In this document: piece after piece, positions 1-50,608 of the stretch | Layout of the letters: the number at the start of each line of letters is the position of its first letter | How positions within the stretch are numbered: the first letter of the stretch is position 1 | From: Octopus bimaculoides | Lineage: Eukaryota | DNA length: 50,608 nt | Assembly (NCBI RefSeq): GCF_001194135.2 | Contig: NC_068984.1 | Coordinates: 16,946,664 to 16,997,271 of the forward strand | Direction of reading: 5' to 3' | Notes under the pieces: model-generated | Databases searched by the model: none | Seen by the model: the letters and a program-made list of their open reading frames with translations, nothing else | Told to the model about the DNA's origin: nothing | Position numbers and translations under genes: made by a program

Positions 1-29
1 ATAGTGTAATTATCTCGGGCCAGGGTAAA

Positions 30-541
30 GACTTGCAGCTGCCAATAAGAATACGTGCATTCTTCTGGCAGCAAGTTTAATACCTTCCATAAATTGGAAT
101 CTAGAGAGTTATTGTTTTTAGTAACAGGTACAGATGTCTGGACGAATGACTACTCTTTTCACTGATCCCCACAATCTCTATTGTCTGAGTGTGCACCAAC
201 GAGTTTGTAGAAAGTACAAAATTTTTACTTTGGCTGACCTGAAAGTGAGTATACCCAAGATCTCCAAGAGAATTGTATGCAGCCCAAGAATCACTATATA
301 TTATGGACCCTTGGCGTATGTGGGGGGTAATTAACGGAATCTCGCCTTTCCTCTTTACCACACTCAGATGAAGGAGGTATCAAAAATTACTTTTTTGTTT
401 CGCGTTCTATTCTACCGAAAAGCCCGATGGTTTTTACAAGTCTTCCACGATTATATTTTCTCTTTACAATAACCGTCTCATCAATTTCCACTTCGACTCC
501 TGGCCCACCGATATGATCCTGGTGATTCTCTATCCAATGCC
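30..541 (-). pseudogene. Merlin (IS1595/ISXO2-like) DDE transposase remnant, copy A
   Basis: Minus strand reads HIGGPGVEVEIDETVIVKRKYNRGRLVKTIGLFGRIERETKK*, then after a frameshift IRQGSIIYSDSWAAYNSLGDLGYTH...HTQTIE. All three DDE motifs are present, but a stop and a frameshift break the frame. Confidence 0.9.
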
Positions 542-555
542 TGAAAAGAAAGATC

Positions 556-1865
556 GGCACTGTCATGGTATTAGCTGTCAGAAGTGAAAGTAGAAAAATC
601 TGCTAGTGAGCTATTTGTTTGCCTGTTGGTTTGAGTTGATACTTTGGCTACTGACTCGCCGGAGCGATCTCTATCTATCTAACTATCAATCACTCGTCCA
701 CCTTCTTAGAAAACACAAATTTAATATAAAAATATATTTTCTGAAATTGCAAATTATTTAAAATATAAAAATATAATTTTCAACAGAGAGAATTTATCAA
801 AATAGAAAACAAATGAAGTTTGAAGTTAAGTTTAAAAATAAATGTGATACTTATGCTCCGTAGATACTTACACTCTGTAATGTTTCAAACGCATGGATAT
901 AGGTGTCGAATTTGTTCCAATAACTTCTCGAAGATTTCGTCCTTAAATTCATAACGCCACATGAATTCAATCAGATGCGACTGCAGNNNNNNNNNNNNNN
1001 NNNNNNNNNNNNNNNNNNNNNNNNNNNNNNNNNNNNNNNNNNNNNNNNNNNNNNNNNNNNNNNNNNNNNNNNNNNNNNNNNNNNNNNNNNNNNNNNNNNN
1101 NNNNNNNNNNNNNNNNNNNNNNNNNNNNNNNNNNNNNNNNNNNNNNNNNNNNNNNNNNNNNNNNNNNNNNNNNNNNNNNNNNNNNNNNNNNNNNNNNNNN
1201 NNNNNNNNNNNNNNNNNNNNNNNNNNNNNNNNNNNNNNNNNNNNNNNNNNNNNNNNNNNNNNNNNNNNNNNNNNNNNNNNNNNNNNNNNNNNNNNNNNNN
1301 NNNNNNNNNNNNNNNNNNNNNNNNNNNNNNNNNNNNNNNNNNNNNNNNNNNNNNNNNNNNNNNNNNNNNNNNNNNNNNNNNNNNNNNNNNNNNNNNNNNN
1401 NNNNNNNNNNNNNNNNNNNNNNNNNNNNNNNNNNNNNNNNNNNNNNNNNNNNNNNNNNNNNNNNNNNNNNNNNNNNNNNNNNNNNNNNNNNNNNNNNNNN
1501 NNNNNNNNNNNNNNNNNNNNNNNNNNNNNNNNNNNNNNNNNNNNNNNNNNNNNNNNNNNNNNNNNNNNNNNNNNNNNNNNNNNNNNNNNNNNNNNNNNNN
1601 NNNNNNNNNNNNNNNNNNNNNNNNNNNNNNNNNNNNNNNNNNNNNNNNNNNNNNNNNNNNNNNNNNNNNNNNNNNNNNNNNNNNNNNNNNNNNNNNNNNN
1701 NNNNNNNNNNNNNNNNNNNNNNNNNNNNNNNNNNNNNNNNNNNNNNNNNNNNNNNNNNNNNNNNNNNNNNNNNNNNNNNNNNNNNNNNNNNNNNNATAAT
1801 ATATCTATAATTTGTTCACATTTCAATGTACTATTTTCTAGAAATATCGCGGTGATTAATTCCAT
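556..1865 (-). mobile_element. Merlin element copy B (mostly in an N gap)
   Basis: GGCAC-starting TIR-like end at 556, shared with the sequence at ~2073. C-terminus LQSHLIEFMWRYEFKDEIFEKLLEQIRHLYP* at 885-986 and FLENSTLKCEQIIDI at 1796-1865 flank the 987-1795 gap. Confidence 0.7.
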
Positions 1866-2072
1866 TTACACTGGGATATGCAGAAGTCATAGTGAAAATC
1901 CGAAAGTGAAAAACCTTCAACTAATTTTTTCACGTGTTGATTTCAAAGTGAACAACTTTGAATTACGCGCGCTGGTGGGGCTGATGGGTGTATCTGATTT
2001 GGTTGTTATTTCTAGCATGTAAATAGCCTGCTTGGGAAGTGGGAGGGGTTGAAATTTTGAATTTGAGATTTT

Positions 2073-2850
2073 GGCACTATCACGCTATTAGCTGTCAGAA
2101 GTGAAAGTGGTCGCTGTCTGTCTGCCTGTCTGCCTGCTGAGCTATCTGTGTGTCCGTCTGTCTGTCTGCCTGCTGGTTTGAGTTGATACTTTGGCTTACT
2201 TACTTACTGATATCTATCTACTATGTATCTATCTATCAATTATTAGAANNNNNNNNNNNNNNNNNNNNNNNNNNNNNNNNNNNNNNNNNNNNNNNNNNNN
2301 NNNNNNNNNNNNNNNNNNNNNNNNNNNNNNNNNNNNNNNNNNNNNNNNNNNNNNNNNNNNNNNNNNNNNNNNNNNNNNNNNNNNNNNNNNNNNNNNNNNN
2401 NNNNNNNNNNNNNNNNNNNNNNNNNNNNNNNNNNNNNNNNNNNNNNNNNNNNNNNNNNNNNNNNNNNNNNNNNNNNNNNNNNNNNNNNNNNNNNNNNNNN
2501 NNNNNNNNNNNNNNNNNNNNNNNNNNNNNNNNNNNNNNNNNNNNNNNNNNNNNNNNNNNNNNNNNNNNNNNNNNNNNNNNNNNNNNNNNNNNNNNNNNNN
2601 NNNNNNNNNNNNNNNNNNNNNNNNNNNNNNNNNNNNNNNNNNNNNNNNNNNNNNNNNNNNNNNNNNNNNNNNNNNNNNNNNNNNNNNNNNNNNNNNNNNN
2701 NNNNNNNNNNNNNNNNNNNNNNNNNNNNNNNNNNNNNNNNNNNNNNNNNNNNNNNNNNNNNNNNNNNNNNNNNNNNNNNNNNNNNNNNNNNNNNNNNATT
2801 ATTGTTGTTCCTGGTAATATCCGCTCTTGTAGAATCGGAATCTCCATAGC
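2073..2850 (-). mobile_element. Merlin element copy C (mostly in an N gap)
   Basis: 2073-2248 repeats the terminal sequence at 556-720 (ggcact.tca...tattagctgtcagaagtgaaagt; ggtttgagttgatactttggct). IPILQERILPGTTI at 2799-2847 is the Merlin motif that precedes the second catalytic Asp. Confidence 0.65.
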
Positions 2851-3427
2851 CTAAAACGTGGGATTCCGTTAAAAAAAAAAAATAAGGGGGGGAAAGATTC
2901 AGATTACATATAGTCCATCTGGACCGCGAGGGTCCAGACTAGTCATTTTCACAAAGTAATATAAAATAATATAAAATACAAACAATTAAATACAAGAAAA
3001 AAATTAAGGTGTTCACACACAGTGTAAACAAAATAAAATGAAAAAATAAGCAAGAAAAAATGAACAAATAGCTATTAAATTATACAACGAACAAAATAAA
3101 ATGAAAAAATAAGCAACACACGTGTTTACGAACAGTCTAGCCCATAGGAAATGACAGAATAGGGATTAATACCATATACACCGTTACAGCAGTAACTGTA
3201 TTCAACTGAATAGACGTCAGTGATTGGTTGAAATTATCCGAAATAAGACAATTTTTTAACGTGAAATAACTTCGAATACAAAATTTTTTTATCTGTTCTA
3301 TAACACAAAATATACAAGTATACGAAGTTTGAAAGTGTTTCGGTACCAAAAACACTACATAAAACATAAATGAAAAGTGGTGCCCGTCAATTCAGAAAGA
3401 CCCCTTACCTTTCGCCCCAGAAAAACA

Positions 3428-3661
3428 TCAATACATGTCAAACCATGTGTCTTTCCTCACTGACACAGACTCCATGCATTCTCGGTGCGAGCATCGCCAG
3501 TACATATTCCCACCACGTCTTTTTGTATTCATAACATGCTTCTTCCTTTTACATAATTTTCTTTGGGGTAAAACACCCGTTTCTTGTGGGTACGACACAG
3601 CATCCTCCTCCGTCCTCAGTGTCCCCATCATAGAAGCGAGGTTGCCGGAGCTTGCTGCCAT
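3428..3661 (-). pseudogene. Merlin transposase N-terminal Zn-finger fragment (77 aa)
   Basis: MAASSGN...AVSYPQETGVLPQRKLC...YWRCSHRECMESVSVRKDTWF* matches the Merlin N-terminal C..WRC..C..S(I/V)RK.TF pattern. The frame stops right after it. Confidence 0.7.
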
Positions 3662-3811
3662 AGTCGAACAAACTTTAAAATTATTCACTTTCGGAAAGTT
3701 ATGATGAAACAAAGTTGGGCGGGTGGGTGAATCACACATGTGGAGGTATACCCGAAAAAGTACACAGGAATATGTTGAGACGAATCATCTTTTACAAACT
3801 TTTCAAAAATC

Positions 3812-4699
3812 TCATTGTGGGTAAATTTCCGCAATATGATTTATAAAGGTCTTATAATTTTCCCAAGATTTATCGCATTTCATGTGGTAGAATTCTCTGT
3901 ACACGGCCTCCTCCACGTGCAACCATCTCATGTTCCCGCTCGATCCGGATTTATATTTCAGTTTACTTTTTATTCGGGAGCAATATGCCTCCACATGATT
4001 GGTAGTTGCACCACTCTCTGGGTCCACAAAATTCCGAGAGTGGTCCACAGTATTGTGGATATAGCCAAGTCTTTGGAGTTCACGGTAACTGGCCCACTCA
4101 TCTGTAAATATAATGGACCCTTGTACTACATTTTCCATTATGACCGCCTCCACTGTCTCTGCCTTTGTATCTGGAATGTGTTGCATGTATCCTATCTTCT
4201 GAGTGTTGTCGTAGAATCCAACAACCCAGAATGACTGTTCAACATGTTCAACTTGATTGTTGTCTTTGAACATTAAACATTTCTTTACTTCTACAACATG
4301 ATTTGGGCCACCCAATTTCTTTCTGTTTCTTATTAATATTTTCGAACATATTTCGCGGCAATACTGATACCATTGAATGGCCGTACACTTGCTGACATTG
4401 TTCATGGACATTGAGCTTGATACTGGCATTTCGCAGATGAAATCTAATATTATGCTAAAAATTTTGAAGACTGGCAACTGACTTCTTTCTAGAAATGTAT
4501 TCTTCCGAATTGAGACAGTTTTCTTGCACTTGCGGCATCTCCAAGTAACGCCGTCTGTTGCACGCTGGAAGGGTAATACGGACATTTCATTACGGCATGA
4601 ACATCTCTTATCTTGTGAAATTAATTTATTCTCCTGTAAATACTGCACAAAATAATCTTTGGACAGTAGTTTCATCATCTCAAACCTTGGACTATCCAT
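3812..4699 (-). CDS. Intact single-exon Merlin/ISXO2-like transposase-derived protein, 295 aa, first catalytic Asp lost
   Basis: Uninterrupted ATG-to-TGA ORF. Contains the CxC..WRCxxC Zn region, SIRKNTFLE, LGGPNHVVEVKK (canonical VEIDE), GSIIFTDEW, HNTVDHSRNFVDP and TTNHVE. Confidence 0.85.
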   Translation of the reverse strand: MDSPRFEMMKLLSKDYFVQYLQENKLISQDKRCSCRNEMSVLPFQRATDGVTWRCRKCKKTVSIRKNTFLERSQLPVFKIFSIILDFICEMPVSSSMSMNNVSKCTAIQWYQYCREICSKILIRNRKKLGGPNHVVEVKKCLMFKDNNQVEHVEQSFWVVGFYDNTQKIGYMQHIPDTKAETVEAVIMENVVQGSIIFTDEWASYRELQRLGYIHNTVDHSRNFVDPESGATTNHVEAYCSRIKSKLKYKSGSSGNMRWLHVEEAVYREFYHMKCDKSWENYKTFINHIAEIYPQ

Positions 4700-6554
4700 T
4701 TTCAGTAATAAGAATTAAAAATTTGTTTAAAAAAAGTTTAAAAGTTTCATGTATAATGAAATTATTGTTTCGACTTCCGCGATATAACACCTCCGAATTT
4801 CTTTTCAATTGTGGCGACGTATCACGAATTTTCCCGCCGATGTACCAGAATTAATTTCTATTCCAAAGAGGGGGAGGTATTCTATGAACTTGTCATTACA
4901 ATGTATTACCTCGTTGCATTAAGAGATTTATAAGAATAAGCTGACTTCTTAAGTCTCCCCAAGTTCAAGATGGGAGCAGGGCTGATTAGAAATGTAAAAC
5001 CCCTGTTTTATTGTTTGACCGCATTTAGTGCACACACAAAAACAGAGAGAGGAGTTGATCAAAAGAATACGAATAAAATTGTAACTGAGTACATTTTCGT
5101 AATTTGCATAAATTAATTTGCATAATTAACGAAGTTTTCAGTACGAGTTATTTGGCATCAAAGTTTAAATAGATATGCAAAATAGAGATTTAGAAAAGAA
5201 AAAAAAATCAGAAGTCTTAATTTGCCCTGCATACGCACAACATTACAGTTCTACAATTGATATTACGACAAAACTTTTATTTTCGTCTTCGTGATGGGCG
5301 GATTTACAAACCTGGTTTTAGATAAAATAAATAAATATATAAATAAATCAATAAAATCCCTCAAGATTTGCGGATTTTACTAAATTCTTCAGAAATCGCA
5401 CAAATTAAAAAACCCTCAAATTTGAGAATTTTAGCGTGTGGTTATGTGTTTTTTTTTTTATCTTTCATAAATCCTAAAGTAAAATGAAAAGGATTTTTTT
5501 TTTCTAACAATAATTTGCCCATACTTTATTGTGTTGATAAATAATTATTCTGAGTATAGATTAAAATTGAGAAAAATCGAAATTCAATGCGTTGTTAATC
5601 TGAGGAAAAAGTACTTTCCAGGCATTTAGCTGTTATTTCTAGCATACCGAACTTTCTGGCGAGGGCTTTATTATTTTCGTCTGCAGTTTCAGGAGTAATG
5701 TACGCATGCACAAAAGAACTTATACACTACATAAAACATTTGGTTTCGTAAGGGGTGGAGAGCAATGGAGGATGTTTTCTAAAAGTTAAAATTCAAAAAC
5801 ATTTTTTGTTTTCAAACTGGTCATCTACGTATATTATTAATAAAATGTCGGAAAAAAATGAAAAATAAAAAAATGGTGGAGAATTAAAATTTTGAAAACT
5901 TCTTTTTTTTTTGCAAAATCGTAATCCACGATATCGTAAACATTTGTTTGGTCTGTTGAAAACTGACAGACGAAACAAAAATGTTGTAAAAATACGGAGA
6001 TCCTTTGAATAATACGGCGAAGAAGGATATTTAGTAAAAGAACTGTTGCGTCTAAAAAATTGTAAAACCGCGGGAGAAAAAAATTATTTACTACCGAAAT
6101 CGAGCTGGGTGTGAAACTATAAATTTACCTTTTTTTCTTCAACGTTTTTTTTTAATGTTACCATCTCAATTAATTTCCTAATATATCGCAAATGCGTTTT
6201 TCATTAACCAAACAAAATTTTGCAGAACTTAGAAATTCACTCATAGAATGTAAATTCACAATCCTCACAGAAAGACATATTCCTTCAACTTTAAAAACCG
6301 AATAAAATTATAAATAATTGATCGGAAATCCCTAAGCATCTATGTGATTGGCCTTATTATATACGTCATAAAAATACTGTCCAGTAATTGTGAACAGGAC
6401 GGCATTGTTCGATCTGGTAAAAGATTCGATTTCAGACCGAGCGGTGCCACACCATTAAAAACTTTCAGTGGCGTACTGTCACTACCATCGATTTCGTTTA
6501 TATGACAGGTACTATATTTTATCGAACCCGAAGAGGTGAAAGTCAAAGTTACCT

Positions 6555-6921
6555 CTTTTACTTTTTTACTTGTTTCAGTCATTTGACTGCGGCCATGCTG
6601 GAGCACCGCCTTTAGTCGAGCTAATCGACCCCAGGACTTATTCTTTGTAAGCCTAGTACTTATTCTATCGGTCTCTTTTGGGACGTAAACACACAAGCAT
6701 CGGTTGTCACGCGATGGTGGGGGGGGGGACAAACACATACATATATATGACAGGCTTCTTTCAGTTTCCGTCTACCAAATCCACTCACGAGGCTTTGGTC
6801 GGCCCGAGGCTATAGTAGAAGACACTGGCACAAGGTGCCACGCAGTGGGACTGAACCCAGAACCATGTGGTTCATAAGCAAACTACTTTATTTCATTACC
6901 ACACTGCCACTCCAGCGCCTA
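6555..6921 (-). mobile_element. tRNA-derived SINE, family A
   Basis: Multi-copy in the window (cagtcatttgactgcggccatgctggagcac...gaagacacttgcccaaggtgcc). Minus-strand head has A/B-box-like motifs and there is an internal microsatellite. Confidence 0.8.
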
Positions 6922-7704
6922 TGTAGATTCGAACGTTAAGAACCGGAACAACTACTGCAAGATAGTTTTGCCGATTGTAAAAGAGATTGGTGGAGGAAAT
7001 TTTTGTCAAAGAAAGCATTCGCTATTTTGATTTATTCGGTAATCCTTTCAATACATAATAACGTACTTGATCGATCCAATTAGCTTCGAAATCCAATTAT
7101 CCATTCTGAAATCGACGATTTGGATGACTATCATTACGGTATTCTTTCGAAAGAATACCATTATTAATATCAAAGAGCGTTAAGAGTGACAACGTAGACT
7201 TTCCTGCTTTTGTTTACGTAGTCATCGTGTCTTCCTTTAAAAATAATACGATCAGATTTTAATATTTAAAGAACGAAAATATTCGACGATGAACTTAAAT
7301 GGCTGGGACTCACGATTCACAATAGAGCCTAAACAACGTTATAACGACACATAAATAGTTACTAGGGTTATAATATACGATGTTTTTTTTAAAATTTGTT
7401 GCCTGATAAGAGTTTATTAATTATGAACTTCAAAATTCAAATAATTTCTGAAATAGCATCGATATTACCCATTAAAAGGGAAAAAAATATCGATTAACAT
7501 CTTAAAGTACTGGCCGAAACGAACAAAATACAAAAAATAACAATAGTTTCACATAACCCAAAAGATTAGTAGAGACTTTCGAAATACAAATCATATTTAT
7601 TCGCAAATTATTTCTAGTATACTTAAAATACATTAAAATATAATTTTAAAATCGGGTGATTAGTATGCTTTAAATATATTAAAACAAACTCCTTTCCCAG
7701 CTGC

Positions 7705-7796
7705 GCCCGCATAGCTCAGTCGGTAGAGCATCAGACTTTTAAGACTCTTTCTAAGAAGGAATCTGAGGGTCGTGGGTTCGAGTCCCCCTGTGGGCG
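7705..7796 (+). tRNA. tRNA-Lys-TTT: tRNA-Lys(UUU) with a 19-nt intron (7742-7760)
   Basis: Acceptor stem GCCCGCA/TGTGGGC; D arm TAGCTCAGTCGGTAGAGC; anticodon stem TCAGA/TCTGA with TTT at 7738-7740; intron between positions 37 and 38; T loop TTCGAGT (one T.C mismatch in the T stem); discriminator G. Confidence 0.92.
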
Positions 7797-7803
7797 AAGG
7801 CAG

Positions 7804-7812
7804 TTTTTTTTT
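7804..7812 (+). terminator. RNA Pol III oligo-T terminator of the tRNA gene
   Basis: T run starting 8 nt after the tRNA 3' end. Confidence 0.75.
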
Positions 7813-9844
7813 TCTTTTCTTTTTAATACAGTAAATTTCATTTCGGATTATTTAAGTTGATAAATATACATAAGGAAACAACTCAGGATTAGTTTGTTTG
7901 GTTTTTCTCCATTCTTTCTGATTTTCTTTTATCAGTTATCCTCTTTTAGTTCCGAACTACTAACAGCCCATGCTTCTGTTCTGAAAAAAGAAAATCTTTA
8001 ATCATTGGATGATGAACAAGAAACGGCGAAATTCTATATTTTGTTGGTGAAATAGTACTATTTCAGCTGTAGCAAACAACGAGGGACTAGCTCTATTTTC
8101 AACTGAATCTACCATTATATGTTAAAATGGTGTCAGTCGAAATGTTAATAGCCGACAAGCCAGTGTTATACTATTACGCACTCGTTGCCACTGGCTCAGG
8201 AACAAAATTTGCTGATGGGGTGCAAACCCAGGTCCAAAATTTTTTACAAACAAGGTCTTGTTTTTTTTTTTGTTCTGTTATTTATTTTTGTGATTTGTTC
8301 TTTGGGAAGGAACTTAACTTCAAGCTATTTTTCAAGCTATTTTTTACTCATCACTTTTTTATTCACTGTTTTGTAATCCTGAGAAAAATAAGTAGGGTTG
8401 CAAATTTTGGTTCTGCACTCCGTAAAAATTCTAGGGGGTGCGGCTTGCACCACCTGCACCCCCTATTCCCGGGCCCCGTTGCATATAATTGATATCGTTC
8501 CTAATTGGCAACATATTTCATGACTATATAAAAATTTGGTTTGAGTAATGAAAAATTTCCTGTTACAACAAATTATAGCTAGATGTTAAAAATATCTAAA
8601 AGCTAATCTGGGCAGTGCGTTGGTAAATTAAATTGATTTCATGGATATTTTGACATTTCTTCTTTTCTAGGGCCCCATGAAAATGAAGGCATTTGCTTTT
8701 CATGATGACCAAAAAGTGCAATAGTTTTTATGGGAGAAAGGTGAAAACTTTACCAATTTGTTTAAATATAAATGAGGAACAAGACTAATATCTTTAATTA
8801 GTTTCTCATCAGTTTCAGTTCAAATTCATAGCGACAGTAGATTTTGAATAAAATGCTCTGTGCATATATCACAGTGATAGTTCTTCCTAGTTGGCACTCA
8901 AATGCTCTTAGTTTCATGCAATGTATGTTATACGTCCAGTAATACAGGTGCTTGATGACTTTCACAAGAGATAATCTTCTTAGGAAAATAGTGTTCGCAA
9001 TGAATATTTCTTGCGACAGAGCTCTCTTTGTAATTGGGGCTTATCATTTTAACTCCTCTTTTAGCATTTGATATATAGCTGGCTGCCTTATTTCACGTTA
9101 AATCTTGATCACAAAATATTTGGTTAGTCAAACTTAAATAATGAAAACTTCACACTACACGGTTTATTGTGTCTAGCCGACACTCTGCTGTTTGTTATCT
9201 CACTTTTGTTTCCTAATGATTGCGTTTTGTTGGAGAACACTTTCAAGGTTTGAGCCTGGAAAACGTTTATTTCTGGCAAGGTAAAGATTTTCACTTACTT
9301 GGGACATAGGAACGAGGAGCTGATATTTTCATATCAAGTCGAATAGAAATGCTCAGTAATAAATACTCTACTTTATTTTCATCAATTAATACATTCCTAT
9401 ATTACAACCCATTGATTAAAAATAAAAAATTCCCTTTTTCGCTATAGAAAACAAGGAAAACAAGGAAGCTGGTCTTCGTCCCGGTTTTGAAGACTGGGCT
9501 TCGAGAACCATTTTCGAAATAGAATTATTTCACATTCTCTCGAAAGTTTATAAAGTCTTATATTAACCACTATTTTCCAATTAATATTTCAGTCAATTAA
9601 AAACTTTTCTTTTATGTGAGTGGTCAGATTCCTCTTCATCATACACCAAACTCAATAGCGTGGGTTATCAGCGTCAGGGCTAAGGCAAGTGCTGTAGACA
9701 GGGCGCACTATTCTATTTATTTATTCTACTTTATTTGTATTCTCTTTGATGATTTTTCACTCAGGTTTAAATATTCATGTTGCACTGCTCAGATGAAAGA
9801 GTCAAATTTATGAAGGGAGGTAATCAGCAAGCACTTGGTACAAA

Positions 9845-10012
9845 ATGGCTGATTCACGACGTTGTTATGCGGCACTCTTGAATGGTTTAGCTAGAAGAAA
9901 CTATTTTGGTGAAAAAGAATTAAGCAATGGAGTCTTGAAAGAACAAATATATCCCAAACTATCGGATGAGGAATTTGAACATCTTGTCACAAAATGTACA
10001 GCTCTTATAAAG
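9845..10012 (+). CDS. COMMD1: COMM domain protein 1, exon 1 of 3 (56 codons)
   Basis: MADSRRCYAALLNGLARRNYF...QIYPKLSDEEF...ALIK followed by AAG|gtaaaa (phase 0). Resembles the COMMD1 N-terminus. Confidence 0.9.
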
Positions 10013-11300
10013 GTAAAAACTACACACAATCTTTAAGACACACCCCTTCAAATCAGCTGATATCCCTTCAATTATATTACAGTTATAATTTCTAAAAACT
10101 TTTATTCATAAATTTATTGACATAAAAGCCCTTCGAATGACTTTCTGTTTAATGTGGTAACCCTCTGCTATCGTATATTATTTTCTTTATCATCATTTAG
10201 CGTAGGTTAGCGTAGCCACATTGTTAGATAGTTGTCCAATATAATTTATCCCTTACTTCATTCAAACATGACTTCTACTCTCTCAATTTCGACTGGAAAG
10301 TAGACAGTTTGCTAAGTAGCTAGAAAAAGCAGCCATCCAAGTAGAAGTACTATCATTCAAAATAAATGGGTGATTTGAGAATGAGCACTGGTATGGATAA
10401 GCAAGCCAAAACTCGCTTCTAATACACCTATCATCAAGTATTGCAGAATTCTCTAACTGCAAAAGGCTATTTTCGTTGATATGAGTACTAGAGAATACGT
10501 TGTTATTCTACACAACTATTCTTACTGCTTATAATATAGAACTGTATTTTTCTGTAATTCGGTACCTTTGTTTTAATATCGACGGATTCGCTGGTAAATA
10601 CCATGGTTGAGGTCCTATGTAATCGGCGCTTCGTATGAGTTTGGAATGCTCATTTTGTGTCTTTCAAAGATTTTATTTCGAATTTTAATATTATCAAGAA
10701 AACTGAAATATATCCTCTTCAAATTTCTATTTATTCCATTTACAAAATTATGTTTGAAATCGTACAACTTTTGATCATTTCACTTTGATAAAAAAATAAT
10801 TAAAAAAAGTAGCATGTTTGAATCAACATTGGTATGTATAACAACTAGCAGAACATTCTACATTTTGAAATGTTCTTATTTCTATTTTGAATTTTAATAT
10901 CATTTTTGGTAATTTGAGAAATTTGATAGAAAACACTGGAAGTATAACTACAGTTCAGTATCCCTTGACATTGTTTCCTCATAACAAATATTGTATGTAT
11001 GTTTTTTTTAATGAAATTTTGCAGAGATCGTTTTCAAAGGTGTGGATTGCAATTATTTTGATAACATTAAAATTAGAAGGAGGGGATGTTTCGGATTATT
11101 CTATTCCCTCATTGTTTTCTTATAACTCTCTTTAAAATGCATATTTTTAAATGGCATTTTGCAGAAATACATAATGTTGGTGCTTCAAACATACATCTGA
11201 AAAAAAAAAGTGGAAAATGTTTAAGTTCCAGAACGATCCAAAGGAATGATCCAAAACTCCTCCTTAAAGCGTTTTTTCCCTAAATTTTATCAATCTATAC

Positions 11301-12014
11301 CAGTAGTCCTCAACCGTGGTCCATATGACCCCCTGAGAATCCACGTAAGATTTTTTAGGTCTATGCAAGCAAATTAGTAAGTTTTGGGGGTCTATGCAAG
11401 CAAAATATTTTAAAAGACCGTAAAAAATTTTGCTTTAGATGTATTAGTGTAAGAAATAGCTTAGTTTCTTTCTCAAACGTTTTACGTAGTTCAAACTATA
11501 TAAGTGAATATGGAGGAGGGGGGGGGGGAAACAGGTACTTTGAAAGACGCATCTATAAAACTAGTTTTTAAATATTGAATGGCTATGAGGGTCCAGTAAT
11601 GTAAAATAGTAATCAAAAGGATCCAGCATCATCATCATTGTTTAACGTATGCTTTCATGCTGGCATGGGTTGGACGGTTTGACTGAGGACTGGCAAGCCA
11701 GGAGGCTGCACCAGGCTCCAATCTGATTTGGCAAGGTTTCTACAACTGGATGCCCTTCCTAATGCCAACCACTCCGAGAGTGTAGTGGGTACTTTTTACG
11801 TGCCACCATCATGAGGGCCAGTCAGGTGGCACTGGCATCGACCATGCTTGAACAATGCATTTTGTGTGCCACTGGCATAGGAACCAGTTTGTTGGGACTG
11901 GCATCGACCACACTCGAATGGTACTTTTTACGCGCCAGTCTAACAGTACTGGCATCGCCCACGACAATGATTTCACTTCACTCAACAGTTAAAAAAAATG
12001 GCTGAGAACCATGG
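11301..12014. mobile_element. hAT-like MITE interrupted by an RTE-type retroposon (~11627-11985)
   Basis: Ends cagtagtcctcaacc / ggctgagaaccatgg resemble the TIRs of the MITE at 28570-28740. A (CAT)n-tailed family B insert lies inside. Confidence 0.6.
11627..11985 (-). mobile_element. RTE-related non-autonomous retroposon, family B, (ATG)n tail
   Basis: catcatcat-gtttaacgt...ccatgctggcatgggttggacgg...gatgcccttcctaatgcc recurs many times in the window. Confidence 0.7.
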
Positions 12015-12444
12015 ATCTGTATCATAAAAACTTATTGCTGCAAAATTTCACCAATCTGTAGATATGTTCAAAAGTGTGAGGTAACATTATATTCTAGTCC
12101 AAGAAAAAAAAAACCAACAGTGAAAGAAGACTGTCCCATGGGCAGCCTTCAATATTTTTCATTGGTGGTGCTCCAGCATGTCTACAGTATTTGGGCTGAA
12201 ATGTACGAAAGAATAAAGAGCGGATAAAATATTTTTACTAATTTTTAGGTGCAAAAAATGGAGGTTGCATTATATTTGAGATAGCATTTTCCTCATAAAA
12301 TATGATTTTTTTTTCAAACGTTTATAAAATGTCGTTTTTTTTTTCCTCATTAGGGTTGTTGACAGCATAACTCTCACACTTGTTACATTATGTTAAAAAT
12401 TTTGATTATGTATTCGATTTCATCCCATTCTTTTATCTATTTGT

Positions 12445-12775
12445 TTATTTGTTTCAGTCATTTGACTGTGGCCATGCTGGAGCACCACCTTAAAGAAATT
12501 GGCCCCAGAACTTATTCTTTGTAAGCCTAGCACTTATTCTATTGGTCTCTTTTTTCCAAACTGTTAAGTTATGGGAACCTAAACACACCAGCATCAGTTG
12601 TCAAGCAATGGAGTGGGGACAAACACACACACACACACACAAATATATATATATACACAAACACCCACATACATGACAGGCTTCTTTCAGTTTCTGTCTA
12701 CCAATTCCATTCACAATGCTTTGGTCAGCCCGAACCCGGAAGCAAGCTTCTTACCACATAGCCATACTGCAATAC
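12445..12775 (-). mobile_element. tRNA-derived SINE, family A
   Basis: Same consensus as 6555-6921, with an internal deletion. Confidence 0.75.
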
Positions 12776-13184
12776 AGCACCTGCTTAATGTTTTTAAAAG
12801 CAGTACACTCGAACGCATCTTATGACACATAGAATATTATAGTAGATATGATCATCAATTGTTTAATGTCCACTTCATGTTTTTATGAGCTGGATAGAGT
12901 TTATTGAGGTAGATTTTTACAAATGGAAACCCTTCTGGTTGCCAACCATCAACTGTTTCCAAGAAAAGTTTCACCATGGCCAGACATGTTTTTCACAGAA
13001 GACTAGAAACAAACAGCGTCATTTACAACCATCATATGATGTCAATACAAGGGCATACAGGCACGCATGTACATACATGCATACAGATGACAAGCGTCTT
13101 CCAGGTTTTTGTAACTCTCCTTAGAATTGTAATTAATTTGAATCCTATTTTCTGTATATAAAATTCAGGCATATTTAGACTTTA

Positions 13185-13224
13185 TTATGCTGATGAAATC
13201 AGAATGACTGAAATATGTCCACAG
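13185..13224 (+). ncRNA. Degenerate minimal type-I hammerhead ribozyme motif (Penelope/retrozyme type)
   Basis: TTATG-CTGATGA-AATC(AGAAT)GACT-GAAA-TATGT-C-CACAG. Core is intact; stems I and II each carry a mismatch. Confidence 0.55.
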
Positions 13225-14031
13225 TCGTCTCTTGTCCGCAAAGATCACTGTTTGCCTTTCATGTAAATTGAGAAATTTATTCTGAAATACTTGAAATTAT
13301 CTGCCCTTTTCTCTGAGAGTTGCTACCAATTGCTGCTACTAGGTTTTTGTTTTCTATCTCTAACTCAGAGAAATTTTAATAAATCAAAAATTTTACAGAC
13401 AGCATTCAGTACATCACCCTTTAATTTAAGTATAAAATGTATTATTTGATACATTTCGAAATAAATCTTTTAATATTGGAGTAACAATAAATTGTAATTT
13501 GTTTCTTAGTAGTTCCAGCCTTTTTTATGCTGTATGAATATCACAGAAGAACATTTAAATGGAGTTAAGTCAAAAAGAATCTCTACACAAGTGCTCAACC
13601 TGCTAGAAATAACACTCTCATGTTTTATAAAAAAAGATAAATTGAACAATGTAGTTCTAGATATATAAAGAGATGGGATGATCATGACTTGGAATGTATT
13701 TGATCACTGGGCCTTTCAGTCAGAGCTGACTTGGGAGCCATACAAGCAACAACTAAAAAGGGACACAGGCATGGCTGTGTGGTAAGAAGCTTGCTTCCCA
13801 ACCACATGGTTCCGGGTTCAGTTCCACTGTGAGGCACATTGGGTATCTTCTACTATAGCCTCTGGCCAACCAAAGCCTTGTAAGAGGATTCGGTAGATGG
13901 AAAGTGAAAGAAGCCCATTATATATACATTACACACATACACACACAAGCAAAAAATGTTAAGGTGAGAAAAAAATAGTAAAGGTAGAGTAATATGCTTT
14001 TATTATAGCTGCAAAATTTTCTCAAATTTTT

Positions 14032-14034
<3 letters not shown>

Positions 14035-14108
<74 letters not shown>
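14035..14108. repeat. (TA)n microsatellite
   Basis: About 37 perfect TA units. Confidence 0.95.
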
Positions 14109-14109
<1 letters not shown>

Positions 14110-14111
<2 letters not shown>

Positions 14112-14236
14112 GGGTGTCAACAAAGTCTGGGTACATGAGGATTAACACATACTTTAAGAAATTATTATTTCTTATATTTAATTGTTTATGTTATGATTTT
14201 ATTTACTCCATGTACCCAGACCTTGTGGACACCCTG
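14110..14236. mobile_element. Tc1/mariner-type MITE (127 bp)
   Basis: TIRs cagggtgtcaacaaagtctgggtacatg / catgtacccagaccttgtggacaccctg, followed by TA. Confidence 0.75.
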
Positions 14237-14572
14237 TATATGCATACATACATACATAAATGTGTGTATCTTTGTATGTGTGTGCCCATCCCTGCTTGAC
14301 AACTGGTGTTGGTTTGTTTATTTCCCCATAACTTTGCAGCCTGGCAAAAAGCAACTGGTAGAATAAGTACCAGACTGCAGCCCAATGTCTGAAACAAGTA
14401 AAAAATAAAAGATTATAACATTGATGTAGGTAATAATGGAATGTGGGAAATAAAGTAGAATTATGGAGGAGGTACAGAACTAAAATTCTAATTGTTAACC
14501 ATTATGTTAGCCATTTTCTCTGATATTGTTTCGTTACATTTTTTTCCATACATTTCTATTCTTTTTATGAAG

Positions 14573-14881
14573 AGTATGGTTGCCGTTGACATGGATTTCA
14601 ATCAACTGGAAGCTTTCTTGACATCTCAAATTAAAAAGGCTGATAGTGGAATGAATGAAGAACGAGCTAATGCTGTCCGTAAGTTCTGGAAGAATCAAAG
14701 GAACAAAATTCATGACGTTCAAGTTCAACAAACACAATGGAACAGTTGTTTGAAGCAAATGTCTTGGAGAATTGATTTAAAATCTCAAGCAAGACACATT
14801 GAACAAATTGATAAACCTACAGCCATTGTAGAATTAATGGTTTCAAGTAATTCACAGACCACAGATGATGAAAGTAAAAAG
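14573..14881 (+). CDS. COMMD1: COMMD1 exon 2 (103 codons)
   Basis: ag|SMVAVDMDFNQLEAFLTSQIKK...KFWK...QMSWRIDLKSQARH...PTAIVEL...KK|gtaaat. The DMDFNQLEAFLT motif is characteristic of COMMD1; phase 0-0. Confidence 0.95.
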
Positions 14882-14954
14882 GTAAATTGTCATTCAATAT
14901 ATTATTAGACTATGTTGAATAAACTGCTGTTGGTAATTGAAATATGAGAATAAA

Positions 14955-15480
14955 TAAGACTAAAGTCTCTGAGTGGATTTGGTAGAAGGAAACTAAAAGA
15001 AGCTCCCATCATACATATATGTGTATATATTTGTGTGTTTGTGTCTGTGTTTGTCCCCCACTACCATCACTTGACAACCAATTTTGGTATGTTTAAGTCC
15101 CCGTAACTTAGCGGTTCAGTAACAGAGACTGATAGAATAAGTACTGGGCTTACAAAGAATAAGTCCTGGGGTTGATTTGTTCAACTAAAACCCCTTAACC
15201 CATTCGTTACCGTATTTATTTTGAGATGCTCTGTGTTTCTTTCAATTAATTTCAAATATAACAAAGAATTTAGTAAAAATAACTTAGATATCATTAAGTT
15301 AGGGATAAAAACATAAATCGTGACTAAAGTTTGGTGGAAGATTTAATTCAAAACTTATGAAAAGAAAACATTTGTACTACAGAGCCAGAGGCGGTTTCAG
15401 CCGGTTTGGTATTGAAAGGGTTAAGGTGGTGCTCCAATATGGCTGTGGTCAAATGACTGATGCAAGTAAAAGAACAAAAG
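14955..15480 (+). mobile_element. 5'-truncated family A SINE split by a piggyBac MITE
   Basis: SINE consensus stops at ccccTTAA (15198) and resumes at TTAAggtggtgctcc (15421). Confidence 0.7.
15199..15420. mobile_element. piggyBac-type MITE (222 bp) with TTAA target-site duplication
   Basis: TTAA at 15195-15198 and 15421-15424. Ends CCCATTCGTTACC / GGTATTGAAAGGG form imperfect CCC-terminal TIRs. Confidence 0.8.
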
Positions 15481-15690
15481 AAAAGAATGAAAGAATATTT
15501 CTGGCATGTATTATTATTAGCTCTGATCAAGTAGAACTATGATTCTTGATGTTCTAACAGCTGTCAGTATTTTTTAGGAGCATAATGTATATATTGTCAT
15601 TACTTTGAAAAAACTTTTCATATTTTCAGCATCTGTTTGAAAAACATTCACGTAAAAACAAGATTCTAATATATTTAATTCATTTTCCAG

Positions 15691-15792
15691 GCTAAAGTAT
15701 TTCATTTTGAAATGGATGACAAGAAATTAGACCAAGTTCTAAGCAATCTACACGAGATCAAAGAACAGATTTCCAATCACAGTCAGCAATAA
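15691..15792 (+). CDS. COMMD1: COMMD1 exon 3 (33 codons + stop; total 192 aa)
   Basis: ttttccag|AKVFHFEMDDKKLDQVLSNLHEIKEQISNHSQQ*, the COMM-domain C-terminus. The three-exon, phase-0 layout matches vertebrate COMMD1 as I recall it. Confidence 0.9.
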   Translation, partial: AKVFHFEMDDKKLDQVLSNLHEIKEQISNHSQQ

Positions 15793-17147
15793 TTATATTT
15801 AATTAAAAGAACTTAATTTTGATAAGACTTTGTTTATATTTGTTGTAAAATAACCAATCATTTGTATATTTCCCTCATTCATTAGAAACAATTTATTCCA
15901 TCATCCTTGAGTTTTGTTATCTTTTCAATTTGTTTTTTGTAACATTTCTTTGTATCTATCATCATTAAATAACAACCAAAAAACTATTGACAGCTGAAGC
16001 TGTTCTGTTTTCTTTTTAAGAAGAAAATTAGGAGTTTATTTTCTCAATGATTGATTGTGCAATTGTTATTGAAATGAAAGTACTCAAGAAGAATTACTGA
16101 GTGAAAGAACAGTTGTGGACAAATTCCAAGTTTCTAAAAATATTTCTGACAAAAATCTGTTCAGATATCATGGACAACACATAAAAATGCAACTACTTCT
16201 TGAATTATTATATATTCTTTTATGTTTGTTTAGAGGGTTAGTACTGAAATAAATAGGTAACATTAAAAAGTACATTGTATATCTTTTATATACTTATATC
16301 TGGACTGTTTAGGAAAGGGAAGTCCTGACTAAAAGAAAATCTAGTATAGAAATTTGAACTTGTGTAACCTTCCACTTAATACCTTTATGATTGCATTTCA
16401 CTCAATAAACTTTATTATTTGCAAAGGAAGATTAAGTAGACATTGTGAAAGTAAGCTGAATTTGAATTTTGGTGAAGCTCCTCACATACTTTGGATTTCA
16501 ACGAAGCTCCTCTCACACTAAACTGTAGCATACTGCTGTTGTAAACAATAATAATACTGCAAAGTTGACAACTGATTTACTAATTTGCAGTTCTGAATTC
16601 AAGTCCTTTTGCAGGCCTGGGAAAACATTCCTCTGTGTTCTTTATAGGGAAGATAGGATTTTCAATGGGGCATCAATGATCCAAGTAGTTACAGTGGAAG
16701 ACACTTAACCAAGGTACCAAGCAGTGGAACTGAACTCAGAACCATGTGGTTGATAAACAAACTTTTTACCACATAACCATGCCTGATAAAGCAAAACAAA
16801 AAAGAAAACAAATAATAACTCATACACACAAATCTTATTTTATTTTTAAATGGTCATAATGACCATCCTCATTAAGTCATTGGTATAGTTTGGAAGACTT
16901 TTGGGATTTTCATGTAATATATTAAAAACAAGTTAGCTTGGTAGAATTCACTTCTCTCACAGTTATTCACAACAGCAAATTTATAAAAAAGGTTCATCGA
17001 TTCATTGTATGTTTGTTATTGCATGTTAGCATAGGTGAAATTAATATATTGTTGAAGCTGACAATTTTTGATGAGAAATTAGAATATCATTGCTTTGTAG
17101 ATTACTATTTCAGAGAAGCAGAGATATAAAAACATACACACTTCATC

Positions 17148-17422
17148 ATCATCATTTTAATGTCCTCTCTTGTATTCTCACATGGGTCGGATGGAATTTG
17201 TTGATAATTTTCCCTTGTCACCAGTTTCCAAGCAAGCCGATATTTCCCCATGACCAGACATATTTTCACAGGGAGTGGTTGGCGTTAGGAAGAGCATCCA
17301 GCTGTAGAAACTCTGCCAGATCAGATTGGAGCCTGGTGCAGCCATCCGGTTCACCAGTCCTCAGTCAAATCGTCCAACCCATGCTAGCATGGAAAGCGGA
17401 CGTTAAATGATGATGATGATGA
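17148..17422. mobile_element. Family B retroposon pieces
   Basis: (CAT)n-started piece followed by a plus-oriented piece ending catggaaagcggacgttaaat(gat)n. Confidence 0.6.
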
Positions 17423-18499
17423 TTGGAAACAATGAACACTGCTTGTATGATGGTGACACTCATTTACAACAATCACAATTCATATACATATGCATATACA
17501 TTAAGAAAGGCATCTAGCTGTGGAAATAATCCAGGCTGGATCCATCACTGATATTTTAATTATTTTTTTTTAACTAAACAGTTTGAAACTTGGTATGCTG
17601 GTGCAATTTCTCGCACTGAACACGGTTTACTTTCAACATTTTTGAGAAAATTTCATATTTTAAAAGTTATTTCATGTTGAAGTTGTCATATTTGGATAAT
17701 TTTAACCAATCAACAATGTGTATTCAGTTGAAGAAAGCTACTGCTGTTTGTGATAGTAATCGAAGAGGAACAACTTCCAGGTCATCTCCACTAAATGTCA
17801 CCACTCTGCTCTATTTGTATGTCAAGCGAAGGGAAAGTGTTGCTCCTTGGTCATAGCTGACACAAAAGAGAAGCTTTTGGCCACAAGAAAGACGATGCCA
17901 CCTTTATCTATTCTTTACTCTTTTCCTCTCTACTGGCAGACAGCCACTTATACACTATCAACTACCAAACAGTGAATGAACTTGTCACTACCACTACAAC
18001 TACTACATCTCTAACTACATGACAGACAAACAAATAACTATATGTAAATAATATTTCTTCCTTCTTGGTGTTGATTCTTTGATGTTTACTGGTTACTCCA
18101 ATGCGAGAACCCCCAAAAAATAAAAGCGTGTAATATGCAACACAGGCAGTAGCTTTCTTCAACAACTTTAAACATGAAATAACTTCTAAAACATGAAATT
18201 TTGTCAAAAATGTTGAAAGTAAACCATGTTCAGCATGAGATATTACACCAGTATACGAAGTTTCAAACTGTTTAATTAAAGAAAAATCTGTGATCAAAAC
18301 TGAACAGATCCATAACGCCGAAGCTCGATGCAGTCCTCTGGTTTGCCAGCTCATGTTGAACAGTTCAATCCATGCCACAATGGAAGACATGTTAAAAAGA
18401 TGCTTGCTCAAGGTTCTGCATAGTGAGACAGAACTTGAAGTATGTAACTGGAAAGTGAACATCTCAACCACACAGCTATACCCACAAAAACTTTTAGTG

Positions 18500-18762
18500 C
18501 CCCCCCCCCACTGCTGGTGGCATGTAAAAAGCACCATACAAGCATGGTTGATGCCAGTGCCACATGACTAGCCTCTGTGCCGGTGGCACGTAAAAAGCAC
18601 CCACTACACCCTCAGAGTAGTTGGCATTAGGAAAGGTATCCAGCTGTAGAAACCTTGCCAGATCAGACTGGAGCCTGGTGCAGCCTCCTGGCTTGCCAGT
18701 CCTCAGTCAAACCGTCCAACCCATGCCAGCATGGAAAAACAGACGCTAAATGATGATGATGG
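18500..18762 (+). mobile_element. Family B RTE-related retroposon
   Basis: ggcacgtaaaaagcacccactacac...gcatggaaaaacagacgctaaat(gat)n. Confidence 0.7.
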
Positions 18763-18904
18763 AGATTGGAGGTTGTAACTTTCATGCCTTTGCAATAGAA
18801 GATAAGCAAAGTTAAATATGAACCCATTTTGCTTGGAACTTATCTCCATTTTATGACACTTGCTTGAGTAATCAACCCTTTAAGTATATCTCTTATCTTG
18901 CTTC

Positions 18905-19272
18905 CGTCATTAGACTGTGGCCATGCTGGAGCACTGCCTTGAAGAATTTTTAGTCAAAGGAATTGACCCAGTACTTTCTTTCTTTTTTTGCTAAATCTGG
19001 TACTTATTCTATGGGTCTCTTTTGCTGAACCTCCAAGTAATGGGGACTTAAATACACTAACACTTGTTGTCAAGAAGTGGTAGGGGACAAACACACACAC
19101 ATATATATTTATATACAACAGGCTTCTTTCAGTTTCCATCAACTAAATCCACTCACAAGGCTTTGGTTTGCCTGAGGCTATAGTAGAAGACACTTGCCCT
19201 AGGTGCCACATAGCAGGACTGAACCTAGAGCCATGTGGTTGGGAAGCTAGCTTCTTATCATGTGGCCATGCC
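18905..19272 (-). mobile_element. tRNA-derived SINE, family A
   Basis: Same consensus as 6555-6921. Confidence 0.75.
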
Positions 19273-19373
19273 TAACTAATATTGAGAATGCTATGGACAC
19301 TATGAAATTTGTGAAAATTAGCATTTCAGAATTGAAATTTTTATACTTTTCAAACATTCATATGACAATCAGA

Positions 19374-19795
19374 TTCTCCAGGCCTACTTTGTTCATCACA
19401 TGACCAAGAAATCTCAGGTACCTGGCCCTTATCTCATGAAGCGGTTTCCTATTTACTGCAGCTTGGGTCATTACTTCATTTGATATTTTGTCTGTTTAAT
19501 GGAGAAGTGATGACATGAGCTGCAGGAAACAGGAAACTGCGCTGTGAGATAAAAGAGGGGTCAAGCAACTGACATTTCTTGGTCATGTGATGAAGAAATT
19601 GGGCCTAGAGAAGAATTTAACAATGACTGAAAAGATTGAAGGGAAAAGATGCAGAGGAAGGGTGATATGGATATCAAGCTTGATGAAATGGTGAGAAAAA
19701 AAGAGGCATTAAACATCAGGAAGGGGAACTGTTACAGAAAACAAAGATTACCTATGTCCTATGTTAAATGGACATAGCATCCAAAAGAAGGAGAA
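19374..19795 (+). mobile_element. RTE-clade LINE 3' fragment with a fold-back inverted duplication
   Basis: Plus strand encodes KQLTFLGHVMKKLGLEKNLTMTEKIEGKRCRGR, an RTE ORF C-terminus. 19374-19477 is an inverted copy of 19504-19612. Confidence 0.7.
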
Positions 19796-20433
19796 TGACA
19801 ATCAGAAATACTAATTGATTGCTTCCATTAAAATGGTTATTGACAACATGCATACATTAAAGATTAAATTCAATTACAATTCCTCATTGTTATCAGTTTA
19901 AAATGAAGGTATTAAAAAAAACCCCATCAAGCCAAGTTTGAGTTATTTGCCCTTCTTACTATTAGAATTGTCTTACTCAAATATAGCAGCAACAATTTCA
20001 AACTAAGCATAAATCTAACATGAATTTGTTTGTTAATATAATTTCAAAAATTACTTATTTTAAATTATTTTCGTATACTAAATGAAATTAAATTTCGTAT
20101 TCATGCACTCATATGTAATCTAAATAGTAATTAAAAAAAATTAGTTCCTTTCCTTTCAGGCCTTGTCAAACCACTGGTGGACGAAAGCCTCATCATTGCC
20201 ACTGCCAGTTAATCTATGCTGGTTGTAGACTTATCTGTTCATGATCACCAATTACAGATGGCCAAGATTAATCACTCAAATATAGATAGTCCTATATTTG
20301 GGTGATTAAACTTCACCACTGGTACCACAAAAATTAGTTTTAGTAAATCGTCCTTTCACATACTAGGAGAGTCTTTTTTTTTTAGTAATTTTATTAAAAA
20401 AATATATTTGATTTTTTTTTATTATTTTACAAT

Positions 20434-20805
20434 TCACTTTACAGATCCAGAACCATATCGCAATTCTTTTTCAAATTGTTCTGCAGTAAATGTTCCATCT
20501 AAACGTTCACAGTCAGGATTGAACACTGAGTATGCACTGGGACCAGTTTTCTTTTTGGAACCAGTATTAGTATTTTTGTAAATAAAAATAAAAGCTGATA
20601 CAATAAAATAAACAGCTCCAAATCCGATTTCAACAAAGAATCCCCATAAAATTAGCCACAGAATTATTTTGAGAATAAACAAAGCCCTTGAGATGGTTAC
20701 ATTTGTGGGGGGTTCTGCTTTCAGTTCAGATACAATATTTTCTTCATCATCTTCCAGTGGGATTGTAGACATGCTATTTTCATCAAGTGGTTTAGGAGGA
20801 AGGAT
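20434..20805 (-). CDS. SAYSD1: SAYSvFN domain protein 1, exon 2 of 2
   Basis: ttcag|ILPPK...KIILWLILWGFFVEIGFGAVYFIVSAFIFIYKNT...GPSAYSVFNPDCERLDGTFTAEQFEKELRYG*, containing the signature SAYSVFN motif. Confidence 0.95.
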   Translation of the reverse strand: MLPPKPLDENSMSTIPLEDDEENIVSELKAEPPTNVTISRALFILKIILWLILWGFFVEIGFGAVYFIVSAFIFIYKNTNTGSKKKTGPSAYSVFNPDCERLDGTFTAEQFEKELRYGSGSVK

Positions 20806-21632
20806 CTGAAATGAAAATAAGTATTGAATTTTTAATTTAGAATTCTGTCTTCTCACCTCAAAGGCAAATGAGGATCAAAAGCATGGAACAACACTTGCAG
20901 AACTATGGAATAAAAAGCACTAGGAATAGTAGTATTGCCTGACACAGTAAATAAATGTAAAATAATAGACATTAACCTAAAGGGGTTAGAATTTACTAAG
21001 AAATAAAAATAGCCAAAAACTAATTTGGTGAATCTATATCATGGACAAATAGCTATTACAGTATATGTAATTTTAATAATTCTCCAAATGTGGTACATTT
21101 TCTATTGAATAATTAATCTGGATACTAAATTATCTGTCTCTACTGATTTAAAGTAGATAGATCTCTGATGTGTTTGACAATGGGGATTCAGTTGTTCAGT
21201 CAACTAATTTATATCTTTCAGATAATTCTCAAGCAATAACAGCACAAGATTGAACCTTTGATTTATAAGTATAATAGGCTTCAGCACAGTTTCTTTCTAT
21301 CCAATTTCACTCCCAAGACTTGAGTTGACCTTAGGCTATAGTAAAAGAAACACTTGCTCAAGATATCTCATAGCACTCATGGTTATGATGCAAACTTCTT
21401 AATCAAATAAACATTCGATTGTATTCAGTATTTAGTTGATGTTGTATGTGGGTCTTAACTAGCCAGTTAGTAGGAAGGTAGTCCCAAAGTGAGATTATCT
21501 ACCCATTGCAGTTGTATGTCAGGGACTGAAGAGAATTCTGTTCTTTGTGGAAGATAGCTGAGACCTTGATCCTGATTGCACTGGGTCATACTACCACAAG
21601 CTGTCCATATGATTATCTGTAGTGTCAGATTA

Positions 21633-22002
21633 CGAGGGTGAGTCAAAAAGTAATGCCATTTTGTTTAGAACAGGTATAATTACCAACACAGGAATATGTA
21701 TCATACATCAAAATGAAGCTGGTCCTCTGTGGATCACATACCTACTTCTCAACATAGTCACCATTTCTCTCAATAGCAATGTTCCACCTTTGAATGAGAG
21801 CATGTATCCTTGCCCCGTAAAATTCTGTTGACTGTTTTTTGAGCCACTTCTTCACTACAGTTTTCACTTCCTCGTCACTGGAATAATGTTTGCCTCTCAA
21901 ACCCTCTTTCATGGGGCCGAAGAGATGATAGTTCAGTGACGAGGAAGTGAAAACTGTAGTGAAGAAGTGGCTCAGAGAACAGAATTTTACGGGACAGGGA
22001 TA
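21633..22002. mobile_element. Mariner-derived fold-back element, right arm truncated
   Basis: TA + cgagggtgagtcaaaaag TIR. Minus strand encodes the mariner C-terminus YHLFGPMKEGLRGKHYSSDEEVKTVVKKWL...RWNIAIERNGDYVEK. 21796-21889 is inverted at 21934-22002. Confidence 0.85.
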
Positions 22003-22897
22003 TTTATTTACTGACAGCAAGCCACAGCAGAGAATCAGGCCCCTGAACTCACAAGGGCTCCGAGAAACAGCCCAGTATAATCAGGCTTTATGATGGCACC
22101 GGTTACTGCTTTTATAGTGTTCATTTTTCAGGTATCGTTTGTCAAGAAAGGTTTGAAGGCGAAGGTAAAGAATACGCACACCCGGTGTTTAGGGTTACTC
22201 CGAAAACGGGTGGTGTGCGTATTCTTTACTTCCGCTGGTTTGAATATCTTGATTATCTCTGCTCAATGTTATCGCCAATTCAATCACTTTGTTGGATTGG
22301 TAGACTATGCCTATGTCGTCTGTTGTGTTCAAATTTAAGGGATTTTACTTCAGAAATATCACTGCCCAGGATCATCACGTTGTTGTGCGAAGTTCCTCAG
22401 TGACCCCATAGGCGAAGTCATCTACGATTCAGTCATGCTGAACCGATAGAAAAGAAGTGAAAACGAAGAGGGATTCAAACCTGAGTCCCAGCGAGGACAT
22501 CAGTCCTACTCCTGAATTCATATCGTCAAAAAACCACGAGTCAATGAAGAGTCTATTCGGTTCCTCGACTTGCTAGGAATAGCAGTCTATCTCAAAACTC
22601 AATACGTTGTGTTAACAATGTAAGGGCAGGTTGGATAATGCAGTCGAAGATAAATTAAATAAGATGATTACGGCTAGAATACCTTTGAATCATAGTTCTG
22701 TGAGCAGGATTGACTTAGAGCACCAACTATAGAAGTGGAGCTTCAGTTTTGTTGACAAAGCAAAACAGGGAGAAAAAATGCGCTAAAACACACAAAAATC
22801 ACTTCCAATTTATTAAACACAAAGAAAGAAGGGCCAGAAATTAAGGTTAAATACATTTTAGCGACTTGAAATTTTGGGTGTCACCTTTTATGTTTTC

Positions 22898-22900
<3 letters not shown>

Positions 22901-22931
<31 letters not shown>
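22901..22931. repeat. (TA)n microsatellite
   Basis: Perfect TA run in the SAYSD1 intron. Confidence 0.9.
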
Positions 22932-22935
<4 letters not shown>

Positions 22936-23216
22936 CCACAACCACAACTTCAGCAGGTTTTCAAATATTGAAAAAGGAGTATATTTGGTTATATATATTA
23001 TAAAAGGAGTGATGCAAAAACCGTTTATGTCATTATGGGAAGAAGGATAAAACCTGATAAAAATAATATGTACTTTAACCGGAAAAAAAATCATTTTACT
23101 TAAATACTTTTTAATTTAAAACATCTCTTTCTTCTCCAACAAAACACAAGACACTTATAATTAAAATAAAAGCCGGAAATCTTTACTAAATGATTTCTGT
23201 TTAGTAAAATACTCAC

Positions 23217-23336
23217 TGTATTCCGAAATGCAACAAAACGTCTAGAAAGAGTGGTCGTACTGTCAAGAAGTGGATTTGTTTTGGTTTTTTCGTTTCTGAA
23301 CTTAACCAGCCGCTCTTCGATCGATAGTTGTTCCAT
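23217..23336 (-). CDS. SAYSD1: SAYSD1 exon 1 (40 codons; total 163 aa)
   Basis: MEQLSIEERLVKFRNEK...FRNT|gtgagt, a phase-0 donor compatible with exon 2. The E.RL..FR start resembles SAYSD1 N-termini. Confidence 0.8.
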
Positions 23337-24676
23337 TTAAAGTTGTTGATGTCTGTTATAGAGTGATATTTCTATGTTCAGCTGCATAACCAAAGAATTT
23401 CGTTTACCTCAGCTAAATAATCCTCTTGGTGACTAGTTAAATGTGGAAAAAGAAAATCAAAAAATCAAAATCAGAACGAGATTTTCAACAGAAACGGTAA
23501 CCTAAAGTTTCAACTCTTCACAACCTTTCAGGCAATGACGTGTCTTAAAATTACGGAGGAAACCTGTGGTTGTCTGACCTACTAAAAATAGCAGCCAAAT
23601 AATCACTAAAATCACAGCCTACAGTAAAAAAAAAGTACATGTTGGTCACAGTAGATTTGGATACCAAAAAGATGGGATGACCAGGGCTTTAATCATGGGT
23701 TTACAATCAAAGTTGACCTGGAGTTAAATAATAACTTTATTTAATCAATAGATACTCAATAATAAATTGTTATAGTATTTTATTGCTTATACTTCCTGTG
23801 GTTTCAATTTTTAGTGCTAAATAAAACTGACATACGCTACTAAATATAAATGAAGGCAATCTAATTAAGGATGTTTTACCACATAGCTTTTAAAGGTACA
23901 CTGATCCATTAACGTGAGAGTTCTTGGTAAGGAGGCAGGGTAGATAACTCAGGTGTTGTTGTTTAGCCCTAGGTCAGCTCTTTCCAGGAGCCCTATAATC
24001 AAAGGTATTCAGCCGTACCAATCACGATTTTTTTTTTGCATATATATAATTAACCATTAAAATTTTTCATTGTGATCGTTTATTGAAAGAAAAAAAAAAA
24101 AGACGATAGGGTATAATTTGAGAGAGCTATGACTGCTATTTCTAGCAGATCTGGTGATCCAGTAGAGGCTGATACAGAGGGATAATTCAGTTTGTTTAGT
24201 TACGTCACCGTAGCGACTCACACTACCGATTCAAACATTTTAAGCAAAACCGAACTTTTTTTTGGTCGATACCAATTCTTTCCTATCTATTCATTTTAAA
24301 ACATTGTCATAATGGAAAATGACACAACAACGGAAGAATCAAAAGATATACATGTTAAATAACAGTTTCCTACGGGTCTTTTTGATCTCTATTATTGTCA
24401 ATTGTTGCTACTACTATCACCATGGAAGCTAACTTTTTCAAGTTATTCCTCGCTAGTGTATCGTAATGCAAGCATTTGGCATCACCAATACAACTCTGCC
24501 AAACGGTATTTATCGTTTTCTGTTATCACAATTTATTGGAAATATCAGCTATTACAACTCCAATCTTTGAAAGTGCTAAATTTTATTTTATTTTACTCGT
24601 CTATTTTTGAAATGTTATATTTATATTACAATCTGTAGTCGGCTTTTTTTTTTGGCTTCTTATTTAATTGAATATC
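23337..24676. promoter_or_regulatory. Putative bidirectional promoter region, SAYSD1 / DNAJC27
   Basis: Head-to-head ATGs 1.34 kb apart, CpGs retained, CRE-like TGACGT at ~23536 and TTACGTCA at ~24200. Confidence 0.5.
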
Positions 24677-25483
24677 ATGGAGAATACATCGCATAATAAG
24701 CCTTCTAGGCTTCGGATTAAACTTATTACGATGGGAGAGACAGAAGTTGGTAAAAGTTGTGTAGTAAAACGTTATTGTGAAAGAAGGTTCGTACATAAAT
24801 ATTTAACGACGATCGGAATTGATTATGGTGTGACTAAAGTGCAAATTAAAAATCGGGATGTTCGCTTGAATATATTTGATATGGCAGGGCATCCGATGTT
24901 TTATGAAGTGCGCAACGAATTTTATAGAGATGCTCAGGGAGCATTATTAGTGTTTGATTTGTCTAGAAGGTGTACATTTGAGTGCCTTGATCAATGGCTA
25001 ATAGAAATGAAGAATGAAATGACCAATACGAAAGATGTGAACAATATGGTTGTATGCGTATGTGGAAACAAAGTTGATAAAAGACGAGTTGTAAATGAGT
25101 TAGAAGGACGTTTATGGGCCGACTCTCACGGCTTTCATTATTTTGAAACTTCTGCACAAACCGGAGAAGGCATTATTGAAATGTTCAATACTCTTTTAGG
25201 AGATATAGTTGCCACTATTGAGAATGGAGGTACTAAAATTCCTTTGGATACCCAATTGGGTTTCACAAAAGATCAAGTGGACTTGATACATCGTTTAAAG
25301 AATGCTAAATATGACCATGAACAACTCGGTGTGCATCCGAATGCAGTAAAAGAAGATATCAACAAAGCTTATCGCCGATTAGCCGTACTTCTTCATCCCG
25401 ATAAAAACATTGCCCCTGGTAGTGAAGAAGCCTTTAAAATACTGGTAGCTGCTCGTTCATCAATGTTAAAACGTTGTCTATAG
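24677..25483 (+). CDS. DNAJC27: DnaJ homolog subfamily C member 27 (RBJ; RJL GTPase + J domain), single coding exon, 268 aa
   Basis: G1 GETEVGKS, TIGIDYG, G3 DMAGH, G4 NKVD, G5 ETSA, then a J domain with HPD (LLHPDKN). First ATG at 24677 (the ORF track starts at a TTG). AATAAA at 25587. Confidence 0.95.
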   Translation: MENTSHNKPSRLRIKLITMGETEVGKSCVVKRYCERRFVHKYLTTIGIDYGVTKVQIKNRDVRLNIFDMAGHPMFYEVRNEFYRDAQGALLVFDLSRRCTFECLDQWLIEMKNEMTNTKDVNNMVVCVCGNKVDKRRVVNELEGRLWADSHGFHYFETSAQTGEGIIEMFNTLLGDIVATIENGGTKIPLDTQLGFTKDQVDLIHRLKNAKYDHEQLGVHPNAVKEDINKAYRRLAVLLHPDKNIAPGSEEAFKILVAARSSMLKRCL

Positions 25484-28100
25484 AAATGGAATATTAGTAA
25501 GTTGGATGTGTTCTTCATCACCCCCACCGTCTTCGAAATGTCAAAGATATACCAAATGTCAAACAACGTTTTCGTCGTCATAAATGAATAAAAATAATGT
25601 ATTCTATAATTTATTCACAGTTTGTCCAAAATATCTATCTTCTGTTGATCTGAAACCTTTGTAAACCAAAATGCTGCCTATTTATGCATGGTGCCTGATA
25701 CCAACTTTTTAAATAATTTTTACATCAATATCTTGAGTGCGTGTGTTGTGAACGACGAGTTTAACGTAACCAACTGAAATTAACTTTTCCATTTTTTGAT
25801 GTTTCTTTTAGGTGGGAAACTTATGTCCATCAAATTATTTTATTTGGTTGTTACCTTTTTTTTAAAATATCACAAACCTCCTTGAGAAAATGAATCCCTT
25901 TTCTTCATCGGTCCTATTAAAACAACTTTTCACTTCTTTGTGCCATAGCCATTAAAATGAAAGTGAATTAATCAAATTATTTGGAGATCAATATCCCTTC
26001 TACCCTAAATCACATTTGATAAGTTATACCTATAAAAGTCAATTAAAGATAGTAATTACTTGAAAGCCCATCGCTGTTTAAGAACGAAACACCGAAATTC
26101 AGAAAACACAATTAGTACGTATAATTGTGTATGTATTTGTAATGAGCTGAATACAGCTTCTTGCATTCAGTGAGTCTTTAGGTATTGTAATTTTCAGGTA
26201 TACACAAAGGAGCCTGATTGTGTATTACTGGTATTGACAGTAATATATATCCATGACAGTTTTACTGCTAGTGATCCTTAAACATCTGAAAGACGAACTT
26301 AATTCAAATGCAAGTTCAATTGAAAATCGTGAAGCAAAAACTATGCGATCTTTTGTAAAACAACCGAAAATTGCGAATGAAAAAAAAAAAAAATGATGTG
26401 AGGGGAGCAGAGAGGTATTGTGTCAGAATATGGTTCTTATATGCCTGTCCCAAACATCTCTCACAAAGCTGACTTGACAATTTTTTATCATTTCAAGATA
26501 AAGTATCGATATTTTTCTGAAGAAACTGACCAAATTATGAGTCGTCTCAAACTTACGGTTTAGAATTAGTAGTCCAGCAAACAATATTTCTATTAAACCA
26601 AATATATTGTTTTAATTTAATGGTTATCATTCCAGGGTTATTGGATGGAAGAAATACCGTTGAACATGTGTTATTTAATTCAATCCAGCTGGGGTCTTAT
26701 TTTATCTTTTATCCTTCCAAGGTTGATAAAATAGTACTAGTAATGTTCTGGGATCACTTTTTTTTTTTTTTGCTATACCAATTCATTACAAATTTACACT
26801 CCTTGTGCATCATCATCATCACGTCTACTTTTCCATACTTGCATTGGTCATATGAAATGCATTGAAGCAGATTTTCTATGGCGAGATGCCCGTCTTGTTA
26901 CCAACCCTCACCTGTTTCCATTGATTATACTTACCTATTGTTTTTGCCACAAATGAAGTTCCTGTTATTAGTTTCTCCAATCTTGTAGAATTTGCTTTCC
27001 ATAATATTTATATTCCAATGATGAAATTGTTCTACTTTATAAATTGTGTTTGTAAATTGCTATAAATCTTTGAAACAGATGAAACAGTAACTGATGATGT
27101 TTAGGAAGATTTAGCTATGTTAATATTGGCTTAATGAAAAAGTTATCAATTTATGTGTGCATGTGTTGCTTTTCAAGTTTTTGTTTTTTTTTGTAACCAA
27201 ATTCTTCTTTTGAGTATTTACTATTTCATTGCTCTATCTCTTGTATTTACAATCATTATGAAGACATCTCAAGGCAGCAAGCTGGCAGAATCATTAGCAC
27301 ACCGGGTGAAATGCTTAGTGGTAAGAGAGGAGCACTAAACTTCTTTCCTATACTGCTATTCTAGGACATAAATAGGCATCAGGCGAAGAAACTGTGTGAT
27401 TAAGACCATGTAGTTCAAAGTTTGATCTTGTTGTGTATCACCTCAAGCCAGTGCCCTAGGACAAGATCCACAGCTTCTGCGGCCGAGTGAATATAGATAA
27501 ATTTGTTAATTTCTTTATCCTTATTTTTATTATACTTGGCTCTTCATTGTCATATGTCTGAAAAGCAGTAAAATTTATTCAAATTTCAAAAATGGTAAAT
27601 GAAAGTTGTAGAGGAAGAGAAGGGCTACAAAAAAAAAAAACATAAAACACTATGATAGAATTTTTTTTCGTGTTAATTCGAATGACATTGAAACAAAGAT
27701 TAAAATAAATGGAAAGAACAAAAGCATTTATCTGACAACCCAATGTTTAGTGTTTCATGTCAGTTGTAAGACATTGACTAGAAGCACTAAGCTTTACATT
27801 CAGGAGGCTATTTTATAGTTACACTTCCTAGACAAATCAGTCAGCTGTAAGAATCTGCTTCATTGGTCCTGCCAACTTTACCAGTTATATGTACATAATT
27901 AACAGATATTCAACAAACACAGACCTTGATTATTCTTTGATATTAAATGCCCCCCCCCCACTCAATTTTTAAAACCAGATTATTCTAGAATGCCTTGATT
28001 ATGGAGGTACTTCCTAGATTTAAAAAGCATTTCATTCTTTAAAAGTAAAAGATAGAATATTTTATATTGTGATAACCATTTAAAAAGCTCATAATGTACT

Positions 28101-28430
28101 TCAAAGTTTGATCTTGTGTATCACCTCAAAACCAGTGTCCTGGGGCAAAATCCACAGCTTCTGTGGCCGAGTGAAACAAAATCCTGAAATACCGTGATCT
28201 GTCGCCCAACTACATTTTCCATCCTGTGGCGTCCGAGACGTTTGATGGGCTCGGACCACTAACTGCGAGATTCCTGTTTTCACTGGCAACTCGCCTAGCA
28301 GAGGTAACTGGTGGGCCTTATTGAAGGCGCTTGGCTGTTCAAGTGCATCAGCCTCGCTATCACCCGTGGCAACGCTGCAAGCATGTTGCTATGCCTCAAT
28401 ATCCATTTGACAGGTTTCCCAGCGCCCCCA
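28101..28430 (+). mobile_element. 3' fragment of a REL-endonuclease (CRE-like) non-LTR retrotransposon
   Basis: AE*NKILKYRDLSPNYIFHPVASETFDGLGPLTARFLFSLATRLAEVTG, frameshift, then EGAWLFKCISLAITRGNAASML. This is the K..KY / F.P.A.ET.G / IS.AI.RGNA pattern. Confidence 0.75.
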
Positions 28431-28569
28431 ACTTTTCAACCCAAAGTGGTGAATTGTTTTTCTTTTTCTTTTTAATTTTAAAAAATTGTGTTCTCTGTTT
28501 TGTCCAATTTTCTAATTTAATTTTGTAAAACGGTAAACACTGTGAAGGCAATAAACTTTAGATATGAAC

Positions 28570-28740
28570 CAGTAGTTCCCAACCTTTTCAAAGTGATTCC
28601 CAACCCTTTTATTTAAATGACTTTTCCCATGGACCCCTTTTAATATGCTTATCCTTATGTATATATAGGTATATGAAATTTTGAATTTAGTTCACGGACC
28701 CCCAGTACTAACTTTGCGGACCCCAGGTTGGGAACCACTG
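28570..28740. mobile_element. hAT-like MITE (171 bp)
   Basis: TIRs cagtagttcccaacc / ggttgggaaccactg. Confidence 0.75.
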
Positions 28741-29339
28741 AGATAAACCAATGTTTTGTGAGTAAAATTTGCTTGTATATTTGTGTATACCGGTGTAAAG
28801 ACCTTGTATAGTGAAGACCACTAAAGGGAAGCAATTCTCTTAAGGCCCATAAACCATGCAAATTCAGCTATAAAGAGATCAATATAATGAGTTTTAAACT
28901 AAATACTAGAGCTGATATTATGACTAAATACTTTTAAAAGTGCTGTCTTGGTGTAGCTGCAGTCTAGTGATTGGAATCAGTAAAAGAATATAGTATTATT
29001 TATATTTTTCTTTTACTTTTTAAGTATTTTATTGAAAGTATTTTATTCTACATCTGTGACCTGGTCACTGATAAACTATTCACTGTATCTCTTGGTCAAA
29101 TCCCTTGTCAAGTAAGTAACATCTCCCTTCTGCAACCCAGTCACTGATACAGTTCCATTGCCTCTGTTGAAAATCAGTTGCGGGTCAGTTTTTATAAACC
29201 TTTCTGTTTTTTTTTCTTCTTTCCTTTTCATTTTCCTGTTACTCTGCAAAGAAGCTTTGCAAAAGTTACATGACAGAGCATCTGTGATAGCATTAAGAAA
29301 TCTAGGATAATGTAAGATTTCGCAATAGAATGACATGAC

Positions 29340-29445
29340 AGGATGAAAGGCAAAGTTTACCTCAGCAGAGTTTGAATTCAGACGAAATGTTGCTAAGCAT
29401 TTTGCTTGGCATGCTAATGATTCAGCCAGTTCACCACCTTTCATA
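29340..29445 (-). mobile_element. tRNA-derived SINE head, family C
   Basis: Reverse complement of gaaggcggcgagctggcaga...ttcaaattccgccgaggtc seen at 41515. Confidence 0.65.
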
Positions 29446-31889
29446 TATATTTCATATTCATGTCAAGATATTAACAAAAGGCAATTAACTAAAACTATTT
29501 AAAAACGTTTTCCAATATTCTTTTACTGGTTTCTCTCATTGAACTGTGGCCATACTACAGCACCACTTTCAGTGCTTTTAGTTGGTTATATCAATCTCAC
29601 TACTTATTTCAGTCTAATATTTTGTAAATAATTGAATAATCCCCCATAATATTATTTAAATTTCAGTTATTCAATAAACTCAATTTCAGCATGAGTTACC
29701 TAGACCATGCTGATCTAGGTAACTCCTTATTTGTTAATTAGTTCATACAGACAAAATTAAATAACTTCAACACTTTAGATTGGCAGGATTGGTAATGCTT
29801 TGAACAAAATGGCTGCAGTATTTAATTATGGGCCTTTATATTCCAAGTTTAAACACTACCAAGATCAACTATGCTTTTTACTTTTCCAAATTTGATGAAA
29901 CATGATACCAGTCAAGTATTGGAGTGAGTGAAACTTCCTTGATGTGAATGAAATTACTAAGTTACTGTTGTTCTGAATATGATAAGCGACTAAGTTACTG
30001 TATATTATTAGCTTGTTAATCATCATTATCCTTTAATACATATCAAAATCTTAGATTTTTTTAAAGATAGAAATAGATTTTGTTTACTTTTATTGGAATA
30101 TAAAATATTGATTTCTAAAATAGCTGCAAGGCCTCAAATTTGGGTGGAGCGTTACTGTCAATTATATCAACCCTGATATCTTACTGGTACTTATTTTATT
30201 AACCTCAGTAGGATCAAAGGTAAAGCTACTGACCATATGAAGATTCAAAATTATATACTGTAATTAATTAGGTGTGAAATATTACAATTATAGTTTTAAT
30301 TAAATATTAACAATAATAGTGAATTTAAACAAGCATAATGGCAAAAGAAACCTAATGTCTCAGTCAAAGCTGTTAATGAAATTCATATTTAAAATTGTAT
30401 TGGAGAAATTTTAATTTTTGTTAGAAGCCTCTTGTGATTGAATGAAAATATTTAGTAACTCTTAATGAACTGTTGGGTCATATTTGTATATATATATATA
30501 TATATGTATCATAGACTACACTATTTATTTTAGATAATAAGGTGTCATTTGAAGATGTGGCTATTATTTCTAGCAGGTCCAGAGACTGTCTAGTTGCTCC
30601 CTTCAAATTTAAGGAAAATATTGATATCCAATTATAATTTTCTGTAATTTTCTGATTCACTAAGAATTCTACTGAAGATAATGGTAAACTTTCCATTTTG
30701 AAATTACAATTACTTTATATATTGGAGTGAATTAATATGGGTGTATTGATCTCAGTCTGTTAACTCTGGCAAGAATGAGTGGATGAGGTGAAATGGCTCT
30801 ATTAGTAAATCAGTCTGTATCCCAGCCTGAATATGATAAAACCTTATCACCACTCAACAATATTCTACTATTATTCCATTACATTTGTGTATGATATTTT
30901 CAGTAATTCCAATAGAAAATTATCACTTGCTTTAGCTGATAACCATTAATTAATTCACCGTTATTTAATTTCCAGTTTTTAAAATTTTTATTTTATACTT
31001 TAGAAGGACAATAAAAGTATTAGTAACCGACCAAGATTAGTTACTTTACTCCTTACAAAAATAGTAATTTTCCTAAATAAAACATAATAATTGTTATTGC
31101 AGAAGCTTGGAATACAAATAGAGAAAGAAAATAGTTTCTATTTCATAAAAAATATGGACATCTTCAAAAACATATGTTCACATCCCCCACTTTATGTCAT
31201 TCTTTAAGCCTCTTAATATTAACCTCCCAGAACTGCTTCATGTTGTATGACATAAACTTTACTGTCTTAAAGTGATCTAAATTAAAATGTTCCATCAGTG
31301 TTTCATGTTAATTTATATTCTAAACATCAGCTTAATACCAAAGTTATTCTGCTAAATTCTTCATTATTTTCAAAATTAATTGTAACAATGGCAGCGTATT
31401 TCATTAGAAATATAGTAACAAAAGGGGTTAAACTTTGTCTTAAATATAGTAACCTGACTCTCTTTTTTTTTCTCTTTTTTTTTTCTCTTTTTTTTTTGCA
31501 ATCTCTGGTTTAATTTATTTTCTGTTGATGTTGTTAAGCCCTAAAGTCTGCTCTGATTGAGTAGGTCTATGATCAAAAAATATTCCAGCCATGACCATCC
31601 CAACTATTTGTATATATCATAGACTACACTGTCCAATGTGCCTTTGTTTATTTAAGACAGTAGGGTGTGATTTGAAAATGTAGCTATTACTTCTAGCAAG
31701 CCCAGTGACTGTTTAGAAGCTCTCCTCAAATTTAAGCAAGATTTTAATATCCAGTTATCATTTTCCTATTATTTTCCACTTCACTATCAATTTTAAAAAG
31801 TTAATAGTGAACTTTCATGTTTGAAATTGCAATTACTTTATGTATTAAAGCAAATTAACAAGAATTAATGTACCATCTAGTCATTACTC

Positions 31890-32305
31890 TTTTACCTGTT
31901 TCAGTCATTTGACTGTGGCCATGCTGGAGCACCGCCTTTTTAGTCGAGCAAATCGACCCCAGGACTTATTCTTTGTAAGCCTAGAACTTATTCTATCGGT
32001 CTCTTTTGCTGAACCGCTAAGTTACGGGGACATAAACACACCAGCATCAGCTGTCAAGCAATGTTGGGGGGGGACAAATACAGACACGCAAACATATATA
32101 CACACCACACACACACACATACATATGTATATACATATATGCGACGGGCTTCTTTCAGTTTCCGTCTGCCAAATCCACTCACAAGGCTTTGGTCGGGCCG
32201 AGGCTATAGAAGAAGACACTTGCCCAAGGTGCCATGCAATGGGACTAAACCTGGAACCATGTGGTTCGTAAGGAGGCTACTTACCACACAGCCACTCCTA
32301 CACCT
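31890..32305 (-). mobile_element. tRNA-derived SINE, family A, near full length
   Basis: Closest to the window consensus, with an internal (CA)/(TA) microsatellite. Confidence 0.85.
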
Positions 32306-33387
32306 ATAGATTTTGTATTCATGTATTATGTCAAAGGAAAAAAAATCAACATGTCAGCCGCCATCAGTTACGGAGTGATTGACTCCAGCCATAAATCATA
32401 AATATTGGGGACTAAGTGAAGTAAAATATCTTGATTGGGAATGAAACCTGACCCAACACAGAGAACTTGCTTACACTCTACAGCCCCTCACATATATTAG
32501 AATAATTATAACAATTAATCTATCATTTGAGCTTCTTTATTTTTACATATTCTTTACATTGAAATCCTGATTGACATACCGAATTTACTTCTGTTTAAGT
32601 TGTACCCCTAATTTAGTATTAAACCTTGGTACAAAATTCTTTTCCCTTCATAGTTTTAATTTTGCCACACATATAAGTCGAACTCTAGTTTTTTCGTTTA
32701 AAATCAACTATAAAACAGTGAGGCTTATTCATGAGTAAACATAATACGTTTCCAATCTTGGTGTTGTGCAAATTTCTTGGGGAAAAAATGCAAGTCTACA
32801 AAAACTATCATTTTTTGCTTCAAATAAAATATATCAACTCTTGCAGGACAAAAATAAACGATTTGCAGTAAATGGTAATATTTTAGTGACTTTTTTTTCC
32901 ATAACAAATTTATTTGTTTGTATCTTATGAGAATTCCAGCTAATCAACCAAATATGTTTTGTATTTCTTTCTAAGTTAATTATAACTTTCCGTTAATTTT
33001 TAAACTGTCAACGATCTACGAAAATTTTATATTTATATTTCTAATATTTATATTTTTGCATGAAATTAACACTTGAAATAAAAAAAAGTCTTTTTTATCA
33101 GTTTTGGTTGTTTTATTTAATTTTTCTGTATTTTTGTATGATTTAGTTATTGTCACATTCATGTATAAATGGTGTCACAATAATGGTGCTGATTGTTTTT
33201 CAGAATTCCTCCTCTGTGTTAGAGTGTTGTTCAAAGATATGGAAGATGCACCCACTTTCCCATTCGATAATGCATTAAAAAAGAAGATTTATATGTAATA
33301 AGTAAATCTTCATGGAAGAACATTCATAATTCATTTGCCTGTCATTGAGCTGTGTCTTATTGCTCTCTTTTAGTGCTGCTGCTACCA

Positions 33388-33775
33388 AAGTGGCCCAGTG
33401 GTTGGGGCAGCGGACTCGCGGTCATAGGATCGCGGTTTCAATTCCCAGACCGGGTGTTGTGAATGTTTATTGAGCGAAAACACCTAAAGCTCCACAAGGC
33501 TCCGGCAGGGGATGGTGGCGAACCCTGCTGTACTCTTTCACCACAACTTTCTCTCACTCTTACTTCCTGTTTCTGTTGTGCCTGTAATTCAAAAGGTCAG
33601 CCTTGTCACACTGCGTCACGCTGAATATCCCCGAGAACTACGTTAAGGGTACACGTGTCTGTGGAGTGCTCAGCCACTTGCACATTAATTTCATGAGCAG
33701 GCTGTTCTGTTGATCAGGTCAACTGGAACCCTCGACGTCGTATGCGATGGAGTGCCAACAACAACAACAACCACA
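33388..33775 (+). mobile_element. tRNA-derived SINE, family D, (CAA)n tail
   Basis: tRNA-like head ggcccagtggttggggcagcggactcgcggtc...ggtttcaattccc. Second copy at 41897-42290. Confidence 0.8.
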
Positions 33776-34409
33776 GTGGCATAAACCTTATGCCATCACA
33801 TCACAGATGGCTCTTGATTATCCTGTAGATGAAGGAAACATCTACACAATGTTCTGAGGAAGGACACTGGAGTAGTTTTTATTTCATTTCATAAAAGAAG
33901 GCATGAAGCCTAAGAATATTTTCTAAAAATGTACTTAGTCCAGATAACTAGTTTAACAACGTTATGCAGAGTTAAGTACCTTGTCAGAAGCAGACCACAA
34001 GTATCAGAAATAGGATTTCTTCTGCATCAGTAACAGAAAGTAAATCATCAAATGACTGAAAGTATCAAGGAGGAGATGCTGGATGTTTACTTGCAACCAA
34101 TTTCAGACAAAATAGATGAATAAATAAATGGACAAGAGATAAAGATATAGATATATCTGTTGTGGGAAGTGACTAATTAATGATTATATTATCAATCCAT
34201 CTTTGGCAATATGTTTTTCTCTTCTAAAGAAAGAAGTATTGATTTTTTTTCTTTGTCCATTGGCACATAAATACAGACTTATGATTATGACCGGAAAGTA
34301 TTTTATATATTTCTGGTTGCTCTGCTCTTTATTGTTCATTTCCCAAACATTCAGCAACTTCAGTTACTTCATTAAGTATATCATGTCTAAAGTAATAAAT
34401 TTATGTTAT

Positions 34410-34860
34410 TGATAATAATAATAATAATAATAATAAAATTATTGTGTATGGTGCTCAGGTGCACTACAACTCATCAAAGGTGCATGTACAGTACATAGAA
34501 TTATGTGCAAAAGTCAGGAAAGTGAACAGTGTATGAGTTATGATATACATGTGTGCATGTGCAAGGAGATGGGGATATCAGGTATAGTGTTGGCAAATTT
34601 CAGGACGCTTGGAGGTTTTAAAGGATGCAATGTCTCAGCAACTAACACCTGATGCAGGTAGTTTGTTCCATGCTTCAGCAACTCTGAGTGTGGAAAAATG
34701 TTTCTGAAAGTCATGGGAGCTGTGCTGTTTTCTGGCTTTGTAGGTATNNNNNNNNNNTGTGCTGTTTTCTGGCTTTGTAGGTATGCCCATGTGTGTTTGA
34801 CACATGGAGCTCAAAAAGGTGTTCAAGGTGGTTGTTGGCATGATGGTTAATAATTTATGC
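34410..34860 (-). mobile_element. CR1/L2-like LINE 3' end with (TTA)n tail
   Basis: Minus strand encodes HFSTLRVAEAWNKLP (F...RV...WN.LP motif). Homologous to 44105-44335 and 49900-50520. Confidence 0.6.
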
Positions 34861-34879
34861 TATTGATATTAATATTTAT

Positions 34880-35075
34880 ACAAGATAGTGAACTGGCGTG
34901 AAATACTTAGTGGTATTTCATCCGTCTTTATGTTATGTTCAAATTCTGCTGAGGTCAACTTTGCCTTTCATCTTTCAGGGTCGATAAAATAATACCAGTA
35001 ACACACTGGGGTTTGATATAATTGACTTACCTACTACCCTGGGATTGCTGGTCTTGTGCTAAAATTTGAAATTGA
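34880..35075 (+). mobile_element. SINE, family C
   Basis: gttcaaattctgctgaggtcaactttgcctttcatc...taccagtaacacactggggt. Confidence 0.65.
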
Positions 35076-35119
35076 TATTAATATTTATACAATATTAGGG
35101 TATTATAGATCTGTTTCAT

Positions 35120-35370
35120 GAAGGTGTGTGGCTTAGTGGTTAGGGTGTCAGTATCATGATCGTAAGATTGTGGTTTCGATTCCCGGACCAGGCGACATGT
35201 TGTGTTCTTGAGCAAAACACTTCATTTCACATTGCTCCAGTCCACTCAGCTGGCAAAAATGAGTAACGCTGCAATGAACTGGCGTCCCATCCAGCTGGGA
35301 AACACATACGCCATTGAAACCAGGAAACTGGGCCTATGAGCCTGGCTAGGCTTTAAAAGGGCACAAAAGA
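35120..35370 (+). mobile_element. tRNA-derived SINE, family E
   Basis: tggcttagtggttagg...ggtttcgattcccgg head followed by gtgttcttgagcaaaacact and gctccagtccactcagctg. Confidence 0.6.
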
Positions 35371-35894
35371 TAGAAAAAGAAAGATCTGTTTCAGCTGATT
35401 TTACCAATTGGTTTCACTCACGAGTTAGGGGGAAATCCAAACTGGTGCTTATCAGAGGGGCTGACACAAAAAGTATGGTAACAACTTTCTATTGGTCTAA
35501 GGGTATAATTCTCACTTGGGGTGCAAAAGGTCCTGAGTTCATTTCCCAGATAAGCTTGATGCAATTCTTGGAACAAATGTTATTAATATTACATAAAAAA
35601 TGTATTTCCAATTTTATTTTTAAATATTTAAAATTTTATGAAACGGAGCAAAATAAATTAAAATTCTTGCTCAGAGATGAACTTCTTTAATCGTTTGTTT
35701 CAGACATTAGACTGTGACCATCCTGGGGCACTGCCTTAAAGAATGTTTTTTTTTTTTTTTTTTTAGTTGAACAAATCAACCTCAGTACTTTTTTTTTTTT
35801 TTAATTCTGGTAATTTTTCTACCATTCTCCAACTTCCAAATATTTTTTTATTACTGTTTTCATTATATCTGACATTTAATGAAATGTGAAATTT

Positions 35895-36160
35895 CTATAG
35901 AATGTTATCTTCTGCTGTTTCAGTTTTAGTGCTCACTGTTAAAGAAATGTATCTTTTAGATTTGTGACCAACTATTGTTGCAACAACAAGGAATAAAAAT
36001 GATACTATTTGTATGATAGTTAAGAGAATAAAAAATCTGAGTCTAAATTCATTTAAGTTATACATCATGCAGGCACCAGTGTCTCGACAAGGTAGGAGAC
36101 CCCATTTAATACAGGTGTTGTCTACCAGCATACCAAATAGTGGCGGTGCAGGAATCCATC
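35895..36160 (-). CDS. SLCO: SLCO/OATP organic anion transporter, last coding exon
   Basis: ttcag|(G)WIPAPPLFGMLVDNTCIKWGLLPCRDTGACMMYNLNEFR...*, the OATP TM11-12 motif IP.P..FG..+D..C..W...C...G.C..Y; phase 1. Confidence 0.92.
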
Positions 36161-36339
36161 CTGAAATGATAAAGCTTAAATGTTAGTTTTGAAAGTTCCA
36201 CAAACGAGAGAAAAAAATCTTTTATTTAAAACTCTGAGGCTTATAACACCCTTGTCTCAGACCAATTATGATGGAACTGTGTCAGTGATCAGGTTGCAGA
36301 TAGTACAACAAAAATTTTGGCCCAGATAATTCTTTTATT

Positions 36340-37205
36340 GTTTTACTTGTTTCAGTCATTTGACTGCAGCCATGCTGGAGCACTGCCTTTAGTGGAACGA
36401 ATTGACCCTGGAATTTATTCTTTGTAAGCCTAGTACTTATTCTATCGGTCTTTTTTACTGAACCGCTACGTTATGGGGACGTAAAAACACCAAATTCGGT
36501 TGTTGACCAACGTTGGGGGTCAGACATAGACACACAAACATACATACATACTTATATATACGAGGGTGAGTCAAAAAGTAATGCAATTTTGTTTAGGACA
36601 GGTATAATTACCAACAGCTGGTCCTCCATGGATCACATCCCTACTTCTCAACATAGTCACCATTTCTCTCAATAGCAATGTTCCACTTTCGAATGAGAGC
36701 ATGTATCCCTGCTCCATAAAATTCTGTTGACTGTTCTTTGAGCCACTTCTTCACTACAGTTTTCACTTCCTCGTCACTCTCAAACCCTCTTTCATGGGGC
36801 TGAGGAGATGATAGTCCAGTAATGAGGAAGTGAAAACTGTAGTGAAGAAGTGGCTCAAAGAACAGTCAACAGAATTTTATGGGACAGGGATACATGCTCT
36901 CATTCAAAGGTGGAACATTGCTATTGAGAGAAACGGTGACTATGTTGAGAAGTAGGGATGTGATCCATGGAGGACCAGCTGTTGGTAATTATACCTGTCC
37001 TAAACAAAATTGCATTACTTTTTGACTCATCCTCACATATATATATATATGACAGGCTTCTTACAGTTTCCACCTATCAAATCCACACTTTGGTCAGCCC
37101 AAGGCTATAGTGGAAGACACTTGCCCAAGGTGCCACACAGTGGGACTGAACCAGGAACCATGTGGTTGGGAAGAGTTTGGTAGAGAAACTGTGTGGAAGC
37201 CTATC
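36340..37205 (-). mobile_element. Family A SINE carrying a nested mariner fold-back element
   Basis: SINE 3' part at 36340-36560 and head at 37040-37205, on either side of the insert. Confidence 0.75.
36561..37035. mobile_element. Mariner-derived palindromic (fold-back) element, ~475 bp
   Basis: Arms of ~218 bp (36561-36778 and 36818-37035) are near-perfect reverse complements with a ~39-bp spacer. Each arm is the TIR plus the transposase 3' end. Inserted at TA. Confidence 0.9.
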
Positions 37206-37686
37206 ACATGAGTGTGTACCCTCCCACCACCAGCTGACAACTGATATTGGTTTGTTTATGTTCCTGTATCTCAGCAGTTTGGCAAAACCAGACTTTAAAA
37301 AAATAAGTGCCAGGGTCAATTTAATAACACATAAAACTATTAAATTTCAAATTATTTTGGAACTGTGCCAAAGACCAGGTTACAGTCGTGTCTCCTGAAA
37401 TAATTCAATATTAATCTAAAATAATTCTAGGTGTTATTAAATGGCTAGAATGACTCTCAGATGTTGTTCCTTCAGTTCCCACACATGAAGTCAGATCAAG
37501 TTACTTGCTACACAACACTGAAATATAATATTTGTGATTTTTTTATAATGAAGAGATTGAAGACATATTTACTTTTTGTTGAAGTCGTGTCTTATTTATT
37601 AGAAAGTTTACTCTGCTTGATATTGTTTTTATAGAGAAAACATATGGATGGAATTAAAATCATAACTCTAAAACTTGAAATCTTAC

Positions 37687-37751
37687 CTATAAGTGTTGAA
37701 GTGAAGATAAATATAGAAAATGGGACAGCCTTATCTGATTCACCAACACAC
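37687..37751 (-). CDS. SLCO: SLCO/OATP coding exon (65 nt)
   Basis: ttccag|(K)CVGESDKAVPFSIFIFTSTLI(G)|gtaaga. Phases 2 and 1 link the neighbouring exons in frame. Confidence 0.88.
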
Positions 37752-37845
37752 CTGGAACAGAATATGATATTTAGAAAGTTATTGTTAGAAAAAGTTCTTT
37801 TTGAGTTATATATATATATATATCTATACTATATCTATCTATCTA

Positions 37846-37884
<39 letters not shown>

Positions 37885-38047
37885 GACTAGGGTGTTGGAA
37901 CTCCTACATTGCTAGAAATAAGAGCTAAAATGCTCTCATGCTGCAATCAAAGCACATAATTGTATACTTATATACTGACCTGTCAGTATATAAATATATT
38001 TAGTGACAATTATAATTTTCATTTTCGCTAACATATTGCTGTCTATA

Positions 38048-38083
<36 letters not shown>

Positions 38084-38311
38084 AGGAATAGCAGTCATGA
38101 GATGGAAAAGGTATCAAATTTCATAGTGCAAGAGCTGTGAGCGTGTATTCCATTACTGGCATTATGCTAAACAGACATTGAACTTACCTGCCTTTACAAG
38201 TATACTGTATAGAAAACCCCGCTGACATGGAAAAGGCAAGCATAAAAATAATGATGGAAATTATATATATCTGTGTGTGTGTGTGTGTGTGTGTGTGTGC
38301 ATAAACACACA

Positions 38312-38528
38312 TGAGGGGTTGCTGAGAAGTTCCTGGCTTTGGGTAAAAGAAAATGCAGGAGGATCAGTTAATTATGATTTTATTCAACATATTCCCATCT
38401 CAGATTCACACATTTATTGCAGTGGTCCTTCAGTTTTTCTAAACCCGCTAAAAGAACTCTGAAGGTTGGACTTCCAAACAGATCTTTCATGATACCCGTA
38501 CAGCCAGGTACTTTTCAGCACCCCCTTG
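38312..38528. mobile_element. Mariner-type MITE (~217 bp)
   Basis: TIRs tgaggggttgctgagaagttcctggct / agccaggtacttttcagcacccccttg, followed by TA. Confidence 0.75.
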
Positions 38529-39343
38529 TATGTATGTATATGTGTGCACGCACGTGTGTGTGTATTATGATATATATATATATATATATANNNNNNNNNN
38601 NNNNNNNNNNNNNNNNNNNNNNNNNNNNNNNNNNNNNNNNNNNNNNNNNNNNNNNNNNNNNNNNNNNNNNNNNNNNNNNNNNNNNNNNNNNNNNNNNNNN
38701 NNNNNNNNNNNNNNNNNNNNNNNNNNNNNNNNNNNNNNNNNNNNNNNNNNNNNNNNNNNNNNNNNNNNNNNNNNNNNNNNNNNNNNNNNNNNNNNNNNNN
38801 NNNNNNNNNNNNNNNNNNNNNNNNNNNNNNNNNNNNNNNNNNNNNNNNNNNNNNNNNNNNNNNNNNNNNNNNNNNNNNNNNNNNNNNNNNNNNNNNNNNN
38901 NNNNNNNNNNNNNNNNNNNNNNNNNNNNNNNNNNNNNNNNNNNNNNNNNNNNNNNNNNNNNNNNNNNNNNNNNNNNNNNNNNNNNNNNNNNNNNNNNNNN
39001 NNNNNNNNNNNNNNNNNNNNNNNNNNNNNNNNNNNNNNNNNNNNNNNNNNNNNNNNNNNNNNNNNNNNNNNNNNNNNNNNNNNNNNNNNNNNNNNNNNNN
39101 NNNNNNNNNNNNNNNNNNNNNNNNNNNNNNNNNNNNNNNNNNNNNNNNNNNNNNNNNNNNNNNNNNNNNNNNNNNNNNNNNNNNNNNNNNNNNNNNNNNN
39201 NNNNNNNNNNNNNNNNNNNNNNNNNNNNNNNNNNNNNNNNNNNNNNNNNNNNNNNNNNNNNNNNNNNNNNNNNNNNNNNNNNNNNNNNNNNNNNNNNNNN
39301 NNNNNNNNNNNNNNNNNNNNNNNNNNNNNNNNNNNNNNNNNNN

Positions 39344-39380
<37 letters not shown>

Positions 39381-39381
<1 letters not shown>

Positions 39382-39880
39382 TTGCTCAGAGTAAAAGGTA
39401 GACTGTATTATGCATGTGTGTGAAAAGCCATGCTACATGGCAGTGAAACATGGGCCATGACTGCTGAGGGTACGTGTAAGCTTGCAAGGAATGAAGCTAG
39501 TATGCTCTGCTGGATGTGTAATGTCAGTGTGCATACATGACAGTGTAAGCGCCCTGAGAGAAAAGTTGGACATNNNNNNNNNNGTGTAAGCGCCCTGAGA
39601 GAAAAGTTGGACATAAGAAGCATCAAATGTGATATGCAAAAGAGATGACTGTGCTGGTATGGTCATCTGTTGCATATGGATGAGGGCAGCCGTGTGAAAA
39701 AGTGTCACACCCTAGCAGTAGAGGGAACCTGTGGAAGAGGTAGGAAGACCTGGGATAAGGTGGTGAAGCACAACCTTCAAATATTCGGTATCACCAAGGC
39801 GATGACAAATGACCGAGACCTTTGGAAATATGGTGTGCTTGAGAAGACCCAGCAAGCCAAGTGGGACCGTAACAGTGGCC
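39381..39880 (+). mobile_element. RTE-clade LINE 3' coding fragment
   Basis: GRLYYACV..AMLHGSETWAMT...WYGHLLHMDEGSRVKKCHTLAVEGTCGRGRKTW...NDRDLWK, broken by stops and frameshifts. Confidence 0.85.
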
Positions 39881-40367
39881 TATGCCAGTGCTGTATAACC
39901 AACCCATTTAAGAGTACCCTTCAATCATTGGGCAACAAACTGTGCTTGCGAAGACATGTTGAGGCAAATGAAGTTGTTGTCGTGGCCGATGACAGTACCG
40001 CCTGATTGGTACCCATGCTGGTGGCATGTAAACAAGCACCATTCAAGTGCAGTTGATGCCAGTGCTGCTTGACTGGTCCCATGCTGGTGGCACGCAAAAA
40101 GCACCATTTGAATGTGATCATTGCCAGTNNNNNNNNNNCACTCTCAGAATGGATGGCATTAGGAAGGGCATCCAGCTGTAGAAACATTGCCAAATCAGAT
40201 TGAAGCCTGGTGCAGCCTTCCGGCTACCATCCAACCCATGCCAGCATGGAAGGCAGATGTTAAATGACAATGATGATAATATATATGTGCACCAGCACAC
40301 GGTGGTGCACCAGCATGACCGCAGCCACTTGGCTGAAACACATAAATAAATAAATAAATAAATATAT

Positions 40368-40745
40368 ATATCATCATCATCATCATCATCGTTTAACGTC
40401 CGCTTTCCATGCTANNNNNNNNNNNNNNNNNNNNNNNNNNNNNNNNNNNNNNNNNNNNNNNNNNNNNNNNNNNNNNNNNNNNNNNNNNNCTCAGAGAGTG
40501 TAGTGGGTGCTTTTACGTGTCACCCGCACGAAAACGGCCACGCTCGAAATGGTGTCTTTTATGTGCCACCCGCACAAGCCAGTCCAGGGGCACTGGCAAC
40601 GATCTCGCTCGAAAATCCTACAGGAGCCAGTCAGGCGGTACTGGCAACGGCCACGCTCAAAATGGTGCATCTCATGTGCCACCCGCACAAGAACCAGTCC
40701 AGGGGCACTGGCAACGATCTTACTTGGCTTGCCGGGTCTTCTCAC
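40368..40745 (-). mobile_element. Family B retroposon with an internal tandem repeat
   Basis: (CAT)n tail; repeated units gtgccacccgcacaag..ccagtccaggggcactggcaacgatc. Confidence 0.65.
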
Positions 40746-40759
40746 GCACAGCCCATTTC

Positions 40760-40795
<36 letters not shown>

Positions 40796-41514
40796 GCTAG
40801 TAATGCACAGAATTAACTGGAAAGTCTGACTCGTTTGATGGTTTAAATGTTAGCAATAAAGGAAATGTTGTAAATATAATTCCACCATCATATTTAGCTT
40901 GATGCAAACAGAATATCAGGAAAGTTAATATATACAGCAGCCAAAAACTCAGAAGTATATATTTACTTGTTTAACATTTAAAGTGCTAGGACGACATGCC
41001 CCAAACAACACACAATGACTGTGGTGAGAAGCATTACTAAATCATATGCAAAGAAAAATAATAAGTCAGTTTTAAAGGTGGTCACATGATTCTTAGGTAA
41101 TGCATTGACTTAGATGGTTTAATGGATTTTAAAATTCCAAGTGTGAACCATCCAAACCTGACATTTTTCTTTTTTCTCTTTTCTTTGGTCTAAAGAAAAA
41201 ACCTTGCGTCTTTTACTTTGGGAAGTTTTATTAGGACATCAACATTATCATCATCATTTAACATCCGTTTTCTATGCTGGCATTGATTGGATAGTTTAAT
41301 AGGATCTAGCAAGCTTGCAGGGCTGTGACAAACTTCAATGCCAGCCATTCCCAATACCAACCACTTTGTAGTGTGTACAGGTCCTTTTTGTTTAGTAAAA
41401 TACTTGGCTGTGGGTTTGTATCTCAAAAATAGTGGAGCTCAGCTTGAACAAACTACTGAACCCCATCTGGTACTTCATAGCTAGCAGTGGAGGAGGTAAG
41501 AAATAGAGAAATTA

Positions 41515-41810
41515 TAAGGCGGCGAGCTGGCAGAAACGTTAGCACGCCGGGCGAAATGCTTAGTTCTGAGTTCTGCTACGTTCTGAGTTCAAATTCCGCC
41601 GAGGTCAACTTTGCCTTTCATCCTTTCGGGGTCGATAAATTAAGTACCAGTTACGCACTTAATCTCTTTGTCTGTCCTTGTTTGTCCCCTNNNNNNNNNN
41701 TTTCATCCTTTCGGGGTCGATAAATTAAGTACCAGTTACGCACTTAATCTCTTTGTCTGTCCTTGTTTGTCCCCTCTATGTTTAGCCCCTTGTGGGCAAT
41801 AAAGAAATAA
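41515..41810 (+). mobile_element. tRNA-derived SINE, family C
   Basis: aaggcggcgagctggcagaaacgttagcacgccgggcgaaatgctt...gagttcaaattccgccgaggtc, (AAAT/AAAG) tail. Confidence 0.8.
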
Positions 41811-41896
41811 GAAATAGAGAAATTATGACTTGATAGTAAACTAACCAGATCCTGTCTAGTGTTTATCTGTCTGGAGAGCTCTAAACGTGGAGGAGT

Positions 41897-42290
41897 AATG
41901 GCCCAGTGGTTAGGGCAGTGGACTCGCGGTCGTAGGATCGCGGTTTCGATTTCCAGACCGAGCATTGTGAGNNNNNNNNNNGCATTGTGAGTGTTTATTG
42001 AGTGAAAACACCTAAAGCTCCACGAGGCTCTGGCAGGGGATGGTGGCTAACTCTGCTGAACTCTTTCACCACAACTTTCTCTCACTCTTTCTTTCTGTTT
42101 CTGTTATCCCTGCATTTCAAAGGGCCAGTCTTGTCACACTGTGTGTCATGCTGGATCTCCCCGAGAACTACGTTAAGGGTACACGTATCTGTGGAGTGCT
42201 CAGCCACTTGCACGTTAATTTCATGAGCAGGCTGTTCCGTTGATCGGATCAACTGGAACCCTCGTCGTCGTAACCGATGGAGCTCTGAAT
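41897..42290 (+). mobile_element. tRNA-derived SINE, family D
   Basis: Homologous to 33388-33775. Confidence 0.8.
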
Positions 42291-42397
42291 CACCAGAGCT
42301 CTGAACAAATTCTCTTCTCTGGTAATGAATAAATCGTTATGCATATTATAAACTGATATTTATTTAAATGATAAAAGAAGAACATGCAACAACTTAC

Positions 42398-42555
42398 TTT
42401 ATCAAAGCAGTGATAACTGAACTAAAACTAATGCAGCCGATAAAAGCTCTTATTGATAAGACAAGTGCAAGATAAATTCCTCCATAACACGTATTTGAAC
42501 ATATACCAGGTTTTGCCATTTGAGTTTTACCAACACATGAACAATTTGAAAACGT
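42398..42555 (-). CDS. SLCO: SLCO/OATP coding exon (158 nt)
   Basis: tgcag|TFSNCSCVGKTQMAKPGICSNTCYGGIYLALVLSIRAFIGCISFSSVITALI(K)|gtaagt. Contains the OATP NCSC and A..G.C motifs; phase 0 to 2. Confidence 0.9.
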
Positions 42556-42759
42556 CTGCAATAAAAATATCAATAAATAACATTGTAAACTCATAATTGT
42601 AAAATTAAATTTGTGATACTTGTAATTTAAAAGGTTTTACATTAAATTGTAATTTTTTTTTTTTACAGAATGAATGAGAAGCTAACTGGATAGGACTTGT
42701 AGAACAGCTACTGTATGTCCATAACATTAATTGTATGAGAAAATAGCAAGAAACTAAAC

Positions 42760-43300
42760 CAGTTGTTCTGAACCATTCTTTGCGTATGGACCCCTTTGAT
42801 TCCTATTTCACTAATTCGGACCCCCATAGCCATTTGATGTTTAGAAAAAAGCTGATTGCTTTTTCATAATTAAATATTATTAGGAATTGCATATAAAAAT
42901 ATTAAAACATTTTGTTTATTGTATAAGTATAACCAATTTGTATACTGTCAACTTAATGTGACAGTCCCAATAAGGGAATCATACTGCTGCTATTTAGCCC
43001 TAGGAAGCTGGACCGCTTCCTGTCGGCCTTGACACATTTCCTGTGTCCTTATGTTTATGAGGGGGAGACAAGCACCTCCACCCAGCCTAGCCTGCATTCA
43101 GGGATATGCTTCTGAGTCTTTGCTCATCATCAGCCTGAAGTAGCACAACCAGCTGGCTGAAGATGCCTGTCAGTCTCTCACAAACATATATATTTCTAGT
43201 GAAAACAACATTCACTGATTACAAAAATTAGAAAACGACAAACTCTTATGTGGACCCCACCCACTGAAGGTCATATGGACCCCCACCTGAGAACTGCTGA
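42760..43300. mobile_element. hAT-like MITE interrupted by a ~230-bp hammerhead-bearing insert (~42955-43185)
   Basis: Ends cagttgttctgaacc / cctgagaactgctg, with internal ggacccc motifs as in 28570-28740. Confidence 0.5.
43097..43139 (-). ncRNA. Degenerate minimal type-I hammerhead ribozyme motif
   Basis: TTCAGG-CTGATGA-TGAG(CAAAGA)CTCA-GAA-GCATAT-C-CCTGAA. Perfect 6-bp stem I and 4-bp stem II; A15.1 is replaced by G. Confidence 0.65.
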
Positions 43301-43799
43301 ACTAAACAAAAGATGTGATAGGTATTTTGATACAAACAAACAGCATAAATTATACTGGAATGTTAAAGAATATTTGAAGTATTTAGGAGAAGCAGAAATT
43401 TATCAGAAAGAATGATGTGATTTTTTCATGTAATAAAAATATTTATCAACAAATGCAGTCTATCACAAGAATATCATTAAAATAATGTGACTAATTGAAC
43501 CAAATGAGCTGCAAGGCATGTCATAACATGTAGAGTACCCCAAGGTTCCATACTAGGTCCTGTACTCATCTGTATGTACTTTCATTATCTTACATATTAC
43601 TTTAATGGTCTTGGTTTGAATCAGATGACTATTTAGCCTCTAAGCCATTACCCATCTCCTTAATTTATTGTTGATTTTCACATAAATTATTTCTAATTAA
43701 GAGTATGGTTTTAATTAATATGCAAAACTTTGATTCTGGTTATTAGTAAAATATCAATCCTATAAGAAAATAGTCATCAATTCGTTACTTAGCATCCAG

Positions 43800-43990
43800 G
43801 AAGGCAGTAAGCTGGCAGAGTTGTTAGAGCATCAGAAATACTGCTGTACAGCATTAGTTCTGGTCCTTCAGGCTCTGAGTTCAGATCCTATTGAAATCAA
43901 CTTTGCCTTTCTCTCCCTGAATAAAATACAACACTAGTCTAGTAATGCAGTTGATAGCATTGACCACTAGCCTTGAACCTAAATCAGAAA
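43800..43990 (+). mobile_element. SINE, family C, diverged
   Basis: aaggcagtaagctggcagagttgttag...ctgagttcagatcc...caactttgccttt. Confidence 0.6.
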
Positions 43991-44104
43991 CCATTAGCAC
44001 CCAGGGTAGCCTGCGTTAAATAAACTCATTACCAATGGTAGTCTATCCATGACCATTCCTTCATTTCTTTTTATAAACTGCTGGCATCAGTTGTTAGTTG
44101 TCGG

Positions 44105-44335
44105 AGCACTGCATCCTTCAAAACTTCCATGCTTCCTGAGATTCACCAACACTACAACCTGATTTTCTCCCCTCCATACACACGCAAGCATGTATCTGAC
44201 TCATACACTGTTCACTTTTCCAGACATTTGTACAATACTGCATATGCTTTATACGCACTTTTGACAAGTTGTAGTGCACCTGAGCACTGTATACAATAAT
44301 TTCATTATTATTTATTATTATTATTTTATGTTTGA
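44105..44335 (+). mobile_element. CR1/L2-like LINE 3' end
   Basis: Reverse complement of the 34410-34660 region, (ATT)n tail. Confidence 0.6.
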
Positions 44336-44488
44336 CTTTTGTTTTGCATTTGTACAAGTTGGATNNNNNNNNNNNNNNNNNNNNNNNNNNNNNNNNNNNN
44401 NNNNNNNNNNNNNNNNNNNNNNNNNNNNNNNNNNNNNNNNNNNNNNNNNNNNNNNNNNNNNNNNNNNNNNNNNNNNNNNNNNNNNNNN

Positions 44489-44700
44489 TTAAGAAACCAT
44501 AAGAAAATTATGTGTTTGCTTTAAAATTTGAGATCACATAGACAGTATTTTACGTAGGATATGGGCAGTTCCCATGAGCACTATCTTTTGAGCTTCAGCC
44601 ATTTTGGGGTTTCCTGGTATCTGAGCTAGGTAGTAATCAGCCCGTTTCGCTGTCATTCCCAGGGCACCTATGGCAATAGGTATTGTTTTAGTCTTCAGTC
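44489..44700 (-). mobile_element. 5'-truncated R4/Dong-like REL non-LTR retrotransposon, 3' end
   Basis: Minus strand 44698-44534 reads LKTKTIPIAIGALGMTAKRADYYLAQIPGNPKMAEAQKIVLMGTAHILRKILSM* (PI.IGALG / QK.VL.GTA.ILR motif). Abuts (TAT)n at 44701-44758. Confidence 0.75.
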
Positions 44701-44732
<32 letters not shown>

Positions 44733-45071
44733 TGTACTATTATTATTATTATTATTATATACTTTTAAGATCACATTAGCAAATGTCTCCTTCTTTTAAG
44801 TCTCTAAGGTATGACATGTAGGAGATTTAATTGCTGTTTCTAGCAGGTCATGCAACTATATAGTAACTCCCTCACTAGTCTGAGTAGCTTAGTTGTTGAT
44901 TGAATTGATAAATGCATGATCAAGTGGGTTAAATCACCTTCAAATATTATATAATTTAGTTACTTAAAACCTTATTCACGACAGTGCAGTTTTGATCTGT
45001 TGGACATTCAGAAAAGAGAAAACAAAGAAAACAAGAGAAAAGATTGAAAGCAAAGAAAACAGTATTATTAC

Positions 45072-45102
<31 letters not shown>

Positions 45103-45109
45103 AACATAC

Positions 45110-45281
45110 ATTAGTTTTGATATTGTGATATTGACATCCTGCATAGCATGGTGATTTGAATGACCTTCCATCTGCTCCACATACTGGTTCATAATCATAT
45201 TCATTACACTGTAGCTTGAGGGAACTGATTTGAAAACAGCTCAACTGGTTTAAATCTTGTTGAAAGGTAACTGGAGTAGGG
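45110..45281 (-). CDS. SLCO: SLCO/OATP coding exon, Kazal-like extracellular loop (172 nt)
   Basis: tcaatag|(S)PTPVTFQQDLNQLSCFQISSLKLQCNEYDYEPVCGADGRSFKSPCYAGCQYHNIKTN|gtatgt. PVCG.DG...SPC.AGC motif; phase 2 to 0. Not in the ORF track. Confidence 0.9.
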
Positions 45282-45729
45282 CTATTGAGAAGAAATAATA
45301 AAAAAACAACTTACTGTTTGACACTTTGAACAATATCAATAGTATTAACAAAAATATATTTGCAAAATATCATAATTTCATTGTCATCAGCTTACAAGGC
45401 TGTATTCATGAGTGATGAGGGGCAGGGGTCTCATGGAATGCTAGAATTGCAGGTGCTGGTAAAGTAATGTGCCACAAAAGGGGAACAGTTGGAAAAACCC
45501 CCCCCAAACTTGCTATTTTCAGTTCAGTTTGTGTGCCTGTCTTAACTTAAGGTCACAAATGTTGGGTATTGACTGAAAGGGTATGACTGCAAATAGAAGC
45601 AGCTGAAATGGAGTTCCTCTGAATAATCTCTGGAGTAATGTTAGTCAACAGGGTGCATAGCTTGAAGACCATGGAATCTTTCTAGGAAATTTGGCTACTA
45701 CTTCTGGCAGATTGAACAACCACTTATTG

Positions 45730-45767
<38 letters not shown>
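45730..45767. repeat. (CT)n microsatellite
   Basis: Perfect CT run. Confidence 0.9.
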
Positions 45768-45773
<6 letters not shown>

Positions 45774-46079
45774 ATCAAGTAATAAAAATACCATGCAATG
45801 GCTTACATCAGAGACAATCTAACATGTATCTATTTGATATAAATGTTGGTTGATTGATTTATTCAGTCACATTTTACATTGTACAGAGAGAGATAGAGAG
45901 AGAGTGGGGGGACATAGAGTAGAAGAGAGACACAGAGAGTTAACATAAGAGGTACAGAATGAGTCCACATACTTGGCTTGGTGGCAGGCAATGAGTAAGG
46001 GAACACACACACACTCATTTCATTATGTATAAGCACCAAGAAATTTAATGAAAGCCAAATTATAATTATTGTATGTATG

Positions 46080-47080
46080 CCATATTGTTTTCAAATTTTG
46101 GTACAAGGCCAGACATTTTTGGGGAGGGGTTAAGTTGATTGTATCGACCCCAGTGCTTAACTGGTACTTGTTTTGTCAATTCCAAAAGGATAAAAGACAA
46201 AGCCAACCTTTACAGAATTTTAACTCAGAATGCAAAGACGGACGAAATGCCACTCAGCATTTAGCCTGGTGTGCTAAAGGTTCTGCCAGCTCACTGCCTT
46301 TGTATGTATATCGTATTACCTGACATAATCCATGGCATGATCCAAGAATACTTCCACAGTTACCTATCATGTGACAAATAGCACTCAAGTTGTCAACATA
46401 TTTATCATCAAAGGTAATTTTAATAGTATTTAAATAAAAGATGTATTCTATGTAATAGGTTAATAGTTTTCTTTATTGCTTTGTTTAAATATTGTTAGGG
46501 CTTAATAATCAATGGAGGAAGAGCTTTGTCAATATTGATCTGATAATATCTAAGTCAGCTGTGGTTTGTAGATAGAATAAAGACTGAACAAACATATGAG
46601 ATAGACTATTGAACAAAGCTAGATAACACAAACAATCCTTTCTACTGTTGGCACAAGGCCTGAAATGTTGGGGGAGGGGACTAGTGGATTACATCAACCT
46701 CAGTGTTTCATTGGTGCTTAATTTGTCTACCCTGAAAGGATGAAAGGCAAAGTTGACCTTGGCTGAATTTGAACTCAGAACATAGTAGCAGACAAAATAC
46801 CACTAAGCATTTCACCTGGCATGCTAACAATTCACCGCCTTAGATAACACAAATGATCCTTTCTACTATAGGCACAAGGCCTGATATTTTTGGGGAGGGA
46901 ACCAGTCGATTACATCGACTCCAGTGCGTAACTGGTACTTAATTTATTGCCCCCCCCCCCAAAAAAAAGGACGAAAGGCATAGTTGACCCTGCATGGCAT
47001 TTGAACTAGGAACATGATGACAGAAAAATACTACTATGCATTTTGCTGGCATGCTAACGATTCTACCAGCTTGCCGCCTT
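46080..47080 (-). mobile_element. Three family C SINE copies (~46080-46310, 46650-46850, 46860-47080)
   Basis: Each reads ...caaggcctga..ttttggggagg...ctggtactt...gaaaggcaaagttgacc...gctaac..ttctgccagctc, the reverse complement of family C. Confidence 0.7.
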
Positions 47081-47454
47081 AACACAAATAATGACTCAAA
47101 CTTGTCACAGGTCATTATATAGGACAGTCACTCCCAAACATATTTCTACTTACAGTGTACTTTAGAGCAATTAAAATATATTAAAAAAAAATATTAAAAA
47201 TGGGATTTATGTATTTTGGCCTATAAATTACAGTCAGGTAATTATAATTTCTTTATTCTTTATGAAACACGAGCTTGCTGTTTTGAGGGAAAAATTTTTT
47301 ATATTTGCACCTATTTCAGTTAAACATATTTTCATTTCATTTTCATTACAATGAACTCTATCTCTCTCTTACTTTCTCTCTCTTACTTTCTCTCTCTTAC
47401 TTTCTCTCTCTCTCTCTCTTTCATTTAATGCTTGTGATTGAAGAAAAATCCAGT

Positions 47455-47820
47455 TCACATAAATAGTACTGATGATGATGCTGATGATGATGATGATGGC
47501 ATACACCACTCTGTAAGTATCCCCAATGTCATATCTTCATCACCCTCTCCCCACTCTCTCTCTCTTTCCCTGTATATCTATCTATTTATCTATCTATCTA
47601 TCTGTCTGTCTATTCATCTATCTATGTATCTCTCACCACTCACTCTTCACATGAGGCAGCCGTGTTTCTCCTCTGCTGCAAGAAAACCTTATTCTGCCCC
47701 TCAATACTATTCCCCCACTCAGGGAGCTTATCTTGCAACTTACTCAATGACTTCACTGCTGCTGGTGTCATGTGAAAAGTACCCAGTACACTCTGTAAAG
47801 TTGTTAGCATCCTTTTGTCT
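47455..47820 (-). mobile_element. Family B retroposon, decayed
   Basis: (GAT)n and gaaaagtacccagtacactctgtaaag pieces. Confidence 0.45.
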
Positions 47821-47899
47821 CAGGAGACAATAGAGTTGCGCATAAACTAATCCAATCTGGTTTTTACATTTCATGCCCTCTCCAGTTTCCTCTCCAGTT

Positions 47900-48420
47900 T
47901 TGCACAGGCCTGGGCTAAACGGTAAGAAAATCCTGGGTAGCCCAATCGTCAGGATTCCTCTCTCGACCTTGCTGACGTAGTCCAAAGGAATGCAGAGCAT
48001 TACGTTTGGCATCAGCTTGGTTGCAGGAGTTGCCAGAAGAGTGTCGAGTCAAGCACTAAACCACTTATGGAGATCCACTCCGGATTTCTTTGAAGGTTGT
48101 CTCCTTTCCGTAACCCTGGATAGGAGCCCATACCGGGTACTGTCAGCTGAGCCCGGGACTTGTGTCAGGCAGGGTCGTCACTCCCTGAAGTAGTGAAGAA
48201 AATCACTACCCACTACCTCTGTAAAGTATTTGGCATGGAAAAAGCATCCAGCCATGGAAACCAGGCCAAAGAAGACAGAAGAGCTAAGTGCAGTTTTATG
48301 ATTTGCCATTTCCTGTCAAACCAACCAACCCAGCATGGAAAACGGATGATAAATGATGATGTTGATAGTGATGATGCTGATGGTGGTGATGCTGCTGCTG
48401 ATAATGATGATGACGATGGA
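47900..48420 (+). mobile_element. Internally deleted RTE-like element: GC-rich structured leader joined to a family B 3' end
   Basis: GC/CpG-rich 47900-48200 runs directly into cccactacctctgtaaag...gcatccagcc...gcatggaaaacggatgataaat(gat)n. Confidence 0.45.
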
Positions 48421-48640
48421 CTATTTCCCTTTTACCAAATCTATTTGCAAGACTTCGGATGGCCCAGAACTATAGCAGAAAATACTTGCCCAAAGTGCAG
48501 CACAATGGGTCTGAAGCCGTGATCATATGGTTAGGAAGCAAGCTTCTTACCAGACAGCCATACTTGTACCTATGTATCTACCTCAATATAGAATAGTATG
48601 TCCAACAAAATTACTTTACTGTTCTTATTTAGATCATCAG

Positions 48641-48673
<33 letters not shown>

Positions 48674-48860
48674 ATATAATTCCAGACAAAGTCTTGTGAT
48701 AAATATAATCAACTAAAGCTTTTGAAGGTGCAACCCTGGCATGGCTGCGATCATCCAGTGAGTGTAACAAATAACATAGTCAAAGAACAACACTATAACT
48801 GGCTTCCAGTACTGATTCACAACATAGCAGTCTGCAATCAAATCAATATTACCGTATTAC

Positions 48861-49065
48861 CTGTCTGCATGGCGTCGCAGGAAGTCTGTAACTTCCAGTT
48901 CTGTTTGAGGGCAGTTTATAAAAATTGGTATCCAGACTAGAAAAAGATCAAAGGTTACTAAAGCCATGGAAAACTTCAAGCATTTTCTGAGATCCATTTT
49001 GTAGAAGCTCGTGATAACACCACCAACAATCATTCCAATAGAAGACATCAAGACAAATGTGGTAC
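48861..49065 (-). CDS. SLCO: SLCO/OATP coding exon (205 nt); most 5' exon found, gene continues beyond the window
   Basis: caaaag|(G)TTFVLMSSIGMIVGGVITSFYKMDLRKCLKFSMALVTFDLFLVWIPIFINCPQTELEV...AD(S)|gtaata. TM8-9 with G...GG and the conserved CP; phase 1 to 2. Confidence 0.88.
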
Positions 49066-49899
49066 CTTTTGAGGGATAAGAAATATAAGAATATTAGTTT
49101 ACATCATAAGAAACTATGAGAGAATGTGAAATAATTCATTTTTAATGGTTGAACCATCTGAAGTAGATAAAGCTATTAGTAACAGCATGTAAATATTGGC
49201 TTAAAAGCCTTTGGCAACCTTTGACTTTTCCTATCCAAAGGGGTTTTTTTTTACTCAATATTTACATGCTATTATTTATTGTTTTTATCTACTTTGAGTT
49301 CAAACCTAAAAACAAAAAAATATTAGTATTTTTATGTAGTATTTTGATCAAGTGTAAGAATAGTTTCCACAAGTAAGTTCTCCATGTTTGAATTATTTTT
49401 AGCTTTATATAAATATAACTATATATAAGTTCAATATTTAAAAATAAATGTTTTGAGTATGTATTAGACATATACTTAAGATTCTACCACTGTATGTGTT
49501 TATATTACATTAACAATAAGACAGCAGACTGACTTTTTGATTTTAACAGAACCTTATTTCCAACCAATCAAATTTTATCATTATTTTCCAGTAATCAAAT
49601 GTTATTATGTGCTGATGTATCTTCTGCTTGCATTCAATGAACATTGTTATGAATAAGATTAGAAGAATGTCATTAGTAGGAGTGCAAACAAATAAGTATA
49701 AACAAATACGACCACTATTCTGCTAGTATATTACAGTTCACGAATATCCTGAAATGTAAAACTAACAATCTCTTTACCAGAATGGAGGAAGACATGGAAA
49801 AATGGGGTACATATCAGCTTTGTAGTTAATCACAGAAGTCAAATATATAACTCCATTATTCCTGTTCTTCCCTGTAGTTAAGGTTGGGTTACAGTTTTT

Positions 49900-50520
49900 A
49901 TAATAATAATAATAATAATAATAACATGCTTATTGTATACAGTGCTCAAGTGTTCTGTATCACATCAGAAAAGGTTGAAAGATAGAACAGAGGGCTGACA
50001 TATAAGTCAAGTAAAGAAAGTCAGCAATGGAAGCTAGAAGTACTTACACAATGCACTGAATAAAACACAAAAAGATAGACAAATGGACATTAAGAGAGTC
50101 ATAAAGAGAAATGGATGCATAGACACGTCAGGAGTAGTGTTGGTAAATTTTGGGAACATAGAACTTTTGAAGGCTGCAGTGTCTTGACAGTTTATTCCAT
50201 GATTTGACAATTCTGTGTGCAAAGAAAAAAAAAAGTGCTTTTGAAGGTCATGGATGCTGCTGATGCAGTACTGTTTTTTTGTTTTTAATTTTATAAGTGC
50301 TTGTCTATGTGTGGTAGAGATACTGAATTCAAAAAGGTGACCAAAGTTGTTGAGGGAAAGATGGTGGATAACCTTGTGAGCTTCTACTAAGTCCGCTACT
50401 GGAAGATGAAAAAGTGATTAACCAACAAAATAGTGAGATTAAATTGTACCAGATAACATCTAATGAAGTCAGAAACTGCAGGTATGGTAATGATAGTTTT
50501 TTTATGAGAACTTGGAATAT
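49900..50520 (-). mobile_element. CR1/L2-like LINE 3' end with (TTA)n tail
   Basis: Minus strand FFAHRIVKSWNKLS (FF..R+V..WN.L motif). The tail region matches 34410-34500. Confidence 0.6.
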
Positions 50521-50548
50521 ATTCCCAAAGATTCATTCCACATTGAAA

Positions 50549-50550
<2 letters not shown>

Positions 50551-50608
<58 letters not shown>
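50551..50608. repeat. (TATC)n microsatellite
   Basis: Perfect tetranucleotide run to the window end. Confidence 0.95.

What the first reader, a model, noticed from the sequence alone, without database searches (positions are those of the whole stretch)
3812..4699. Candidate domesticated Merlin transposase: intact ORF with a disabled DDE site
Seen: an uninterrupted 295-codon ORF whose first catalytic motif is VEVKK (KK at 4280-4285) instead of VEIDE. The basic KRKYNRGR linker is replaced by KDNNQVEH. The Zn-binding Cys residues, the second Asp (FTDEW) and the N-x-x-E motif (TNHVE) are kept. I found no GGCAC-type TIR at its ends, and the neighbouring copy A has an intact triad but is decayed by a stop and a frameshift. 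Established: DDE transposases need the full triad; an intact frame with a lost catalytic residue and lost TIRs is the usual signature of a domesticated transposase; Merlin is the eukaryotic relative of IS1595. Inference: this may be a host gene for a catalytically dead DNA-binding protein, either a transcription or chromatin factor or a dominant-negative repressor of Merlin elements. I am not aware of a described cephalopod case.
Basis: partly seen in the sequence, partly recalled or inferred. Interest (0 to 1): 0.8.

Follow-up and report, generated by a model that had tools for sequence, protein, structure and literature searches.

The report
Full-length but catalytically dead octopus Merlin transposase
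An Octopus bimaculoides Merlin transposon gene has kept its full 295-codon frame while losing a residue needed to cut DNA, which may mean a co-opted DNA-binding protein or only a lucky dead copy; the data here cannot decide.

Summary
Window 3812-4699 (-) is an uninterrupted 295-codon Merlin/IS1595-type transposase ORF from Octopus bimaculoides chromosome CM046604.1. The first catalytic Asp and the next Glu are Lys-Lys (codons at 4280-4285). D200 and E237 (spacing 36) and all four Zn-finger Cys are kept.

For selection:
- omega is about 0.15 against the closest relative (61% aa, dS saturated), with no net indel in 295 codons.
- Changes on the window lineage are biased to third codon positions.
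- Amino-acid changes cluster in the catalytic strand and loop.
- A simulation shows a neutral copy stays open only below about 2-3% divergence.

Against a settled host gene:
- The ORF sits in an element-sized block (about 1.2 kb) that it shares with the relative, including a 77-nt 3' non-coding block at 83% identity.
- It heads a roughly 10-kb one-directional pile of decayed Merlin fragments and assembly gaps.
- About 17% of representative Merlin ORFs also carry triad substitutions.
- O. bimaculoides has many Merlin copies.

Orthology, copy number and expression could not be tested; a COMMD1 control showed that the databases lack close Octopus species.

Verdict: a plausible but unproven candidate. 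I put about 0.4 on a selection-maintained dead transposase and about 0.4 on a relic.

The parts
3812..4699 (-). Uninterrupted 295-codon Merlin/IS1595-type transposase ORF, stop codon included.
   Evidence: ORF listed. Pfam PF12762 scores 58.5 bits. The exact protein is called on O. bimaculoides CM046604.1. AlphaFold2 model pLDDT 95.4.
4526..4603 (-). N-terminal zinc-finger region. The four conserved Cys codons are C33 (4601-4603), C35 (4595-4597), C55 (4535-4537) and C58 (4526-4528). All four are kept.
   Evidence: These columns are Cys in 86-99% of the 93 relatives, and the window keeps all four. The model shows small beta strands at 38-43, 51-55 and 61-63.
4280..4285 (-). Codons K139 (AAG) and K140 (AAA), which replace the first catalytic Asp and the conserved Glu of the V-x-I/V-D-E motif on strand beta1.
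   Evidence: Sequence. D occurs in 83 of 89 and E in 82 of 89 sequences at these columns. Strand beta1 spans residues 135-144. D to K needs two base changes from GAC.
4238..4267 (-). Codons 145-154, the beta1-beta2 loop: KDNNQVEHVE in place of the basic (K/R)RKxxxGRxV. Changes are R146D, K147N, G151E and V154E.
   Evidence: Alignments. K147 is 97% and G151 87% conserved. Window-specific changes are enriched in codons 139-154: Fisher p = 0.001, or 1e-4 on the strict set. pLDDT is about 80 in this loop.
4100..4102 (-). Codon D200, the second catalytic Asp (FTDEW). It is kept.
   Evidence: It sits at the end of strand beta4, residues 196-200.
3980..3991 (-). Codons E237 to C240. The catalytic Glu of TNHVE is kept, 36 residues after D200. 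The conserved Trp three residues later is replaced by Cys (W240C).
   Evidence: Trp is present in 93% of relatives at this column.
3733..3811 (-). Conserved non-coding block directly 3' of the stop codon. It is 83% identical over 77 nt to the block that follows the P0002 ORF (L002 1460-1536). Likely the element's 3' subterminal or terminal region, or a conserved 3' UTR element.
   Evidence: The differences show no third-position bias in the only open frame (my reading of alignment A2). It is far better conserved than synonymous sites (dS 1.5-1.8). Homology to L002 stops at 3733.
4851..4877 (-). 5' conserved 20-mer (4851-4870, 95% identical to L002 350-369), directly preceded on the - strand by a C-run, CCTCCCCC (4870-4877). 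The C-run starts 178 nt upstream of the ATG. Possible remnant of the 5' end of the element.
   Evidence: In the related element L012 the C-rich TIR starts 180 nt upstream of its ATG. No inverted partner was found in the window or in L001.
3437..3728 (-). Adjacent decayed Merlin fragment B. It has a C-rich 5' end (3713-3728), an ATG at 3659-3661 and an N-terminal zinc-finger-like segment that ends in a stop. It abuts the 3' block of the ORF unit.
   Evidence: tblastn hits, ORF, C-run.
16..539 (-). Copy A: a P0006-like Merlin fragment covering residues ~135-314. It keeps VEIDE and KRKYNRGR but is broken by a stop and two frameshifts.
885..986 (-). C-terminal end of another Merlin copy (...FEKLLEQIRHLYPCV*), which runs into an assembly gap at 987-1795.

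Best explanation
The ORF encodes a Merlin (eukaryotic IS1595-like) transposase derivative that cannot carry out DDE catalysis. It has nevertheless been kept open by purifying selection after the active site was lost.

Shown:
- The first metal-binding Asp on strand beta1 is Lys, and the adjacent Glu is Lys.
- The basic beta1-beta2 loop has become neutral to acidic.
- The zinc-finger cysteines, the RNase H-like fold, the second Asp and the Glu are retained.
- The window lineage evolved mainly at synonymous positions, at the same amino-acid rate as its closest relative.

Inferred: the protein still binds DNA, most plausibly Merlin element ends, and may still multimerise, but cannot cleave. It would then act as a competitor or repressor of the many Merlin elements in this genome, or as a co-opted DNA-binding factor. 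Whether the beneficiary is the host (true domestication) or the element lineage (a transposon-encoded regulator) cannot be separated here.
For: Selection on the ORF:
- The frame is intact, and the ORF is exactly 295 codons, as are P0002 and P0003. There is no net indel against P0002 at 61% aa and 70% nt identity.
- dN is 0.25 and dS 1.5-1.8, giving omega 0.14-0.17.
- Lineage-specific base changes by codon position are 23/14/49 for the window lineage (chi-square p = 1e-5). P0002 gives 27/24/48.
- The amino-acid relative-rate count is 36 against 35.

Local burst in the catalytic region:
- Seven of the 36 window-specific replacements fall in codons 139-154: p = 0.001, or 1e-4 on the strict set.
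- They include multi-base codon changes such as GAC to AAG and an Arg to Asp change that needs 3 base changes.
- No hidden frameshift explains them.

Neutral decay fits poorly:
- A neutral copy keeps this frame with probability 0.07 at 2% divergence, 0.0014 at 5% and below 1e-4 at 8%.
- At 2-3% divergence, four or more hits in the 9 bases of codons 139-141 have probability 2e-5 to 9e-5.
- So the active-site changes look older than a neutral ORF could survive.

Pattern of what is kept:
- All 8 deviations at the 36 highly conserved columns lie in the catalytic domain. None lies in the zinc finger or linker.
- The fold is predicted with pLDDT 95.4.

Copy number and ends:
- No copy more than 61% identical appears among 5.8 billion protein clusters. 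That set includes at least 11 O. bimaculoides Merlin gene models.
- No TIR pair was detected, while relatives L013 and L012 have clear TIRs.
Against: - No orthologue, transcript or copy-number data could be obtained. The databases do not even return O. bimaculoides or close-Octopus COMMD1. The apparent single-copy status is therefore weak.
- The ORF still lies in an element-sized unit of about 1.2 kb shared with the P0002 locus. A 77-nt 3' block is 83% identical, and a 5' motif sits where L012 has its TIR. This looks like a transposon, not a long-settled gene.
- The ORF heads a run of at least 6 Merlin-derived segments on one strand over about 10 kb, interrupted by N gaps.
- Triad substitutions occur in about 16 of 93 representative Merlin ORFs.
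- O. bimaculoides had 191 Merlin protein hits in a survey (PMC8101967). O. vulgaris has recently active low-copy Merlin families (PMC13282606). A few chance-intact dead copies per genome are therefore expected.
- The purifying-selection signal cannot be dated. It may all predate inactivation.
- The clustered changes could come from one complex mutational event. P0002 has such an event, a -4/+4 compensated frameshift.
- Another cephalopod COMMD1 locus has no Merlin within 10 kb upstream.
Confidence: 0.4

Rival explanations
1. It is a functionless relic: a dead copy of a low-copy octopus Merlin lineage whose frame is still open by luck or youth. The purifying-selection signal dates from when its ancestors were active elements. 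The catalytic-site changes are recent, possibly from one clustered mutational event. The protein, if made at all, does nothing that is selected.
For: - The ORF is embedded in an element-like unit with conserved non-coding flanks.
- It sits in a nest of decayed Merlin fragments with assembly gaps.
- Relatives P0003 and P0004 are bona fide transposons of 1.05-1.13 kb with TIRs.
- About 17% of representative Merlin ORFs have triad substitutions.
- The genome is rich in Merlin (191 protein hits, PMC8101967). Recently active Merlin families exist in O. vulgaris (PMC13282606).
- A neutral copy at 1-2% divergence is still intact 7-26% of the time.
- Complex local events do occur in this clade, as in P0002.
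Against: - Eight deviations at 36 highly conserved columns, needing at least 12 base changes, imply roughly 5-15% neutral divergence if they all arose after death. At that divergence the frame survives with probability of about 1e-3 or less.
- At 2-3% divergence, four or more changes in the 9 bases of codons 139-141 have probability below 1e-4.
- The window lineage shows no excess of amino-acid change over P0002 and a stronger third-position bias.
- No stop, no frameshift and no loss of the start codon is seen.
Confidence: 0.4
2. The ORF matters only as part of a one-directional cluster of Merlin fragments, for example a small-RNA (piRNA-type) source locus or a tandemly rearranged transposon array. 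Under this reading, its coding capacity is incidental.
For: - At least 6 Merlin-derived segments from different subfamilies all lie on the same strand over about 10 kb (L001 10001-19626).
- There are internal repeats of 250 bp at 91% identity and about 80 bp at 82%.
- Proteins with 9-12 Merlin-like stretches exist elsewhere (P0010 and P0011). Merlin arrays may therefore recur.
Against: - Six of six segments on one strand has a chance probability of only about 0.03.
- No small-RNA data are available.
- This reading does not explain why this one copy keeps a perfect 295-codon frame while all its neighbours are broken.
- N gaps make the structure of the array uncertain.
Confidence: 0.1
3. It is still an active transposase, using another acidic residue (for example E137, on the same face of strand beta1) in place of the missing Asp.
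For: - E137 lies two residues before K139 on the same strand.
- D200 and E237 are retained.
- Merlin families with highly imperfect TIRs are reported (PMC8101967).
Against: - E or Q at position 137 is the family norm and coexists with D139 in 83 of 89 sequences, so it is not a substitute.
- Two lysines now sit at the metal site.
- K147, G151 and W240 are also lost.
- No TIR pair and no target-site duplication were found.
- No close copies were seen.
Confidence: 0.04

Closest known systems
Merlin superfamily DNA transposons (Feschotte 2004) and the bacterial IS1595 family; Pfam PF12762 DDE_Tnp_IS1595
   Same: - It has an N-terminal zinc finger of four Cys followed by a DDE_Tnp_IS1595 catalytic domain, about 295 aa in one exon.
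- The second Asp and the Glu are spaced by 36 residues, with the N-x-x-E and downstream Lys signature.
- Relatives P0003 (L012) and P0004 (L013) are compact elements of 1.05-1.13 kb with C-rich TIRs.
   Different: - The first catalytic Asp and the neighbouring Glu are Lys-Lys.
- The basic loop and Trp240 are lost.
- No TIR pair or 8-9-bp target-site duplication can be recognised.
Candidate Merlin domestications proposed in protists (Stentor, Symbiodinium, Perkinsela, Bodo saltans; PMC8101967)
   Same: The argument is the same: a preserved Merlin transposase ORF, no TIRs or target-site duplications, and in several cases a DDE motif that is not conserved.
   Different: - Those cases have some support from synteny between species or from segmental duplication. 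Here no cross-species comparison was possible.
- This would be a metazoan (cephalopod) case.
- None of these candidates, this one included, has functional evidence.
Catalytically inactive transposase-derived regulators and host genes, such as the P-element KP repressor and the pogo-derived CENP-B (named from my own knowledge, not tested here)
   Same: The proposed working principle is the same: the transposase's DNA-binding and multimerisation parts are kept without cleavage. The result is a competitor for element ends or a new DNA-binding factor.
   Different: - Those come from different superfamilies.
- They have demonstrated expression, binding and, for host genes, orthologues conserved over long periods.
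- KP is an internally deleted protein, not a point-mutated full-length one.
Retroviral integrase catalytic core (RNase H-like fold)
   Same: These are the best structural matches of the predicted model (ASV integrase core, TM 0.64-0.68 normalised to the target). The order of strands and helices carrying the triad positions is the same.
   Different: There is no detectable sequence relationship (10-17% identity). The match shows only the general DDE fold.

Membership tests
Merlin / IS1595-type DDE transposase (protein family) | [quoted passage not shown] | tested here: met
   Pfam PF12762 scores 58.5 bits against a cut-off of 27. The prokaryotic NCBIfam IS1595 model scores 68.7 bits, below its cut-off of 75. 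There are 6808 relatives at E <= 1e-3.
Merlin / IS1595-type DDE transposase (protein family) | Complete D-D-E catalytic triad. | tested here: not met
   The first Asp is Lys (K139), whereas D is present in 83 of 89 aligned sequences. D200 and E237 are present with a spacing of 36.
Merlin / IS1595-type DDE transposase (protein family) | N-terminal zinc finger. | tested here: met
   C33, C35, C55 and C58 are kept at columns that are 86-99% Cys. The Pfam zinc-finger model itself was not hit at E <= 0.1.
Merlin transposable element (mobile unit) | Terminal inverted repeats flanking the gene. | tested here: not met
   No inverted partner was found for either conserved flank within the window or L001. 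The Smith-Waterman score was 24, against 21 +/- 2.7 for shuffles. As a positive control, L013 shows a perfect 23-bp TIR.
Merlin transposable element (mobile unit) | Target-site duplication of 8-9 bp. | tested here: inconclusive
   The 8-mer ATACCTCC (- strand) occurs at 4873-4880 and at 3742-3749. However, homology to L002 continues beyond it on both sides, so it is probably internal.
Merlin transposable element (mobile unit) | Multiple dispersed copies in the genome. | not testable with these tools
   The O. bimaculoides assembly cannot be searched here. Among called proteins, none is more than 61% identical.
Domesticated (host-co-opted) transposase gene | ORF kept under purifying selection after loss of mobility or catalysis. 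| tested here: inconclusive
   Omega is 0.14-0.17 with a third-position bias on the window lineage. The active-site changes look too old for a neutral ORF to have survived. The selection cannot be dated without closer relatives.
Domesticated (host-co-opted) transposase gene | Single-copy orthologues at the syntenic position in related species. | not testable with these tools
   The databases return no close-Octopus sequence even for the neighbouring COMMD1. The one distant cephalopod COMMD1 locus (L006) has no Merlin within 10 kb.
Domesticated (host-co-opted) transposase gene | Loss of the transposon's non-coding ends. | tested here: inconclusive
   There is no TIR pair. However, a 77-nt 3' block at 83% identity and a 5' motif are shared with the P0002 locus.
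Domesticated (host-co-opted) transposase gene | Transcription and translation in the host. | not testable with these tools
   No expression data are available. The P0001 protein cluster has one member on one contig.

The most novel reading that the evidence does not exclude
This may be the first Merlin-derived gene co-opted in an animal. The protein would be full-length and catalytically dead, with a charge-reversed active-site strand and loop (DE...RRK..GR became KK...KDN..EH). Selection would maintain it in Octopus as a sequence-specific DNA-binding factor. One possible role is repression of the unusually abundant Merlin elements of octopus genomes. Its conserved 3' block would have been re-used as a regulatory element.
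Probability: 0.3. Interest if true: 0.6.

Novelty: new member of a known kind. Interest (0 to 1): 0.4.

Why it matters
Merlin is one of the few DNA-transposon superfamilies with no established co-opted gene in animals. Only protist candidates have been proposed (PMC8101967).

Octopus genomes are unusually rich in Merlin sequences. A selection-maintained, catalytically dead Merlin transposase would be a new route of transposon domestication in cephalopods. It would also be a natural dominant-negative variant for studying how IS1595/Merlin enzymes recognise their ends, and no structure of these enzymes is solved.

If it is only a relic, it is an ordinary dead transposon copy. In that case it shows that an intact frame plus a lost catalytic residue is not enough to call domestication in a transposon-rich genome.

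Tried and rejected
**Synteny test.** I queried COMMD1 exon 1 to fetch orthologous loci.
- Only distant species came back (75% and 55-57% identity).
- L006 has no Merlin within 10 kb upstream of COMMD1. L007-L009 have INTS7 there instead.
- Non-coding DNA is not alignable at that distance, and INTS7 was not found in L001 or L006.
- The test therefore does not decide. It also shows that 'no orthologue in the database' is uninformative.

**Identifying the species behind P0002 (SRR11869384/85/90/91).**
- Paper searches found nothing relevant.
- There are no shared repeats with the window.

**TIR search** with the repeat finder, Smith-Waterman against shuffles, and blastn-short.
- No pair was found for the window unit.
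- L002 gave a marginal 27-nt pair whose score equals the best of 200 shuffles.

**Could the clustered catalytic-loop changes be a compensated frameshift or a 9-nt duplication?** Rejected for the window, because the other frames show no hidden motif. P0002 does have such an event.

**Could the 3' block be coding?** Rejected. Its differences fall 6/5/2 by codon position in the only open frame (my reading of A2).

**Is P0002 the orthologue?** Unlikely. The O. bimaculoides protein P0005 is closer to P0002 (69%) than the window ORF is (61%).

**Sequence search of solved structures.** No IS1595/Merlin structure was found.

**N-terminal versus catalytic-domain distribution of deviations at conserved columns.** Not significant (0 of 8 against 8 of 28, p = 0.10).
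Full report
**Source and observation**

The exact protein of the ORF is called on Octopus bimaculoides assembly GCA_001194135.2, chromosome CM046604.1, near 16.95 Mb. COMMD1 lies 5.1 kb away in divergent orientation.

The ORF is real: 3812..4699 on the minus strand, 295 codons, ATG start in a good context (GAAAATGG), with an in-frame TAA five codons upstream.

It matches Pfam DDE_Tnp_IS1595 at 58.5 bits against a cut-off of 27. It matches the prokaryotic NCBIfam IS1595 model at 68.7 bits, just under that model's cut-off of 75.

Bases 4280-4285 read AAG AAA on the minus strand, which are K139 and K140.

**The catalytic residues in family context**

In a six-sequence alignment and a 94-sequence family alignment:
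- the K139 column is Asp in 83 of the 89 sequences with a residue there;
- the K140 column is Glu in 82 of 89.

The loop that follows is (K/R)RKxxxGR in the family and KDNNQVEH here.

Retained features are D200, E237 (spacing 36), N234, K244 and the four zinc-finger cysteines.

I also found W240C, R178T, L183V and N219D. In all, the window protein deviates at 8 of the 36 columns that are at least 80% conserved. All 8 lie in the catalytic domain. This ranks 77-78 of 81 full-length family members; the median is 2.

**Structure**

An AlphaFold2 model built on the family alignment is confident (pLDDT 95.4, pTM 0.91). It places K139/K140 on beta1, D200 at the end of beta4 and E237 on the next long helix.

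Its best matches among solved structures are retroviral integrase catalytic cores. This confirms the RNase H-like fold and that K139 occupies the first metal-ligand position. No IS1595/Merlin structure is in the PDB by sequence.

**Relatives**

| Relative | Identity to window ORF | Source |
|---|---|---|
| P0002 | 61% | four short-read assemblies of unknown species, loci L002-L005 |
| P0017 | 66% over 126 aa | representative library |
| P0005 | 59% over 65% of the query | decayed O. bimaculoides gene model |
| P0003 | 45% | L012 |
| P0004 | 41% | L013 |

At least 11 O. bimaculoides 'ISXO2-like transposase' models fall in this clade at 33-60% identity. None is closer.

A published survey counted 191 Merlin protein hits in O. 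bimaculoides, the most among the protostomes listed (PMC8101967). O. vulgaris has two recently active Merlin families with 11 near-full-length insertions (PMC13282606).

P0004's contig carries a perfect 23-bp TIR (CCCCCTGTAAAACAATATAAAAT). P0003's contig carries an imperfect C-rich TIR. Both contigs start at the TIR, as expected for multi-copy elements of 1.05-1.13 kb. The family is therefore a real, compact transposon family.

**Selection signal**

With corrected starts, the window ORF, P0002 and P0003 are all exactly 295 codons. The window ORF and P0002 align without any gap.

Between them:
- dN = 0.25 and dS = 1.5-1.8 (saturated), giving omega = 0.14-0.17;
- with P0003 and P0004 as outgroups, the window lineage has 36 specific amino-acid changes and the P0002 lineage 35;
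- polarised base changes fall 23/14/49 on codon positions 1/2/3 for the window lineage (chi-square p = 1e-5);
- the same count for P0002 is 27/24/48.

The window lineage has therefore evolved mostly under purifying selection, and no faster than its relative. This cannot by itself separate selection as an active transposon from selection after inactivation.

**How old is the inactivation?**

Seven of the 36 window-specific replacements lie within codons 139-154 (Fisher p = 0.001). On the strict set, it is six of 18 (p = 1e-4).

They need at least 10-11 base changes in 48 bases. These include D to K (two changes) and R to D (three changes). No alternative frame hides the ancestral motif, so this is not a compensated frameshift.

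A simulation of neutral decay of this ORF used an AT-biased spectrum, kappa 2 and an indel-to-substitution ratio of 0.1. The probability of keeping the frame, start and stop was as follows:

| Neutral divergence | Probability ORF stays intact |
|---|---|
| 1% | 0.26 |
| 2% | 0.07 |
| 3% | 0.018 |
| 5% | 0.0014 |
| 8% | below 1e-4 |

At 2-3% divergence, four or more hits in the nine bases of codons 139-141 have probability 2e-5 to 9e-5.

The simple relic model is therefore squeezed from both sides. The active-site changes look too many for a copy young enough to be intact by chance. This is the main argument for selection after loss of catalysis.

It has three escape routes:
- One clustered mutational event could have produced the changes. 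P0002 shows such an event, a -4/+4 frameshift pair that scrambles the NHSRNF motif.
- The genome has many Merlin copies, so a few chance survivors are expected.
- The ancestral state is inferred from few relatives.

**Transposon features that remain**

The homology between the window and L002 does not stop at the ORF.
- The 77 nt after the stop codon (3733-3811) are 83% identical to L002 1460-1536.
- That is better than first or second codon positions of the ORF. The substitution pattern is not coding-like.
- Homology ends sharply at 3733.
- Upstream, a 20-mer (4851-4870) is 95% identical to L002 350-369, and weaker similarity runs to about 4915.
- On the minus strand the 20-mer is directly preceded by CCTCCCCC (4870-4877), which starts 178 nt before the ATG. 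In L012 the C-rich TIR starts 180 nt before its ATG.

The ORF thus still sits in an element-sized unit of about 1.2 kb.

Neither end has an inverted partner anywhere in the window or in L001, which adds 6.2 kb beyond the left edge of the window. No convincing target-site duplication is present.

The 8-mer ATACCTCC occurs at both 4873-4880 and 3742-3749. L002 has similar 8-mers (ATGCTAC and ATATCTAC) at the matching places. Homology to L002 continues outside them, so I treat them as an unexplained internal direct repeat.

The strong conservation of the 3' block means it was functional in the window lineage until recently. It could be a transposon end or an mRNA element.

**Context**

Directly 3' of the unit lies a decayed Merlin N-terminal fragment with its own C-rich 5' end (3437-3728). 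Further along the same strand there are:
- assembly gaps;
- a Merlin C-terminal end (885-986);
- copy A (16-539, triad intact but frame broken);
- two more decayed copies beyond the window.

That makes at least six Merlin-derived segments of different subfamilies, all on one strand, over about 10 kb. This looks like a transposon nest or array, not a gene neighbourhood, and the N gaps make its structure uncertain.

**What could not be tested**

Orthology, genome copy number and expression could not be tested.

A query with COMMD1 exon 1, a housekeeping gene next door, returned no O. bimaculoides or close-Octopus protein. It returned only hits at 75% and 55-57% identity. The lack of a close homologue of the ORF in the protein collections therefore says little.

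In the 75%-identity cephalopod locus (L006), no Merlin lies within 10 kb upstream of COMMD1. This argues weakly against an ancient syntenic gene.

**Base rate**

Sixteen of 93 representative relatives also carry at least one substitution at a triad position. An open frame plus a lost catalytic residue is therefore not by itself a strong signature in this family.

**Verdict**

I put about 0.4 on a catalytically dead Merlin derivative kept open by selection. Such a protein would bind DNA without cutting. It would be either a host-co-opted factor or a transposon-encoded competitor or repressor. Either would be useful in a genome with many Merlins.

I put about 0.4 on a functionless relic, about 0.1 on the ORF being incidental within a one-directional transposon cluster, and a few percent on residual activity.

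It is a new member of a known kind. If the co-option reading were proven, it would be the first animal Merlin-derived gene. A genome BLAST and a three-species synteny check would settle most of this in an afternoon.

Noticed in passing
window 16-4699 (-) and L001 10001-19626: At least six Merlin-derived segments from different subfamilies all lie on the same strand over about 10 kb, separated by N gaps (987-1795, 2249-2797 and about 2.8 kb left of the window). There are also internal repeats: L001 11429-11674 matches 17517-17762 at 91%, and L001 12460-12537 matches 14010-14084 at 82%. This could be a transposon nest, a tandem array or a small-RNA source locus.
   Followed up: partly
window 3737-3773 and 3953-3997: The 3' non-coding block is an inverted repeat of the coding segment for HVEAYCSRIKSKLKY. 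The local alignment scores 32, and 0 of 300 shuffles reach it. The repeat is absent from L002, and both arms changed in the window lineage in ways that raise complementarity. It could form a hairpin in the mRNA, or it could be a trace of a template-switch mutation.
   Followed up: partly
window 4873-4880 and 3742-3749 (- strand ATACCTCC): The same 8-mer occurs in direct orientation near both ends of the unit of about 1.2 kb. L002 has ATGCTAC and ATATCTAC at the matching positions, so the two ends seem to co-vary between lineages. It is not a clean target-site duplication, because homology to L002 continues outside it.
   Followed up: partly
L002 1215-1260 (P0002 residues ~217-224): The closest relative, P0002, carries a compensated -4/+4 frameshift that scrambles the highly conserved NHSRNF motif into ENLAQKS, yet it keeps the 295-codon frame. 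Its catalytic domain may also be impaired.
   Followed up: partly
window 7705-7796 (+): A tRNA-Lys(UUU) gene with an intron of about 20 nt after the anticodon loop, followed by a T-run (Rfam tRNA 58.3 bits). ARAGORN reported it only as tRNA-???.
   Followed up: yes
window 9846-10013 (+) and 14571-14890 (+): COMMD1 exons 1 and 2, oriented divergently from the Merlin ORF. In a more distant mollusc (L007-L009), the gene upstream of COMMD1 is INTS7, only about 1.7 kb away. INTS7 was not found within the 16 kb upstream in O. bimaculoides.
   Followed up: partly
proteins P0010 (1750 aa) and P0011 (1611 aa), representative library: Two very long predicted proteins contain 9-12 separate Merlin-transposase-like stretches (about 30% identity to the window ORF). 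This suggests tandem Merlin arrays, or gene models fused across them, in some other genome.
   Followed up: no
window 34748-44488: The right part of the window holds eight more assembly gaps, 10-753 N each. The composition there swings widely (GC 0.25-0.40, GC skew up to 0.18), so this region of the assembly is fragmentary.
   Followed up: no
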